In this document: one piece after another, positions 1 through 44,705 of the stretch | Position numbering within the stretch: the stretch's first letter is position 1 | How the letters are laid out: every line of letters begins with the position of its first letter | Source of the DNA: Candidatus Iainarchaeum sp. | GTDB lineage: Archaea; Iainarchaeota; Iainarchaeia; Iainarchaeales; DTGL01 | Length of the DNA stretch: 44,705 nucleotides | Assembly: GCA_043809265.1 (NCBI GenBank) | Contig: JAZDDY010000093.1 | Location: 1-44,705, forward strand | Direction of reading: 5' to 3' | Made by a program: the position numbers and the translations under genes | The notes under the pieces: model-generated | Database searches by the model: none | Told to the model about the DNA's origin: nothing | What the model saw: the letters and a program-made list of their open reading frames with translations, nothing else

Positions 1-1
1 C

Positions 2-580
2 TTGCTTCCGCAGGATTGGATTGCTTTCCCGGCGATTGTGGAAAACACGTCGATTTCGCTTGAGGTTGTCGTGCCTGACAGCGCAGAAATCAGGTCGCAG
101 ACAGTCGAAGTGACCGCAACAGATTCGCAGACAGGCCTCGAGGAAAAAATCAATCTTGTTGTTTTTGTGGAGCAAGGCCTTGTTTCCGCGCTTGTGCCTG
201 ACTCGCAGCAGGAAGCCAAAGTGAAAGGCTCGCCCTGCTACCATGTGATTTTGCAGAACGGTAGCATTGCATCGCACAAGGTTTTCGTTTCGAGCTCGCT
301 GCCCAAATACTGGTTTGCAGGCATTGAAAAGGAAATCAGGCCAAATGATTTTGTGGAATTCGATGCATGCATAAACGCCCTTGTCATAGGCTCAAGGGAC
401 TTTTATTTCTTTGTGGATTCCGCGCGGTCAAATGAAAGGCTGCGCTCTGTCAAGGCTTCGGTCGACGTGCTGCCAACAATGCAGGGAAAGTATTCGGCTG
501 CGCTGAACGGCTTCCCCTTCTATATGCCGACACTAATCCCCTATTATCTCATCGATTCGGCACTCTCGTTTTTTTCATAA
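2..580 (+). CDS. C-terminal fragment of a larger hypothetical (probably surface/extracellular) protein; 5' end lies outside the window
   Basis: The ORF is open to the window start. The sequence is beta-rich with a hydrophobic C-terminal tail (PTLIPYYLIDSALSFF). No catalytic motif was recognised. Confidence 0.4.
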   Translation: MLPQDWIAFPAIVENTSISLEVVVPDSAEIRSQTVEVTATDSQTGLEEKINLVVFVEQGLVSALVPDSQQEAKVKGSPCYHVILQNGSIASHKVFVSSSLPKYWFAGIEKEIRPNDFVEFDACINALVIGSRDFYFFVDSARSNERLRSVKASVDVLPTMQGKYSAALNGFPFYMPTLIPYYLIDSALSFFS

Positions 581-586
581 GATTGA

Positions 587-2176
587 GTGAACAAAATGGG
601 GTTTTCCGCTTTCTGCCCGGAGATAGTTTCCCTTATCGAAAAAGGGATTATTTCTAATCCTGATGAATTGAACAAGTGGAAGGCAAGGCTTGCAAAAAAG
701 CACGGCCTGGACGAATTCCCGTCAAACACGGAAATAACCGGCAGCGGCATCAGCCTCTCAAAAAAAGCGCTTGCATTGCTCTGCAGGAAGCCTGTCAGGA
801 GCATGAGCGGCATAACTGTTGTTGCGGCAATGGTTCCCCCGCATGACTGCCCGGGAAAGTGCACTTATTGCCCTTCAAGCCTTGTGGATTCGCGCACCCC
901 GAAAAGCTATACCGGAAGGGAGCCTGCGGCAATGCGCGCCCTGCAGGCAAATTTCGACCCGGCGCTGCAGGTGCAAGACCGCCTGCGCCAATTGCAGGAA
1001 ACAGGGCATTCCACTTCCAAAGTGGAATTCATTGTGATGGGCGGGACTTTTTTCTCGCAATCAAAAAAATTCAGGGAAAAATTCATGCTCGGCGCCCTCA
1101 ATGCATTCACCGGGAAAAAATCCGAATCGATCCGAACTGCGAGGCTCGCAGCAGAAAAATCTGCAATCCGGCTTACCGGAATGGCCTTTGAAACAAGGCC
1201 TGATTTCTGCTTGAAAAAAGACGTCGGGGAGATGCTTTCATACGGGGGCACACGCTGCGAATTGGGGGTGCAAATCCTCAACGACCGTGTTTACAAAAAA
1301 GTGCAGCGCGGGCACACGGTCGCGGATGTCGCTTCCGCAACCAAGAACCTGAAGGATGCAGGCTTCAAGGTTTTATACCATACGATGCCGGGCCTGCCGT
1401 TCACTTCGCCAAAAGACGACCTTGATTCTTTCAAGGAAATGTTTTCCTCGGAATCCTTCAAGCCGGATATGCTCAAAATCTACCCGTGCCTTGTAATCAA
1501 GGGCACCAAACTGCACAAGGATTTTTTGGACGGGAAATTCAGCCCTATAACCGAAAAGGAAGCGGTAAAACTCATAATGAAAGTAAAGAAAACAATCCCG
1601 AGATGGGCCCGCATCATGAGGGTGCAAAGGGACATTCCTTCGCCGCTCGTGGAAGGCGGCATAAAGCACAGCAATTTGCGCCAGATTGTCGAAAAGGAAA
1701 TGAAGCGCAAGGGCATCGAATGCAATTGCATCCGCTGCAGGGAAGCCGTGCTCCAAAAATACAAGCACGGCTTTGCGCCTGCCGCAGAAAACGCGGAACT
1801 TTTCACCGAAGAATACAGGGCAAGCGGCGGCACAGAAGTGTTCCTTTCGCTTGAAGACAAAAAAAGGAAGGCGCTTTTCGGCTATTGCCGCCTGCGCATT
1901 CCGGATAATTCTTACCGTAAAGAAATCGGCTCAAAGGGCGTGATTGTGCGCGAACTCAGGGTTTTTGGCGAACCGCTTTCGCTCGGCAAAAGGAAGCAGG
2001 CTGCCCTGCAGCACAAGGGCTTCGGGGCAAAATTGTTCCATGAAGCAGAAAAAATCGCTTCGGAAGAATTCGGAAGGAAAAAATTGTCAGTCATTGCGGG
2101 CTTGGGCGCCCGCGAATACTACCGTGAAAAGCTCGGCTGCAAAACCGACGGCTTTTATGTTTCGAAGCGGATTTGA
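587..2176 (+). CDS. elp3: Elp3-family radical SAM/GNAT tRNA wobble-uridine modification enzyme
   Basis: 529-aa ORF with a radical-SAM cysteine motif (HDCPGKCTYCP), a long barrel region and a C-terminal acetyltransferase-like part (HKGFGAKLFHEAEKIA). This is the length and architecture of archaeal Elp3. GTG at 587; first ATG at 596. Confidence 0.9.
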   Translation: MNKMGFSAFCPEIVSLIEKGIISNPDELNKWKARLAKKHGLDEFPSNTEITGSGISLSKKALALLCRKPVRSMSGITVVAAMVPPHDCPGKCTYCPSSLVDSRTPKSYTGREPAAMRALQANFDPALQVQDRLRQLQETGHSTSKVEFIVMGGTFFSQSKKFREKFMLGALNAFTGKKSESIRTARLAAEKSAIRLTGMAFETRPDFCLKKDVGEMLSYGGTRCELGVQILNDRVYKKVQRGHTVADVASATKNLKDAGFKVLYHTMPGLPFTSPKDDLDSFKEMFSSESFKPDMLKIYPCLVIKGTKLHKDFLDGKFSPITEKEAVKLIMKVKKTIPRWARIMRVQRDIPSPLVEGGIKHSNLRQIVEKEMKRKGIECNCIRCREAVLQKYKHGFAPAAENAELFTEEYRASGGTEVFLSLEDKKRKALFGYCRLRIPDNSYRKEIGSKGVIVRELRVFGEPLSLGKRKQAALQHKGFGAKLFHEAEKIASEEFGRKKLSVIAGLGAREYYREKLGCKTDGFYVSKRI

Positions 2177-2207
2177 AGACCCCGCTCGGTGGTTAATGCC
2201 GGCTTGC

Positions 2208-2714
2208 CTATATTAATTTTCTGGCCTTTAGCGCGACAATGCAGCAAACCCGTCCTTGCAGTTCCGAGTCATCAATGAATTCGCAGTCTGAAACCCATTC
2301 TTTTTTGATTTCAGGGTATTTAGAGCCTTCGCCCAGCCTGCTTGGAAAATTTTCTTTCGGCATGCACAAAGCCAAAACATCCGCATTCATTCGGCCGTTG
2401 CCAATATGCCGCATCTCCTTGTTGTCAATTTCGAAATCCTTGCTGTTGCTGAAGTCACCAAGGCTCAGGCAAAGCCCCTCGGGTGTGCCTCCTTCAACTT
2501 GGCCAAGCAATACCCCCCTTGGAATGCTGGCACCTTTGTCGAGAGTAATCGGCCGTGTTTGCAATTGGTTCAAATTGGAAAGTGCATCGCCGTAGGCGTC
2601 TACGCTATTGATCCTAGGATTGCCTAAGTAGGGGGAAAGCACAATTCCTGCGCAGAATCCTAAAAACACGCCAAAAACTGCAAAGGCCACCCAAAACACA
2701 AACGGTTTTTTCAT
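2208..2714 (-). CDS. hypothetical membrane-anchored/secreted protein
   Basis: N-terminal hydrophobic helix (KKPFVFWVAFAVFGVFLGFCAGIVL) followed by a soluble domain with several Cys. Convergent with elp3. Confidence 0.5.
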   Translation of the reverse strand: MKKPFVFWVAFAVFGVFLGFCAGIVLSPYLGNPRINSVDAYGDALSNLNQLQTRPITLDKGASIPRGVLLGQVEGGTPEGLCLSLGDFSNSKDFEIDNKEMRHIGNGRMNADVLALCMPKENFPSRLGEGSKYPEIKKEWVSDCEFIDDSELQGRVCCIVALKARKLI

Positions 2715-2852
2715 ATCACCAATTATTGTTTTTTGAAGTATTTATTTGTTTCTGTGTTTTGCTTCAATGCCAAGTAATGGTGGCGATTGCTTTTTTTTCC
2801 ATTTTTGGCCTTTCCAAAACCCTTTAATATAACAAGCGCTTTTCTTTAGGTT

Positions 2853-3209
2853 ATGACGGTGCTTGTGGCAGAGCAGGGTGGAGCCCAGCAGCCGCCTGAC
2901 GAGTTCGTGAGGTTCCTTGAACAGAATCCAGCCTATTACACCATAATGAAATCCAACCTGTGCATAATGGTGGTGCAGTCGCTTGCCGAAAAGGCAAAGA
3001 CCCTGACGATGCTAAAGATTGAATTTCCGAGAATGGAACAGGAAGACCTCATGGAATTGGTTGAATCGCTTGTCACTGTCGGTGTTGTATCGGTTTTTGA
3101 GGCAGGCTCGAGCAGGTTTTATTATACAAACGACCGCGGGAAAATCTTCCTTTCAATCTACAAAGCCGCAAAGGAAAAATTTGTGGGAGCCGACCCTGTG
3201 CCTGTTTAA
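2853..3209 (+). CDS. small winged-helix (MarR/ArsR-like) DNA-binding protein, hypothetical
   Basis: The pattern LTMLKIEFPRMEQEDLMELVESLVTVGVVSVFEAGSSRFYYTNDRGKIFL resembles an HTH plus wing. A TATA-like CCCTTTAATATA lies about 25 nt upstream. Confidence 0.45.
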   Translation: MTVLVAEQGGAQQPPDEFVRFLEQNPAYYTIMKSNLCIMVVQSLAEKAKTLTMLKIEFPRMEQEDLMELVESLVTVGVVSVFEAGSSRFYYTNDRGKIFLSIYKAAKEKFVGADPVPV

Positions 3210-3278
3210 GGCTTTCAAGAGCCTTTTAAAGCCTTTGTTTATAATTTTATTAATATATTAATTTATTGAAGTGATTTT

Positions 3279-3626
3279 ATGGCTAGAGTTTTTATCGCTA
3301 CTTTGGGAAAAGGAAGGGGCACCTGGGGGCATGTTGCAAGGCTTATCCAGGAAGAGCAATTGGATAAAATATTGCTTGTAAGCAACGAGTTCTGCCAGGA
3401 AAACTTCAAGCCTGCAAAAGAAGTTTCATGGATTCTTGTCAATAGCAGGACCGGCTTTGAGGCAATAAAGGACACAATCAAGGCCGAGCTCCCTGAAGGC
3501 GAGCTCCTTGTATCGCTTATTTCAGGCATTGGCAAGGAACACATGGCATTGCTTGCAGCGCTCAAGGAAGCAGGCAGGGAATACAAAATCATAACCCTGA
3601 CAGGCGCAGGCACAAAAACCTATTGA
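3279..3626 (+). CDS. 115-aa Rossmann-like protein with CARF-like sequence pattern (hypothetical)
   Basis: Alternating beta/alpha pattern. The N-terminal RVFIATLGKG and the later LVSLISGIGKEHMALLAAL resemble the first strand (xTLG) and the 'sGG/TGGxK-M' strand of CARF-type Rossmann domains. The assignment rests on pattern recognition only. Confidence 0.45.
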   Translation: MARVFIATLGKGRGTWGHVARLIQEEQLDKILLVSNEFCQENFKPAKEVSWILVNSRTGFEAIKDTIKAELPEGELLVSLISGIGKEHMALLAALKEAGREYKIITLTGAGTKTY

Positions 3627-3656
3627 TTTTAGAATTCTTTGGGCTGTTTCCCTTAA

Positions 3657-4016
3657 ATGCTTGAATGGATTTTTGCTGCAATAGCGCTCGCGCTTGCATT
3701 TTTCCTTTTCTTATTCTACCGCAAGGCCCAATCGCTCCAATCAGAGCTCGACGAGCTTGCTTCCAAAAAGCAGTCGATGAGCACCCGTTACGGCCAGATA
3801 ACAGAGCAATGGCTGCCGTTAATGGATTCTTTTCCTTATGACCCGAAGCAGTTCCGCTTCCTCGGCTCGCCGATTAACGGAATTGCCTTCAACGAAGACC
3901 GCATAGTGTTTTGCGAATTCAAGTTCGCGGATTCGAAGCTCACGGAAAAAGAGAAAAACATCAAGCGCTTGGTCGAAGAAGGAAAAGTGGAATGGAAGGA
4001 ATTCAGCGTTAAATAA
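3657..4016 (+). CDS. membrane-anchored endonuclease related to archaeal Holliday junction resolvase (COG4741-type)
   Basis: N-terminal TM helix (WIFAAIALALAFFLFLFY) and a short coiled coil, followed by FPYDPKQFRFLGSPINGIAFNEDRIVFCEFKFADSKLTEKEKNIKRLVEEGKVEWKEF. This matches the D...E-x-K core and layout of the 'endonuclease related to Hjc' family. Confidence 0.7.
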   Translation: MLEWIFAAIALALAFFLFLFYRKAQSLQSELDELASKKQSMSTRYGQITEQWLPLMDSFPYDPKQFRFLGSPINGIAFNEDRIVFCEFKFADSKLTEKEKNIKRLVEEGKVEWKEFSVK

Positions 4017-4025
4017 CCGCGGTTT

Positions 4026-5423
4026 TTATACGGGCCTTGCCTGTCTGTGCCCATGGCCTCGGATTGACTGCCTTTCAAACCTTCCAAGGCTTTTTTCCTG
4101 GCCCGGCTTGTACCAGCAGGACCTTCCATGGCTAAAAGCATACTCTTTTACAAGGCCTTCCTTTTTGAGGGCTTCAAGCGCTTCCTTCATTGTCGTGGTT
4201 GCAGTGAATCGGTCCCTGCCGATTGCAATCAATTCGTTCACCAGCATTGCCTTGTCCATCCTTGCAAGCGCTGCAACCTTGCATTCCTCAGGCCCGAACC
4301 TGAAATCCGTTTCCCCTGTTTCCTCAAATTCCTGCAGGGCCTTTATTGTTGCCTTCTTCCGAATGTTCTTAAGCTGCTTTTCCTGCCCAGGCCTGTGATA
4401 ATACGGTTTGCCGCCCACAAACGCCCTGATGACAGTGCCCTCTTCAAGCATCGAACTGAGGGCGGCATTGCTCACTTTAAGCGAGCGCAGTTCTGTAAAT
4501 GGTGCGGGGTTTTTCAGCCCTACAAGCAATGCCCTCTGCTTCTCGATTTCAGGGCTGAACTCCGGGGCTTCACCCTTTCCTTTCCTGCCTCCTGCTTTCA
4601 CGATTTCAGCGCGCGCTTTTGCCGCGCCTTTTTTTTCTGGAATCGCTTCGGCCGGTTTCCTGCGTGGCCTTGCGTTGGCGGTTCCGACCATTTCAGGTGT
4701 CAGGCCCATTGCCACAAGGAAGCGGTCGTATATTGCGCGGCTGTTCCGGTTGGCTTCCTTGGGTTCGGCTGAAAAAAGAGTCATTATTTGCGACAGCATT
4801 GGCCTGTTGTTGTTGTACAAATAAGTCCAGCTGAGCCTGCGCGGATCTGCTTTTTTTTCGCCGATCGTCCATTTCAACAACTCCCTTCTTTGAATCCTGT
4901 GCCTGTCGGGCTTGGTCTTTTCCTCGATGCCCAACACTTTCTTTAATTCAGTTACCGCCTTGCCGTCAACGCCAAGTTCTTTCGCAATATCCGCACGTTC
5001 ACGCCAACCATTTTTAACCATGTAATCTGTCAGCTGCCCTGTTCCGGCAAACTTCAATTTTGTGCCGTTTGTGTGGCGCAGGATCGCATGCAACCTTACT
5101 GTCCTCCTTTCTTCCGGCGTAAGGATTTGCTGCAGCCTTTTCCCTGCAAAGCCGAAGCCTATCGGGCTTTCGGCCTCTATCTGCCTTAATGTTTTGCCTT
5201 CCAGCACATACATTCTCCTGAGCTCGGCATTGATTATATTGTCTATTTCCTCTTTTGTCACTGCAAACGGAAGGCCTATTCTCTTAGGCTCCCTTGACCT
5301 GTGCATGTTCACTGCGGTGAGTATTCTGCTTGAGCGGGTTTGCCTTGGCAGTGCAGGCAAATCAAAATTAGGGTTAGGCCATTGCACAGCGGCTGTTTTT
5401 CTCCGACCAGGTCTAGAAGGCAT
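4026..5423 (-). CDS. hypothetical basic protein with two C-terminal wHTH-like repeats
   Basis: 465 aa with N-terminus MPSRPGRRK. There is an internal duplication ending in GGKPYYHRPGQEKQL and GRSCWYKPGQEKSL. A K/R/A-rich linker is present. No enzymatic motif was found. Confidence 0.55.
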   Translation of the reverse strand: MPSRPGRRKTAAVQWPNPNFDLPALPRQTRSSRILTAVNMHRSREPKRIGLPFAVTKEEIDNIINAELRRMYVLEGKTLRQIEAESPIGFGFAGKRLQQILTPEERRTVRLHAILRHTNGTKLKFAGTGQLTDYMVKNGWRERADIAKELGVDGKAVTELKKVLGIEEKTKPDRHRIQRRELLKWTIGEKKADPRRLSWTYLYNNNRPMLSQIMTLFSAEPKEANRNSRAIYDRFLVAMGLTPEMVGTANARPRRKPAEAIPEKKGAAKARAEIVKAGGRKGKGEAPEFSPEIEKQRALLVGLKNPAPFTELRSLKVSNAALSSMLEEGTVIRAFVGGKPYYHRPGQEKQLKNIRKKATIKALQEFEETGETDFRFGPEECKVAALARMDKAMLVNELIAIGRDRFTATTTMKEALEALKKEGLVKEYAFSHGRSCWYKPGQEKSLGRFERQSIRGHGHRQARPV

Positions 5424-5457
5424 AATAGAATATCAGGCAAAGCAGAATTTATTCTTT

Positions 5458-6495
5458 TCACTCAATCCTGTATCTCAGCATTGCCGCGATTTTCCCTATC
5501 CCTTCAAGTTTTTTTCCAGGGTCGTGCTCGGAATTGAAAATATGGATTTCAGCGCGCAGGGATTCCGCTGTTTCAAGCAATGGCGTGATTTTTTCCCTTT
5601 CCTCACCCAAATATTTATCCAAAACAAGGAGTGATTCCACTGCCCCCAAATCGATTGCTTTCCTGACTTCTTCAAGGCCGTAAGTTGCCTTTCCTGTGTT
5701 TTTCCCTACCGCTTCCATGACCTTTTCAATGAGCGCGGCTTCCTTGGTGATTTCCGCGTCCTCGACGATTTTCGCGAGCGCGGTGCCCTTAAGCAGTTCG
5801 TTCACTCCTGTGAGGCCTGTTGCATTCGTGCCCTCCACAAATATTTTTCCTGGGAATTTCTTTTCCTTTAAGAATTCCTGAAGTTCGTTTTTCGCAAATC
5901 CCGGCCCGGCAAGGACTGCAATGTCGGTGCCCGAATCCATTATGGTTTTTGAAATATTTCCGTAAAATTCTTTTTTCCATTCGCCTTCGTCGAACTGCTT
6001 TCCGGCTTTCCCTGAGTGAATGCTGCCTTTTTCCTCGAACCCGAATTCTTTCATCAATGCAAAGCTCGCACTTTCATCATCCAAAATCACCACGAGCACA
6101 GGCTTTTTATGCGAGGCCTTTTGCGCTTTCTGCAGGCGCTCGTACTGGTCTTTCCTGAATTTCCTTTTCTGTAAGTGCAGTTTCTTGTTCTGCTCTATTT
6201 CCAGTGAATGCATTGCCCCGATTTCAATCAAGTCTTCGGGCTTCCCGCTCCTTATAATGCCCTGCACGCGCAACAGGCCTGAAAATTTGTCGAAATCAAC
6301 GCCCTTCACTTCGATTTCAAGGAAAAGATTTTCACGGCGGGTTGTTTCCCCTTCTTCGCCTTTTATTTTGCGCGTGGTCCTTCCTTTAACCAAATCCCCG
6401 CGTTCGATGATATGGCTCAAATGCCACAAGTCATCGCGGGTTTCAGGCACGATTTCCGCAGTGGAGCGAAACCTGTCAATCTTGAGCACTTTCAT
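5458..6495 (-). CDS. pelA: Pelota/Dom34 ribosome-rescue (mRNA surveillance) protein
   Basis: MKVLKID...ETRDDLWHLSHIIERGDLV N-terminal domain, followed by eRF1-like central and C-terminal domains. The ATG at 6495 is preferred over the TTG-extended ORF to 6519. Confidence 0.9.
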   Translation of the reverse strand: MKVLKIDRFRSTAEIVPETRDDLWHLSHIIERGDLVKGRTTRKIKGEEGETTRRENLFLEIEVKGVDFDKFSGLLRVQGIIRSGKPEDLIEIGAMHSLEIEQNKKLHLQKRKFRKDQYERLQKAQKASHKKPVLVVILDDESASFALMKEFGFEEKGSIHSGKAGKQFDEGEWKKEFYGNISKTIMDSGTDIAVLAGPGFAKNELQEFLKEKKFPGKIFVEGTNATGLTGVNELLKGTALAKIVEDAEITKEAALIEKVMEAVGKNTGKATYGLEEVRKAIDLGAVESLLVLDKYLGEEREKITPLLETAESLRAEIHIFNSEHDPGKKLEGIGKIAAMLRYRIE

Positions 6496-6548
6496 ACTAA
6501 TCGCTTGCTGAAAAAGCAATTAAAACCCTTTTACACAATGTCTTTTCT

Positions 6549-7301
6549 ATGCCTTTGGTTTCTTTGCGGAAAACCCATTATTCGCTTCCTGCAAAACGCA
6601 AGAGAGTGAGGCTTGCAAGGCTGGCAGGCAGGAAAGCCTCCGGGCCAGAAAGCAACGCGGGCTTTTTCACTGTCAGGATAGGGCGCAGGAAAACAGCCAG
6701 GGTGCCGTTTAAAATACATGTGGAGGATGCTAAAGCCCTCAGGGCGGTGATTGTAACGCCCGGAAAAAAAGTTCTCAGGATATACGAGTCAATAGGCCGG
6801 CACAATCTTTCCGTTTACAACGAATCAGGCCATTGTGAGGGAAACCTTACTTATAGTCTCGGCAACAGGAAAATCTGGGAGAGCGCCACGGTTGCAAAAA
6901 GAGGGCAGGGGATAGGCACAATACTGCTCAAGGCAATGGAGCATGTTTATTGGGAACAGGGCCGACAAAAAATGACAGCTGCAGTTGAGCAGGCCAGCTC
7001 GATGAATTTTTTCCTGAAAGGCGGTTTCAGGCCAGCAGACCAGCAGTCTGCTGATTTTGTAAGGCGATACTTAAGAGCCAAGGACAAAAGTGGTTTCCGC
7101 GAAAGCAAAAATCCAGACGACCTGACAGATCCGAATCCGGGAGCCAAAGCATTTTGGCCTTCAATCAGGCTTGAAAAAACAGTCAGGGCAGGCATGGCTG
7201 TCAAAGGCAAGCACGCAATTCTGGTTGCCGGGCTTTTCGGCAGGCCCAAGTGGCATTTTATCCCGAAGGAGTTGCTTGAATCGCAGGCGCAGGCGCTTTG
7301 A
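6549..7301 (+). CDS. GNAT-like acetyltransferase with highly basic N-terminal extension (hypothetical)
   Basis: The acetyl-CoA pocket motif RGQGIGTILLKAME (Q/RxxGxG/A) lies in a region of about 120 aa with a GNAT-like pattern. The N-terminus is rich in R/K. Confidence 0.5.
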   Translation: MPLVSLRKTHYSLPAKRKRVRLARLAGRKASGPESNAGFFTVRIGRRKTARVPFKIHVEDAKALRAVIVTPGKKVLRIYESIGRHNLSVYNESGHCEGNLTYSLGNRKIWESATVAKRGQGIGTILLKAMEHVYWEQGRQKMTAAVEQASSMNFFLKGGFRPADQQSADFVRRYLRAKDKSGFRESKNPDDLTDPNPGAKAFWPSIRLEKTVRAGMAVKGKHAILVAGLFGRPKWHFIPKELLESQAQAL

Positions 7302-7339
7302 TTGTTTTTTTATTAATTGCCTTCCACTATTTTTTGAAT

Positions 7340-9115
7340 ATGGCTAAAAAAGAAGAGGGAGAGCAAATCAGGGTTGCGGTCATAGATTTCAGGAAATGCT
7401 CTTCCGAGAAATGCAACTGGCTTTGCGTCCGTTTTTGCCCAGTGAACAGGCTCGACAAGGAATGCATACTCAAAGGCGAGGACTTAAAGCCGCGCATTTC
7501 CGAAAAACTGTGCACTGCATGCAAAATCTGCGTCCACAAATGCCCCTTCAAGGCGATAAGCATCGTTAACCTTTCCCCAAAGCTCGGGAAAGCGGTGCAT
7601 TCCTACGGCCAGAACAGTTTTCGCCTGTACGGTTTGCCTATCCCCTCAAAAGGCAGCGTTGTCGGCTTAATCGGAAGGAACGGCATCGGAAAAACAACGG
7701 CGCTGAAAATCCTTTCCGGCAAACTAGTTCCGAGCATCGGCGAAGGCAAAGGCTACAGGGCGGCGATAGATTTCTTCAAGGGCTCTGAATTGCAGGCGTA
7801 TTTTGAATCCATCGAGCAGGGCACGTTGAAAAGCGCTTTCAAGCCCCAGGATATAAACAGCATTCCCCAGGCCTTCAAGGGCAGCGTTAAAGAGCTCCTT
7901 AAAAAAATGGACGAAACCGGGGGGTTCAAGGGCATAGCGAAAGAACTGGAACTTGAAAAAATCCTGGATTCTGAAATTCAATCGATTTCAGGCGGTGAAC
8001 TTCAAAGAGTGGCTATTGCTGCCGCAATGCTCAAGGACGCTGACTTCTATTTTTTCGACGAGCCGTCCAGCTACCTTGATGCAAGGGAGCGCCTGCGCAT
8101 TTCCAAAACAATCCGCTCGCTTGCAGAAAAAGGCAAATACGTGCTGGTTGTTGAGCACGACCTGGCGGTTCTCGATTACCTGAGCGATTACATCCACGTG
8201 ATCTTTGGTGAAAAAGGCGTTTTCGGCGTGATAAGCGGGCGCATGAGCGTAAGGAACGGGATCAACCAGTACCTTGATGGTTATTTGAAAAGCGAAAACA
8301 TCCGCTTCAGGGACAAGGAAATAAAATTCCATGTGAGCGCGCCGCTTGAATCGAAAGAAAAGGCGCTTCTCCTCGAATTCCCTTCTTTTTCCAAAAAATT
8401 CAAGCAATTCCATTTGGAAGCCGAAGGCGGATACATGCATAAAGGCGAGGTCCTGGGCGTGCTTGGCCCGAACGCAATCGGCAAAACCACTTTTGTGAAA
8501 ATCCTTGCCGGTGTTCTCGAACCGGATAAAGGAAAGGTCGATATGGGCCTGACCGTAGCCTACAAACCCCAATACTTGAAGCCTGAAAAGGGAATGAATG
8601 TAAGGGAATTTTTCGATTCCCAGAAATTGGACCGCTTGCTGTTTGAATCCGAGGCAATGCAAAGGTTTTCATTGATGGATTTGATGGACCGGCAGCTGGA
8701 TGAATTGAGCGGCGGCGAACTGCAAAAAGTCGCAATCAGCGCCGCAATGTGCAGGGATGCGGCGCTGGCGCTCCTGGACGAACCGTCCGCCTTCCTTGAT
8801 GTAGAAGAAAGGCTGAATGCCGCCGACTTCATCCGCTCTGTCGCCAGCAAGAAAGAGAACGCCTGCCTGGTCGTAGACCATGACATACTGTTCCAGGATT
8901 ACCTGAGCGACCGCCTCCTTGTTTTTGAGGGCATTCCTGCAGTCAGCGGCAAGGCCTCGCAGCCTTTGCCTATGAAGGAAGGCATGAACAAGTTCCTTGC
9001 ATCGCTCGGCATCACCTACAGGCGCGACCCTGAAACAGGCCGCCCAAGAGCAAACAAGCACGGCTCTGCAAAAGACGAGGAGCAGAAAAAAGAAAACAAA
9101 TACTATTACGGTTAG
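7340..9115 (+). CDS. abcE1: ABCE1 / RNase L inhibitor-type ribosome recycling ATPase
   Basis: Two ferredoxin-type cluster motifs (CNWLCVRFCP; CTACKICVHKCP). Two ABC cassettes with Walker A GRNGIGKTT and GPNAIGKTT, and signatures SGGELQRV and SGGELQKV. ATG at 7340 (MAKKEEG). Confidence 0.93.
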   Translation: MAKKEEGEQIRVAVIDFRKCSSEKCNWLCVRFCPVNRLDKECILKGEDLKPRISEKLCTACKICVHKCPFKAISIVNLSPKLGKAVHSYGQNSFRLYGLPIPSKGSVVGLIGRNGIGKTTALKILSGKLVPSIGEGKGYRAAIDFFKGSELQAYFESIEQGTLKSAFKPQDINSIPQAFKGSVKELLKKMDETGGFKGIAKELELEKILDSEIQSISGGELQRVAIAAAMLKDADFYFFDEPSSYLDARERLRISKTIRSLAEKGKYVLVVEHDLAVLDYLSDYIHVIFGEKGVFGVISGRMSVRNGINQYLDGYLKSENIRFRDKEIKFHVSAPLESKEKALLLEFPSFSKKFKQFHLEAEGGYMHKGEVLGVLGPNAIGKTTFVKILAGVLEPDKGKVDMGLTVAYKPQYLKPEKGMNVREFFDSQKLDRLLFESEAMQRFSLMDLMDRQLDELSGGELQKVAISAAMCRDAALALLDEPSAFLDVEERLNAADFIRSVASKKENACLVVDHDILFQDYLSDRLLVFEGIPAVSGKASQPLPMKEGMNKFLASLGITYRRDPETGRPRANKHGSAKDEEQKKENKYYYG

Positions 9116-9119
9116 GCAA

Positions 9120-9968
9120 ATGGACGCGTTTGAATTTTTTTCCAGCCCTGAAAGGGTAGCCTCTTTGAGGGAAAAAGTTCCAAAAACTCATTCAATCGAA
9201 GCCCTCTCGTCCGCGTTCCTTTCAACTTCCAAAAAGGATTCTTTGGGCGTAAAAAAATGCGCTGTGCTTTTTTCCGGCGGAATTGATTCCTCGCTTGTGG
9301 CTTTTGCCCTGAAAGGCATTGTGCCTGAAATCCGCTTGTACTGCGCAGGCCTTGAGGGCTCGCCTGCGCTTTCAAGGGCGCAAGTTAATGCCGGATTGCT
9401 CGGAATGGAACTTTGCAAAGTGCAGATCTCAAAGGATGAAATTCCCGGATTGTTTCAAAAGACCGGGAAAGCAATAAATTCCGATGGCCTGCTGCAGCTG
9501 CAGATCGCAATCCCGGAATTCGCTGCATTGCGGGCAATAAAAGAAGGCGGCATCGGCACAGTGTTTTCAGGCACAGGAGCCGACGAGCTTTTCTGCGGGT
9601 ACAAGGAATTCTGTTTTGCGCTTGCAAGCGGGGGCTATGCCGGGGTGGAAGGGCTGGTTTGGAAAAAGCTCGCGGAAATGCACGAGCGCAACCTTGAAAG
9701 GGAAAGTTCCCTTGCAGGGCATTTTTCAATTGAAATGAAAGCGCCTTTTTTGGACACTGATTTTGTCCTGCAGGCGATGGCTTTCCCTGCAAAGGAAAAA
9801 ATTTCATTCCAAAACGATGATTTGAGGAAGAATGCGCTCCGTGAAATGGCGCGCTTCATGGGCCTGCCTGAAAAAATCTGCTCCGAGAAAAAAAAGGCGA
9901 TCCAGTTCGATTCGGGGATTGCCAAGGAAGTTGAAAAAATCTTAAAGAAACAGCGTGCCTGGAACTAG
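9120..9968 (+). CDS. asparagine synthase-like PP-loop ATP pyrophosphatase (synthetase domain only)
   Basis: PP-loop SGGIDSS and the AsnB-type motif SGTGADELFCGY. The C-terminal region (KAPFLDTDF...KNALRE) resembles AsnB. No glutaminase domain is present. The ATG at 9120 was chosen because the longer ORF overlaps abcE1. Confidence 0.75.
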   Translation: MDAFEFFSSPERVASLREKVPKTHSIEALSSAFLSTSKKDSLGVKKCAVLFSGGIDSSLVAFALKGIVPEIRLYCAGLEGSPALSRAQVNAGLLGMELCKVQISKDEIPGLFQKTGKAINSDGLLQLQIAIPEFAALRAIKEGGIGTVFSGTGADELFCGYKEFCFALASGGYAGVEGLVWKKLAEMHERNLERESSLAGHFSIEMKAPFLDTDFVLQAMAFPAKEKISFQNDDLRKNALREMARFMGLPEKICSEKKKAIQFDSGIAKEVEKILKKQRAWN

Positions 9969-9973
9969 CCTGT

Positions 9974-10450
9974 TCAGCAGGGCTTTTGGAAAGTAACGCT
10001 TTTTTCAAACTTAGCCTTGAACTTGGTTTCGGTGCCTTTTTGCAGGGTTCTTTCGCACTTTATGTTGACTGTAACTGTGACTGTTCCAGCCCCGGTCGGA
10101 GTCCCGCTTGTATAACTGCAAGGCGATGTTGCCAATGTTGACCCGAAAGAGGAATTGATTTTTGTTATTGCCTGAGTCAGGTAGCCGTCCAGTGCTGCCT
10201 TGCTTATCCCGCTGGCTGCGCAGGTAGCGGTGTCTTTTGCTGCATCGCCTACTGCCGCATCAAACACAATCACCGTGTTCGCCCACACCATTTTCACGTC
10301 GCCCATTACCGCAAGGTAATCTTCGCTTTCTTCTTCCCAAAGCACCGCCTGCGCCGAGAAAACAGCCACTGCAAGCAACGCTATCGCCATCGCCCCTATT
10401 GCGAGCGTGAAAAGGCCGCCACTGCGGTTCATTGCTTTACGCCTCCGCAA
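9974..10450 (-). CDS. pilin-like protein (possible class III signal peptide)
   Basis: Charged N-terminus, then NRSGG/LFTLAIGAMAIALLAVAV hydrophobic helix. The extracellular part contains 5 Cys. Last gene of a 4-gene pilin-like cluster. Confidence 0.5.
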   Translation of the reverse strand: MRRRKAMNRSGGLFTLAIGAMAIALLAVAVFSAQAVLWEEESEDYLAVMGDVKMVWANTVIVFDAAVGDAAKDTATCAASGISKAALDGYLTQAITKINSSFGSTLATSPCSYTSGTPTGAGTVTVTVNIKCERTLQKGTETKFKAKFEKSVTFQKPC

Positions 10451-10782
10451 ACGCTGTATTCCTTGGCATTATTCAAGGCGTCGTCATAAATGAAGTATTT
10501 TTTGCAAAAGACAGTGCTGAAGTCAGCGTGGCTGGCAAAGGCCGAATCAGTTTTAGTCAAATCGTTTTTGTAAAGCGAAACCATCGCATCGTCCCTGACT
10601 TTTTTTTCTATTTGCGTCCCGAGCATTCCGCTTGAGTGGTGCACGGACAGGATCCATATTGCGCCGAGCACTATGACAACCGCGATTGCGCCCAGCGCAT
10701 CAACCGAAAAAATAAAGCCTTTGCCGGCTGGATTTTTCCGGCCTTTTGCTTTATGCAAATTTCTTTTGTTCATGTCTTCCAC
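10429..10782 (-). CDS. pilin-like protein with class III signal peptide
   Basis: AGKG/FIFSVDALGAIAVVIVLGAIWIL follows a basic leader. The gene overlaps both neighbours. Confidence 0.55.
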   Translation of the reverse strand: MEDMNKRNLHKAKGRKNPAGKGFIFSVDALGAIAVVIVLGAIWILSVHHSSGMLGTQIEKKVRDDAMVSLYKNDLTKTDSAFASHADFSTVFCKKYFIYDDALNNAKEYSVCGGVKQ

Positions 10783-11273
10783 ACATTCAAAGTAATCTCT
10801 TTTTTGGTTAGGGGGCGGATGCCCTGAATTGATGCCGGGGTGCCTGATAAAACAGGTCTTGTTTCGGAATAAATATTTTGTGGCGGGGCAGTGGGCACTT
10901 TGCTTACCAGCGGCGTTGCCGGCGAGCCGGTTATTTTAATGGTGATGTTGAAATCATAACCGGTTGGAATGCCAAGGTTTGCCCGGCAGGAAGGGCAGCC
11001 TCCGGAGAATTTTGATTCGGTTATGCAGTTCGGGAAATACTGTGTGGTTGCAGGGTTTCCTGTGACAGTCGGGAAGCTGCAGACAAAGGCAGGGCTTGAT
11101 ACAAGCAGGTCGCTTGAGGCCGTGCCGATCCTCTGCAGGTCCATGTACCGTTCTTCTTCCTTGAGCGTGTAATCGTTCGCTTCGGCTATCCTGAAAGTGT
11201 AGCCGAGCGCGAGCGCCACAAGCATCAAGGCAAAAAGGAAATCAATTGCAATTATCTGCCCTTTTTTGTCCAT
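10770..11273 (-). CDS. pilin-like protein with class III signal peptide
   Basis: MDKKGQ/IIAIDFLFALMLVALALG matches the archaeal prepilin cleavage context (K/R-G/A-Q). The body is Cys-containing. Confidence 0.6.
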   Translation of the reverse strand: MDKKGQIIAIDFLFALMLVALALGYTFRIAEANDYTLKEEERYMDLQRIGTASSDLLVSSPAFVCSFPTVTGNPATTQYFPNCITESKFSGGCPSCRANLGIPTGYDFNITIKITGSPATPLVSKVPTAPPQNIYSETRPVLSGTPASIQGIRPLTKKEITLNVWKT

Positions 11274-11282
11274 AAAACCAAC

Positions 11283-11693
11283 TCACGAAATTGTTATTTT
11301 GCCCCCGCATTTCGGCGACCCTGGCAGGGGCGGGCCGTTGTACGGAATGGTTTTATATATCGCCTGCCCGTTGTACTCGGCACTGACTTTCAAAAACTGG
11401 TTTCCTGCTATTGTGACAATTGAAATATCGCACGGCATCGGTGCAACTTTTCCAAGGATATAAATTTCAGGAATAGTGTATTCTATGCTGCGGCTGTCCG
11501 CCCCCTCAAATGACTTTGATGCCACAAGGATTTTGGAAAGCGAGTTTGCGATTTTTGTCTCCTGGTTCTGCAGGTGGATTGCTGCCTGATTTTCCGTGAA
11601 GCTTCCCGAGACCGCGAAAAGAATGTTCACTGTGGTGAAAAGGAATAAAACAGTGAAAAGCATTTCAATTGAAAGCTGCGCCCTTGAATTCAT
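11283..11693 (-). CDS. pilin-like protein with class III signal peptide
   Basis: MNSRAQ/LSIEMLFTVLFLFTTV shows the typical 'Q-x-S-x-E-x-L' class III signal peptide pattern. Confidence 0.65.
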   Translation of the reverse strand: MNSRAQLSIEMLFTVLFLFTTVNILFAVSGSFTENQAAIHLQNQETKIANSLSKILVASKSFEGADSRSIEYTIPEIYILGKVAPMPCDISIVTIAGNQFLKVSAEYNGQAIYKTIPYNGPPLPGSPKCGGKITIS

Positions 11694-11741
11694 GCTATTG
11701 AATAATGAAAAAAGTCATATAAAAACATACCGCAGGCCCGC

Positions 11742-12953
11742 TCAAGACCTGCCTGCCTCTTTCATCGCCAATTTCATCAGGTCCTTGCCCTCAAACACGC
11801 CGAGTGCGCCTTTCCTGCAATCTTTTTCCCCGAATCCCTTTGCCCTGCCGCCTTTCATTCCTGCCCCGTAAAACAGCACCGGCACCGGATCGGCAGAATG
11901 GTTTTTCTGCGAGCATGGCGTTGAATGGTCCGCGGTCACAATAACCAGCGTGTCCTTGAGCCCAAGCAATGGGGCGAGCGCGGAATCGATTTTTTCAACG
12001 AATTTCTTTTTTTCAAGGCATTTCCCGTCATGCCCGAAAATATCGCAGCCCTTTATGTGGACAAAAACGTAATCGAAATGCTCCAGCTCTTTTATCGCGC
12101 GCGCAATCTTTGCCTTGATGTCGGTCTGCGGGGTTCCTGTGGCGCCCTTCACTTCAAACAAGTCCATCCCGACAAAGGCCGCAACTCCCTTGTAAAGCCC
12201 TGCGCCTGCAATGCAGCAAGCCCTCAAGCCGAACCTTTCCCTGAGGGAAGGGACTTTTTTCATTTCCCCTGCCCCGCGAACAAGCAGGTAATTCGCAGAA
12301 GGCAGGCCTTTCTGTGCCCTTTCGAGATTCAAAGGATGGTTGTCCAGGATTGTGTGCGCATTCCTCAAGAATTCGTTCAGCACTTCCGCCGTGAATTTTG
12401 CCTCCTTGGACTTGTCCAGGGGAATTATTTCCAGTGCCTTTTTGCCTGCGCTGTGCGGGTCGCCGTCGCTGATTTTGTCACTCAGGCCGTGGCCGCTCAT
12501 TACGACTGCAGCGCGGTGCTCGGTGCCCGGTTTCACCAGAAAATGAACCCCGCGGATGCGCGTATTATCGAGTTTTTTGGCCAATTCGGTGCAGTTTTCG
12601 ATTCTTCCAGCCCTGCGGTCGATGATGGCCAAATCATCCCCTACGGTGGCAAAATTGCTTCTAAACGCTATGTCACCATGCTTTAAATTGATTCCAAGGC
12701 CCAAAGCTTCAAATGGGCCGCGGCCGACATAGTGTTTTTTTAAATCATAGCCGAATAAAGTGAGGTGGGCGCTGTCTGATTCAGGGATAATGCCTTTGCC
12801 AAGCACGTGCATGAGGCCTTTTTTGCCGGCTGCAGCCATCTTGTCCAGGTTCGGTTTTTTTGCGGCTTCGAGCGGGGTTTTTCCGCCCAATTCCTTTGAA
12901 GGCAAATCCCCCATCCCGTCGCAGACAATAAGCAGTATTTTCGCATTTTTCAT
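11742..12953 (-). CDS. apgM: 2,3-bisphosphoglycerate-independent phosphoglycerate mutase, archaeal ApgM type
   Basis: MKNAKILLIVCDGMGD N-terminus and VTADHSTP...HSADPVP metal-site motifs. The ATG at 12953 overlaps the TGA of the upstream JAMM gene (ATGA). Confidence 0.88.
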   Translation of the reverse strand: MKNAKILLIVCDGMGDLPSKELGGKTPLEAAKKPNLDKMAAAGKKGLMHVLGKGIIPESDSAHLTLFGYDLKKHYVGRGPFEALGLGINLKHGDIAFRSNFATVGDDLAIIDRRAGRIENCTELAKKLDNTRIRGVHFLVKPGTEHRAAVVMSGHGLSDKISDGDPHSAGKKALEIIPLDKSKEAKFTAEVLNEFLRNAHTILDNHPLNLERAQKGLPSANYLLVRGAGEMKKVPSLRERFGLRACCIAGAGLYKGVAAFVGMDLFEVKGATGTPQTDIKAKIARAIKELEHFDYVFVHIKGCDIFGHDGKCLEKKKFVEKIDSALAPLLGLKDTLVIVTADHSTPCSQKNHSADPVPVLFYGAGMKGGRAKGFGEKDCRKGALGVFEGKDLMKLAMKEAGRS

Positions 12954-13315
12954 TCGATTATCCCCCACTTTATTTTTTTCCCGCGCACATCGTACGCTTC
13001 GGCGTTCCCAATATTGAATGGAAAAGAGATTATAAAATGCACTTTGCCGAAATGTGGGAAGGCATTGGTGTCGGCAGAGCTCGGCCTGTTGCTGTTCCCG
13101 GGGTGGGAATGCACGCTCCCGATTATGCCGAAATCCACAGGCGCCTGCCCGTGCATGATGGCATGCTCTTTCCCAAAAATTGCAGGCACAATTACGACCT
13201 CATCCACAATTTCATTGCGGTGCTTGCTGCCAAGCAATGCAAAGAATTCGTTCGGGTAAGTGTGCTTTGCGGCATCCAGCAAACCTTCAATGACAGCGCG
13301 CTTTATCTGGAGCAT
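12950..13315 (-). CDS. JAB1/MPN/Mov34 (JAMM) metalloprotease
   Basis: Exact JAMM motif HSHPGNSNRPSSAD (HxHx7Sx2D) with an upstream Glu (PNEFFALLG). 121 aa, a stand-alone MPN+ domain. Confidence 0.85.
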   Translation of the reverse strand: MLQIKRAVIEGLLDAAKHTYPNEFFALLGSKHRNEIVDEVVIVPAIFGKEHAIMHGQAPVDFGIIGSVHSHPGNSNRPSSADTNAFPHFGKVHFIISFPFNIGNAEAYDVRGKKIKWGIIE

Positions 13316-13322
13316 GCAACTA

Positions 13323-14525
13323 TTACATCGCCAAATATATTAAAATCGTGGGCACCATCAAAAACGCCATGCAGTGCGAACGCTTTACCTTCTCAGTGAC
13401 CGCAATCAGGCCGATGCAAGCGCTCACGCCCATAACGGCAATGCCGTAGAAACCGTTGAATATCCCGACAATCAATACAAGGAAAGCCAGGATTCCTGCA
13501 TTGATTTTGCCGTAAGGCAGGAGCCTTATTTTTTCAAGAAAAAACTTTGCAAGCGCAAAGGTTGCAGGGACAGCGAAAGCCATTGAAACCAAAGACACGC
13601 CGATGAACATCCAGAGCATTTCGGCCTGCGGCACTGCAAGCACTTTCACTATTGCCGCAATCCCTGTCCTTGTCTTTCCTGCTGCCAGCAAAACAAACAA
13701 GGAGAAGATTATATTGGCGGTGCTTACCGCCCCAATTAGCGCCAAATATGTCCCGGTGCCGATTTTTCCCACGGCTTTCCTGATAATGAATGCCGCTTCG
13801 CTTGCGCCCACTCCCGGAAATATCGAAACAGCGCTAGCCCCGACAATCCCGAGCAGGGAACCTTTAAGGATTTTTTTCCCCGGCAGCGATATTTTTTTCA
13901 CTTCCTGCCTTTTCAGGCCTGTGCCTGAACAAATCGAATAAACAAGCGTGCTTACCGCAAAAAAACCGGTGATTGGCGCCATCAGGCTGTTTCCCGTATT
14001 GCCTCCGCCCTGGCCCAAAGTCAGGACAGACACGCCAACCAGGGCGCTCAATGAAATCACTAGCGCCGAAAAAGCCTTTTTCCTGGTTCCTTTTTCCGAA
14101 AGTACCATTGAAAAAAGCACAAGCGCAAGCGCCCCAGGGATTATTTTTGGCAGGAAGAACAGGATGCCGGAAACGAAATCCATGAAAACGCTGGAAAGCA
14201 GTATTGCGCCGATGCCGCCGAAAAGGCATCCTGCTGTCGCAAGGCCCACTGCCTTCATTCCTTCGCCTTTCACTAGCAGCCTGTGCCCTGGCAGCATCCC
14301 GATAAAGCTGTCCGAATCAGGCGCACCGAAAATTATGTTCGGGATGAAATCCACAAAGGACTGCGTCACGCCCATTGCCACAAACATTGCGGCGAGTTCA
14401 ATGCTGCCTGAAAAGCCGAATGCGAGCACAAGAAAAGAAACAGTGTTGGAGTGAATGCCTGGAATAAGGCCTGTGAAAACCCCGATAATACAGCCCAAAA
14501 AAACAAACAGCAGCAATTCAATCAT
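13323..14525 (-). CDS. polytopic membrane protein, TctA/DUF112-like transporter family
   Basis: About 10-11 hydrophobic helices. The N-terminal GVFTGLIPGIHSNT resembles the TctA-family GxxPGxG signature. Family call is moderate. Confidence 0.55.
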   Translation of the reverse strand: MIELLLFVFLGCIIGVFTGLIPGIHSNTVSFLVLAFGFSGSIELAAMFVAMGVTQSFVDFIPNIIFGAPDSDSFIGMLPGHRLLVKGEGMKAVGLATAGCLFGGIGAILLSSVFMDFVSGILFFLPKIIPGALALVLFSMVLSEKGTRKKAFSALVISLSALVGVSVLTLGQGGGNTGNSLMAPITGFFAVSTLVYSICSGTGLKRQEVKKISLPGKKILKGSLLGIVGASAVSIFPGVGASEAAFIIRKAVGKIGTGTYLALIGAVSTANIIFSLFVLLAAGKTRTGIAAIVKVLAVPQAEMLWMFIGVSLVSMAFAVPATFALAKFFLEKIRLLPYGKINAGILAFLVLIVGIFNGFYGIAVMGVSACIGLIAVTEKVKRSHCMAFLMVPTILIYLAM

Positions 14526-14538
14526 TCAATCCCTTCCC

Positions 14539-14898
14539 TCACCCCGCGGGCTCGATTTTTTCAGCCACCAATTCCAAGGCGCCCTCATATTCCTGCACTG
14601 TCCCGGTCACAACCACAAAAGCGTTTTTTTGCACGAAAAATTTGTCCATTGCGCTCGGGCTCATTTTCACTGCCTTTATTTTGTTCCCGTCATCCAAAGT
14701 GAAAAGCAGGGTTTGCCCTTTCAAAAAAGCGGAATCCACTCTTGCCTGCACAATGACTTTTTTGCCAAGCGCGCCCTTATCCAACTGCCCTATTGTTGCA
14801 GCTGAAGGCGCCGCCAGCCATGCGTAATAGAAAAGCAATACCGCGCCCAGCACGCCACAGGCTAGCGCTATGCGATTCAGCCAATACTCTCTCAGCAT
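14539..14898 (-). CDS. membrane-anchored OB-fold protein
   Basis: N-terminal TM helix, then KKVIVQARVDSAFLKGQTLLFTLDDGNKIKAV...VVVTGTVQEYEGALELV, a pattern typical of the tRNA_anti-like OB fold. Confidence 0.55.
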   Translation of the reverse strand: MLREYWLNRIALACGVLGAVLLFYYAWLAAPSAATIGQLDKGALGKKVIVQARVDSAFLKGQTLLFTLDDGNKIKAVKMSPSAMDKFFVQKNAFVVVTGTVQEYEGALELVAEKIEPAG

Positions 14899-14935
14899 TA
14901 AAAAGAAATATGAACGGAAAATTGTTTAAGGCTAT

Positions 14936-15403
14936 TCAACCTATGACAAGGAGCATCGCGACAGCCAACAGCAAGCCGAAAATTATCAATATAAATGGCA
15001 CCAAAACCGCTTCTTTTTTGGATTTGCCTGCTTTTTTTTGTTTCAAAAACAAAGACACTCCAAGTCCCACAAAAAACAAAAGAATTGCACCGCTGACCGC
15101 AAGCCGGATTGTGGCCTGTTGGGAGGCATTCTCATGCGCAGCCTGCTTCAGCGATTGTTCTTTTGCTTCTGAAAGGTTGCAGGCGGCATCCCATTTGCAA
15201 TCAGGCAACCCGTCGCCATCGCAGTCGTGCGAATTGCACTCGACACTTAGCTGGTCTTCTTCGCTGCTGCTAGACAAGGTAAATTGTGCGCATTCCCCGC
15301 GGCACTGCGATATTTGGCGTTCTTGTTCTGACAGGACAATAGCCAGGACCGGCGTGAATGTCAATAAAAAAAAGCAAACCAGCGCGGTTGCTTTCCAGTT
15401 CAT
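14936..15403 (-). CDS. secreted Cys-rich protein with DGDG (Ca-binding-like) motif and C-terminal membrane anchors
   Basis: Signal-like N-terminus, CRGEC...CNSHDCDGDGLPDCKWDAAC, and two C-terminal hydrophobic helices. The opposite-strand ORF looks like junk. Confidence 0.45.
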   Translation of the reverse strand: MNWKATALVCFFLLTFTPVLAIVLSEQERQISQCRGECAQFTLSSSSEEDQLSVECNSHDCDGDGLPDCKWDAACNLSEAKEQSLKQAAHENASQQATIRLAVSGAILLFFVGLGVSLFLKQKKAGKSKKEAVLVPFILIIFGLLLAVAMLLVIG

Positions 15404-15404
15404 T

Positions 15405-15968
15405 TCAATTCGCCTTTCCGATAATCCTGTCCGGCGTTTTCCTGAACCACCTGCTTTTGAGCGCCACTTTGACCTTTTCGCCTTTTGCGTATTTTTTGCC
15501 TGCTTTCACAAAGTATTTTCCTGTGTTGAGGCCTGCGAAAAGGTCAAAGCCGATTTCCACTGTCGCGCTTTCGGAATCGCTTAACAGCACTGTCCCCCCG
15601 GCTTCTTTTTTGCCCAAAAAAATCCTGCCGCATACAGAGACAGCCAGCAATGTCAAAACCACGCCGATGAACAATTCTATGCCTGTCTCCAAAGGGTTCA
15701 GGAAAACGATTATGAACGTGGCGGCTTCGACTATCAGCAGCAATAGCGAAAAGAAAAGAAAGTATTTTTTCCAGTCCTTTCCGAAAAAATCCTTTGCCTT
15801 CAATAAAAAAAACCAGAAGAAAACAGCAATCAGGAGCGCATCCGCCGCCAAGAGCACTTCAATCGGCAGCACTGCCTTCCACAAAGGAAGAGATGCGACC
15901 AGTACCATTATCAGGCCGATAATGAGCACTGCCTGTTCTGCCTTTATCAAAGCCATGCGAATCAGCAA
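15405..15968 (-). CDS. hypothetical 4-TM membrane protein with soluble C-terminal domain
   Basis: Hydrophobic helices followed by a beta-rich tail of about 70 aa (GGTVLLSDSESATVEIGF...KVKVALK). Tightly packed in a minus-strand operon. Confidence 0.45.
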   Translation of the reverse strand: MLIRMALIKAEQAVLIIGLIMVLVASLPLWKAVLPIEVLLAADALLIAVFFWFFLLKAKDFFGKDWKKYFLFFSLLLLIVEAATFIIVFLNPLETGIELFIGVVLTLLAVSVCGRIFLGKKEAGGTVLLSDSESATVEIGFDLFAGLNTGKYFVKAGKKYAKGEKVKVALKSRWFRKTPDRIIGKAN

Positions 15969-15981
15969 AATTAACGCAAAA

Positions 15982-16521
15982 CTATTTATTAATGGTTTCC
16001 AATATGCTTTTTTCGAGCGCCAGGATTGCCTTTTCCGATTCCCTTATTTTTGCCATGAGTTTTTTGTCCTTCAGGCCGTATTTTTGCTTTATGAAATCCA
16101 GCCTTTCATTCAAAGGCACAACCGTTTCATCGATCACTCTTTTGTCCGCATAATAAACCAGTTTTTCTTCCCAGGAAGAAAGCCCCCCGACATTTTCAAT
16201 CAGGTGTTTTCTCGCGATTTCAGCAACCGCATAACAGCCCTCTCCGTTCAGTTTTTCCCATGCCAGCGTTCCGTGCATTTTTTTTGAACCGAGCGTTTCA
16301 ATCTTGTCCAAATCGTGCAATAACGCCCCAGCCCTCACAAGCCCCAAATTAACCTTAATTCCTTTTGCAACCATTTTTTGCGCTAGCTCCACAGCGAACT
16401 CCTTTACCTTAACAGAATGCCTTACAATGTTTTCAGGCACCTTGTTCCGCGCGAGCATTTCCAGGCATTCCTTTTCGCTTGGAATTTTTCCAACCTGCTT
16501 TTTAGAATTCATTAGGCTCAC
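15982..16521 (-). CDS. HD-domain phosphohydrolase (YqeK/HDIG-like)
   Basis: H...LLHDLDK...H...VYYADKR motif series. 4-nt overlap with the upstream aldolase gene. Confidence 0.75.
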   Translation of the reverse strand: MSLMNSKKQVGKIPSEKECLEMLARNKVPENIVRHSVKVKEFAVELAQKMVAKGIKVNLGLVRAGALLHDLDKIETLGSKKMHGTLAWEKLNGEGCYAVAEIARKHLIENVGGLSSWEEKLVYYADKRVIDETVVPLNERLDFIKQKYGLKDKKLMAKIRESEKAILALEKSILETINK

Positions 16522-17114
16522 TTGCAGGTTCCGGGGTTGGATTTTGCATACAGGCCAAGCGCGATTTTTCCTGCTTCTTCAATGTCCCTGCCCATTGCGA
16601 TGAAGCCATGGTTTTTCATCTGCACCAGCCTGTTTTTGCCCAAAATTTTTAACACCTCATCGCGCAATTCAAGCGTCCCGTAGGGTTGTTCCCTTTCGGT
16701 TTCAGGCACGCCGAATTTTTTCGGGTCTGCAGTGGCCCTTTCGTTGTGCCCGTGCAGTATCGCATTCACGTCCTTTCTTGCCTTGTAAATTGCCGCGTGA
16801 AGGAACGATTCGCTTGAAGGGTTTTGAATGCCGATCGCTTTCAATTTGTGCGCCTTTTCATCTATTTCAACGATTTCCACAAGTTGCCCTGAAACTATTT
16901 CCCCTAATTTCTGCCCGCCTGGAGTAATCAAAAATCCTTTTTCGGTCCTTGTGGAAAGGTTGCCTGCCACGTTTCCGCCGCAGGAAACCAGCCCGCGCGC
17001 ATAGAATGCCTTGCACCATTTTATCAGTTCATCAGCGTGCTTTGTTTCCCTTTTGCCTTTCTGCAGGTCGATGTCGTATTTTATTCCAACGTAAACCTCA
17101 GGCATCAAACACAC
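16518..17114 (-). CDS. class II aldolase/adducin-family protein (MtnB- or FucA-like)
   Basis: GNLSTR...ITPGG, SSESFLHAAIY and NAILHGHN motifs of the class II aldolase fold. Confidence 0.8.
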   Translation of the reverse strand: MCLMPEVYVGIKYDIDLQKGKRETKHADELIKWCKAFYARGLVSCGGNVAGNLSTRTEKGFLITPGGQKLGEIVSGQLVEIVEIDEKAHKLKAIGIQNPSSESFLHAAIYKARKDVNAILHGHNERATADPKKFGVPETEREQPYGTLELRDEVLKILGKNRLVQMKNHGFIAMGRDIEEAGKIALGLYAKSNPGTCK

Positions 17115-17171
17115 CCCGTATTTTTAGGTTTCATGATTCCTTCAAAGCGCCGACTCAGTTAATATGTTCTA

Positions 17172-17264
17172 ATATCAAAGGACAAAAATAAAGGAACATT
17201 ACTGTCCTTTGATAACTATCAAAAGACCATAACAAAAGTTCCTGAATTAATGTCTTTTGATATA
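17172..17264. promoter_or_regulatory. array of four 11-12 bp repeats TATCAAA(G/A)GAC in alternating orientation upstream of the 17355 gene
   Basis: ATATCAAAGGAC at 17172-17183, GTCCTTTGATA at 17204-17214, TATCAAAAGAC at 17217-17227 and GTCTTTTGATAT at 17252-17263. They form two inverted pairs with spacers of 20 and 24 bp. The AT-rich TATA-like AATTTTATTAAAT follows at 17281-17293. Confidence 0.5.
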
Positions 17265-17354
17265 ACACACGTGTTCCAATAATTTTATTAAATCTTTAGC
17301 GGAACTGAACTCTCTCTAATTGCTTATAAGGGGGAACTCAGAGATTCTAATTAT

Positions 17355-18587
17355 ATGTATGGCAAATCCGCAACTGAAAGTCACAGCCGCAAGAAGGAGT
17401 TGATTGTTAATTTTGTTATAACTCAAATCGCAAAAGGTTATTTCCCATCAAGGGCTGACATTGAAAGAAGTCTTTCCATTGACTTGAGAACTTACTTCGG
17501 AAATCTGTGGTCTGTCTATGAGTGCGCGGGACTTTCATATGAGAAAGTCAAAAAAATGAAATCTGAACAGAAAGGCAGGTTTATCACTAATTCAAAGCGC
17601 AGGTTTTCGGTAGACGAAGGAAGAAAGCAAATAGCCACTTTTCTAGTAAAGGCGGTCGAAAAAGGTCGCTTCCCAGGCTATAATGAAATCCAAGAACAGT
17701 TTGGGATTAGTCTTCAGACATATTTCAATAGCACAAGTGATGCGTATAGATTTGCACAAATAGACTGCCAAAAGAGGCCCATTAACCCATTTATTTCTCT
17801 TGAAAAAGAAAAAAAGTTAGTTGAAATTTCAAAGAAGTTGTTGTGTAGTCTGGATTTTGAAATATTGCGGTGCAACCACAATAAGGGAGCGGATTTGGTT
17901 GTGATGGATAAAGAAGGCAATATTATTCCGGTTGAACTCAAAGCTTACCATCGAAATGTCAACATTCCAATAGGCTTTTTTGGGCATTATGAAACTGAAC
18001 TGAAGCAACTCCAGCAGTATATAGAACAACACCAAGCGCCCTACGGGATTCTTATAACAACCACTGATAGAATCAATGCCAAGATTCCGGAAAACATTGT
18101 TTTATTGAATGGACGTGTCTTGAGGAAAAAATTAATAGAAGAAGAATTGACTGGGCTTTTGCCGTCTTTGGATTGGATAAGGAACACTTATTGTACTTCC
18201 AGTAAACAAGTTGAAATTTTGAAAAAGAGAAATAAGATCGCCAATTACATAATAAGCCAAGTTGCACTCGACCATTATCCGTCCATGAGGGAAACAGAGA
18301 GCATACTGAAACTTAACGTCAGAACTTACTTCCCCGAGAATATGCTTGGGGCATATCGATTTTCAGAAGTAAAGTTGCCCTGCCGTTATCTTTCAAAACA
18401 AAAAGCAACGGAGGAAATTGCTGGTCATGTCCGGCGTGAAGTTAAAAATGGCAAATATCCTTCACTCGAACGTATAGAGCAACAATTCCATATAAGCTTG
18501 AGAACATATTTTGACAGTCCTCGACAAATGTTTGAGCTGGCTGGCGTTGAAGCCCCTCGCAGATTTTTGGACAAAACTGGGACCTAA
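17355..18587 (+). CDS. Mrr-like PD-(D/E)xK nuclease flanked by four homing-endonuclease-associated-type helical repeats
   Basis: Four repeats of about 45 aa, two N-terminal and two C-terminal: ...AKGYFPSRADIERSLSIDLRTYFGNLWSVYECAGL; ...EKGRFPGYNEIQEQFGISLQTYFNSTSDAYRFAQI; ...LDHYPSMRETESILKLNVRTYFPENMLGAYRFSEV; ...KNGKYPSLERIEQQFHISLRTYFDSPRQMFELAGV. The central GADLVVMDKEGNIIPVELKAY...YGILITTTDRI...IVLLNGRVL matches the Mrr-cat D...ExK pattern. The coding sequence is visibly more AT-rich than its neighbours. Confidence 0.6.
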   Translation: MYGKSATESHSRKKELIVNFVITQIAKGYFPSRADIERSLSIDLRTYFGNLWSVYECAGLSYEKVKKMKSEQKGRFITNSKRRFSVDEGRKQIATFLVKAVEKGRFPGYNEIQEQFGISLQTYFNSTSDAYRFAQIDCQKRPINPFISLEKEKKLVEISKKLLCSLDFEILRCNHNKGADLVVMDKEGNIIPVELKAYHRNVNIPIGFFGHYETELKQLQQYIEQHQAPYGILITTTDRINAKIPENIVLLNGRVLRKKLIEEELTGLLPSLDWIRNTYCTSSKQVEILKKRNKIANYIISQVALDHYPSMRETESILKLNVRTYFPENMLGAYRFSEVKLPCRYLSKQKATEEIAGHVRREVKNGKYPSLERIEQQFHISLRTYFDSPRQMFELAGVEAPRRFLDKTGT

Positions 18588-18592
18588 CTTTG

Positions 18593-19609
18593 TTAGACCT
18601 TCAATTTTTTGATTCCTTGGGGCCTTATGATACCTTTTTCTGTTATAAAACCGGAAATGTATCTGCCTTTTGTCACATCAAAGCCGGGATTCAATGCATG
18701 GCTTTTTTCGTTCGCAACCCTTTTGCCTTCAATGAACAATACTTCCCTTTCGTCCCTTTCCTCTATTTTGATATCGGCGCCCTTTTTGCATTTCAAATCT
18801 ATTGTGCTCAGCGGCGCCGCAACATAAAATGGAATTCCGTTTTCTTTTGCCAGCACTGCTTTCTCGTAAGTGCCGATTTTGTTTGCAATATCTCCGTTCC
18901 TTGCAACCCTGTCGGCGCCCACAATGCAAATATCCACGTCCCCTTTTTGCATATAATATCCTGCGGCGTTGTCAGCAATTATTTTGTGCTCGATTCCTTC
19001 ATTCGCGAGTTCCCATGCTGTGAGCCTTGCGCCCTGCAATCTCGGCCTTGTCTCATCCGCAAAAACGAAAATCCTGTTGCCTTCCCTTTTAGCCCAATAA
19101 ATCGGCGCAAGCGCCGAACCCCAGTCCTGCATTGCAAGCCATCCTGCATTGCAGTGCGTGAGCACCCTCGCCCCGTCGTGCAACAGAATCGAGCCATTTT
19201 CCCCGATAAGCCGCCCGTTTTCAACATAGTCTGCGCTGATTTCCGCTGCTTCCTTCACCGCGGCCCTGTTCGCTTCCATCCCAATTTTTCCCTTAACCGC
19301 TTTTTCCATTCTTTCGATTGCCCAAAAAAGATCGCGCGCAGTTGGCCTTGTTTTTCTCAATTCTTCAAATCCTTCCTTTTCTTTCCCTTCCATCACGGCC
19401 TGCGCAGCCCCGAATGCAGCCGCCGCTCCAATAGAGCCTGCCCCGCGGACAACCATGTCCTTGATTGCTTTTGCTGTTTCATGGTGGTTTTTGAAGGAAG
19501 CAATCCTGAATTTGTGCGGGAGCAGGGTTTGGTCTATCATTTTCACTGTGCGGCCTTCAGGCCAGACTGCGGTGAACCACCTGTTTTTTCCGCCAAGCCT
19601 TACGTTCAT
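18593..19609 (-). CDS. mtnA: eIF-2B-related sugar-phosphate isomerase (methylthioribose-1-phosphate / ribose-1,5-bisphosphate isomerase family, MtnA-like)
   Basis: IDQTLLPHKF, VRGAGSIGAAAAFG and IVGADRVARNGDIANKIGTY...IPFYVAAP are hallmark motifs of this family. Confidence 0.88.
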   Translation of the reverse strand: MNVRLGGKNRWFTAVWPEGRTVKMIDQTLLPHKFRIASFKNHHETAKAIKDMVVRGAGSIGAAAAFGAAQAVMEGKEKEGFEELRKTRPTARDLFWAIERMEKAVKGKIGMEANRAAVKEAAEISADYVENGRLIGENGSILLHDGARVLTHCNAGWLAMQDWGSALAPIYWAKREGNRIFVFADETRPRLQGARLTAWELANEGIEHKIIADNAAGYYMQKGDVDICIVGADRVARNGDIANKIGTYEKAVLAKENGIPFYVAAPLSTIDLKCKKGADIKIEERDEREVLFIEGKRVANEKSHALNPGFDVTKGRYISGFITEKGIIRPQGIKKLKV

Positions 19610-19956
19610 TTTTTTCCACCAGCCGCCAGAAATTCAGCAAAAAATTCAAGGTCTTCCTCGGATTCTTTTCCGGAACCAAGGATTTTGATTTGCAATTTTG
19701 CCTTTTTTGCAATTTTAAACAGGGAGAAAAAGTTTTTGAACAGTTCTTTTCTTTCGCGCTGGTCGGATTCAAGGAATTCTTCGAAAGAAACATAGAATTC
19801 TTTTCCGCTTTCCGCTGCTTTCTTCAATGCCTGCAGGTCAAAACATTTAGAGCGCTCAGGCCTCAAAAGCACGGCTTTCGCCTTGCGGTCCTGCAGTGCA
19901 GAATTCAATTCCTTGAGGTCCCGCGCTTCCCTGACGCCTGGCAATTTGTCTGCCAT
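19606..19956 (-). CDS. hypothetical protein; weak resemblance to the C-terminal half of RNase P protein Rpp30
   Basis: AVLLRPERSKCFDLQALKKAAESGKEFYVSFEEFL...FKIAKKAKLQIKILGSGKESEEDL..FLAAGG follows the pattern of the Rpp30 C-terminal half, but the protein is only 116 aa. 4-nt overlap with mtnA. Confidence 0.3.
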   Translation of the reverse strand: MADKLPGVREARDLKELNSALQDRKAKAVLLRPERSKCFDLQALKKAAESGKEFYVSFEEFLESDQRERKELFKNFFSLFKIAKKAKLQIKILGSGKESEEDLEFFAEFLAAGGKK

Positions 19957-19990
19957 GCAAAAATTAGGCTAAAAAAAGATTTAAAGTGAG

Positions 19991-20596
19991 TTACTTGAGC
20001 CTGTTTTTGTGGGCTGCAGCGCCAGGCCTTGCTTTTTCGTATCCGCGGCCCTTGCCTCTCAGTCCGCGGGCTCTTTTGCCTGCGCTTGTTAAGCCTCTTT
20101 CAGCGCGGCCGTGGTGTTTGCCTGAGCAAATCCAGTTAATTGATTTGTCTGCCTTGATTTCCGGCGCCGATGGGTCGACCAAAATCACTTCAAAGTACTT
20201 GTTTTTGCCGTCTTCCCCGATCAAATAAGAATTCAATACCTCGCAGTTCTTGAACTTGTTTCCGGCCCTGCCTTCCGCGATTGTCTGGATGTTTTTTTTC
20301 ATGGTCAGCTTTTTGGTTCCCTGCTTTTTCGGTTTTCTTCTAGACCTTGCCCTGTCGTGCTTTCCGCCGCCTTTCCTTATGCGCGCCCTTACCACCAAAA
20401 AGCCTTTTTTTGCCTTATAGCCCAAAGCATGGGCTCTCGGCGGGTTTGTGGGGCTTTCAATCCTCACAACAGCGCTCTTGTCTTTCCTGTATTCTAAGAG
20501 CCTTTCGCGCTGGACCGCCTTGTAATTGTAATTGGCGTCCTTTTTTCCGGCCATTTCTTTCTCGAAAGTTTCCTGAATATACTTTCCTGCACCCAT
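19991..20596 (-). CDS. rpl15e: 50S ribosomal protein L15e
   Basis: MGAGKYIQETFEKE...YRKDKSAVVRIESPTNPPRAHALGYKAKKGFLVVRARIRKGG is the conserved L15e sequence. ATG at 20596. Confidence 0.92.
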   Translation of the reverse strand: MGAGKYIQETFEKEMAGKKDANYNYKAVQRERLLEYRKDKSAVVRIESPTNPPRAHALGYKAKKGFLVVRARIRKGGGKHDRARSRRKPKKQGTKKLTMKKNIQTIAEGRAGNKFKNCEVLNSYLIGEDGKNKYFEVILVDPSAPEIKADKSINWICSGKHHGRAERGLTSAGKRARGLRGKGRGYEKARPGAAAHKNRLK

Positions 20597-20671
20597 AAAA
20601 ATCACAAAAAAGAGCATTAAAGCACTTACGATTAACTAATTCCTATAAGCAAGAAATTTAAAGGTATTGGA

Positions 20672-21694
20672 ATGACCGCAGGCTGTGCTTACTCAAAGCT
20701 TTTCGGGCTAGAAAAAGGCGTGAAAAAGGGCGACAAATGCCTCAAATGCGGTTCCCAGGCAGCAATCCTGCTGCATTACGGCCCGCAAAAATTCTGCGAA
20801 CCTCATTTCCTTGAGCTCATAGAACGGAGATTCAAGAAAACCATCCGCGCCTACTCGCTCCTAAAAAAAGGCGACAAAATCACGGTGGGGTGCAGCGGAG
20901 GAAAAGATTCAACGCTTGTTCTTTTCCTGCTCCAAAAATTCTTCTCAAAAACCAATCCGATCACCGCACTCCTTATCGACGAAGGCATTCCGGGCTACCG
21001 CAATGAGGCCCTGAAAGTCGCCAAGAAAAACTGCTGTGCCTGGAAAATCCCCTTCAAGGAATTTTCCCTGAAAAAAGAATTCGGCTTCACAATGAAGCAG
21101 ATAGCGGCAAAGCTTGAAAAAAACAAAAAAGAAAATCTCGGTTCTCCGTGCACTTTCTGCGGCACGCTCCGCCGCTCTCTCCTGAACCGCGCCGCCCGCC
21201 AGCTTAAGGCTGACTGCCTTGCCACTGGCCACAACCTTGATGATGAAACGCAAAGCATTTTGATGAACGTGTGCGATAACGATTGGCGCAGGTTTCCGAG
21301 AAGCGGCGCAAAGAGCGGCCTGATTGAAAGGAAAGGCTTTGTGCAAAGAATCAAGCCCTTGTGTGAAATCCCTGAGCGCGAGGTATTCTACTATATCCAA
21401 TTCGCTGGCCTTGAGTCTTATACGGGCGAATGCTGCCCTTTCAGCGAGGCAGCAAAGCGCAACGATTACCGCGCCCTCTTAAACCAGCTCGAAGAAAAAT
21501 ACCCCGGCACAAAGTATTCCTTATGGCAGTTCTACAATCGCTTAAAGCCGAAGCTGGCCGAATCCGAGCGTGCGGCTAAGTTGAAGGTTAAAATAAACAA
21601 GTGCAAAAAATGCGGCGAGCCCTCGGCAGGGGAAAAGTGCGAGGCGTGCGCAAAGATTGAGGCGCTGAAGAAGATGGCAAAGGCAGGGCACTAG
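20672..21694 (+). CDS. TtuA/Ncs6-family PP-loop tRNA 2-thiolation protein
   Basis: N-terminal Zn finger (CLKCGS...CEPHF), PP-loop CSGGKDS, Fe-S/catalytic Cys (CTFCGTLRR), GHNLDDE, and C-terminal CKKCG...CEAC. Confidence 0.85.
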   Translation: MTAGCAYSKLFGLEKGVKKGDKCLKCGSQAAILLHYGPQKFCEPHFLELIERRFKKTIRAYSLLKKGDKITVGCSGGKDSTLVLFLLQKFFSKTNPITALLIDEGIPGYRNEALKVAKKNCCAWKIPFKEFSLKKEFGFTMKQIAAKLEKNKKENLGSPCTFCGTLRRSLLNRAARQLKADCLATGHNLDDETQSILMNVCDNDWRRFPRSGAKSGLIERKGFVQRIKPLCEIPEREVFYYIQFAGLESYTGECCPFSEAAKRNDYRALLNQLEEKYPGTKYSLWQFYNRLKPKLAESERAAKLKVKINKCKKCGEPSAGEKCEACAKIEALKKMAKAGH

Positions 21695-21759
21695 CTTGAA
21701 GCAGTTAAGCAAGCCCACCTGTTCCCTTTAAATATTTGTTTGCCTAATTATACTTTTAG

Positions 21760-21856
21760 GGCTGGATTCCTTGTGGAATCGTCTCCATGAGACGTAACCT
21801 ATGGGATGTTGAAGGCTCACCGAAGCCAAAAGCTTCGGCTTTTCATATTTTTTTGA
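21760..21856 (+). ncRNA. candidate small structured RNA (unclassified) with its own TATA-like box and oligo-T terminator
   Basis: CCCTTTAAATATTT at 21724-21737 is the same BRE/TATA-like motif seen upstream of the 2853 gene. Three hairpins follow: GATTCC-ttgt-GGAATC at 21765-21780, GTCTC-cat-GAGAC at 21781-21793, and CCGAAGC-caaaa-GCTTCGG at 21820-21838. A run of eight T at 21848-21855 follows. No C/D or H/ACA boxes were recognised. Confidence 0.3.
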
Positions 21857-21967
21857 AAAACGCTTTTTTCAGGTTCTGTTTTTGCCTTAATGGTCGGGCA
21901 ATTCCTTTTAATGCTTTTCCGGCGCGAAGGCAAAAACCTTAAATTCTTCCAAGGATAATAGTATTTC

Positions 21968-22711
21968 ATGCGTTCCAAAAAATGGTCAGCTGATTTGAGG
22001 GAACGAACTACAGTAAGAATCCCCTGGGGGCACCTGAACCCGCAACTTCAGCGCATAATCGGGGAGCCAGGCATGAAACTTCCAAAAAAGGGAAGACATG
22101 ATATGAGGGAATCGAGGCGCTTGCGTGTTGGGCTTTGGGCTGAGACAGCGGTCGTTGGTTATATAGGGGCTTCGGGAGCGCCAGCAGTTGGGGCAGTTTT
22201 TGGCATTCCAACCGCCTTTGGCGCAAAGTTGGCTGGTAACCTCGTTAGGTACCGCAATGAGCTCTTGCTTTCTTCAATGCAAGAATACGGCATTCTCCAG
22301 CCAAAATCTGAGATTGAGGGGTTGTATCCGGAGCGCTGGATTGATACTGCCGAAGTGGCGAAAACCCACCCGCTCTGTTATGTGGCACAAAACGGCGACT
22401 TGGTTTTAAGAAAACCAACCCGGTTGGAGTACTATCGTTATTTATACCAGCAAAGAGTGCCAGGCCTTGTTGGAACCCCCTGGCGCTGGAGGATTTACTT
22501 GGTGCCGCCAAAAGCCCCAGAAAAAGTGCGCGAGTGGGCGAAAGCAAAACTGCAAAAAGAATTGCCAAGGCTCAAGAGCCTGGCACCAAGACCTTTGCCA
22601 AAACCTGTCCCTGTTCCAGTGAAAGCCTATCGCACCGCGGCCAACCGCCGGCCCAAGCACGCAGTTTTGAGGCAGCCGCCAAGGCTTGCTTTTGCGCGCC
22701 CTCGCGCCTGA
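21968..22711 (+). CDS. hypothetical protein with Gly/Ala-rich hydrophobic segment and P/K/R-rich tail
   Basis: 247-aa ORF. It contains VGYIGASGAPAVGAVFGIPTAFGAKLAG (glycine-zipper-like) and a C-terminal proline/basic low-complexity region. The start is uncertain. Confidence 0.4.
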   Translation: MRSKKWSADLRERTTVRIPWGHLNPQLQRIIGEPGMKLPKKGRHDMRESRRLRVGLWAETAVVGYIGASGAPAVGAVFGIPTAFGAKLAGNLVRYRNELLLSSMQEYGILQPKSEIEGLYPERWIDTAEVAKTHPLCYVAQNGDLVLRKPTRLEYYRYLYQQRVPGLVGTPWRWRIYLVPPKAPEKVREWAKAKLQKELPRLKSLAPRPLPKPVPVPVKAYRTAANRRPKHAVLRQPPRLAFARPRA

Positions 22712-22769
22712 AAAAACGAATCCAATCCTTTAAAACTTTTCCGCTGGAATTCTTATTCTATTCTGGCAT

Positions 22770-22844
22770 GGGCCTGTAGTCTAATGGTTAGGACGCGACC
22801 CTGACACGGTCGCAGCGGCGGTCCGATTCCGCCCGGGCCCACCA
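22770..22844 (+). tRNA. tRNA-Val (anticodon GAC), CCA encoded
   Basis: Cloverleaf folded by hand. Acceptor GGGCCUG/CGGGCCC, D stem GUCU/GGAC, anticodon stem CGACC/GGUCG with loop CU-GAC-AC, T stem GGCGG/CCGCC. The T-loop UCCGAUU is slightly atypical, with C at position 55. Confidence 0.85.
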
Positions 22845-22856
22845 TTCCTGATTCCT

Positions 22857-23057
22857 ATGCCCGAAAAGGAAAAGTTTGAGAAAGTGTGCCCGAAATGCGG
22901 GAGCCGGAATGTTACCGCCTGGCAGGGCATCGAATATGAGATGCCGGTGCACGCAAAGTGCCTTGACTGCGATTTCGAGGGCTTGGCTTTCCCGGAATTC
23001 CCTTCTGAAAAAATAAAAAAAATTCAGGAAGAAATCCGCAATAAAAAGCGCAAGTGA
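22857..23057 (+). CDS. small zinc-ribbon protein
   Basis: CPKCGS...CLDCDF four-Cys ribbon with a K-rich tail. 66 aa. Confidence 0.5.
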   Translation: MPEKEKFEKVCPKCGSRNVTAWQGIEYEMPVHAKCLDCDFEGLAFPEFPSEKIKKIQEEIRNKKRK

Positions 23058-25313
23058 TTATTTTTTTTCTTCTTTCGGAGCCTGCTGCATTTTTTCGAGG
23101 CTGGCGCCGATGGCTTTCGAGAAGTTTTTCTCGAAGTTGTCGAGCTCGTCCATTTTCTGGTCCATCAATTTCATGCGCAAATTGAACTGTGCTTCCATCT
23201 GCTTGGACGCGCTGTTGAATGCGGCAATGCGCTGGTTGAATTTTTCGATATTCGTGTCGATTGCTTTCAGGAACTGTTCCTTGAACAGGTTCAGTTCTTT
23301 CACCCTTGCCTGGAGTTCTTCAGCGCCGACGGCTTTCAGGGCTTCCGCGCGCGCCTGCAACTTTGCTTTTTCCATTGCGTCAAGGTTTTCCCTCATTTTT
23401 GCGGCCATCGAGGCTTCCATTTCCTTCAATACGGCCTGTGCAAGCTTTCTCCTGATTGTAAGCAGATCCATTGAAGCATAGGGCTCCAAGCCTTTCAGGA
23501 GCGCGGCCTTTTTGTTTATCAAATCGGAGGCCTGCGCCGAAAGCGCTTTCATTTCTTCCTGCGTTGTTTTCTGGAATTCCCTGAGTTCGCTTTTCGATTT
23601 TATTATTTCGGAGTTGAGCTGCACAACCAATTTGCCTTTTTCTTTTTCCATTTCCTGTATTTGTTTGTTTATTTCGAGTATTTTTTCGTCGTAGCCTTTT
23701 TTCAGGCCTTCTATTTCGCTTATCCTCGGCTTGACCTTTTCCGAGTATTCCTTTTCTATTTCGTTCATTCTCTTTGTGATTTTTTCGTCAATGTCCTCGT
23801 CGATGCCCTCGATTTCTTTTGCTTTTTTCTGGGCGTCGGCAATCGTTTCCTCCAATTTTTTGGTTGTCTGCGCGCTTTTTTCCTCTATTTCGGCAAGCCT
23901 TTTCTTTATTTTTTCGCTGTATTCCTTTTCGATGCCTGAAACCTGCTCGTTTATGGTCCTGCTGATTTCGGCCCTTATCCTGTCCTTTGTTTTTTCGAGG
24001 TCCGCGATTTTCGCTTTCACTTTTTCCGGGTCGATTTTTGCAATCAGTTCGCCAAATTTCCTGATTTCCTCGTTTATTTTTGCCTCTAAGTCTTTCTGGT
24101 TTTCGAATTTCACCCTTTCTATTTTTTCCCTTGCCTCGTTCATCACGTCCTCTATGACTTCCGATTCGAGTTCGAGGGTTTTTGTCACGCGTGAATCCAG
24201 CCTTTTTATTTCGGCCTGGGCTTTTGAAACGAAGTCCTCGGTTTCATTCTTTGAATCCTTGAGGCTTTCCTCTACTTCCGAAAAGAGCGTGCTCTTCAGG
24301 CCGGAGAAGTCTTTCTGGGCCTTGTCGAACCTTGCAGCAAGCGTCGAATCGAGGTCTTTTATGTAAGCGGCCCTTTTTTCTTCCAGTTCGGCCTGCAGCG
24401 CCCTTATCCTGCCTTTCTGTTCGTCCCTTATGTCTTTTTTGGCGGCTTCCTTTTCTTTCAGCATTTCGTTTAGCGCCGTGTCCTTTGAGGCTTCGAATTC
24501 CTTGGCGGCGGCGTCCTTGTCTGTTTCAAAGTCCTTGCTGAACGCTTCGATTTCCCCGTCGATTTCTTTCCTTGCCTTTTCGACAAACGCCCTTAATTCG
24601 TCGCTGTTTTCTTTTGCTTTGGCAAGCAGCTGTGTCAGGCCCTCGGCCTTTGTGTTCTCGATTTTTTTGCCTATTTCGCCTATTTCTTCCTTGAGTTTTT
24701 CGTGCTTTTTCTCCCATTCGCCGAGCTCTTCGAGGCCGCGCTTCATCTCCTCGTTTATTTTCCTTATCTCTTTTACCCGTTGCTCAAGAATCTGGTCGAC
24801 TTCGCCTTTCTTTTCCTCCATTTCCGAGCTTATTTTTTCGCTCAGGAGCGCGCTTTTTGAATTTATAAGCGTTGAGATTTTCTTGTACTCCTTGTCAAGG
24901 CCGTCCTTTATCTTCCTGTCAATTGTCAAATCCAGGTCTTCTTTTGTTTTCTTTATCTCGTCGGCCTTTTTGTTGACTGTCGCCATTACCGCCTTTTCCC
25001 AGGAATCCCTGTCTTTTTTTTTGTCCGAATCCTCTTCAAGGCCTTCGGAAAGCCGTCTCATCAGGTCTTCATCCGCGTCAGGCAGTGTTTCAGGCAGGTC
25101 TTCATCCTGTTCGGGTTCGGGGGCAGGCATCGGCTTCGAAGGTTGGGGTTTCGGAGCCTCTTTTTTCAGGCCTCTCACTTCGGCGAGAATCTGTTTTGCG
25201 TCTTTTTCGCCTATGCCGACATCCCTCAGGTTTCTTATTATTTCGTCTTCACCCAGATCCAATGCAATCAGTTTCCTGACCGATTCGAGGATAATGCTTT
25301 TTTTGTCCGGCAT
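23058..25313 (-). CDS. 751-aa E/K-rich coiled-coil protein with UBA-like N-terminal domain
   Basis: N-terminal ~45 aa (ILESVRKLIALDLGEDEIIRNLRDVGIGEKDAKQILAEV), a P/E-rich linker, then about 650 aa of uninterrupted heptad-like E/K/L/I sequence. Internal repeats include IEKEYSEKIKKRLAEIE and IEKEYSEKVKPRISEIE. Confidence 0.7.
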   Translation of the reverse strand: MPDKKSIILESVRKLIALDLGEDEIIRNLRDVGIGEKDAKQILAEVRGLKKEAPKPQPSKPMPAPEPEQDEDLPETLPDADEDLMRRLSEGLEEDSDKKKDRDSWEKAVMATVNKKADEIKKTKEDLDLTIDRKIKDGLDKEYKKISTLINSKSALLSEKISSEMEEKKGEVDQILEQRVKEIRKINEEMKRGLEELGEWEKKHEKLKEEIGEIGKKIENTKAEGLTQLLAKAKENSDELRAFVEKARKEIDGEIEAFSKDFETDKDAAAKEFEASKDTALNEMLKEKEAAKKDIRDEQKGRIRALQAELEEKRAAYIKDLDSTLAARFDKAQKDFSGLKSTLFSEVEESLKDSKNETEDFVSKAQAEIKRLDSRVTKTLELESEVIEDVMNEAREKIERVKFENQKDLEAKINEEIRKFGELIAKIDPEKVKAKIADLEKTKDRIRAEISRTINEQVSGIEKEYSEKIKKRLAEIEEKSAQTTKKLEETIADAQKKAKEIEGIDEDIDEKITKRMNEIEKEYSEKVKPRISEIEGLKKGYDEKILEINKQIQEMEKEKGKLVVQLNSEIIKSKSELREFQKTTQEEMKALSAQASDLINKKAALLKGLEPYASMDLLTIRRKLAQAVLKEMEASMAAKMRENLDAMEKAKLQARAEALKAVGAEELQARVKELNLFKEQFLKAIDTNIEKFNQRIAAFNSASKQMEAQFNLRMKLMDQKMDELDNFEKNFSKAIGASLEKMQQAPKEEKK

Positions 25314-25440
25314 GCCAACCTACGTCCAAATCTATAACAGCCTATGTGGTATAAAAACCTTATTCCAGCCTGTTTCCCGCTTTTCAATGCTAATAATAGC
25401 ACGGAAAAATTGTTAAATGTTAAAAGGCATATATTTCCAT

Positions 25441-26151
25441 ATGGCAAGACCGGGCAGGAAGCCGACAGGGAACAGGAAGATTGCAAGGCCACCCTCCTTT
25501 TTGTGGCTGAAAGAGCCTTTGAGGCCGGCAGTCTTGATCGGCAGGCAAAAGCCTTCTCCAAAACACAGGAAAAAAACAGGCGCACAGCTTGCAGTCGAAG
25601 AACGCGAAGTCGACCGAATGATCGGAAGCAGTTATTCTGCCGGAGAAATATTAAACCGGCTCCCCTTATATGACAACCAATTATTGCGGCATGTGAAAAA
25701 CCTGCGCGCCAAAGCCCCTGAAAATGAAAAATGGCGCTATGAACGGCTTTTGAGCGAAGGCAGGAAGGTCGAAGCCTATAAGGCAAACTTGGTTTATGAT
25801 TTGCGGAAAGCCGGGCTGGCATGGGTTGAAATAGAAGGTCTTATGGGCTTGGATTGGGCCAATTCAGCCCCCTATGTCAGGCTTTTGAAAGAAGCCAAAG
25901 GAGTGAAGCCTTCGACTTTGAAAATGCTGAAAGCCAAAAGGGTTGACCCGCCAGACATGAAAGACTTAAGGTTCAGGCTTGACCGCGAGCAGGAAGTAGT
26001 GAAAGCCGTTTTCCAGAACGCTCCACGGGAAAAAATCAGTGAAGCGCTCGCCCACGCCGAAAGCGTTCTTCCCAAATTGCAGGGCTATGAAAAGAACAGG
26101 CTTATAGTGGCAATTAATGAAATGCGCCGCCTTCTCGCAGCCAAAAAATAG
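25441..26151 (+). CDS. hypothetical basic protein (N-terminal MARPGRKP motif)
   Basis: The ORF runs 25417-26151. The ATG at 25441 is preferred because TATA-like TTAAATGTTAAAA sits about 25 nt upstream and because the N-terminus parallels MPSRPGRRK of the 4026-5423 protein. Confidence 0.45.
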   Translation: MARPGRKPTGNRKIARPPSFLWLKEPLRPAVLIGRQKPSPKHRKKTGAQLAVEEREVDRMIGSSYSAGEILNRLPLYDNQLLRHVKNLRAKAPENEKWRYERLLSEGRKVEAYKANLVYDLRKAGLAWVEIEGLMGLDWANSAPYVRLLKEAKGVKPSTLKMLKAKRVDPPDMKDLRFRLDREQEVVKAVFQNAPREKISEALAHAESVLPKLQGYEKNRLIVAINEMRRLLAAKK

Positions 26152-26175
26152 TTTCCCTGCAAAAAACAGTGGGAG

Positions 26176-26265
26176 TGGACTGGCTGGGGCTCGAACCCAG
26201 AGCCTCCACAACTTTGGCCTCTTCGAAGTTGCCAATGTGGCGATCTACCATTGATCTACCAGCCC
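26176..26265 (-). tRNA. tRNA-Ala (anticodon GGC) with an 18-nt anticodon-loop intron
   Basis: Acceptor GGGCUGG/CCAGUCC includes the G3:U70 Ala identity pair. D stem GAUC/GAUC, anticodon stem CCACA/UGUGG enclosing 25 nt (UUGGCA + intron). Intron GCCAA pairs with the anticodon region (bulge-helix-bulge-like). T arm CUGGG-UUCGAGC-CCCAG. Confidence 0.85.
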
Positions 26266-26332
26266 ACTACTATGAATTGTGCCAGCAAATTATTTTAAAC
26301 AATCAGATGCCCGGGGATGGCGGCTTTTCGGT

Positions 26333-26563
26333 TCACATCGCTATCAGTATGATGCTGTCGCCCCTGACCATGATTTTCGGGTATTTTTCCTTTTCTTCGG
26401 CGCCGTCTTCTTTGTGGCTTGTTTCTTCCGCGTTCTCCAATACAAGGTTTAAGTGGACGTCGAATGCCTTGAGGATGCCGCTTATCGTGCGGTTTCCTTT
26501 TAATTTCACCAGCACCTGCTGGTTTGTTGCCTTTGTCAAGTCGTCGAATGGTCTAGCGCTCAT
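26333..26563 (-). CDS. Sm-like (LSm/SmAP) RNA-binding protein
   Basis: 76 aa. Sm1/Sm2 pattern VLVKLKGNRTISGILKAFDVHLNLVLENAEE...IMVRGDSIILI. ATG at 26563; the longer ORF extension was rejected. Confidence 0.85.
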   Translation of the reverse strand: MSARPFDDLTKATNQQVLVKLKGNRTISGILKAFDVHLNLVLENAEETSHKEDGAEEKEKYPKIMVRGDSIILIAM

Positions 26564-26574
26564 CTGATTGCCTC

Positions 26575-27357
26575 CTATTTTTTTCCGAATAAGTTTCCAA
26601 GAATCCTTGAAAGGAACGATGCCTTTTCCTGTTTTATTTCGATCTTTGCCCCGCCGATTTTGGCGGCAATGTCTATCACCGCTTTCGCTGCCGGCGAATC
26701 TGGCTTGCGCATTACGAAAGGCTTTGCGTCCTTTGAGAGGATGCTTTTCCGTACCTCGTTGTCGTAGGGCACGATGCCATAGCACGGCAGTTCAAGCATT
26801 TTCATTACCTCGTCTTTCCTGAGTTCGCCAGCCTCATTCCTCACCATGTTCAATATGAATCCGAACGGCTTTGCGTTCAGCCTTTGCGCGACCATTTTTG
26901 TTTTCAGTGCATCGGCAAGGCTTGGCTGGTCGGGAACAGTGACAATCAAAACCTGCTTCACCGCCCCAAGAGAGGAAAGCGCGGTCCTTTCAATGCCTGC
27001 AGGCGCGTCCAGCAATATGAAATCATAATGGTCTTCAACCGACCCGATGACGGATTTCAGGCGCTCGGAATCGACTTTCCTGTAGGATTCAAGGCTTAAC
27101 CCGCTCGGGACAAGGTCGACGCCTTTCGGGCCGGAATAAATCGCGTCATCTATTGCGGCTTCCCCTATTAGGACCTCGTGCAATGTGATTGGCGAGTTCT
27201 GCATTTTAAACAAAAGCGAGAGGTTTGCCATTGCCACGTCCGCATCCACCAATAGCACGCGGTGGCCGCTGTTCGCCAGCGCAATGCCGATATTTGCCGT
27301 CAGAGTGGTCTTTCCGACTCCGCCTTTCCCAGACGCAATAGTAATAGACCTTCCCAT
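26575..27357 (-). CDS. minD: MinD/ParA-family P-loop ATPase (archaeal MinD-like)
   Basis: Deviant Walker A SGKGGVGKTT, VLLVDAD, and 260 aa length. Confidence 0.88.
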   Translation of the reverse strand: MGRSITIASGKGGVGKTTLTANIGIALANSGHRVLLVDADVAMANLSLLFKMQNSPITLHEVLIGEAAIDDAIYSGPKGVDLVPSGLSLESYRKVDSERLKSVIGSVEDHYDFILLDAPAGIERTALSSLGAVKQVLIVTVPDQPSLADALKTKMVAQRLNAKPFGFILNMVRNEAGELRKDEVMKMLELPCYGIVPYDNEVRKSILSKDAKPFVMRKPDSPAAKAVIDIAAKIGGAKIEIKQEKASFLSRILGNLFGKK

Positions 27358-27430
27358 AACCCTTCACTTTAGCTAAAGTTAATGTTTCGTAATCTATTTT
27401 AAATTGTTGTTAGGCGTTTCGGCCTGAAGC

Positions 27431-27925
27431 CTATTTTTCCTCCACTCCGAGCAATCCCGCTTCCTTGAACACCTCGAACCTTGAAGTTTCCTCAGATTCC
27501 CCTTTTATGTATTCGAGGGTGAATTCCTCGCTGTATTTTTTCGGGTAAAGCCTGTTGAGCTTTTTTGTGTCGATTTCCTCTGTAATTAAAATTTTTTCCT
27601 GGAATGCCGTGATAAGGTCGATTTGCTGTATTGTGAGCGCGTTGATGTCGATTATCCCGTTTTTTGCAAGGAACGAATTCAATACAAGCCTGAGCGACGG
27701 GTCGCCGTTCACCTCGATTGCATGGGAAACGAATTCAAAGTATGAACCTAAGACCGCGCCTTTTTTGAACAATAGCACGCCCTGCTCTATGCCTTTCGGG
27801 CCTTCCGCGGTGCACACCACATACCCGGTAAAGCCTTTGCTGAGCATCTGCACCAGTATCTGGAACATGTTCGATTCCACGGTCTTCAGGCCGGCCCTGA
27901 GGCTTGTTCCCAACGGCAAATCCAT
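27431..27925 (-). CDS. hypothetical protein, PATAN/DUF4388-like pattern, upstream of minD
   Basis: 164 aa from the ATG at 27925. GFTGYVVCTAEGPKGIEQGVLLFKKGAVLGSYFE resembles the 'G-x-L-x-V...G-x-I-x-F-x-x-G-x-I' pattern of PATAN-type domains. Weak call. Confidence 0.45.
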   Translation of the reverse strand: MDLPLGTSLRAGLKTVESNMFQILVQMLSKGFTGYVVCTAEGPKGIEQGVLLFKKGAVLGSYFEFVSHAIEVNGDPSLRLVLNSFLAKNGIIDINALTIQQIDLITAFQEKILITEEIDTKKLNRLYPKKYSEEFTLEYIKGESEETSRFEVFKEAGLLGVEEK

Positions 27926-28019
27926 TTTTTTCACCTTTAATGCAATAGAGATTACGGCAACGATATTTATAAGTTTTATCAAGGCATTAGATTTATCACT
28001 AAAGGCCAAAGGGCATGAA

Positions 28020-28295
28020 ATGAGCGGAAAATTAAAGGATTTTACAGGCAAAACCTGCAAGGGCCACGCTGCCTTTGAATTCCAGCCGAAGGCAAAGAAA
28101 AACATAGACCTTGGAAGATTCAAGGAATGCCTCGGCAGAAAAGGCATTGCGCCCGAAGCCTGCACGCCGCTCGTGGTGATATTCAGGTGCGACGATTGCA
28201 CTGTGAGCCTTTTCAAAAGCGGCAAAATTTTGGTCAAGGAGAGAACCGAGGAAAAGGCAAAACAGGTCGCGGAAAAAATAATGGAAATGGTCTGA
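28020..28295 (+). CDS. small hypothetical protein (TBP-half-domain-like pattern)
   Basis: 91 aa from the ATG at 28020. CTVSLFKSGKILVKERTEEKAKQVAEKI resembles the 'lIF-SGK-iv-tGak-see' strand-helix of TBP-like folds. Weak call. Confidence 0.4.
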   Translation: MSGKLKDFTGKTCKGHAAFEFQPKAKKNIDLGRFKECLGRKGIAPEACTPLVVIFRCDDCTVSLFKSGKILVKERTEEKAKQVAEKIMEMV

Positions 28296-28305
28296 AGGTC
28301 CTTTT

Positions 28306-29583
28306 ATGAAATCCCTTTCGCTTGGAAAAATTTTCGGCATCGGCCTTGAACTCCACTGGTCCTTTTTGCTCATAGGCCTTTTCGTCGTGGTGGCGCTTGC
28401 CCTGGCCGAGCCTTCGATGCTTGCCCCGATGCTCATGGTTTTCTTTTTCCTTTTTTTGAGCGTTTTCCTGCACGAGCTGGTGCACTGCGTTGTGTCCCTC
28501 CAGCGCGGCATCGGCGTCAAAAAAATAATATTGCTGCCGATAGGCGGCGTTTCACTTACCGAATCGCTGCCTGAAAAGCCCAAAGACGAATTCCTGATAG
28601 CGGTCAGCGGCCCGGCATTCAATTTCCTTGTTGTTTTTGCAGTCCTTTTCCTGGTGTCGGTTCTTCCGCTGCCTTTCCCGAGGGAATTATTATCGAACCC
28701 AAGCGCGCTCGATTCTTCAGAGGCGGCGGCAGCCGCATTCCTTTCAATGCCTTTGTTCACTGTTTTCTGGGTGAATCTTATACTCGGCACGTTCAATCTT
28801 TTCCTTCCGGCGCTGCCGCTTGACGGCGGCAGGGTTTTCCGCTCACTTCTTTCCTTTGCTTTCGGTTACAGGAAAGCCACGGCCATTGCGACAAGGATAA
28901 GCTCTTTGATCGCAATTCTGCTTTTCATTTCCGGCTTCCTTTCGGGAAACCTTTTGCTTTTGGTCATTGCGGCATTTGTTTTCTTCGGCTCCAAGGAAGA
29001 GGAAAAAATAGTGCTGATGAAAGAACAATTGAAAGGGTTGAGCATTCCGCAATTGGTTTCAGAAAAACCGCTCCTGCTTGACAGCCTGATGGGTGTCAGT
29101 GAAGCCTTTGAAAAAATGCTTGCGGAAAAGAAAACCGAAGCGGTAACGGAAATCGAAGCAGGCAGGTATGCGGTCCTTTTGCTTGAGGAAATGCCCTCGC
29201 TTATGGGCAAAAAAACAATGCCGCTTTACAAGGCGCTGAAGGAAACGCCGGCGCTTCAAATCAGCGAAAGCCCATCCAAGGTCTTTGAAAGAATGGCTTC
29301 AGCTGGAAAACGCGTGCTTCCGGTCCTTGACGGCTCGGCCCTTGCGGGAATAATCGACCTTGAAAAAATCGAAAAATCCGTTCTGTTCTCAAGGGCAGGC
29401 GCAATGCTCGGCGCAAAGCCGCCTGAACCAAAGGCAGCCCTAACTGAAACCGCCTTGCAGCCCCGGCCTGAACCGGCGCCTCTGGCCCCAACCCCAAAAA
29501 AGCCGGCTGCCGGAAAGAAAAAAGCGCGCAAACCAAGGGCAAAAAGCAAGGACAAGCCTTTAAAAAAACAAAACCGCAAATAA
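28306..29583 (+). CDS. site-2 protease (peptidase M50) with CBS-domain region and lysine-rich tail
   Basis: HELVH (HExxH) within a TM helix, NLFLPALPLDGGRV (NxxPxxxLDG), a C-terminal CBS-like pair, and finally a P/K-rich tail. Confidence 0.85.
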   Translation: MKSLSLGKIFGIGLELHWSFLLIGLFVVVALALAEPSMLAPMLMVFFFLFLSVFLHELVHCVVSLQRGIGVKKIILLPIGGVSLTESLPEKPKDEFLIAVSGPAFNFLVVFAVLFLVSVLPLPFPRELLSNPSALDSSEAAAAAFLSMPLFTVFWVNLILGTFNLFLPALPLDGGRVFRSLLSFAFGYRKATAIATRISSLIAILLFISGFLSGNLLLLVIAAFVFFGSKEEEKIVLMKEQLKGLSIPQLVSEKPLLLDSLMGVSEAFEKMLAEKKTEAVTEIEAGRYAVLLLEEMPSLMGKKTMPLYKALKETPALQISESPSKVFERMASAGKRVLPVLDGSALAGIIDLEKIEKSVLFSRAGAMLGAKPPEPKAALTETALQPRPEPAPLAPTPKKPAAGKKKARKPRAKSKDKPLKKQNRK

Positions 29584-29678
29584 TCATCCTGCTGTCAGGC
29601 AGCATACCTCAAAAACTATTTTCAGGGGAAATCCACTCTCTGCTTTTCAATAAAAGCTGTTTTTTTATTCCTTTTAAC

Positions 29679-30395
29679 ATGGCGGATGTTGAAACAAGCA
29701 GGGCCAACGCGAGAAAAAGATGGTTAAAAGTTCAAGCGGAACAAAGACTTAAGTTAACGAAGACGGATGCCAAAACACTTGCATTCAAGGCCAGGCTATT
29801 GGGTTTTTTAGCCGGAGACGGGAGCGTTTTTATCCACGTTGACAAGTCGAAAAAATATCCTATGCCTTGTTTTAATATCAATTTTTATCCAGACAATCTT
29901 GAGATGGCTAAAGCTTACCTTGCCGCTTTTGAGGCGGTTTATGCTAAAAGGCTTCGACTTGAAAAACCAGAAAAAGAAAAGTTTTATACTATCAGAACCA
30001 AGCACAAAGTCGCTTATGAAGACTTGGTTTCAATAACTTCTTTCGGGGTTTATAAGTGGGATGTTCCTTTTGGCTTCTTGACCACGGATGAAATGAAGGC
30101 GGAGTGGGTTAGGGGCTTTTTTGATTGTGAAGCACATGTTGGCAAAAGAAAAATCCAGGTGCAATCAGTCAACCAGCCGGGGTTGGCCGGCGTTAAAGAG
30201 TTATTGCGTGATTTGGGAGTGAAAGCCTCAAAGATTTATTCTTACAAGAGAAAAGAACCTAATTGGGGCACAAATTACCATTTGGAAATACCGCCGTCAG
30301 AAATAGCAAAATATTATTATAAAGTTGGCTTCAACCATTCTAGTAAGCGCAACAGTCTTAGTGGACTAATTGCCGAGATGGGAGAGTCCGGTTAA
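29679..30395 (+). CDS. free-standing double-motif LAGLIDADG homing endonuclease
   Basis: Motif 1 is LLGFLAGDGSV and motif 2 is WVRGFFDCEAHV, about 100 aa apart. 238 aa and AT-richer than surrounding genes. The last 24 nt overlap the tRNA-Ser 5' end. Confidence 0.75.
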   Translation: MADVETSRANARKRWLKVQAEQRLKLTKTDAKTLAFKARLLGFLAGDGSVFIHVDKSKKYPMPCFNINFYPDNLEMAKAYLAAFEAVYAKRLRLEKPEKEKFYTIRTKHKVAYEDLVSITSFGVYKWDVPFGFLTTDEMKAEWVRGFFDCEAHVGKRKIQVQSVNQPGLAGVKELLRDLGVKASKIYSYKRKEPNWGTNYHLEIPPSEIAKYYYKVGFNHSSKRNSLSGLIAEMGESG

Positions 30396-30477
30396 ATCCG
30401 CCAGCCTCGAGAAGCCTTTTTTATCGGGCAAGCTGGTGTGCCTTTGGCACGCGGGGGTTCAAATCCCCCTCTCGGCG
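30372..30477 (+). tRNA. tRNA-Ser (anticodon CGA) with ~19-nt anticodon-loop intron
   Basis: Acceptor GCCGAGA/UCUCGGC plus discriminator G. Anticodon stem CCAGC/GCUGG encloses 26 nt (CUCGAG... + intron; intron UCGGG can pair with CUCGA). Long variable arm GUGCC-uuu-GGCAC. T arm GGGGG-UUCAAAU-CCCCC. Confidence 0.8.
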
Positions 30478-30577
30478 TCAATCTTCTATTTCGGATAAGG
30501 ATTTAACCAAAAAAGACATTGAAGATTTAGTGCAGCATTCCGAAGGGAAAATTTCGAGTTCTGGGGGCAGCCAGTTA

Positions 30578-31138
30578 TTATTGCTTGTATGATTCAACTA
30601 GAAAAACTGCCGCGGCATAATCGGCAAAATTGGATTTAATGATTTTGACTTTGCCGTTGTCCTGCCAAATAAAAATCTTCAGGGGAACGCGTTTAATTGT
30701 GCCATCCCAATTATCAGTAAGAATTAGGGCTCCTCTATCGCTTTTTTTGGTGTAGCCCATCGCAAATTTGCTGGCCATTGATTGTTCAATCGCTTCATTC
30801 AAAAAAATCATATCCAAATTTTGAATCTCTATTTCGTAATAGGCTATTTGGGGGCTATAACAGTCACAGCATCTGTCGCCCTCGCATTTGCAGCAGTCCT
30901 CTAAATAATCAAAATTAAGTGTCAGTTTACTTGCGGAAGCAATGGCAATTTTATCGAACGCTTTATTAAAATCCGAATTTAGGGTTTCTTTGTCTATCAA
31001 TTCTTCATTTTTGTTTAATAAGATTGGGCTATTGGCTGAATTCTCCCCTAAAGCGTTCAAGGCCAATAGTCCTGCAATTAGCAAGATGATGGCAATGATG
31101 CCGAGAGACAACAATGCGATTTTTCTTCTCATAATCAA
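30578..31138 (-). CDS. hypothetical membrane-anchored protein with Cys cluster
   Basis: N-terminal TM helix (IALLSLGIIAIILLIAGLLAL) and DCCKCEGDRCCDC. The start abuts the htpX stop. Confidence 0.45.
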   Translation of the reverse strand: MIMRRKIALLSLGIIAIILLIAGLLALNALGENSANSPILLNKNEELIDKETLNSDFNKAFDKIAIASASKLTLNFDYLEDCCKCEGDRCCDCYSPQIAYYEIEIQNLDMIFLNEAIEQSMASKFAMGYTKKSDRGALILTDNWDGTIKRVPLKIFIWQDNGKVKIIKSNFADYAAAVFLVESYKQ

Positions 31139-32023
31139 TCACATTGCCCTTAATCTCTTCACCCTTTCTTCGAGCGGCGGGTGTGTGGAGAAGAGGTTGT
31201 TCAAAAAGCTCTTGTGGTTCTTGAGGGGATTCACAATGTATAAGTGCGCTGTGGCCTTGTTTGCGGCTTCAAGCGGTTCCTTGTCTTTTGAAAGTTTTTC
31301 GAGCGCCGAAGCAAGGCCTTCCGGGTATCTTGTGAGAATTGCTGCGCTCGCGTCCGCAAGGTATTCGCGTTTCCTTGAAAGTGCCAGTTGCATGAGCATT
31401 GCGATTATCGGGGCGAGGATTGCCATCGCAATTGCTATGACAAGCAAAACCAGGCCGAACTTGCCGTTGTTGTCCCTTTTGCCGCCGCCCCACCAGAAGG
31501 AGCGCAGCATCCAGTCGCTCAACAATGCAATCAATCCGACCATTACTGTTACAAGCATCATGAACCTGATGTCATAGTTGCCGATGTGGGACATTTCGTG
31601 CGCTATCACTCCCTCCAATTCGGCGCGGTTCATTTTCTGCATGAGGCCGGTGGTGACACAGATTACTCCGTGCTGCGGGTCCCTCCCTGTCGCGAAAGCG
31701 TTCGGTGCAGTGTCTTCTATCACGTAAATTTTGGGTTTTGGGATTCCTGCCGCAATGGAAAGCCCTTCGACTATGTTGTCAAGGAATGTATCCTCTTGGT
31801 GGGTTGCTGGCCTTGCCCTGCTGATTTTCAGGACTATCGTGTCGGAATAATAGTAGGTGAAGAAAGCCATGAGGATTGCTATTATCAGGGCAAATATAGC
31901 GCCGAAATAGCCCCAGCCGGTAATGAACCCGAAAAGCAGGCCCATGCCTATGCAGAACAAAAAGAAAAAGAAAAACAAGAGGTATGACGACCTCTTGTTT
32001 GATGCAACGTGCTCCCAAATCAC
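31139..32023 (-). CDS. htpX: HtpX-family M48 zinc metalloprotease
   Basis: HEMSHIGN (HExxH), four TM helices, and a downstream REYLADASAA region. Confidence 0.88.
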   Translation of the reverse strand: MIWEHVASNKRSSYLLFFFFFLFCIGMGLLFGFITGWGYFGAIFALIIAILMAFFTYYYSDTIVLKISRARPATHQEDTFLDNIVEGLSIAAGIPKPKIYVIEDTAPNAFATGRDPQHGVICVTTGLMQKMNRAELEGVIAHEMSHIGNYDIRFMMLVTVMVGLIALLSDWMLRSFWWGGGKRDNNGKFGLVLLVIAIAMAILAPIIAMLMQLALSRKREYLADASAAILTRYPEGLASALEKLSKDKEPLEAANKATAHLYIVNPLKNHKSFLNNLFSTHPPLEERVKRLRAM

Positions 32024-32042
32024 TTCAGGGCCCCCTGAAATT

Positions 32043-32618
32043 TCATTCGAATTTCACTTTTGGGGCTGCCTTTTCCGCCTCTTCTACTTCAAAGTATTCC
32101 TGTTCTGCCTTGAAGCGGAAGATGCCTGCTATAATGTTCGAGGGGAAGCTTTCCAGTGCAACCGAATAGTTCATCACTGAATCGTTGTAGAACTGCCTTG
32201 CGTATGCTATTTTTGCTTCGATTCCTGAAAGCTCTTCCTGCAGCATTTCAAAGTTCTTGTTCGCCTTTAGTTCGGGGTATGCTTCCGCCACCGCAAACAA
32301 TGATTTCAGCGCGCCTGTGAGCATGTTGGTTGCCTTGGCTTTTTCCGCGACAGTGCCGGCGTCAAGGTATGCTGTCCTTGCCTTTGTGACCATCTCGAAA
32401 GTCGTTTTTTCGTGCTTTGCGTATCCCTTGACAGTTTCCACAAGATTCGGCACGAGGTCTGACCTTTTCTTCAACTGCACGTCTATCTGGTGCCATGCAT
32501 TGTGCACCCTGTTCTTTTGCACCACTAAAGTGTTGAAAACCGAGGCTACAAAAATGACTATTACTATAAGTATTACACCGGCTATAATCCATTCCCACAT
32601 TCCAAACCACCTCACCAT
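32043..32618 (-). CDS. lemA: LemA family protein
   Basis: Single N-terminal TM helix, then [42 protein letters not shown] and ...[21 protein letters not shown], the canonical LemA sequence. Confidence 0.88.
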
Positions 32619-32671
32619 TGAATAAGATATAAAATAGGGGTATACAACTTTTTAAGGTTTTGCGGTGTTCT

Positions 32672-34157
32672 TCACTCCAGTTTCTGGAATAGAATGCCCT
32701 GTTTTGAGATTTTGGCGCCGGCCATTGTAAGGTCGAAAGCGCATTCTTCGATGCCTTTCCTTTCCGCATTCAATTGTGCGAGGATTTTTTCGCTTGAAGC
32801 CGGAATGAAAGGCCACAAAAGCAGCGCAACCACCCTGAGCGAATCAGCCATCGAATAAAGGATATCGTCCAGTTCCTTTCCCTGTTTTTTCCAGGGCTCC
32901 TTTTCGCTCACAAAAACATTGCATGATTTCACAAAGCCCATTATTTCCGAAAGCGCCATGTGCAGTTCGAACGCCTTCATGTATGCCCTTATTTTGTTCA
33001 AATCCAGCTTTTCCTTCAGTTCTTTGGCTGTCTGCCCTTCGGGAATGCAGCCGTTGCAGGATTTTTCCAGCAGCGACAGCGTTCTATTGACCAAATTGCC
33101 CAATTCGTTTGCCAATTCATCGTTGTTCCTTTTCTTGAGGCCTTCTTCGGAGAAAAAGCCGTCTTCGCCGAATGGAATTTCCCTTATCAGATAATACCTG
33201 GCGGCGTCGACATTGAATTTTTTTGCGAGCTCGACAGGGTTTATTACAGTGCCCTTGCTTTTGCTCATTTTTTCGCCATGTTCTGTGTTGATGAACCCGT
33301 GCACCAGGACTGTTTTCGGCAGCGGGATGCCTGCGCTTGCGAGAATGCTCCACCATATCACCGTGTGGTGCCATAAAATGTCCTTTCCTATAATGTGAAT
33401 GTCGGCAGGCCAGAATTTCTCGAACTGCGCGTTCGGGTAATCGATGCCGCTTATGTAATTGATGAGCGCGTCCATCCAGACATACTGGACGTGCTTTTTG
33501 TTTATCGGCACAGGCACGCCCCAGTCGAAGCTCGACCTTGAAACGCTCAAATCCTTTAGTTCTTCCTTCAGCCTGTTCCGTATTTCCTCTTTTTTGCCTT
33601 TCGACCAGATTGCATCCGGGTTTTCATCCAGGTATTCCAGGATTTTTTCCCGGTATTTGCCCATCTGGAAAAAATAAGATTCCTCGCTTACGATTTCGCA
33701 CTCTTTTTCGTGCACCGGGCACTTGTCATTGACCAGGTCCTTCTCTAGGAAAAAAGTCTCGCATTCGGTGCAATAATAGCCGGAGTATTTTCCCAAATAT
33801 ATTTCGCCTTTTTCGAATATTTCCTGGAAAATGTCCTGTGCCACCTTTATATGCTCCGGTTCGGTGGTGCGGATGAACCGGTCATTGGAAATGTTCCAAG
33901 CCGCGCACAATTCCCTGAACTTTTCGGCCTTTTCGTCCACAAATTCCTGGGGGGTTTTTCCGGCGACTTTTGCGGCCTTCATTATTTTCTGGCCGTGCTC
34001 GTCAGTGCCTGTGAGAAAAAACACTTCGTCGCCCAAAAGCCTGTGCCATCGCGCAAGCACGTCAGCGCAGAGCTTTTCATAGGCGTGGCCGAAGATGGGG
34101 CTCACTAGACGGATAATCTATTGCCGTAGTGATATAGAAAGTTTTTTTCAAGCCCAT
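32672..34157 (-). CDS. metG: methionine--tRNA ligase, reading frame interrupted by one extra nucleotide inside the HIGH motif (near 34091)
   Basis: The main ORF 32672-34105 begins at ...PIFGHAYEKLCADVLARWHRLLGDEVFFLTGTDEHG and carries a Zn knuckle (CTECE...CPVHEKEC) and KMSKS. The true N-terminus MGLKKTFYITTAIDYPSSEPHL is encoded from the ATG at 34157 in the adjacent frame and stops at 34077. Confidence 0.85.
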
Positions 34158-34503
34158 TCACCCCCGCTTCAGTTTATGCTGCTTGGAAGGTTTTCTTCAA
34201 ATAGTGCACGCTCCAAAGAAAGCGATATTATCCTTTTCCACTTAAAGTATTTTAAAATGGTTTCCCGCATTCCCTTTGCGGATTTGAAGCGAAAACTCTT
34301 ATGTAGCACCCGGTTAGCTTTCCGAACTCCATAGTAATAAAACCAATTTACCGCTATTCTCTACTGTAATTTTTTTTCAGTCAGGGCTGTGCCCGATCTC
34401 TCAACACTGATTTGTCAGGATTCAGGGGAAGCGAGCTCCAGGCCTTCTTTTAAGGCAGGAAATCCCCAATATATGGCGAGAGCGTGTTGCAGGCGGGTTT
34501 GGC

Positions 34504-36609
34504 ATGGTTGAAAGGGTAAGGGTCGAATCTTCCGAAAAGGAAAGCCCTTTTGTGGAAAAATTCCAGCAGTTTTTCGAATCCGTTTACCGGAAGGAAATCC
34601 AAAGACTTGTCGCAAAATACCCTGACGAGCGCTCCTTAAACATTGATTTCAACGATTTGGAAGAATTCGATTTCAAGCTTGCCGAGGACCTCATAGCACA
34701 GCCTGATTTTTTGATTGAGGCGGCATCCCTTGCCGCGAGGAAGCTTGACGTGCCATCCCTTGATATCGAGGATTTTGCCCCGCACGTGCGCTTCCACAGC
34801 CTTCCTGTCGACAAAAGCGTGATGTTAAGGGACATCGGCTCAAGGCACATAGGGAAAATGCTTTGTGTCGAGGGCGTCATAAAACAGGTCACGGATGTTT
34901 TGCCGAAGCTGAAAATGGCGTCCTGGAAATGCAACCGCTGCGGCAATGTGTACAGGGTCCTGCAAAAGGATTCAGGAGTGGTGCAGCCAGCGTTTTGCGA
35001 GTGCAGGCACCGCGATTTTTCGCTTGTAGCAGAAGATTCTGATTTTGTGGATTACCAGAAAATCCAGATACAGGAGTCCTTGGAGTTCCTTAAAGGGAAC
35101 GCGCAGCCGACAAGCGTTGACGTTTATGTCGCCGATGACCTGGTGAACAGGGTTGTCCCTGGCGACAAAATAAAAATCGTGGGCATTCTCAGACTGTATC
35201 CTGCAAAGGAAAACAAGGTCGTGTTCGGCAGGTTCATTGAAACATTGCATTTGACGCAGACAATGCAGGAATTCGAGGACATAGAAATCAGCAAGGAAGA
35301 AGAGCAGGAAATAAAGGAATTGTCCAAAAAATTTGACATTTATGAAAAGCTCGTGGCAAGCATTGCACCGAGCATTTACGGGCACGAAACAGTCAAGGAA
35401 GCGATTGCCCTCCAGCTGTTCGGCGGCGCAAAAAAAATCCTGCCCAACGACCAGCAGATAAGGGGCAACATACACCTGCTCCTTGTCGGCGACCCGGGTG
35501 TTGCAAAATCGCAGATGCTGATGGCAACCCACAACATCGCCCCGAAAAGCATTTACGTGGGAGGAAAAACCACAAGCGCTGTAGGCCTTACCGCAACCGC
35601 AGTAAAGGACGAGTTCGGCGAAGGCGGCTGGACACTGAAGGCAGGCGCCCTGGTTTTGGCGAACGGCGGGATTGCAATGTGCGACGAGCTCGACAAAATG
35701 GATGCCGATGAAAGGGTGGCATTGCACGAGGCAATGGAGCAGGGCACAATCAGCGTCGCAAAGGCAGGCATTGTCACAAGGTTCAAGACAGACACAAGCA
35801 TCCTTGCCGCCGCAAACCCGAAATTCTCGCGCTTCGACCCGTACCAGCCGTTCATAGAGCAATTGAATTTGCCGCCAACGCTCATTTCGCGCTTTGATTT
35901 GTTTTTCATGATCCGCGACATCCTGGACAGGACAAGCGACACAAAAATCGCAGCGCACATCCTGAAAACACACCAGGCAGGCGCAAAACTGTTCCAGGCG
36001 AGAAGGAAAGGCAAGACACTGAAAAAAGAGGAAATGAAGGAAATCGAAGACATTGTGATGCCCACAATCCACAAAGACCTGCTCAAAAAATACATTTCCT
36101 TTGCAAGGCAGAACGTTTTTCCCACGCTTTCAAAGGAGGCAATCCAGACAATAAGCGATTTCTATGTGGATTTGAGGGAGCGCGGAAAGCAGGAAGGCAG
36201 CTTTTCGGCAACCCACAGGCAGCTCGAAGGTTTGGTCAGGTTGTCGGAGGCATCCGCAAGGGTGAGGTTAAGCGACACTGTCGAAAAGCAGGATGCCGAA
36301 AGGGCAATAAGGCTTTTGAAAAGCTCATTGCGCGATGTTGTCACCGACCCGGAAACAGGCAAAATCGACATTGACATCATCGCCACAGGCCAGACGCATT
36401 CGCAGGTAGACCTGATGAGAAAAGTGCTCGGCATAATAAAGGAAAAGAACGAGCAAATGGATTCCGTGCCATTGAAAGAAGTGATGGACGCGGCTGCAGC
36501 CATGAACATCGACAGCGAGAAAGCCGACGACATCATAAGAAAACTTGAGCGGAAAGGCGAAATCTACAGGCCAAAGCACGGCTTTGTGAAGCCCACAGAA
36601 AGCAAGTGA
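34504..36609 (+). CDS. mcm: MCM replicative helicase
   Basis: Zn motif CNRCGN...CECRH, Walker A GDPGVAKSQ, Walker B CDELDKM, arginine-finger SRFDL, and a C-terminal wHTH. 701 aa with no intein. Confidence 0.93.
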   Translation: MVERVRVESSEKESPFVEKFQQFFESVYRKEIQRLVAKYPDERSLNIDFNDLEEFDFKLAEDLIAQPDFLIEAASLAARKLDVPSLDIEDFAPHVRFHSLPVDKSVMLRDIGSRHIGKMLCVEGVIKQVTDVLPKLKMASWKCNRCGNVYRVLQKDSGVVQPAFCECRHRDFSLVAEDSDFVDYQKIQIQESLEFLKGNAQPTSVDVYVADDLVNRVVPGDKIKIVGILRLYPAKENKVVFGRFIETLHLTQTMQEFEDIEISKEEEQEIKELSKKFDIYEKLVASIAPSIYGHETVKEAIALQLFGGAKKILPNDQQIRGNIHLLLVGDPGVAKSQMLMATHNIAPKSIYVGGKTTSAVGLTATAVKDEFGEGGWTLKAGALVLANGGIAMCDELDKMDADERVALHEAMEQGTISVAKAGIVTRFKTDTSILAAANPKFSRFDPYQPFIEQLNLPPTLISRFDLFFMIRDILDRTSDTKIAAHILKTHQAGAKLFQARRKGKTLKKEEMKEIEDIVMPTIHKDLLKKYISFARQNVFPTLSKEAIQTISDFYVDLRERGKQEGSFSATHRQLEGLVRLSEASARVRLSDTVEKQDAERAIRLLKSSLRDVVTDPETGKIDIDIIATGQTHSQVDLMRKVLGIIKEKNEQMDSVPLKEVMDAAAAMNIDSEKADDIIRKLERKGEIYRPKHGFVKPTESK

Positions 36610-36667
36610 CCCAGCGGCCTCGAATAAATCCGGCCAGCGTTTGTGAAGCCCACTAAAAGCAAGTGAC
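36583..36667. repeat. 28-bp imperfect direct repeat duplicating the 3' end of mcm
   Basis: TTTGTGAAGCCCACAGAAAGCAAGTGAC at 36583-36610 includes the mcm stop. TTTGTGAAGCCCACTAAAAGCAAGTGAC at 36640-36667 differs at 2 positions. The spacer is 29 bp. Confidence 0.7.
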
Positions 36668-36685
36668 TGTTTTTTTCTGGCAGTT

Positions 36686-37060
36686 TCAGGGCGCTGTCTC
36701 TACAATAATATCCACGTCGGTAATAGCAGTATATAATTTGGCGTCCACAAGTTTTTGGCGTATTATGGCATCGAACTCTGTCTTTAGCGAGTTAATTTCA
36801 GCCAGCGTCACATTATTGCCGCCGACCAATACGGTTATTGTATTAGGTGAAGTGGAAGTCACGGCGTCCTTCACTTCGGCAAGGTAATAGAATTTTTCCT
36901 GTGCGTTCAGGATTTTGAGGGCCTCGCTTTTCACGACCGCTGTTTTTCCCATTGCCGTCATTGTGGAAGGCACAAGCCTGAGCATTCCAAGGACAAGCAG
37001 GAGGGCGAGCGTAGTTATAAGGATCATTTCGAAAGAGGCTTGGGCTTTTTTTCCCTTCAT
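36686..37060 (-). CDS. pilin-like protein with class III signal peptide
   Basis: MKGKKAQ/ASFEMILITTLALLLVLG. Last gene of the type IV filament operon. Confidence 0.65.
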   Translation of the reverse strand: MKGKKAQASFEMILITTLALLLVLGMLRLVPSTMTAMGKTAVVKSEALKILNAQEKFYYLAEVKDAVTSTSPNTITVLVGGNNVTLAEINSLKTEFDAIIRQKLVDAKLYTAITDVDIIVETAP

Positions 37061-37090
37061 TTTTTTTCTCCTTTTAATCGCGTGGGCCGA

Positions 37091-37606
37091 TTAGGTGCTC
37101 CTTACAAGGACAGTGTTCCCGTTTTTTTCAATAATAACCTTGTCCTTTGGGGTCTGGTAGCCTATAAGCGTGTTCGGTTTGGGGCAGACACCAGAGCAGC
37201 CGTGGAAGTTCGAGCAGTTAAGGGTAATTCCCTGCAGGACCCTTATCGAGCCGGGATAGCCTATGTCTTGCATGTTCGATATTCCCGCGGTGCAGTCCAT
37301 TGAATTCGACTGCATGCCGAACCTCGCATTATAGTCTATGGTGTTTGTCGCGCTGTTGCACTTTATTTCAGTGCAGTCCTCGGCAAAAAGCCAGATTGTT
37401 TTCCTGCTGTCCCCGCTTAACGACCCAATCTCGTTTATGGCGTTGGCGAGTTTCATTGCCGCGAGTTTTGCCTGCCCTGTGCGGTTGACCGCGACTATCT
37501 TGAAGCTGGCTGCGTCGACGGCCGGCTGTATGACTGTTGTAAGGTAGTAAAGCATTATCAGGAACAGGAAAAGGAATTCTATGGATGTCTGGCCTTTCCT
37601 GTTCAT
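37091..37606 (-). CDS. Cys-rich pilin-like protein with class III signal peptide
   Basis: MNRKGQ/TSIEFLFLFLIMLYYL with 7 Cys in the mature part. The ATG at 37606 directly follows the peptidase stop. Confidence 0.65.
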   Translation of the reverse strand: MNRKGQTSIEFLFLFLIMLYYLTTVIQPAVDAASFKIVAVNRTGQAKLAAMKLANAINEIGSLSGDSRKTIWLFAEDCTEIKCNSATNTIDYNARFGMQSNSMDCTAGISNMQDIGYPGSIRVLQGITLNCSNFHGCSGVCPKPNTLIGYQTPKDKVIIEKNGNTVLVRST

Positions 37607-38586
37607 GCCAAAACCGCGTTCCAAAGCAAATCACCAACCAAATTCAGGGCAACATATGCGACCAGTATTGCAGGCACCATCGGCGCCGATTCCTTGACCT
37701 GGATGAAATCTTCAAGCTTTCCCTCTTTCACCAGTTTTTTCAGCTTGCCGATTTCTTGCGGTTCAAGGCCTCTTGCCATGCGGCTGTCCGCAAGCACTTC
37801 CCTTTCTTTTGCGGCTCCTTCAGGAACCGTTACTTTATATTGTTTGATGTAGTTAATAAAGCTTTTCATGTCAAGCAGGCCTTCCCCGCGCTCCCTTTCA
37901 ATGCCGCCGCCTTTTGCCACAATGGTTTCAGCAGGAATCATCCCTTCCTCAAGCGAGGTTATCTTCACGGTTTTCCGCAAAAAAACCCTGCTTGCAAGCA
38001 TAAGCTTGAAAGCAAAGTAAAGCAAAAATGCGGAAAAAACAAAAAACAGGAACATGCCGAACGAAGCCTGGTAAAAGGCAAGCCATGCGATTGCCAGCGC
38101 AACGGTTATTGCGAGTTCGGTTGCAAGTTCCCTGAACGCTTTTTCCCCGCGCGAGCGCTTCAATACAATGAACACTGTCACAGGCAGCATCGAGAAAAGC
38201 GTGAAAACAAACAAAGTTATTGGAAAAAGCGGGATTGCAAGAGGCTCAAAAATCTTCAAGGAATAAAATCCGAGTTTTCCGGCAATAAACAGGTTCAGGG
38301 GGTTGAGCGCTGCAATTCCTGTGAAAAGCTTTACATCGCCGCCTGCCCAGACGCCTGCCTTATAGAGCAAAAGCGAGAACAGGAAAGCATAGGTTGTGGA
38401 CATAATGCAGTAGGCGGCAATCCAATAATCCGCTGCAATGAAAGCGTAAGCAATGTGGAGTGCCAAACCGAGCGCGATAAGCGAATAGGATAGCCTGTTC
38501 GGCACAATTCGTTCCTTCAGATCCGTGTATGCCGCTATCGCGAGCCCTGCGAATGAAATCAGGAAGAGCAGGAGGGAAAAAAGCAT
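37603..38586 (-). CDS. A24-family prepilin/preflagellin peptidase (PibD/FlaK/EppA-like)
   Basis: Polytopic membrane protein with the two catalytic Asp contexts AAYTDLKERIVPN and GVWAGGDVKLF. A soluble insertion of about 90 aa lies before the last TM helix. Confidence 0.8.
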   Translation of the reverse strand: MLFSLLLFLISFAGLAIAAYTDLKERIVPNRLSYSLIALGLALHIAYAFIAADYWIAAYCIMSTTYAFLFSLLLYKAGVWAGGDVKLFTGIAALNPLNLFIAGKLGFYSLKIFEPLAIPLFPITLFVFTLFSMLPVTVFIVLKRSRGEKAFRELATELAITVALAIAWLAFYQASFGMFLFFVFSAFLLYFAFKLMLASRVFLRKTVKITSLEEGMIPAETIVAKGGGIERERGEGLLDMKSFINYIKQYKVTVPEGAAKEREVLADSRMARGLEPQEIGKLKKLVKEGKLEDFIQVKESAPMVPAILVAYVALNLVGDLLWNAVLA

Positions 38587-38639
38587 AGTTAATAGGGGTT
38601 ATTGAATGTTTTTATTCCTTCTGCAATCGGAAGAAGAAG

Positions 38640-38810
38640 TTATTTTAGGATGGAAGAAAGGGTTGAATCGCCGTAGTTCCTGACCTTTGCAATCGATTTG
38701 TCCGCTATGCCCTGGATTGCAGTCACAAGCACCGAAACCACAATCACCAGGCCCAACACGAATGTCAACAGTATCAGGTAATCGAACGAAACCTGCGCCC
38801 TTTCTTCCAT
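38640..38810 (-). CDS. 56-aa mini-pilin with class III signal peptide (not in ORF track)
   Basis: Hand translation gives MEERAQ/VSFDYLILLTFVLGLVIVVSVLVTAIQGIADKSIAKVRNYGDSTLSSILK*. ATG at 38810 and TAA at 38640-38642. Confidence 0.55.
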   Translation of the reverse strand: MEERAQVSFDYLILLTFVLGLVIVVSVLVTAIQGIADKSIAKVRNYGDSTLSSILK

Positions 38811-38831
38811 TTTGATTGCCTCTCGGAGTAC

Positions 38832-39131
38832 CTAAGTCTTGCAGGCCGGGGCATTGGACCAATCCAGGCCTATCTTCAGAACGCATTGCGACCCAAGCCA
38901 CTCGCATTCATCGCCAGGCACCTCGGCATCATCAACCATGTTGGCTGTCGCCGCGCAAAATTCCGATGACCCCTTAGCACTGCACAGGCTGTTTATCTGC
39001 GACTTGTAGCCTTCACATTGTGTCGGCCCCACCGAGCCAAGCACGAATACAAGCACTATTGCTGCAACCGCTATTCCTGCGCCTATCATCAAAAGATACT
39101 CCAATGCTCCTTGCCCTTTAAAGTTTATCAT
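38832..39131 (-). CDS. Cys-rich pilin with class III signal peptide
   Basis: MINFKGQ/GALEYLLMIGAGIAVAAIVLVFVLG with 6 Cys in the 70-aa mature domain. Confidence 0.7.
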   Translation of the reverse strand: MINFKGQGALEYLLMIGAGIAVAAIVLVFVLGSVGPTQCEGYKSQINSLCSAKGSSEFCAATANMVDDAEVPGDECEWLGSQCVLKIGLDWSNAPACKT

Positions 39132-39184
39132 TTTCCATTCCTCCGCTTTTTTTTGAGCATTCTTTGAGCGGGCTTTGTGTTCCT

Positions 39185-39331
39185 TTACCTGTTGTATTCT
39201 TTTCCTATTTCTGAGCCCACTGCCTTTGGAACGCTCTTCAAGTATACTCCTATTGCTGTGGCTGCCGCCACTGCGCCGCCCAAAATCAAAAGGTATTCAA
39301 CCGATGTCTGGGCTTTTTCTTCCTTCAGCAT
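39185..39331 (-). CDS. 48-aa mini-pilin with class III signal peptide (not in ORF track)
   Basis: Hand translation gives MLKEEKAQ/TSVEYLLILGGAVAAATAIGVYLKSVPKAVGSEIGKEYNR*. The ATG at 39331 lies 4 nt after the TadC-like stop. TAA at 39185-39187. Confidence 0.55.
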   Translation of the reverse strand: MLKEEKAQTSVEYLLILGGAVAAATAIGVYLKSVPKAVGSEIGKEYNR

Positions 39332-39335
39332 TTTT

Positions 39336-40388
39336 TTATCCTCCGAAAAATCCCTGTGTCACGATGTTCGACACAAAGTATATCATATACGCTATTAACA
39401 ATAAGATTGGGATGTATATAAAGCTTTTGGTTATTTTGCCTTCCCTGACCAATGCAATCATGAGGCCGATTGCCGCAGCCTCTATCACTATGTATAATGC
39501 GACAAACAGCATTATCGAATCTGTCACACAAGTCCAGTAATCCGCAGGGCACTTTTCTTTCGGGCACAAGAAACTGGCCTCCTGGCTTTTGCAGTCCAGG
39601 CAGGAGGCAAGGTCGCCCTGGCAGCATGCGAAGCATTTGCCGCCTGTCATCGAGCCCATCATTTGCGGGGTCTGCATCATCAGGAAGCCGACTATCGACA
39701 TGACCAGGCCGAAAATGAACGGTGCGACAACCGCTCCTGCGGCAATCATGAAAAGGACCTGCATTAGCGTGCTGCTTTTCCTTTCATTGATTATCCTCTG
39801 GTTTGCCTTGACATCGTCCGAAATCTCATCCAAAATGTCGGCAAGGCTTGCGCCTGCGGAAATCGAGTCGAGGATAATGTTGACTGCCCTTGTCACGATC
39901 CTGCTTGTGATGTTCCGCGAAAACCCTTTCAGGGAATTCTCCAAATTTTCGCCCTCTTCAAGCCTTCTCAGGACAGTGTTCATTTCTTCAGTGAGCGGGC
40001 CGTATTCGCTTGAGCTTATTCCCCTCAACGCATATTCGAAAGTGCCTCCGGCCTTAAGCGTGTCGGCCATTTGCTTCAATGCGTCAGGCAGGTTGTTTTC
40101 AATGCTGTCGTTTCTCCTGACCGCCTTGAGATAGGGATAGCCCACCATGAGGTCAAAAATGACTATGAAGGTGATTATTGACATTAGAAGGCTGTGGACC
40201 CAGTGAACTGAAATAAGCTTGAGCCCGATTAACGGGATTAACCCGAAGAGAAGCATCAGCACCAATGATACTCCGGTCGCAACCACAAATGATATTCCAA
40301 TCCATGCCGCGGGCTTGAATGGCCACCTTATCTGCCTGAGGTATTCCGTGTATGTCGCCCATATTTCTTTCGGTTTCATTTTTTCCAC
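39336..40388 (-). CDS. T2SSF-domain platform protein (TadC-like) with Cys-rich loop
   Basis: Single T2SSF-type domain (LPDALKQMADTLKAGGTFEYALRGIS...). TM helices flank CFACCQGDLASCLDCKSQEASFLCPKEKCPADYWTC. Confidence 0.8.
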   Translation of the reverse strand: MEKMKPKEIWATYTEYLRQIRWPFKPAAWIGISFVVATGVSLVLMLLFGLIPLIGLKLISVHWVHSLLMSIITFIVIFDLMVGYPYLKAVRRNDSIENNLPDALKQMADTLKAGGTFEYALRGISSSEYGPLTEEMNTVLRRLEEGENLENSLKGFSRNITSRIVTRAVNIILDSISAGASLADILDEISDDVKANQRIINERKSSTLMQVLFMIAAGAVVAPFIFGLVMSIVGFLMMQTPQMMGSMTGGKCFACCQGDLASCLDCKSQEASFLCPKEKCPADYWTCVTDSIMLFVALYIVIEAAAIGLMIALVREGKITKSFIYIPILLLIAYMIYFVSNIVTQGFFGG

Positions 40389-40389
40389 C

Positions 40390-41547
40390 CTAGACGTGCG
40401 GTTGAATCATTGTGATGAACATGAAAAGCCACACAAGCAGCAACGGCATGACCAGCAAGTAAAACAACATGATGATATTTAATGACAGCGGGATGTTCTT
40501 GAAGCTGCTTGTCGCCATCGGCCCCCCCTCTTCAGGGGACATGATCGGCGAGTTCCTTACCCCGCCGAGTATTGCCACAAACACAGGCAAAACTATCGCC
40601 ATGAAAATCAATATCACGCCCAAAAAGTTCATTTTTTCCCCGAACTCCCTCATTTTCATCCTTAATTCGAAGGAAACGTCCTCGGCGATTTCATTCATTA
40701 TATTCGAAAGGTTGCCGCCTGTTTTCAGGGCGCGGATTGTGTGCATCAATGCGTTCCTGAGCGCGCTTGATTCAGTGCGCAGCGCAAGGTGCCTTAATGC
40801 GACCTGCGTGTCAGTGCCTTCCTCGATTTCAGTGATTGTGCGGCTGAATTCCTCGCTAAGCGCGCCATAGTCCGCGCTTGCCACGGTTTGCAATGTCCTG
40901 TACAATCCTATGCCTGCACTGAGCTGTGTTGCAATGTGCCTGAGCGCGAAAGGCAGTTCCCTGCTTATCATTTTGCCTCGGGTCTGCGCCCTTTGTTTCG
41001 GGATAAGTCCCATTATAAGCGCGGCAAAGCAGAAAGCCAAAAACGACAGGAACAAGCCGAGCTGCCATGAGCCTATGTTGATGGATTGCAGAATCAGGAA
41101 AGCGATAAGCGTGATTATGAAAACTATGAATGAAACGATTGTCGTGAGCGCAAGCCATTGCTTTCCGGAATAGCGCATGTTCGCCGAGTAAAGATAGTAC
41201 TCGAGCTGTTTCGACCAGGGCAGTTTTTCAAACAGCTTGTAGAATGCGCCGGTGATGAAGCCGAGCTTCAGGAACAGGCTGCCCAGGCCGCTGACCACCT
41301 TATTGTCAGAATCCTTCAAATCCTCGATTTTTTGCACATCAAGGCCTTTTTCGGAGCCGCCTGAGATTATGCCCCGCAATTCGCTCATTTTGCCTGTGTC
41401 TTCGCCGTAGGTCACGCCCTGCGCAGAATATTTTTTCCTCATTTTTTCTACGATTTTTTCCACTTTTTCCATGTCCGCCTTTTCGGCGTCTTTTGAGGTC
41501 TCCATTATGCCCTCTTTTTTTTCGTCTTTCCCGAACCCGAGCGGCAT
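40390..41547 (-). CDS. T2SSF-domain platform protein (TadB-like)
   Basis: LPFALRHIATQLSAGIGLYRTLQTVASADYGALSEEFSRTITEIEEGTDTQVALRHLA is a typical GspF/TadB-type domain, with TM helices on both sides. Confidence 0.8.
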   Translation of the reverse strand: MPLGFGKDEKKEGIMETSKDAEKADMEKVEKIVEKMRKKYSAQGVTYGEDTGKMSELRGIISGGSEKGLDVQKIEDLKDSDNKVVSGLGSLFLKLGFITGAFYKLFEKLPWSKQLEYYLYSANMRYSGKQWLALTTIVSFIVFIITLIAFLILQSINIGSWQLGLFLSFLAFCFAALIMGLIPKQRAQTRGKMISRELPFALRHIATQLSAGIGLYRTLQTVASADYGALSEEFSRTITEIEEGTDTQVALRHLALRTESSALRNALMHTIRALKTGGNLSNIMNEIAEDVSFELRMKMREFGEKMNFLGVILIFMAIVLPVFVAILGGVRNSPIMSPEEGGPMATSSFKNIPLSLNIIMLFYLLVMPLLLVWLFMFITMIQPHV

Positions 41548-43493
41548 TACTTCTCACTCTCCGCAAGCAGGAACGATTTCATCCTCTTTGAGGTTTCGGT
41601 TATCGAACGGACCTTGTTTTTCACAAGGCCTTCCAAAAACAACTGCCTTTTCTTCAATTCTTTTTCGAGTTGCGGGACATTCAGGCCTGAAAGCCTTCCG
41701 AGTTCCCGCAAATAATTGCACGGAACGCCTGTTTTTTTCAGGTCGTCCTTTACCGGGTCCCATTCATAGATTGCCTGCACATTGGCCTTGCCTTCAAGGA
41801 CACCGCCGACCTCGCTTATTTCAGTAACTCTTCTGATAGTGCCCTTTTTCCTGTCGTGCAGCCTGTTTTCCACGAGTATAAAGTTAAGGCCTGAAAGCAT
41901 TGTTTCAGGCACGCTCATCGGCGGGTTTGTCACTCTCACCAAAGTTTCCTGTGCGGTGTTTGCGTGCACTGTTCCAAGAGAGCCGTCGTGGCCTGTGTTC
42001 ATTGCAGTGAAAAGCGTGAATGCCTCGTCGTGCCTGATTTCACCGACAACAATCCTGTCAGGCCTCATCCTGAGCGAATTTTTTGTAAGAATGTCAAGGG
42101 TAATTTCCCCCTTGTTTTCAAGGCCAGGCGGCCTTGCCTCAAACCTTATCCAGTGGTCCAATGGAAGGTTTAATTCCGCGGTGTCTTCGATGCTGATAAC
42201 CCTTTCGGTCACAGGGATAAAAGAGGAAAGCACGTTCAACAATGTTGTTTTTCCGCTTCCGGTGCCTCCCGCAATTAGTATGTTGGCTGGCCGCGTTTCA
42301 CTGCCTTCGACTGCGAGCCAGAGGAATGCCGCAACCTCGGTATTGATGGTGCCGAAATTTATGAGGTCGACGATCGAAAAAGGGTCTGCGCGGAATTTCC
42401 TGATTGTAAGGGTTGGCCCGGAAACGCTTATCGGCTTTATGGTGGCATTCACCCTGCTGCCGTCAGGCAGCCTTGCGTCCAAAAGCGGGCTTGAAAAGTC
42501 CACTCTCCTGCCGATTTCCCTCCCGACCCTGTTGATGAGGTCTATAACTTCTTCTTCGGTGTAAAACTCGATGTTTGTTTTCATCATTTCGTAATCCCTG
42601 TGGAAAACAAACACCGGCTTCTTATCGCCGGTGATCATTATTTCCTCAAGCCGGTCGTCCCTTACAAGCTGGTCGATAAGGCCGTATCCCACCATCTCCC
42701 TTATCACGGCTTCAGTGTAAAAATTCATTTTGCCTTTCGGTATCTGGATTTCTGGCGCGGACTGCAGTATGTCGAGGATTCTCTGCCTGTAAACAGACCT
42801 TCTCTGTTCCGGGTCGCGGATTTTATAGGGCGAAATCGTGATGAGCCTTGTGGCCGCCTCCTTGATTGTGCGGATAATCCTTTTCTCGCTCCCTGTCGGC
42901 CTTGGCACAGGCACATAATAATACAATAGTTTTTCTCCCGGAATCTTGTAGATTTTGATTCCGTTGCCGTAGGATTCCACTTCAATCTTGTTTGCAGATT
43001 CAAACATTTTCTGGGTTTCGCTTTCCAGTTCGGTGCCCTCGATTGCGTTTTCCGCGCTTGACATCGGCTGGTCAGGCGGATTTTCATCTGCCGGCGGAAT
43101 TTCAAAAGCGTCGGCTGTTTTTTTCGGCTGCTCTCGCTGAACAGGCTGCCTTACCGGCCCGGGCTTTTCAAAATCGTCAAAAATAGAATCGGCATCGGTT
43201 ATTTCCGGCTCTTTTTCCACAACAGGCCTTTCAAAAGCCACCTGCCCTGCCTTGGGCGCAGCCTGCTGCCTTCTGGGCACAGGCTCGAATTCATCCCCCA
43301 ATTCTTTTTTCAGGCCTTCCCTTACCGCGCTGATTTTCCTTTCAAGGTCTTCTTCGCCAGACTGCTCTTCCGGGCCGGCCGGCGGTATGCCCATGCCGTC
43401 ATCTTCTGGAAAAGCGAAATCAGCCCCTGGCTTTTTAGGGCTCTTTTTGGCCTTTTCGATAAGGTCCTTCAAGTAGTCGTCCTGCACCATCAT
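41547..43493 (-). CDS. type IV filament/secretion ATPase (FlaI/TadA/VirB11 family) with long acidic N-terminal extension
   Basis: Walker A AGGTGSGKTT, ISIEDTAEL, GEIRHDEA and TGHDGSLGTVHAN boxes. The first ~170 aa are P/E/D-rich low complexity. Confidence 0.9.
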   Translation of the reverse strand: MMVQDDYLKDLIEKAKKSPKKPGADFAFPEDDGMGIPPAGPEEQSGEEDLERKISAVREGLKKELGDEFEPVPRRQQAAPKAGQVAFERPVVEKEPEITDADSIFDDFEKPGPVRQPVQREQPKKTADAFEIPPADENPPDQPMSSAENAIEGTELESETQKMFESANKIEVESYGNGIKIYKIPGEKLLYYYVPVPRPTGSEKRIIRTIKEAATRLITISPYKIRDPEQRRSVYRQRILDILQSAPEIQIPKGKMNFYTEAVIREMVGYGLIDQLVRDDRLEEIMITGDKKPVFVFHRDYEMMKTNIEFYTEEEVIDLINRVGREIGRRVDFSSPLLDARLPDGSRVNATIKPISVSGPTLTIRKFRADPFSIVDLINFGTINTEVAAFLWLAVEGSETRPANILIAGGTGSGKTTLLNVLSSFIPVTERVISIEDTAELNLPLDHWIRFEARPPGLENKGEITLDILTKNSLRMRPDRIVVGEIRHDEAFTLFTAMNTGHDGSLGTVHANTAQETLVRVTNPPMSVPETMLSGLNFILVENRLHDRKKGTIRRVTEISEVGGVLEGKANVQAIYEWDPVKDDLKKTGVPCNYLRELGRLSGLNVPQLEKELKKRQLFLEGLVKNKVRSITETSKRMKSFLLAESEK

Positions 43494-43516
43494 GGCACCA
43501 ATAACAGAACGCCTTT

Positions 43517-43535
43517 CGAATATAAAAATTTAATG
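43517..43535 (-). promoter_or_regulatory. TATA-like box for the type IV filament operon
   Basis: The minus-strand sequence TAAATTTTTATATTCG lies about 25-40 nt upstream of the ATPase ATG at 43493, in the 55-bp gap after thrS. Confidence 0.35.
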
Positions 43536-43548
43536 TTCGGCAGTGCAA

Positions 43549-44705
43549 TCATTTCTTTTCTTTGATTTCCGCAAGCATTCTTTCGATGAATTCCTGCACC
43601 GGCACTTCTTTTTCAAGTTCTCCCGAGCGCTTCCTGATTGTGGCCGCATTCTTGCCTGCCTCCAAATCCCCGGCCACCAGGATGTAAGGGATTTTCCGCA
43701 ATTGCGCTTCCCTGACTTTTTTGGAAACGCTTTCGTTCCTCACATCGGTTTCAACCCTTATGCCTTTTGCCCTCATTTCCACTGCAATCTTTTCAACGTA
43801 CTCGGAATGCCTGTCCGCCAATGCAATAACTTTTGCCTGCACAGGGCTCAGCCATAACGGCAATGCGCCGGCATAATTTTCAAGGAGGACGCCGAAAAAC
43901 CTTTCAAGCGAGCCGAGCAGGGCGCGGTGAATCATCACAGGCCTGTGCTTTTTGTCGTCCTCGCCTATGTAATATAAATCGAATTTTTCAGGCATGGAAA
44001 AGTCCACCTGTATCGTGCCGCACTGCCAGTTTCTCTCCAAAGCGTCCTTGATATGGAAATCGATTTTCGGGCCGTAAAAAGCGCCCTCTCCTGGATTCAC
44101 CTTAAACTCGATGCCCATTTCCTGCAGGGCCGCCTCAAGCGATTTTGTCGCATGCTCCCAGACTTCGTCGGAGCCCATCGCCTTTTCCGGCTTTGTGCTC
44201 AACTCAACCTGATATTCCTTGAAGCCGAAAGCGGAATACAAAACCTTTGTGAGCTCGATGACTTTTTTGATTTCGTCTTTCAATTGCGCCTCGGTGCAAT
44301 AAATGTGCGCATCGTCCTGCGTGAATTTCCTTACCCTGAACAAGCCGTTTAAAACACCGCTTCTCTCGTTGCGGTGCACTATCCCTAACTCGGCCATTTT
44401 TATCGGGAGTTCCCTGTAAGAATGCCTGGTTTCGCTGAAAATCAAAATGCCGCCGGGGCAGTTCATCGGCTTCACGGCAAATTCCTGCTCTTCGATTTCA
44501 GTGAAAAACATGTTGTCCTTGTAGTGGTCCCAGTGCCCTGACTGCAGCCAAAGCGATTTGTTCAGAATCATGGGGGTGGTTACTATCTCGTAGCCTCTCT
44601 TGCGGTGCTCTTCCTTCCAGAATTCCACGATTTCATCCAATACGATAAGGCCCTTGTCATGGAAGAAAGGCATTCCCGGCGCTTCCGCGTGAATCGAAAA
44701 CAGGT
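43549..44705 (-). CDS. thrS: threonine--tRNA ligase, C-terminal catalytic and anticodon-binding part (5' end outside the window)
   Basis: The reading frame stays open to the window edge (..FSIHAEAPGMPFFHDKG...). Contains the class II core (FRVRKFTQDDAHIY, HRPVMIHRALLGSLERF) and an anticodon-binding domain. Confidence 0.92.
   Translation of the reverse strand, partial: LFSIHAEAPGMPFFHDKGLIVLDEIVEFWKEEHRKRGYEIVTTPMILNKSLWLQSGHWDHYKDNMFFTEIEEQEFAVKPMNCPGGILIFSETRHSYRELPIKMAELGIVHRNERSGVLNGLFRVRKFTQDDAHIYCTEAQLKDEIKKVIELTKVLYSAFGFKEYQVELSTKPEKAMGSDEVWEHATKSLEAALQEMGIEFKVNPGEGAFYGPKIDFHIKDALERNWQCGTIQVDFSMPEKFDLYYIGEDDKKHRPVMIHRALLGSLERFFGVLLENYAGALPLWLSPVQAKVIALADRHSEYVEKIAVEMRAKGIRVETDVRNESVSKKVREAQLRKIPYILVAGDLEAGKNAATIRKRSGELEKEVPVQEFIERMLAEIKEKK

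Follow-up and report, generated by a model that had tools for sequence, protein, structure and literature searches.

What is a gene for a predicted nuclease doing between two salvage genes that would be expected to adjoin each other, and how could it settle there without killing its host? The locus lies on contig JAZDDY010000093.1 of Candidatus Iainarchaeum sp., in a stretch of 44,705 nucleotides, the whole of which we call the window. A first-pass annotation made from the letters alone had described there an AT-rich islet encoding an Mrr-like nuclease. The gene, here called X, is read from the plus strand, opposite to both of its neighbours, the aldolase gene and mtnA. The relevant features, from left to right, are these.

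16518 to 17105 (or 17114), minus strand: class II aldolase/MtnB-like gene (PF00596, E 3e-25)
17098 to 17143, minus strand: decayed remnant of the ancestral mtnA tail, reading ..EGIMKPK(frameshift)IRGVFDA and then the old stop TGA, which overlaps the aldolase ATG
17144 to 17354, plus strand: leader and promoter region of X, rich in AT; a TATA-like box CTTATAAGG lies ~30 nt 5′ of the ATG
17144 to 18671, no strand assigned: foreign segment made up of leader, X and replacement mtnA tail, delimited by blastn of the window against the related locus L009; lowest GC of the window
17173 to 17262, no strand assigned: four copies of TATCAAAGGACA, paired in inverted orientation at 17173-17214 and at 17217-17262; they are candidates for operators or binding sites
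17355 to 18587, plus strand: nuclease gene X, ATG start, 410 aa, the reading frame being present as described earlier
18593 to 18680 (end approximate), minus strand: replacement 3′ tail of mtnA (..RYISGFITEKGIIRPQGIKKLKV, then the stop), recognized by divergence from L009 and a GC content of 0.33
18593 to 19609, minus strand: mtnA, IF-2B family, the target or host gene (TIGR00512, 383 bits)

The islet stands out in composition, as had been judged by eye. GC content is 0.35-0.40 over 17100-18600 against 0.47-0.53 in the flanks, the bin 17001-18000 (0.372) is the lowest among the 44 one-kilobase bins profiled in the window, and third-position GC (GC3) is 0.39 in the X reading frame against 0.52-0.55 in the two neighbouring genes. 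The leader upstream of X spans 17115-17354 (240 nt), and its TATA-like box occupies a position comparable to that at other X loci. Inspection of the reading frames and comparison with L009 reveal no other gene besides X in the 1.5-kb insert, no tRNA adjoins it, and there is no DNA methyltransferase gene nearby and no defence-island context, the neighbours being housekeeping salvage genes.

Empty versions of the site show what was interrupted. L009, from the closest relative, is 88% identical in nucleotides and collinear over about 11 kb, lacks X, and has an mtnA stop that overlaps the aldolase ATG (ATGCCTGA). L010-L012 also lack X, and in all four loci the aldolase gene follows directly after mtnA, the adjacency that the first-pass annotation had expected; the aldolase gene of the window was probably once translationally coupled to mtnA in the same manner. 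Blastn aligns 15409-17123 and 18672-19579 of the window with L009 at 86-89%, and 1548 bp in the window stand in place of 62 bp in L009. The neighbours and the strand were therefore as first described, but the insert does not simply lie between aldolase and mtnA: it interrupts the last ~17 codons of the ancestral mtnA reading frame, inside the 3′ end of that gene. The remnant at 17098-17143 agrees with the intact L009 tail (EEGIIRPKPDEIKGVFDA, then the stop) at 34 of 42 positions with two deletions, at the protein level it scores 33, with shuffles reaching at most 30, and a direct repeat, D7 (17129-17142 ~ 18605-18618), connects this old tail with the new tail of mtnA.

The present end of mtnA departs from the naive, L009-type 3′ end, which contains ..NPGFDVTPARYIKGIITEEGII... 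Identity to L009 is 0.62 over 18593-18652, 0.73 over 18653-18712 and 0.83-1.00 further 5′, and GC3 is 0.40 in the last 30 codons and ~0.53 in the rest of the gene. This tail was imported together with the X element, and the terminal ~80-120 nt of mtnA with their GC3 depletion are compatible with, though not proof of, co-conversion of the flank. Neither terminal inverted repeats nor a short target-site duplication were found bounding the insert, and a transposon was rejected on that ground. Occupation of the site is polymorphic: X occurs at 0 of 80 mtnA loci of GTDB species representatives, and among the isomerase loci L002, L006 and L098 are occupied while L097 is empty, as is the contig of P0162, the closest relative of the L002 isomerase (80% identity), where isomerase, an 80-aa ORF and RuBisCO occur without X.

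The encoded protein combines a catalytic core with DNA-binding modules on either side, placed as follows.

17391 to 17774, plus strand: N-terminal HEAR-like/LexA-like three-helix repeats R1 (17391-17546) and R2 (17619-17774), from the family repeat HMM and hhalign
17787 to 18209, plus strand: PD-(D/E)xK (Mrr_cat-like) nuclease domain, from Pfam, conservation, the AlphaFold model and Foldseek
17892 to 17894, 17934 to 17936 and 17940 to 17942, plus strand: codons of the catalytic residues D180, E194 and K196, from the alignment
18225 to 18560, plus strand: C-terminal repeats R3 (18225-18383) and R4 (18405-18560), from the family repeat HMM and hhalign

The X protein itself reaches 14.4 bits against Mrr_cat (PF04471; E 0.041, cut-off 21), and the same family is matched by 12 of the 15 family members with a best E of 1.6e-12; HSDR_N_2, Mrr_cat_2, PDDEXK_3 and NucS_C are each matched in single members. 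D180, E194 and K196 (D-x13-E-L-K) are invariant in the 15 homologues, as are G178 and Q218, and the GILITTT strand varies little if at all. The AlphaFold2 model has a mean pLDDT of 81.5, and its central domain comprises H147-165, E169-173, E181-184, E190-196, H215-225 and E231-235, a succession predicted to form the alpha-beta-beta-beta-alpha-beta restriction-endonuclease-like fold. Foldseek matches the core to NucS/EndoMS (probability 0.99), Cas4 SSO0001 (0.97), VRR-NUC (0.91) and Hjc (0.8), with E-values of at least 0.016 that are weak because the query is multi-domain. The Mrr-like PD-(D/E)xK core proposed at first pass is borne out by these matches and by the invariant catalytic residues. 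Since NucS/EndoMS and Hjc are the best structural matches of the core, X might be thought a housekeeping repair or resolution nuclease of one of these kinds, encoded here by chance. We find this barely credible given its patchy distribution, with 15 close homologues among 5.8 billion proteins, the sister genomes that lack it, its foreign composition, its variable DNA-binding arrays and the insertion scars.

The best of these homologues shares only 50% amino-acid identity and no near-identical donor copy is known, so no recent transfer is directly observed. A sequence search found no relative among solved structures, and no recombinase family matches X. A viral origin was rejected, as viral contigs in IMG/VR hold no relative of X and PHROG no meaningful match, and a known defence system was rejected because the X protein has no PADLOC match. 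The structural match to the homing enzyme I-Ssp6803I is weak (rank 48, 50 residues aligned).

Self-BLAST of the X protein does not detect the internal repeats, for which a profile is required. A repeat HMM built within the family and run on X and its homologues finds exactly four copies in X, each of ~52 aa and helical, two before and two after the core (aa 13-64, 89-140, 291-343 and 351-402), as the first-pass annotation had drawn them. Complete homologues carry 4-5 copies, arranged 2+2, 2+3, 1+3, 4+1 or 3+1, and the 259-aa fragment P0014 carries two only. The proposed identity of these modules with the homing endonuclease associated repeat (HEAR, PF18780) survives as profile homology and fails as a direct match: PF18780 is not matched by the X protein at E <= 1, is not among the best 25 of the 48 Pfam families matched by the 15 homologues, and does not occur among the 24 families that 45 isolated repeats match at E <= 10, although 8 of these repeats match LexA_DNA_bind and 3, weakly, NUMOD1. 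The X family profile, which collects ~156 family representatives, does retrieve P0144 (E 4.3e-6), a protein of eight PF18780 repeats (E 4e-62), and hhalign aligns the X-repeat profile with the HEAR repeats of P0144 at 91.6% probability (E 8.1e-7, 48 of 52 columns). In P0094 an X-type repeat is fused to a LAGLIDADG_3 domain. The X repeats are remote homologues of HEAR. They share its length and its layout of helix, G-x-x-P, helix, aromatic motif and a last helix ending A-G-[LIV], but single X repeats fall short of the Pfam model, the characteristic motif FGSW is replaced by T-Y-F, and the partner nuclease is PD-(D/E)xK where HEAR normally accompanies HNH; X has no HNH domain. With this family the HEAR repeat is linked to three nuclease folds (HNH, LAGLIDADG and PD-(D/E)xK), which suggests a modular unit of DNA recognition that can be carried from one enzyme to another and might be useful in the engineering of long-site nucleases.

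The neighbourhood of X recurs across archaea. An IF-2B-family gene (mtnA or ribose-1,5-bisphosphate isomerase) adjoins X in 12 of 13 informative loci, namely the window, L001, L002, L003, L004/5, L006, L008, the P0013 contig, L091, L092, L095 and L098/99; the exception is L007, where X lies in the tail of the AdoHcyase gene instead. L091, once taken for a non-IF-2B context, was reassigned when alignment to L004 showed the IF-2B gene after an extra 1.1-kb gene. On the upstream side the neighbours vary (aldolase, HAD, DeoC, RuBisCO or AMP phosphorylase). X proteins beside mtnA-type and short-type isomerases are 39-53% identical, the isomerases themselves 32-40%, and X crosses the boundary between these IF-2B paralogues. 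Both this recurrent association and the insertion in the 3′ end of mtnA with its replacement tail had escaped the first-pass annotation.

Remnants of the displaced tail are found in four loci: the window, L095, L002 and L007. In L095 X is fused in frame to ..VVTEKGVLTSGNILRMLK and its stop, which overlaps the RuBisCO ATG, and the remnant scores 81 against a shuffle maximum of 34; in L002 the stranded tail ends ..SGNVLRMLK before its stop, and L007 holds a 35-codon duplicate of the AdoHcyase tail. The flanking tail repeats measure 46-105 nt, and their two copies are 62-68% identical, one of them having donor-like composition. Scores for an old tail in L001, L003, L004, L008 and L092 lie within the shuffle range, and that in L006 is borderline. 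Among the matches listed, most of 120 related isomerases end normally in ..TPGNVLRMLK and a stop, and only ~6% of related isomerase genes have the X-type tail. The short-type isomerase tail reads ..GTNGTNACNGARAARGGNATNATGACNCCNGGNAAY.., the X that goes with it being P0011, and alternative ..FLKL.. tails, which are predictive of X, occur in L002, L006, L095, L098/99 and L096. The last of these loci retains the X-type isomerase tail and the spacer, and of X only the first 12 codons, a deletion footprint such as the degeneration or loss stage of a homing cycle would leave.

Composition tells the same story beyond the window. GC3 of X against its flanks is 0.32 vs 0.54, 0.33 vs 0.62 and 0.26 vs 0.39-0.68 at further loci, and 0.24 vs 0.45-0.56 and 0.17 vs 0.43-0.56 at two more, so that X looks foreign in most of its hosts. 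In the adjacent IF-2B gene, GC3 over the final 30 codons is shifted by -0.15 on average in eight loci with X and by -0.016 in 80 loci without it (Mann-Whitney p = 4e-4). A gene of native composition present in all relatives is not what we observe, as L009-L012 lack X and its GC3 is foreign in most hosts. A vertically inherited pathway partner or regulator, suggested by the IF-2B neighbour in the first three contexts, was rejected because the closest relatives lack X and because of this foreign GC3. A more elaborate version would make X a pathway-specific DNA-binding regulator of nucleoside/methylthioadenosine salvage genes, in which the nuclease fold serves as an effector or oligomerization domain and the divergent orientation to RuBisCO, aldolase or DeoC reflects, with the leader motifs, operator binding. 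X does always belong to a cluster of salvage genes and mostly diverges from the operon upstream, its repeats resemble the LexA-type HTH, and the leader holds four clustered TATCAAAGGACA half-sites, with 0-2 mismatches each, beside four DNA-binding repeats in the protein; the window as a whole has 10 matches against 3.2 expected, a number reached in no shuffle. But the closest relatives keep the same pathway genes without X, the X-type tail is scarce among related isomerases, the codon composition is foreign in most hosts, the catalytic D/E/K residues are invariant, X breaks up translationally coupled genes and leaves gene-tail debris, and a deletion footprint exists. We consider a regulator very improbable. 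The TATCAAAGGACA motif was also considered as the target site of X and rejected, being absent from naive mtnA tails.

The arrangement of gene body with element-borne tail, element and displaced host tail is exactly the outcome of a crossover between attP and attB, and it raises the question of whether X acts as the recombinase of a single-gene integrating element, a perhaps circular cassette that carries a gene tail in its attachment site and is inserted site-specifically by the PD-(D/E)xK enzyme, much as integrases act at the 3′ ends of genes and tRNAs. X is the sole gene of the cassette and is found in both orientations, co-directional with the isomerase gene in L095/L096 and convergent elsewhere. 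However, the two tail copies have no core sequence in common beyond their homology, no circular or excised form was seen, and the imported tract extends further upstream than the duplicated part does, as gene conversion would explain more readily than a crossover at a fixed point. No PD-(D/E)xK enzyme is known to perform strand exchange alone, and we regard this possibility as rather remote.

The explanation that we favour, with a probability of a little under 0.6, is that a small selfish mobile cassette has X as its only gene, and that X is best described as an endonuclease gene of the free-standing homing type. The suggestion of a laterally acquired selfish nuclease made at first pass is supported by the recurrent target, the tail remnants, the deletion footprint and the foreign composition. 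The four to five HEAR/LexA-like three-helix modules would recognize an extended DNA site within the conserved 3′ portion of IF-2B isomerase genes, one divergent branch aiming at AdoHcyase instead, and the Mrr-like domain would cut cassette-free alleles. Cleavage of the naive allele by X, the position of the cut and the role of cleavage in driving transfer are inferred; the insertion, the empty sites, the recurrent target, the imported and the stranded tails, the footprint, the foreign composition and the nuclease fold with its conserved catalytic residues are shown. The break would be mended from a cassette-bearing copy. On the side of the gene body, homologous recombination would copy in the AT-rich tail of the donor; the other side might be joined homologously or illegitimately, and an illegitimate join would strand the host's own tail beyond the cassette. 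Thanks to the replacement tail supplied by the cassette, the host gene remains intact, and the altered tail presumably removes the recognition site and so confers immunity.

Several observations sit less easily with homing. Classical homing replaces recipient sequence and does not strand it, so the stranded remnants require one-sided (illegitimate) repair or a different insertion chemistry. The occurrence of X in both orientations is not predicted by simple homology-driven homing. Mrr_cat, the best Pfam family, is typical of type IV restriction enzymes and not of known homing enzymes. PD-(D/E)xK is counted among six recognized homing endonuclease families (PMC6083498), and flanking DNA mobilized together with free-standing homing endonucleases is described in PMC2790892.

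The affinity to Mrr_cat gives weight to a different account, in which X would serve restriction or defence as a solitary Mrr-like nuclease (type IV or orphan) and would move by homology-facilitated illegitimate recombination or by "insertion with long target duplication", the IF-2B piece travelling as a recombination anchor and the enzyme not cutting IF-2B. Restriction genes, type IV included, insert with direct target repeats of >30 bp and no other mobility gene, and the documented inserts are low in GC and often overlap gene 3′ ends (PMC2853133); the imported tail fits a homologous anchor, and the divergent homologue P0015, the X that goes with the AdoHcyase tail, weakly matches PADLOC mREase_IV (E 0.006) and also PDC-S01/S02. 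But PADLOC matches neither X nor three of the four homologues tested, the survey in PMC2853133 contains no archaeal case, and its flanking repeats are 93-100% identical against 62-68% at the X loci. The salvage neighbours, with no adjacent methyltransferase or defence island, also count against restriction, and arrays of four to five modules, of a kind that LAGLIDADG and HNH homing proteins also possess, suggest that X reads a long specific site and not modified bases. We judge this account unlikely, if deserving of attention.

A bolder formulation of the homing reading, which we offer tentatively as a possibility, is that archaeal single-gene mobile elements include a new class, represented by X: a "tail-swapping" Mrr-type homing gene with a re-arrangeable HEAR-like array. 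Such an element would enter the conserved 3′ ends of essential metabolic genes in either orientation with its own replacement C-terminal coding tail, would retarget from the IF-2B family to AdoHcyase by changing its array, and might catalyse insertion itself, not only via host repair. Introns, inteins and phage genomes are familiar homes of homing-type selfish genes; to our knowledge, there is next to no description of free-standing ones in the chromosomes of cellular archaea, and in the tiny DPANN genomes in particular. The element behaves like a previously undescribed selfish, homing-type element in a DPANN archaeon. Its substitute gene tail would provide a route into coding sequence without intron or intein, and explains how the host survives the presence of X inside an operon whose salvage genes are translationally coupled. 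A consequence for annotation and phylogeny is that the C-termini of mtnA and R15P isomerase in X-bearing genomes can be chimeric and foreign in origin.

Several known systems share parts of this behaviour. Long-target-duplication restriction-modification genes (Nobusato, Furuta and Kobayashi; PMC2853133) are likewise nuclease units without transposase or integrase in low-GC inserts, flanked by direct repeats >30 bp, of which the empty genome has a single copy, and often situated where the 3′ end of a gene lies. Their repeats are near-identical host duplications, whereas at X loci one copy is imported and diverged (62-68%), X comes without a methyltransferase, and one gene family is the repeated target in distant genomes; the defining combination of near-identical host repeats >30 bp with an R (+M) unit is absent from the X loci. 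Integrative elements at the 3′ ends of genes and tRNAs leave identical ends, that is, gene body with element-borne tail, element and displaced host tail, but the X element is only ~1.5 kb and has no integrase or second gene. The type IV enzymes of E. coli Mrr/Mrr_cat type join a winged-helix-type DNA-binding region to a PD-(D/E)xK domain and are solitary and laterally acquired; E. coli Mrr has one N-terminal winged helix, while in X the core stands between HEAR-like modules, 4-5 in all, and X shows a fixed genomic target with tail replacement. I-Ssp6803I is a characterized homing enzyme of the same PD-(D/E)xK superfamily, but it is intron-encoded and small, lacks separate DNA-binding repeats and has no detectable sequence relationship to X. 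Phage free-standing homing endonucleases (T4 Seg/Mob, e.g. MobE; F-CphI) resemble X as single nuclease genes between or beside conserved genes, with presence/absence polymorphism between relatives, flanking DNA co-transferred (PMC2790892) and modular DNA-binding regions separate from the catalytic domain. They are GIY-YIG, HNH or EndoVII-type enzymes in phage genomes, whereas X is Mrr-like PD-(D/E)xK, belongs to chromosomes of archaea (DPANN), enters its target ORF within the 3′ end and supplies a replacement coding tail. With free-standing homing genes X has in common presence/absence polymorphism at one site, a recurrent target gene, here in two paralogous types, flanks compatible with co-conversion, and a locus at the stage of degeneration or loss.

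The window contig derives from a Candidatus Diapherotrites (Iainarchaeum-like, DPANN) archaeon, and the gene considered here, X, encodes a protein with 100% identity to one that NCBI lists as a 'hypothetical protein' of such a MAG. The neighbours of X are a class II aldolase (PF00596, E 3e-25) and MtnA of the IF-2B family (TIGR00512, 383 bits), and the locus has the following features:

17355-18587, plus strand: X, a 410-aa open reading frame flanked by two opposite-strand genes
17173-17262: leader motif TATCAAAGGACA, four copies in two inverted pairs, 0-2 mismatches per copy
17098-17143: stranded host mtnA tail left of the insert, aligning to the last ~17 codons of mtnA in L009, the closest relative of the window

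GC content is 0.35-0.40 over 17100-18600 vs 0.47-0.53 in the surroundings, kilobase 17001-18000 has the highest AT content in the window, and GC3 is 0.39 in X vs 0.52-0.55 in the neighbouring genes. The gene calls, GC dip and GC3 contrast therefore bear out the first-pass annotation in describing an AT-rich islet with X on the opposite strand between aldolase and MtnA. The TATCAAAGGACA copies equal in number the DNA-binding repeats of X, no other cluster occurs in the window and the motif is absent from naive mtnA tails; the array may be an autoregulatory operator of X. Leader motifs vary from locus to locus: the two closest family members both have AGCGGAACT in their leaders (L003, 1551-1731; window, 17290-17310), and in L003 it lies inside a TAGCGGAACTCCGCTA palindrome accompanied by two TATCGGAACT direct repeats.

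A search of 5.8 billion clustered proteins yields only 15 close homologues of X (32-50% identity), every one from metagenomes or DPANN MAGs, and when 1.84 billion representatives are searched with a profile, the family grows to 156 sequences (E <= 1e-3). G178, D180, E194, K196, Q218 and the GILITT strand are invariant and, judged from the alignment, make up a complete PD-(D/E)xK signature. The Mrr-like core proposed earlier is upheld at the family level, with Mrr_cat matching 12 of 15 members (best E 1.6e-12) and window X alone scoring 14.4 bits, under the Pfam threshold of 21; HSDR_N_2, Mrr_cat_2, PDDEXK_3 and NucS_C are each matched by single members. The family alignment gave an AlphaFold2 model (mean pLDDT 81.5, pTM 0.47) in which helical modules flank a central alpha/beta domain. 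A Foldseek search of the PDB relates this domain to NucS/EndoMS (probability 0.99), Cas4 SSO0001 (0.97), VRR-NUC (0.91) and Hjc (~0.8), with weak E-values of at least 0.016, and no solved structure with a sequence relationship to X was found. X's catalytic domain is a member of the PD-(D/E)xK/Mrr_cat superfamily.

By repeat HMM, X contains four units of ~52 aa (aa 13-64, 89-140, 291-343 and 351-402), and complete homologues carry 4-5, arranged 2+2, 2+3, 1+3, 4+1 or 3+1. The expectation that these are homing endonuclease associated repeats (HEAR, PF18780) stands as a profile-level match and fails for single units: none of 45 reaches PF18780, with LexA_DNA_bind matching 8 (best E 3.8e-4) and NUMOD1 matching 3. 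Among the proteins hit by the family profile is P0144, which has eight PF18780 repeats and no recognisable nuclease, and hhalign matches the X-repeat profile to those repeats end to end (91.6% probability, E 8e-7); P0094 joins an X-type repeat to a LAGLIDADG_3 domain. On these grounds the X repeats are a divergent HEAR branch, here with a third nuclease fold. Together with P0096 and P0127, in which an X-type nuclease domain lies behind long arrays of unrelated HTH domains, these proteins indicate that DNA-binding arrays and nuclease domains are shuffled as modules.

X is absent from all 80 mtnA loci found by scanning GTDB species representatives with the window MtnA. The best of these, L009 (MtnA 93% identical), is collinear over ~11 kb, with a nucleotide identity of 84-90%; it matches window 15409-17123 and 18672-19579, and the intervening 1548 bp correspond to 62 bp in L009. 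There the aldolase start is overlapped by the mtnA stop (ATGCCTGA), an arrangement that indicates translational coupling, and mtnA directly adjoins the aldolase also in L010, L011 and L012 (MtnA 77%, 70% and 67% identical). Synteny thus agrees with the earlier proposal of a lateral insert between genes expected to be adjacent. That X is instead a regulator of the pathway is unlikely, as sister genomes that lack X retain the pathway, and the coupling is broken by X.

Other differences lie nearby. Inserted in L009 between the L15e gene, a 116-aa gene and mtnA are two paralogous ~269-aa genes (2953-3762 and ~4150-4951), neither of which matches Pfam. The window has 8 bp and 47 bp in their place, which makes a second pair of indel polymorphisms within the same 5 kb. 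Window 14911-15408 (498 bp) replaces 29 bp of L009 with another window-specific gene, a 155-aa ORF (14936-15403) that is Cys-rich, hydrophobic at both termini and without Pfam match. A 90-nt tRNA on the minus strand at 26176-26265, found by Rfam (57 bits) and unreported by ARAGORN, is probably an intron-containing archaeal tRNA.

The insert has also altered the end of mtnA. The stranded tail matches the L009 mtnA end at 34 of 42 positions with two deletions and reads ..EGIMKPK(frameshift)IRGVFDA*, its intact L009 counterpart being ..EEGIIRPKPDEIKGVFDA*. Right of the insert mtnA ends ..RYISGFITEKGIIRPQGIKKLKV*; its last two 60-nt blocks are 0.62 and 0.73 identical to L009 vs 0.83-1.00 further 5′, and the tail region has a GC of 0.33. 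The remnant and the diverged, AT-rich end show a displaced host tail in decay and an mtnA that now uses an imported tail.

The association recurs. An IF-2B-family gene (mtnA or ribose-1,5-bisphosphate isomerase) adjoins X in 12 of 13 informative loci, a count that draws mostly on short metagenomic contigs and covers the closer members of the 156-sequence family. The 3′ ends are as a rule convergent and overlapping or a few nucleotides apart, and the upstream neighbour of X changes (aldolase, HAD, DeoC, RuBisCO or AMP phosphorylase). Two paralogous kinds of isomerase are involved, the mtnA-type (338-357 aa) and the ribose-1,5-bisphosphate isomerase type (273-275 aa); they are 32-40% identical to each other, and their neighbouring X proteins are 39-53% identical. 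L091 and L004 are 84% identical loci differing by ~1.1 kb between X and isomerase gene (1618-2721 vs 3807-3936): in L091 X has a fifth repeat and is separated from the IF-2B gene by a 307-aa Cys-rich, signal-peptide-like gene, and in L004 X is shorter, with a 130-nt gap before the isomerase gene.

Among 120 listed short-type isomerase relatives most end ..TEKGxMTPGNVLRMLK* and seven end ..EKGIMTPKxFLKL..*. These two endings were then checked as a predictor of whether X is present. With the normal tail, P0162 (80% identical to the L002 isomerase) is followed by an 80-aa ORF and RuBisCO without X, and the L097 site is empty. With the alternative tail, the P0164 3′ end is overlapped by the X C-terminus; P0206 (L096) lacks X, and L096 5835-5901 keeps tail, spacer and the first 12 X codons (MPRMEFQNKKRE), beyond which similarity collapses into unrelated sequence. 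This segment is a deletion footprint of the element. Old-tail remnants occur in 4 of 9 IF-2B loci searched, plus an AdoHcyase case. L002 retains ..SGNVLRMLK* beyond X, overlapping the next ORF start; in L095, where X and isomerase are co-directional, ..VVTEKGVLTSGNILRMLK* is fused in frame to the X end, its stop overlapping the RuBisCO ATG (score 81 vs shuffle maximum 34); the L006 remnant is borderline.

In L007 the most divergent homologue, P0015, occupies the 3′ end of a gene for AdoHcyase (S-adenosylhomocysteine hydrolase), and a 35-codon duplicate of that gene's tail follows beyond X, ..DIQIAELQLQATGIKRDALTAEQKKYLASWQEGT*:

L007, 399-618 and 1775-1880: AdoHcyase tail duplication

The stranded copy has higher GC than the functional one, and L007 shows that the target gene has switched. 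Against host GC3 values of 0.45-0.68, X lies at 0.17-0.39; the contrast disappears only where the host itself is AT-rich (L004, L008). In the adjacent isomerase the final 30 codons show the same GC3 depletion, with a mean of -0.15 at 8 X-bearing loci vs -0.016 +/- 0.097 at 80 X-free loci (Mann-Whitney p = 4e-4).

We consider X a homing-type selfish nuclease gene, with a probability of about 0.58. The occupied, empty and footprint sites, a target that recurs within a conserved gene family, the imported flanking tract and foreign composition in many hosts, the intact nuclease with invariant catalytic residues, and the modular DNA-binding units common to HNH and LAGLIDADG homing proteins all argue for it, and the selfish or homing nature suggested at first pass gains support from the target, tail, footprint and composition. 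From evidence that is comparative throughout, we infer that X would cleave cassette-free isomerase 3′ ends and be copied in while the break is repaired, and likewise where it would cut and that occupied alleles would be immune. Repair on the gene-body side would proceed via homology, and the distal side would sometimes be joined illegitimately, stranding the host's own tail. Free-standing homing endonucleases carry flanking DNA along when they mobilise (PMC2790892), and PD-(D/E)xK counts among the six families of homing endonucleases that are recognised (PMC6083498). The stranded tails, the two X orientations and the lack of a near-identical sampled donor do not fit textbook homing, and so keep two other explanations alive. 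A solitary Mrr-like restriction gene moving with a homologous anchor would resemble restriction genes that undergo 'insertion with long target duplication' (PMC2853133), but the repeats there, unlike the X flanks, are near-identical host duplications; we regard the restriction-gene reading as doubtful. The more radical idea that X itself catalyses integration we hold to be quite improbable.

Full-text literature searches returned no match for the repeat's name, nothing comparable on free-standing homing genes in archaea and no description of X's combination of features. In behaviour X resembles phage free-standing homing genes, in end structure its insert resembles integrative elements carrying a replacement gene end, and it differs from the restriction genes accompanied by long target duplications as to the nature of the repeats. 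The PD-(D/E)xK/Mrr_cat fold, HEAR-type repeats and homing-type behaviour are each known; their combination in X appears to be new.

Follow-up and report, generated by a model that had tools for sequence, protein, structure and literature searches.

A free-standing LAGLIDADG endonuclease gene that ends inside tRNA-Ser(CGA) in Iainarchaeota, a probable member of a homing family seated at tRNA-Ser genes of DPANN archaea

Homing endonuclease genes have been described in introns, in inteins and between the genes of phages, and LAGLIDADG proteins have also been domesticated, as in the WhiA-type proteins, which lost their catalytic residues and gained a helix-turn-helix domain. F-CphI, encoded beside an intron-containing psbA gene of cyanophages, reportedly exemplifies collaborative homing, as Zeng, Bonocora and Shub are said to have described in 2009. 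Phage T4 SegB is a free-standing GIY-YIG homing endonuclease encoded inside a tRNA gene cluster; it cleaves the tRNA region in genomes without the gene, and the gene is co-inherited with the tRNA DNA that flanks it (PMC2330249). Archaeal tRNA genes are also used as attachment sites by integrase-type mobile elements (Sugahara et al., 2012, PMC3293823).

We analyzed a window of 44,705 nt, the whole stretch of DNA considered here, from Candidatus Iainarchaeum sp. (contig JAZDDY010000093.1), in which the gene of a LAGLIDADG protein ends inside a tRNA-Ser(CGA) gene (Table 1). It probably encodes a free-standing monomeric two-domain homing endonuclease whose family, in DPANN archaea, resides at the 5' edge of tRNA-Ser genes. 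As with SegB, a free-standing endonuclease gene is lodged at tRNA genes, but the fold is LAGLIDADG instead of GIY-YIG and the genome that of a cellular archaeon instead of a phage; moreover, SegB lies between tRNA genes and is neither fused to one specific tRNA nor borrows a stop codon, whereas the ORF of the window does both. To our knowledge, SegB is not tied to any one tRNA species across phyla. As with F-CphI, the neighbor of the free-standing endonuclease gene contains an intron, which might shield the carrier allele; this intron is, however, of group I in that system and a protein-spliced bulge-helix-bulge intron here, and since a substantial minority of the linked tRNA genes is intron-less, a dependence on the intron of the F-CphI type does not hold.

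The archaeal enzymes I-DmoI and I-Tsp061I (encoded in rRNA introns) and PI-PfuI (encoded in an intein) share with the protein of the window their fold, the two catalytic acidic residues and, as far as can be predicted for the latter, targets in conserved genes, whether these encode stable RNAs or proteins. PI-PfuI is the best match in both sequence and structure. These enzymes are nevertheless encoded within a self-removing intron or intein, whereas the gene of the window has no splicing element around it and is not part of a bulge-helix-bulge intron in the host RNA gene; instead, it is present or absent at one fixed site. The use of a tRNA gene as a conserved landing site and the variable presence between close relatives recall the integrase-type elements, but there is no integrase, att duplication or leftover tRNA fragment here, only a single nuclease gene located at the 5' and not the 3' part of the tRNA. 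In contrast to WhiA-type proteins, the family keeps its catalytic residues, and no helix-turn-helix domain was found by Pfam.

Table 1. Features of the endonuclease locus, in window coordinates.
Feature	Coordinates	Strand	Basis
M50-type membrane protease gene, left flank	28306..29583	+	ORF list; Pfam Peptidase_M50 on the syntenic L004 gene
TTTAAAAA, inferred TATA box of the original tRNA-Ser promoter, at the M50 3' end	29559..29566	+	position only
Inserted element, ~780 nt	29588..30365	+	alignment with the G057 empty site
AATAAAAG, candidate TATA box of the endonuclease gene	29649..29656	+	read from the sequence
LAGLIDADG homing endonuclease gene, free-standing, two-domain, 238 aa	29679..30395	+	Pfam, PDB profile, AF2 model, Foldseek, dN/dS
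AAATATTATTATAAA (codons K-Y-Y-Y-K), candidate tRNA TATA box inside the ORF	30309..30323	+	position and relatives
tRNA-Ser(CGA) gene; exons 30372-30411 and 30431-30477	30372..30477	+	Rfam, hand parse
ORF-tRNA overlap, 24 nt; tRNA positions 1-21 read as AEMGESG and TAA	30372..30395	+	sequence
tRNA intron, 19 nt, canonical 37/38 position	30412..30430	+	fold

The sequence-only reading had described a two-motif LAGLIDADG protein, which the searches bore out. The ORF carries the motifs LLGFLAGDGSV and WVRGFFDCEAHV, matches Pfam LAGLIDADG_3 (PF14528) with 41 bits (cut-off 22.5) and the PDB profile of PI-PfuI (5.8e-17), with D47 (in GDG) and E151 (in FFDCE) aligned to D149 and E250 of the latter. The AF2 model (pLDDT 92, pTM 0.87) displays two alpha-beta-beta-alpha-beta-beta-alpha units in the order expected for a LAGLIDADG saddle, and its top Foldseek matches were PI-PfuI (E 1e-11) and I-DmoI (TMt ~0.8). 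The ORF is full length and retains all conserved residues; D47, E151 and K192 are invariant in 30-31 of the 31 intact relatives, and dN/dS values of 0.13-0.20 in the five pairs with unsaturated dS indicate purifying selection. On sequence and model, the protein is an intact monomeric two-domain LAGLIDADG endonuclease with predicted cleavage activity. The gene was also correctly perceived as AT-richer than its surroundings: its GC content is 41.4% (40.6% for the whole element), compared with 50-51% for the two flanking protease genes and 48.9% for the genome, which places it at the 0.6th percentile among the 717-nt windows of the genome.

The adjoining tRNA passed the covariance-model check with 45.1 bits in a local Rfam search (gathering score 29). 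It had been missed by the whole-window Rfam gathering run and by ARAGORN without its intron option; ARAGORN -i detected it, with the intron 2 nt off and the identity called as Ala(cgc). More generally, ARAGORN anticodons were unreliable for intron-bearing copies (Ala, Phe, Thr and others), and they were replaced by a rule-based finder and inspection. Parsed by hand, the gene gives the cloverleaf of a tRNA-Ser with a 7-bp acceptor stem (GCCGAGA/TCTCGGC), discriminator G73, an NGA anticodon in the loop CU-CGA-GA once the intron is removed, and a variable arm of 16 nt, which makes it a type II tRNA. Whole-genome ARAGORN recovered as tRNA-Ser genes only Ser(GCT), Ser(GGA) and the gene of the window, the sole tRNA-Ser(CGA) copy found in an assembly that is 86% complete.

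The separate bulge-helix-bulge-type intron of about 19 nt proposed from the letters was recovered, with a 3-nt bulge, a helix of 4-5 bp and a loop, i.e., a relaxed form of the motif; this intron contains no ORF. It has its 5' end (AAGNCTTT..) and its 3' end (CGGGCA) in common with the 89-nt intron of the related genome G058 and is, judging from such comparisons, a shortened form of the native 65-144-nt intron of its relatives. The predicted run of the ORF 24 nt into the tRNA, with its TAA stop in the D-loop, was likewise recovered, the stop corresponding to positions 20a-21. The claim that the last eight codons are made of tRNA held for the seven sense codons AEMGESG and the stop, but not for the preceding Ile codon, which the tRNA does not encode.

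Comparison of the tRNA-Ser(CGA) locus in relatives with and without the ORF, which had been recommended, revealed both empty and filled sites. The order M50 gene then tRNA-Ser(CGA) is kept in two Iainarchaeales families, that of the window and a second one. In G057, a genome of the same genus whose M50 protein is 85% identical to that of the window, the two genes are only 12 nt apart (from the M50 stop codon to the tRNA start), and DNA identity with the left flank is 83% up to position 29587; in the window, the same flanks are about 780 nt apart. The aligned empty site reads ..AAATAATCAT, ATTAAT and GCCGAGATGG in succession, which leaves the left edge of the element sharp and the right edge uncertain by ~6 nt. 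Further empty sites were found in G058, G059 and other genomes of the window's family (12-15 nt between the upstream gene and the tRNA start within the genus), and both states also occur in the second family (empty in G016) and in Micrarchaeota (empty in G307 and G353). The proposed insertion immediately 5' of the tRNA was thereby confirmed, and the spacing of 12-15 nt implies that the insert lies between the TATA box and the +1 of the tRNA, outside the mature RNA. The DNA on both sides of the tRNA is variable.

The description of the ORF as free-standing also stood: it is separate from the flanking protease gene and not embedded in any host protein, and between 29300 and 30700 Rfam detected no group I intron or other family besides the tRNA, which ruled out a structured RNA around the ORF. 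Other arrangements were considered and rejected. A giant bulge-helix-bulge or processing stem formed by the insert ends received no support (duplex -30.6, against -29.7 ± 4.4 for shuffled sequences), and nothing pointed to a cassette that carries in a new piece of tRNA and strands the one it replaces, as 29300-31300 contained no duplicated tRNA fragments, only chance-level short matches. An imported tRNA allele is unsupported, since the intron ends are the native ones and the left flank is ~94% identical to that of G057. Differences in the D arm could not be the immunity determinant either, because G058 has the window-type D arm yet no endonuclease gene.

We then considered the relatives of the endonuclease in Iainarchaeota, Micrarchaeota and Woese/Nanoarchaeota, at 38 loci from genomes and 80 from metagenomes. 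A tRNA-Ser was present at the 3' end of the ORF in 36 of the 38 genome loci, four decayed copies included, and by a strict rule in 71 of the 80 metagenome loci; among the other nine, six adjoin a tRNA-Ser by eye and three have no downstream sequence. Essentially every relative with enough flanking DNA is therefore linked to tRNA-Ser, mostly CGA, the GGA-linked copies forming one clade. The D-loop TAA is often the stop codon of these homologues too, their commonest state being an overlap of 15 or 24 nt that ends there; among the 71 metagenome loci, 41 have the tRNA +1 at the first position of a codon and 27 show an overlap of 15 nt. The recurrence of this junction in more than 100 independent loci cannot be due to chance, and the occupation of the same tRNA-Ser spot in more than 100 uncultured archaea points to a site-specific mobile gene. 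Read from these sequences, the apparently absolute preference for one tRNA species and for the space from promoter to +1 extends across at least three archaeal phyla. Our literature search found no description of an endonuclease family housed between the promoter and the +1 of one tRNA species, and these few nucleotides would thus seem to be a new niche for cellular homing endonucleases. The family also offers about 100 diverged natural meganuclease scaffolds, whose likely targets, the 5' regions of tRNA-Ser genes, are predictable from their own flanks.

The insertion raises the question of how an apparently single-copy tRNA works with its promoter about 800 nt away, either by read-through and RNase P trimming or from a promoter rebuilt within coding sequence. 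Since no second tRNA-Ser(CGA) gene was found, expression of this one must persist. There are two candidate promoters. One is the retained box TTTAAAAA, now ~810 nt from the tRNA +1; the same box occupies positions -35 to -28 in the G057 empty site, with near-identical boxes in G058 and G059. The other is the TATA-like box inside the ORF, 49-63 nt (~55 nt) before the +1. T[TA]T-TTA-AA[AT] occupies the same alignment columns in relatives, mostly 51-69 nt from their tRNA +1. The Leu there is encoded by TTA in 40 of 57 sequences, whereas TTA makes up 21-47% at 13 other conserved Leu columns; this bias may, however, have a different origin, and the sequences are not phylogenetically independent. 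A base profile of 89 loci revealed T at -1 of the tRNA in 79% and, around -27, only a weak, codon-periodic and A-rich signal, and we rejected a sharp internal TATA box at that position. The signal at about -55 is the stronger one.

The suggestion that the ORF and the tRNA are co-transcribed and separated by RNase P is plausible on the sequence, and the genome encodes an RNase P RNA (142 bits). A read-through transcript would start at either the promoter of the endonuclease gene or the former one of the tRNA and be trimmed by RNase P; instead or in addition, tRNA transcription could start at the embedded box. The tRNA is probably made in one of these ways or in both. The RNase P cut on a read-through transcript would remove the last seven codons of the ORF and its stop, so that protein and tRNA would compete for the same RNA.

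In the homing model that we favor, the enzyme would cut tRNA-Ser loci that lack the endonuclease gene, and repair from the occupied allele would copy the gene in. The likeliest target would span the insertion point and draw on the initial 10-25 nt of the tRNA gene, which are conserved; because the sequence left of this point is not conserved between phyla, such a junction-centered target would have one conserved half-site only. Having no stop codon of its own, the element reads into the tRNA up to the conserved D-loop TAA. The gene would survive by transfer, mostly among related lineages. It was detected in four of 196 genomes of the window's order and six of 151 genomes of a Micrarchaeota order, with one copy per genome in all six host genomes checked, and broken copies exist (L037-L044). 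The atypical composition of the gene and the fact that the two carrier genomes in the window's genus are not sisters would agree with horizontal spread, but there is no visible co-conversion tract beside the insert (compared with G057 and related alleles), IMG/VR contains no viral carriers of relatives, and the divergence matches that of the hosts: identity of the endonuclease and of M50 is 53 and 54% between the window and L004, and 69 and 70% between G012 and G015. As the endonuclease tree also follows phyla, recent horizontal transfer is not supported by these comparisons; long vertical residence with many losses would fit the divergence and the tree equally well.

The introns of the linked tRNA genes bear on another possibility, collaborative ('trans') homing, in which the cut would fall in the tRNA body, e.g., at the 37/38 site of intron-less alleles, and the intron would protect the carrier and spread along with the gene; only 40 nt from the insert, it would co-convert. 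Such homing would agree with the short introns of four of the five Iainarchaeales carrier alleles (19, 18, 14 and 15 nt; only G097 is intron-less), with the intron-less empty alleles of the second family (G016, G011) and with the one to three introns carried by many linked tRNA-Ser genes, a few of them within the T loop or the acceptor/D region. It is nonetheless unlikely, given that the linked tRNA-Ser is intron-less (82-86 nt) in L009, L011, L016-L018, L021, L031 and about 20 metagenome loci, that every empty allele of the window's family already has an intron (25-144 nt), and that the intron of the window appears native rather than imported. More broadly, the gene might belong to a guild of LAGLIDADG endonucleases of DPANN archaea, each aimed at one tRNA gene body, whose cutting would select for unusual and multiple introns and whose homing would spread them; or the transcript shared with the tRNA could be coupled to RNase P in such a way that removal of the endonuclease stop codon ties tRNA maturation to the silencing of a selfish gene. 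We consider both ideas rather doubtful. The guild, if real, would provide the first concrete selfish-nuclease explanation for intron accumulation in archaeal tRNA genes, and the locus raises the question of how far such nucleases contribute to their intron load.

Two further readings concern the state of the gene itself. A domesticated LAGLIDADG protein, vertically inherited and with a host role tied to tRNA-Ser, either as a locus-specific transcription or maturation factor or as a nuclease guarding the locus against integrating elements, would account for the purifying selection, the phylogeny largely by host phyla, a divergence equal to that of a host gene, the absolute link to one tRNA species and the variable DNA on both sides of the tRNA. 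We find this highly improbable: the gene occurs in only 2-4% of the genomes in two orders and is absent from same-genus relatives that keep the tRNA, decayed copies exist, both catalytic residues are invariant, unlike in WhiA-type proteins, and the composition is atypical for the genome. Alternatively, the copy of the window could be an intact but trapped resident, no longer mobile because recipients are resistant or recombination is rare, and heading to decay. The closest relative known shares only 53% identity with it, neither recent transfer nor co-conversion has left a visible trace, the ancestral TATA-like box upstream of it has degenerated, and an N-terminal domain of ~85 aa (no Pfam match) present in G015, G097 and P0002 is missing. 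This extension is, however, absent from most members in other phyla too, the ORF is undamaged, and dN/dS is 0.18 between the window and L004, though with dS near saturation; we therefore judge a trapped copy distinctly unlikely.

The left end of the element also deserves mention. Its motif TCAG(A)GGCA..TACCTCAAAAA..TTTT is common to the elements of G012 and G015, in which TTTTAAAA lies ~27-30 nt before the start codons. The candidate TATA box AATAAAAG of the window is centered ~27 nt before the ATG, and a leaderless mRNA would result.

Comparison of filled and empty sites showed that the endonuclease gene has been inserted, and that it occurs sporadically. The order M50 protease gene, then tRNA-Ser(CGA), was conserved throughout the family of the window. 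In G057, an empty genome of the same genus whose M50 protease is 85% identical to that of the window, the tRNA started 12 nt past the M50 stop, the empty site reading ..AAATAATCAT, then ATTAAT, then GCCGAGATGG. In the window, the shared left flank stopped at 29587 and the tRNA began at 30372. The insert again came right after the M50 stop in a second Iainarchaeales family (filled G012 and G015 versus empty G016), and in Micrarchaeota the site was flanked by a divergent TIM gene on one side and tRNA-Ser(CGA) on the other (filled G196 and G352 versus empty G307 and G353). These empty alleles bear out the proposal of the sequence-only reading that the endonuclease was inserted immediately 5' of the tRNA. 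True members (score above 270 bits) were present in only four of the 196 genomes of the window's order, whereas all other matches scored below 112 bits and were to generic LAGLIDADG domains, most of them within long reading frames of intein type. In the genus, the window and locus L004 were the two carriers, and the three other genomes lacked the gene. The gene occurred in 6 of 151 genomes of the Micrarchaeota order. The window's own genome had a single copy, as did every one of the six host genomes checked. Broken or frameshifted copies were found among L037-L044 and in G012.

Coordinates of the features discussed (window positions unless a locus or contig is named)
Feature	Position	Strand	Remarks
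Endonuclease ORF	29679-30395	+	238 aa; Pfam LAGLIDADG_3, 41 bits (cut-off 22.5)
tRNA-Ser(CGA)	30372-30477	+	Rfam 45.1 bits, local search of region
tRNA intron	30412-30430	+	19 nt, canonical 37/38 position; hand parse
TTTAAAAA box	29559-29566	+	kept from -35 to -28 of the G057 tRNA; now ~810 nt away
Candidate TATA-like element inside ORF	30309-30323	+	AAATATTATTATAAA
Second intron-bearing tRNA	26176-26265	-	Rfam 57.3 bits; ARAGORN call Ala(GGC)
Gap between tRNA and M48 protease gene	30487-31138		
tRNA-Trp(CCA)	C111 1442-1718	-	203-nt intron per ARAGORN; own genome
Member with extra N-terminal domain	L095 3126-4082	-	
Member with extra N-terminal domain	L097 3005-3925	-	
Member with extra N-terminal domain	L096 1510-2463		
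Member with extra N-terminal domain	P0002		
Related LAGLIDADG_3 ORF	L056 1067-2133		
Related LAGLIDADG_3 ORF	L057 1342-2139		
Third LAGLIDADG_3 ORF	L072 1366-2082		

The host genome, a DPANN assembly of 1.23 Mb (86% complete), belongs to an order whose named members are Iainarchaeota/Diapherotrites. The intron-containing tRNA-Ser(CGA) reported from sequence alone was confirmed by covariance-model scoring and hand parsing. It had been missed by the whole-window Rfam gathering run and by default ARAGORN; intron-permitting ARAGORN detected it, yet placed the intron 2 nt off and miscalled the identity as Ala. The hand parse gave a type II tRNA with acceptor stem GCCGAGA/TCTCGGC, discriminator G73, a 16-nt variable arm, the T arm GGGGG-TTCAAAT-CCCCC and, after removal of the intron, the anticodon loop CU-CGA-GA. 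The fold of the intron region, with a 3-nt bulge, a helix of 4-5 bp and a loop, corresponded to a relaxed bulge-helix-bulge. The serine tRNA genes found in the genome were this single tRNA-Ser(CGA), Ser(GCT) and Ser(GGA). The 24-nt overlap and the TAA stop in the D-loop were as first described, but the supposed eight codons are seven sense codons (AEMGESG), which together with the TAA make up tRNA positions 1-21. The ORF was also rightly described as AT-richer than its surroundings, with 41.4% GC versus 48.9% for the genome and 50-51% for the flanking genes (0.6th percentile among same-sized windows of the genome).

ARAGORN reported introns in 12 of the 40 tRNA genes detected in this genome. 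The second intron-bearing tRNA of the window has an 18-20-nt insert in its anticodon loop, and further genes called Ala(GGC), on contigs C72 and C113, have introns of 18 and 90 nt. The 3' side of tRNA-Ser(CGA) likewise consists of variable DNA, occupied by a 186-aa minus-strand ORF (38% GC) whose Cys-rich product has a signal or TM start and lacks a Pfam match; its equivalent was ~2 kb of unrelated sequence in G057 and almost nothing in L004.

The junction with tRNA-Ser was recovered across the family. The C-termini ASVPESG, ADVA and AGVA in the first family alignment turned out to be translated tRNA 5' ends. In 32 of 38 loci from species-representative genomes (Iainarchaeota, Micrarchaeota and Woese/Nanoarchaeota MAGs), an intact ORF end was accompanied by a type II tRNA starting -117 to +74 nt from the stop, and within -33 to +74 nt in all but one; four decayed copies were likewise on tRNA-Ser, and the only two loci lacking it were distant or partial matches. 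The same strict rule was satisfied by 71 of 80 contigs in an independent metagenome sample. Downstream sequence was absent in three others, and the six further exceptions all proved to be tRNA-Ser on inspection, the causes being a T-loop intron, A at position 8, multi-intron genes and one opposite-strand tRNA. CGA was the anticodon at most loci. Proteins linked to a GGA gene, a subset, grouped in one clade (support 93/86), which implies a single isoacceptor switch. In 41 of 71 loci the tRNA +1 coincided with the first codon position (binomial p 4e-5, for sequences that are not independent). The commonest junction (27/71) was an overlap of 15 nt with the TAA of the D-loop at its end; typically, therefore, the element lacks a stop codon and relies on one supplied by conserved nucleotides of the tRNA. 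The family is small, with 41 clusters matched at E<=1e-30 and 137 at E<=1e-10 among 1.84 billion cluster representatives. Non-canonical structures in the linked tRNA-Ser genes of L125/L128, L165/L182, L002 and L169 included a T-loop intron, a pair of introns around the anticodon, and an interrupted T loop combined with an insert between acceptor and D arm; at one of these loci, tRNA-Ser(CGA) was inverted and converged on the ORF.

The protein is predicted to be an intact endonuclease, in agreement with its initial reading as a LAGLIDADG ORF. A profile built from 13 family members matched the intein endonuclease PI-PfuI (1DQ3) at 5.8e-17, aligning D47 and E151 with D149 and E250, the catalytic residues of PI-PfuI. 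The AlphaFold model (pLDDT 92, pTM 0.87) comprised an N-terminal helix and two alpha-beta-beta-alpha-beta-beta-alpha units, and Foldseek placed PI-PfuI at the top, then numerous I-DmoI entries (TM ~0.8). D47, E151 and K192 were invariant across 31 intact relatives, one gap excepted, and pairwise dN/dS was 0.13-0.20. Some Iainarchaeota members have an extra N-terminal domain of ~85 aa (MRVKLEKPYLNEFF...) for which Pfam gave no match; G012 has it in a different frame from the nuclease core (frameshift or sequencing error). P0013 (454 aa), the best match in the representative library, is twice the usual length and aligns to the query over two separate segments, so that two family members may have been fused in tandem.

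The window and L004 were not sisters by flanking gene, the window pairing with empty G057 (85%) and L004 with empty G059 (64%). Endonuclease divergence tracked that of the hosts (53% versus 54% and 69% versus 70% identity), the endonuclease tree followed phyla, no co-conversion tract was seen beside the insert and no relatives were found in viral contigs. A long-persisting gene, frequently lost and transferred between close relatives, fits these observations; recent transfer is not proven. The 19-nt intron derives by deletion from the long native intron seen in relatives. In relatives without the endonuclease (L088-L094; G057, G058, G059, G050, G048, G056), tRNA-Ser(CGA) has introns of 65-144 nt at the canonical position, with a repeat-rich hairpin core (CCCTTTTCTTTCTTT...AAAGAAAGAAAAGTGTAAGTTGCCC) common to three genera.

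The left flank varied between phyla (M50, TIM, others) and the tRNA side was constant, from which we infer that the conserved half of any target would lie in the first part of the tRNA gene. The intron could give carriers immunity to cutting, as short introns in four of five Iainarchaeales carrier alleles and the intron-less empty alleles of one genus would suggest; this explanation is weakened by the substantial minority of endonuclease-linked tRNAs that are intron-less, as is the fifth Iainarchaeales allele (G097).

An mRNA for the full-length protein must include no fewer than the first 24 nt of the tRNA gene. With RNase P RNA encoded in the genome (142 bits), processing of a read-through precursor would be possible. 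The ORF would lose its last seven codons and its stop through cleavage at +1, and each RNA molecule would yield either the full-length protein, before processing, or the tRNA. A second expression route could use the TATA-like element within the ORF. The equivalent columns of relatives read T[TA]T-TTA-AA[AT], mostly 51-69 nt upstream of the tRNA +1; the Leu codon there was TTA in 40 of 57 sequences versus 21-47% at 13 other conserved Leu columns, and in the window's clade the stretch was still purely A/T despite altered amino acids (YLK to YYY). This hints at DNA-level constraint but does not prove that a promoter exists.

The literature searched described no archaeal LAGLIDADG gene with a link to tRNA-Ser or to tRNA 5' flanks, and we predict that the family is a new site-specific variant of free-standing homing endonuclease. 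In function it most resembles T4 SegB, a free-standing endonuclease of a tRNA cluster (PMC2330249), and in structure PI-PfuI and I-DmoI. Integrases are the subject of the tRNA-disruption model of Sugahara et al. (PMC3293823). Two further free-standing LAGLIDADG_3 families of the window's order adjoin other tRNAs, one of them represented by two related ORFs 60-270 nt downstream from tRNA-Pro(TGG), the other by an ORF that converges on an intron-containing tRNA-Ile(GAT).

What the first reader, a model, noticed from the sequence alone, without database searches (positions are those of the whole stretch)
34077..34157. Essential MetRS gene needs a +1 frame change at CUU-CGG-C, exactly inside the HIGH motif
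The N-terminus MGLKKTFYITTAIDYPSSEPHL (ATG at 34157) is in one frame and terminates at a TGA at 34077-34079. The rest of the enzyme (GHAYEKLCADVLARWHRL...) continues in the +1 frame. Reading CUU (Leu), skipping one C and then reading GGC (Gly) recreates the conserved E-P-H-L-G-H-A-Y signature perfectly. The slippery context CUU-CGG-C has the same form as the classic +1 sites CUU-AGG-C (yeast Ty1) and CUU-UGA-C (prfB). The cause is either a single-base assembly error, a recent pseudogenisation of an essential single-copy gene, or a programmed +1 frameshift.
Basis: partly seen in the sequence, partly recalled or inferred. Interest (0 to 1): 0.65.

Follow-up and report, generated by a model that had tools for sequence, protein, structure and literature searches.

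The report
Conserved +1 frameshift in archaeal MetRS
The only methionyl-tRNA synthetase gene seen in this DPANN-archaeon window carries one extra base inside its catalytic HIGH motif; the same extra base is kept under selection in many related genomes, often right beside a homing-endonuclease gene, so the ribosome most likely has to slip +1 to make the enzyme.

Summary
On the minus strand, metG reads MGLKKTFYITTAIDYPSSEPHL in one frame (34157-34092). It stops at TGA 34079-34077 and continues as GHAYEK... in the +1 frame (34090-32672).

It is not an assembly error or a pseudogene:
- 18 distinct loci from independent assemblies carry the same core, CCC CAT CTT C GGC. One is the complete genome GW2011_AR10.
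- 21 of the 120 closest MetRS proteins show the same signature.
- Both gene segments are under purifying selection in their own frames, with synonymous sites saturated.
- No other disruption occurs in these genes.
- A 95%-identical relative has an in-frame gene that encodes exactly the predicted product.

The best reading is a +1 ribosomal slip of tRNA-Leu from CUU to UUC, over a low-usage CGG codon.

An unexpected addition: a LAGLIDADG homing endonuclease family sits immediately upstream of metG in DPANN archaea and CPR bacteria. Six endonuclease-bearing loci plus one remnant carry the frameshift (two more inferred), and three are in frame. In this clade the endonuclease decays in steps and is absent from the window. 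I hypothesise that the extra base makes the allele immune to cleavage. That part is untested.

No report of this was found in the literature searched.

The parts
34158..34165 (-). Shine-Dalgarno-like GGGGGTGA ahead of metG. In relatives the stop codon of the homing endonuclease ORF lies in or next to this element.
   Evidence: It is conserved in L001-L003.
34092..34157 (-). metG segment 1, frame 0: (MG)LKKTFYITTAIDYPSSEPHL. ATG at 34157; the likely real start is TTG 34151.
   Evidence: Translation. Against L002 the frame-0 differences are 6 synonymous and 0 non-synonymous; against L003 they are 7 and 2. The +1 reading of this stretch contains stop codons.
34088..34100 (-). Frozen 13-nt core CCC CAT CTT C GGC (Pro-His-Leu, skipped C, Gly).
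   Evidence: over 18 distinct frameshifted loci: CCC 18/18, CAT 18/18, CTT 17/18, C 17/18, GGC 17/18. Flanking synonymous sites vary freely. In-frame relatives use varied codons at these positions.
34088..34094 (-). Proposed shift heptamer CUU CGG C. CUU is the P-site codon, CGG the frame-0 A-site codon and GGC the +1 A-site codon.
   Evidence: Codon usage in the window: CGG 4.1 per thousand, GGC 36.9 per thousand. The mechanism is inferred.
34091..34091 (-). The extra (skipped) base C.
   Evidence: Removing it gives the exact sequence of the 95%-identical in-frame relative P0361.
34077..34079 (-). Frame-0 stop TGA, four codons after CUU. Ribosomes that do not shift would release a 26-aa peptide.
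32672..34090 (-). metG segment 2, +1 frame: GHAYEK ... KMSKS ... LFQKLE plus stop (472 codons).
   Evidence: Translation. Against L001-L003, dN is 0.10-0.16 and synonymous sites are saturated. Pfam, NCBIfam and PDB matches.
34166..34503 (.). Spacer between metG and the divergent MCM gene. Relatives carry the LAGLIDADG homing endonuclease gene at this position; the window has no detectable copy or remnant.
   Evidence: An HMM search of six-frame translations found nothing in the window. DNA similarity to the endonuclease 3' ends is no better than shuffled sequence. L003 has the full gene, L002 an N-terminally truncated one, and L001 a 52-aa remnant with E = 1e-17.

Best explanation
The metG gene in the window is a working gene that contains one extra base (C 34091) between the Leu and Gly codons of the HIGH motif.

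Mechanism (inferred):
- The ribosome translates the first roughly 20 codons in frame 0.
- With peptidyl-tRNA-Leu on CUU (34094-34092), the next frame-0 codon is the low-usage Arg codon CGG.
- The tRNA re-pairs one base downstream on UUC.
- The abundant Gly codon GGC is then read, giving ...SSEPHL-GHAYEK..., the normal enzyme.
- Ribosomes that do not shift stop four codons later.

Origin (hypothesis): the extra base is not a regulatory invention. It is a hallmark of alleles that carry, or once carried, a free-standing LAGLIDADG homing endonuclease inserted directly upstream of metG. A one-base insertion in the conserved HIGH-motif DNA would make that allele uncuttable by its own endonuclease. 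It survives only because the sequence CUU-C lets ribosomes correct it.

In the window's lineage the endonuclease has since been lost and the frameshift has stayed.
For: **Shown**
1. The same site occurs in 18 distinct DNA loci from NCBI, JGI, ENA and Logan assemblies. One is the complete genome GW2011_AR10. Of the 120 closest MetRS proteins, 21 start with the +1 read-through signature ..SPIFGHAYEK.
2. Each segment is selected in its own frame. The 5' segment shows 5-7 synonymous against 0-3 non-synonymous differences in frame 0, and has stop codons in +1. The 3' segment has dN 0.10-0.16 with dS saturated. Every complete frameshifted gene has exactly one disruption. The error-ridden fragment L089, by contrast, has several.
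3. The core CCC CAT CTT C GGC is frozen while neighbouring synonymous sites vary. In-frame relatives use varied codons there.
4. P0361 is 95% identical with no gaps, is in frame, and encodes exactly the predicted junction.
5. The repaired protein passes the metG equivalog cut-off.
6. Two variants, AUU-C-GGG (L113) and CUU-U-GGC (L096), keep a canonical HIGH or HLGH motif after a +1 slip.
7. Every endonuclease homologue I looked up lies immediately upstream of metG, in unrelated neighbourhoods and in two domains of life. Its catalytic motifs are invariant in 28 sequences.
8. Six endonuclease-bearing loci (L002, L003, L098, L112, L113, L122) plus the L001 remnant carry the frameshift. Two more pairs are inferred from matching contig lengths.
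9. None of 80 in-frame GTDB metG loci, nor the in-frame relatives L108, L109 and L111, has the endonuclease.
10. The window's clade shows a decay series: L003 full, L002 truncated, L001 remnant, window none.

**Inferred**
- tRNA-Leu(GAG) pairs with CUU through a G-U wobble and with UUC through G-C. This is the same logic as prfB CUU-U and Ty1 CUU-A (established knowledge).
Against: - There are no protein, ribosome-profiling or read-level data.
- CGG is low-usage but not rare. In-frame CUU-CGG and NUU-CGG dicodons occur in other genes of frameshift-bearing genomes at about the expected rate: CUU-CGG 3 observed against 4.1 expected. The heptamer alone therefore cannot be a very strong shifter.
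- No conserved RNA structure or Shine-Dalgarno-like stimulator was found.
- A CUU slip does not explain why CCC and CAT are invariant. CCC is the least-used Pro codon in the window and CAT the less-used His codon. CCC-C is therefore left as a possible alternative slip site.
- No tRNA-Leu or tRNA-Arg gene was available to inspect.
- The endonuclease's target site is unknown.
- Seven frameshifted loci with more than 2.5 kb of upstream sequence lack the endonuclease, and three endonuclease-bearing loci (L116, L118, L119) are in frame.
- The association has not been corrected for phylogeny, and two of the endonuclease-bearing frameshifted loci were found by searching from the endonuclease side.
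Confidence: 0.7

Rival explanations
1. Single-base assembly or sequencing error in this window.
For: One extra base is the commonest kind of artefact. A 95%-identical relative (P0361) is in frame.
Against: - The identical insertion at the identical position occurs in 18 distinct loci from different projects and assemblers, including a closed genome.
- It co-varies with codon choice: GGC in 17 of 18 frameshifted loci, and in none of the seven in-frame DPANN/CPR loci read at DNA level.
- It co-varies with an adjacent endonuclease gene.
- The other conserved genes checked in the window are intact.
Confidence: 0.02
2. Decaying pseudogene, with MetRS activity supplied by another copy elsewhere in the genome.
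For: Only 44.7 kb of the genome is visible, so a second metG cannot be excluded. This MetRS is of the bacterial-like type; its best non-DPANN matches are bacterial.
Against: - Purifying selection acts on both segments after synonymous saturation.
- No complete frameshifted gene has a second lesion.
- The 5' segment is conserved in frame 0.
- No second copy lies in the window.
- The frameshifted gene is the MetRS annotated in the closed AR10 genome.
Confidence: 0.03
3. The ribosome slips +1 on CCC-C (34100-34097) rather than on CUU-C, giving ...EP-IF-GHAYEK.
For: CCC-C allows perfect re-pairing of tRNA-Pro. CCC is invariant in all frameshifted sequences although it is the least-used Pro codon in the window, 105 of 615. 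The two variants, ATA for ATC and TTT for TTC, are synonymous in the +1 frame.
Against: - The product would lack the first His of HIGH, which is present in 91 of 91 in-frame close homologues.
- The inserted base lies 6 nt downstream of CCC-C, exactly where a CUU slip restores the ancestral protein.
- The nearest in-frame relative encodes PHLGH.
- The +1-frame third positions of ATC, TTC and GGC are frozen, which this model does not explain either.
Confidence: 0.12
4. A regulatory programmed frameshift that tunes MetRS output to charged tRNA-Arg(CCG) supply, unrelated to the endonuclease.
For: The site has the form of Ty1-type sensor sites. It persists in lineages without the endonuclease.
Against: - There is no logical link between Arg-tRNA supply and MetRS.
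- The trait is patchy, needing at least 17 state changes on the neighbour-joining tree.
- It is dispensable in a 95%-identical relative.
- L096 replaces CGG with UGG.
- The linkage to the endonuclease would be a coincidence.
Confidence: 0.12
5. No frameshift occurs. Either translation starts inside the gene (GTG 34105) and gives a truncated enzyme, or a 26-aa peptide and the large fragment assemble as a split enzyme. A dedicated four-base-decoding tRNA is a further variant of this rival.
For: A GTG opens the long ORF in the window. Frame-0 conservation of the 5' segment would also fit a split enzyme.
Against: - The +1-frame start is not conserved. Other clades have GTA or CTA at that position, and gene callers picked incidental TTG or ATC codons.
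- A truncated enzyme would lose strand beta-1 and the first His of HIGH.
- No Shine-Dalgarno-like element precedes the internal start.
- No tRNA evidence was found.
Confidence: 0.04

Closest known systems
Bacterial prfB (RF2) programmed +1 frameshift, CUU UGA C
   Same: The P-site codon is CUU, and tRNA-Leu re-pairs on UUN. A C follows the frame-0 A-site codon. The E-site codon ends in AU (UAU in prfB, CAU here). The frame-0 stop comes soon after, and the site is conserved across many species.
   Different: The A-site codon here is a sense codon (CGG) and not a stop. No Shine-Dalgarno-like stimulator lies 3 nt upstream (AAGCCC here, AGGGGG in prfB). No autoregulatory logic is evident. The host is an archaeon. 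The trait is patchy and reversible rather than near-universal.
Yeast Ty1 / ABP140 +1 frameshift, CUU AGG C
   Same: The heptamer has the same form: CUU, then a low-usage Arg codon, then C. The slip is thought to be driven by slow decoding of the frame-0 Arg codon and by a P-site tRNA with weak wobble pairing.
   Different: The Arg codon is CGG and not AGG; AGG is the major Arg codon in this window. The host has archaeal ribosomes. The gene is an essential housekeeping gene and the shift lies inside a catalytic motif.
Saccharolobus solfataricus fucA1 -1 frameshift, the only demonstrated cellular frameshift in Archaea (review PMC8211752)
   Same: An archaeal gene split into two ORFs, both needed for a conserved enzyme. 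Full-length in-frame orthologues exist in relatives.
   Different: The direction is -1, on A-AAA-AAT with a stem-loop. The enzyme is non-essential and the case is confined to a single lineage.
Intronless homing by free-standing homing endonucleases of T-even phages (seg and mob genes; PMC2988022)
   Same: The endonuclease gene lies between genes, next to a conserved target gene. The carrier allele must differ at the cleavage site. The distribution is patchy and includes decayed copies.
   Different: Those enzymes are GIY-YIG or HNH and live in phages; here the enzyme is LAGLIDADG and lives in cellular DPANN and CPR genomes. A frame-breaking insertion as the protective change has not been described, and is only a hypothesis here.
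Synthetic Cleave-and-Rescue gene drive (ClvR; PMC6442612)
   Same: A nuclease aimed at an essential gene is tightly linked to a cleavage-resistant, recoded copy of that gene.
   Different: ClvR is an engineered Cas9 system in insects and does not use homing. In the present case cleavage of metG is not shown.

Membership tests
Programmed +1 ribosomal frameshift site (CUU-type: prfB, Ty1) | Two overlapping ORFs that are both required to encode one conserved protein | tested here: met
   The repaired protein passes the metG equivalog cut-off, and neither ORF alone covers the family model.
Programmed +1 ribosomal frameshift site (CUU-type: prfB, Ty1) | The shift site and both frames are conserved across diverged species | tested here: met
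   18 distinct loci with a frozen core. Selection acts on each segment in its own frame.
Programmed +1 ribosomal frameshift site (CUU-type: prfB, Ty1) | The P-site codon allows its tRNA to re-pair in the +1 frame | tested here: met
   By sequence, CUU to UUC (AUU to UUC in L113, CUU to UUU in L096). The tRNA itself was not seen.
Programmed +1 ribosomal frameshift site (CUU-type: prfB, Ty1) | The frame-0 A-site codon is slowly decoded (a stop or a rare codon) | tested here: inconclusive
   CGG makes up 7.7% of Arg codons in the window, at 1.6-4.1 per thousand across loci. L096 has UGG instead. In-frame CUU-CGG is not avoided.
Programmed +1 ribosomal frameshift site (CUU-type: prfB, Ty1) | An upstream Shine-Dalgarno-like element or a downstream RNA stimulator | tested here: not met
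   No conserved structure: consensus energy -4.4 kcal/mol, no covariation, z-score -0.39. No Shine-Dalgarno-like element 3 nt upstream. Such elements are not required for Ty1-type sites.
Programmed +1 ribosomal frameshift site (CUU-type: prfB, Ty1) | A trans-frame protein product is observed | not testable with these tools
   Needs proteomics or reporter assays.
Methionine--tRNA ligase (NCBIfam NF008900 / TIGR00398) | Score above the curated cut-off, with HIGH and KMSKS motifs | tested here: met
   616 bits against a cut-off of 598. PHLGH at the junction and KMSKS are present. Best PDB match is 1a8h/3vu8, E = 4e-135.
Pseudogene | Relaxed selection and accumulation of further lesions | tested here: not met
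   dN is far below dS, with a single lesion in every complete copy. Compare L089, which has several shifts.
Free-standing LAGLIDADG homing endonuclease element (neighbour of the site in relatives) | Two LAGLIDADG motifs with catalytic acidic residues | tested here: met
   In relatives, LIGFRLGD and LAGYTDAEG are invariant in 28 sequences. PF14528 matches 28 of 28. The nearest PDB entry is PI-PfuI, 1dq3.
Free-standing LAGLIDADG homing endonuclease element (neighbour of the site in relatives) | The endonuclease gene is present in this window | tested here: not met
   No match by HMM or by DNA comparison at 34166-34503.
Free-standing LAGLIDADG homing endonuclease element (neighbour of the site in relatives) | It cleaves the endonuclease-free allele at a defined site, and the carrier allele is resistant | not testable with these tools
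   Needs a cleavage assay on in-frame and frameshifted HIGH-motif DNA.

The most novel reading that the evidence does not exclude
The one-base insertion is the immunity mark of a natural selfish element.

- A LAGLIDADG homing endonuclease targets the conserved HIGH-motif DNA of the essential metG gene.
- It rides next to a metG allele made uncuttable by a frame-breaking insertion.
- The host tolerates that insertion only through +1 ribosomal slippage.

This would be a natural cleave-and-rescue or homing drive in which translational recoding pays for resistance at the DNA level. It would explain the patchy, reversible spread of the frameshift across DPANN archaea.
Probability: 0.35. Interest if true: 0.92.

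Novelty: new variant of a known kind. Interest (0 to 1): 0.8.

Why it matters
- It would be the first well-supported +1 frameshift in an archaeal cellular gene. The 2021 review of archaeal recoding lists only the -1 case fucA1 as demonstrated. This one sits in an essential aminoacyl-tRNA synthetase, inside its catalytic signature.
- Annotation pipelines currently call these genes as N-terminally truncated 477-483-aa or roughly 700-aa proteins. MetRS is therefore mis-annotated in many Diapherotrites / Iainarchaeota genomes, including a closed reference genome.
- The link to a metG-specific homing endonuclease found in both DPANN archaea and CPR bacteria suggests a new interplay between selfish DNA and decoding. 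It also offers a natural model for resistance alleles in nuclease gene drives.

Tried and rejected
**Searches that led nowhere**
Apart from two archaeal MAGs (L004, L013) it returned distant bacterial in-frame genes. These were useful only as a codon and endonuclease background.
2. The viral-contig scan for the site found nothing.
3. A 41-aa profile of the frameshift signature returned only fragments of 72 aa or less, none of them frameshifted.
4. The search of 50%-identity representatives collapsed the clade into in-frame representatives and gave no frameshift signature.
5. No tRNA-Leu or tRNA-Arg gene lies in the window or the fetched loci.

**Ideas tested and dropped**
6. A stimulatory RNA structure: none is conserved.
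7. An endonuclease remnant in the window: the DNA alignment looked suggestive but is no better than shuffled sequence and has no HMM hit. I dropped it.
8. Avoidance of in-frame CUU-CGG in these genomes: not seen.
9. P0063, whose protein starts 'MFGH...', looked like a possible GUU-C variant. Its DNA shows the standard CTT-C site, with a gene call that starts on ATC.
10. Ten of the 24 metagenome pattern hits are unrelated in-frame genes, and L089 is a fragment with several frameshifts.
11. Other split genes in the window: the overlapping ORF pairs I checked are separate intact genes.
Full report
**1. The observation**

On the minus strand an ORF opens at ATG 34157, or more probably at TTG 34151. 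It reads MGLKKTFYITTAIDYPSSEPHL, then continues CGG CCA CGC CTA and stops at TGA 34079-34077. Skipping C 34091 puts GGC CAC GCC TAT in frame, and this reads GHAYEK... for 472 codons to the stop at 32674-32672.

The joined 494-aa protein scores 616 bits against the NCBIfam methionine--tRNA ligase equivalog NF008900, whose cut-off is 598. It also aligns across the junction to Thermus thermophilus MetRS, where AEPHLGHAY matches, with E = 4e-135.

No second metG lies in the window. The other conserved genes I checked are intact: ABCE1, Elp3, an eRF1/Pelota-like gene, MCM, phosphoglycerate mutase, a T2SSE ATPase and a class II aaRS.

**2. Not an error and not a pseudogene**

The 120 closest MetRS proteins are mostly named Candidatus Diapherotrites. 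Twenty-one of them begin with ...[AVL][SN]PIFGHAYEK, which is the +1 reading of (G)AG CCC CAT CTT C GG. I fetched DNA to check this.

- The three closest (L001, L002, L003; 83, 80 and 77% protein identity) have exactly CCC CAT CTT C GGC CAC, with the N-terminal 20 codons in frame 0.
- A degenerate pattern scan of metagenome contigs added 13 more loci.
- Three further loci were reached through other routes (L112, L113, L122).
- In all there are 18 distinct sequences.
- One is the closed 1.24-Mb genome of archaeon GW2011_AR10 / Ca. Iainarchaeum (L094, AJF60811.1).

Selection acts on both segments.

- Between the window and L001-L003 the 3' segment has dN 0.10-0.16 with synonymous sites saturated.
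- The 5' segment has 5-7 synonymous against 0-3 non-synonymous differences in frame 0, and it contains stop codons when read in the +1 frame.
- Every complete frameshifted gene has this one lesion only.
- L089, a genuinely broken fragment, switches frame repeatedly.

**3. Anatomy of the site**

Across the 18 loci the 13-nt core is frozen.

| Position | Count |
|---|---|
| CCC | 18/18 |
| CAT | 18/18 |
| CTT | 17/18 (ATT once, L113) |
| skipped base C | 17/18 (T once, L096) |
| GGC | 17/18 (GGG once, L113) |

Neighbouring synonymous sites vary freely. The upstream Pro codon is CCG 7, CCT 7, CCA 3 and CCC 1, and the Ala codon uses all four synonyms.

In-frame relatives use varied codons at these positions.

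- L108 has CCC CAT CTT GGG, L109 has CCG CAC CTA GGG, L111 has CCT CAT CTG GGT, and L004 has CCC CAT TTA GGG.
- Forty-one in-frame genes parsed from the 80 GTDB genome loci show CTT only once and GGC in about half.

No RNA structure is conserved around the site. The frame-0 stop follows 4, 9 or 16 codons later.

**4. Most likely decoding**

This section is inference. The site has the form of the classic +1 sites prfB (CUU UGA C) and Ty1 (CUU AGG C).

- tRNA-Leu(GAG) reads CUU through a G-U wobble. One base downstream it pairs with UUC through G-C, A-U and G-U.
- CGG is a low-usage Arg codon: 56 of 728 Arg codons, 4.1 per thousand.
- The +1 codon GGC is very frequent: 36.9 per thousand, the top Gly codon at 502 of 907.
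- The slip recreates PHLGH, which all 91 in-frame close homologues have.
- P0361, a 494-aa in-frame MetRS, is 95% identical to the repaired window protein with no gaps. Its first 40 residues are identical, including the junction SSEPHLGHAYEK.
- The two variants keep canonical motifs after a +1 slip: HIGH from AUU-C in L113 and HLGH from CUU-U in L096.

There are caveats.

- In-frame CUU-CGG occurs elsewhere in these genomes at about the expected rate, so the heptamer alone is not a strong shifter.
- The invariance of CCC and CAT is unexplained. Both are the less-used synonyms in the window.
- CCC-C is itself slippery. A slip there would give P-I-F-G-H and lose the first His. I consider that unlikely but not excluded.

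**5. The unexpected neighbour**

In L002 and L003 an ORF with LAGLIDADG hits lies directly upstream of metG. It has three helix-turn-helix repeats and two LAGLIDADG motifs, LIGFRLGD and LAGYTDAEG, which are invariant in 28 homologues. PF14528 matches 28 of 28, and the nearest solved structure is PI-PfuI. The family has at least 159 members in DPANN archaea and CPR bacteria.

Every member whose context I could fetch sits immediately upstream of metG on the same strand, in unrelated neighbourhoods.

- Frameshifted metG: L003, L002, L098, L112, L113 and L122.
- In-frame metG: L116 (Nanoarchaeota), L118 (Woesebacteria) and L119 (Woesearchaeota).

Several of these proteins end in ...GGEVVYGSRKILHYNSN. 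That tail is the start of metG read in another frame, so the two genes overlap.

Contig-length matches tie two more endonucleases to frameshifted MetRS proteins: P0122 with P0100, and P0128 with P0079.

In sum, six endonuclease-bearing loci plus one remnant (L001, E = 1e-17) are frameshifted, with two more inferred, and three are in frame. Two of the three in-frame ones have odd HIGH regions: PHCGHLYEK in L119 and PPHIGHALEE in L116.

The in-frame relatives L108, L109 and L111 and the 80 GTDB in-frame loci (L004-L083) have no endonuclease.

Within the window's clade there is a decay series: L003 full length, L002 N-terminally truncated, L001 a 52-aa remnant, and the window nothing detectable.

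**6. Distribution**

On a neighbour-joining tree of 125 MetRS sequences, the 33 frameshifted tips are interleaved with 91 in-frame tips. At least 17 state changes are needed. The in-frame P0361 inside the window's own 90% cluster shows turnover at shallow depth.

This pattern fits a homing cycle of invasion, fixation, endonuclease decay and occasional reversion by loss of one base. It fits a fixed regulatory device less well.

All three insertion variants can be read as duplication of a T: CTC to CTTC, ATC to ATTC and CTT to CTTT.

**7. Hypothesis**

Free-standing homing endonucleases cut a conserved gene near their insertion point, and the carrier allele must be uncuttable (intronless homing; PMC2988022). 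The HIGH-motif DNA is the nearest strongly conserved sequence, about 60-100 bp from the endonuclease gene.

A one-base insertion would break the spacing of a LAGLIDADG site completely. It would normally be lethal in metG. It is tolerable only where the ribosome can slip, which would then hold the surrounding bases under selection.

The arrangement resembles the synthetic Cleave-and-Rescue design (PMC6442612). Cleavage specificity was not and could not be tested here, and the association has not been corrected for phylogeny. I give this part about 35%.

**8. Literature**

The 2021 review of recoding in Archaea lists only -1 frameshifting (fucA1 and some viruses) as shown. It mentions +1 only as a suggestion for virus HSTV-2, and a presumed frameshift, of unspecified direction, for Mg chelatase (PMC8211752). 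Searches combining metG or methionyl-tRNA synthetase, frameshift, Diapherotrites or Iainarchaeum, and homing endonuclease found no description of this site. Public annotations call these genes as truncated proteins.

**9. Verdict**

This is a real +1 recoding site, conserved and under selection, in an essential archaeal gene. It works like CUU-type +1 frameshift sites, but it is a new variant in host domain, gene, position and evolutionary context, and it has a plausible but unproven link to a selfish endonuclease.

My confidence that the feature is biological and functional is about 0.9. My confidence in the combined explanation as stated is 0.7.

Noticed in passing
L118 3001-3951 (Woesebacteria), L119 3001-4119 (Woesearchaeota), L116 4001-5107 (Nanoarchaeota): The same HTH-LAGLIDADG endonuclease family sits directly upstream of metG in CPR bacteria and in other DPANN archaea. 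In these loci metG is in frame. The element therefore appears to be metG-specific across two domains of life.
   Followed up: partly
L119 about 4190-4215; L116 about 5190-5215: Two endonuclease-bearing in-frame metG genes have unusual HIGH regions: PHCGHLYEK and PPHIGHALEE. These may be substitution-type escapes at the same DNA site.
   Followed up: no
L112 5180-5221 and alignment A3 columns 430-450: Many endonuclease ORFs run into the first 12 or so codons of metG in another frame, giving the tail ...YGSRKILHYNSN and stopping inside the ATT GAT codons. The two genes overlap and are probably co-transcribed.
   Followed up: partly
window 34504-36609 compared with L002 5134-8841, L108 1-2005 and L122 1-1068: The divergently transcribed MCM helicase carries a LAGLIDADG intein in several relatives (products of 1179-1238 aa). 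In the window it does not (701 aa).
   Followed up: no
window 34149-34157; L001 9948-9956: The ATG at 34157 abuts the Shine-Dalgarno-like GGGGGTGA, and L001 has AGG in its place. TTG 34151 is the more likely start, which would give MKKTFYITT as in the in-frame relatives.
   Followed up: partly
L089 (Ga0137420_1306038), around minus-strand position 2480: A MetRS-like fragment with CCG CAT CTC C GGC that changes frame several times within 300 nt. It is either a low-quality contig or a true pseudogene, and it is not a member of the conserved set.
   Followed up: partly
L084, L085, L090, L092, L093, L097, L099, L101, L105, L106: The degenerate search pattern also hit an unrelated gene family that encodes ...FGHAYEK...HGEAV... 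in a single frame. These are false positives and I did not characterise them.
   Followed up: no
P0121 residues 9-142 (L003 3596-3997): The triple helix-turn-helix N-terminus of the endonuclease gives a sub-threshold match to the CRISPR repeat-binding protein Cbp1 (NF040595, 30 bits against a cut-off of 140).
   Followed up: no
window 23058-25313 (-), 17355-18587 (+), 18590-19795 (+), 4026-5423 (-): These are long ORFs with no Pfam match at the thresholds used (E <= 1e-3 for the first, 1e-5 for the other three).
   Followed up: no
window 36686-43493: A type IV pilus- or archaellum-like cluster lies next to metG and MCM and is syntenic in L001, L002 and L111. In the window Pfam confirmed the T2SSE ATPase and the A24 prepilin peptidase; the two T2SSF genes and small class III signal peptide proteins were annotated only in those relatives.
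   Followed up: no
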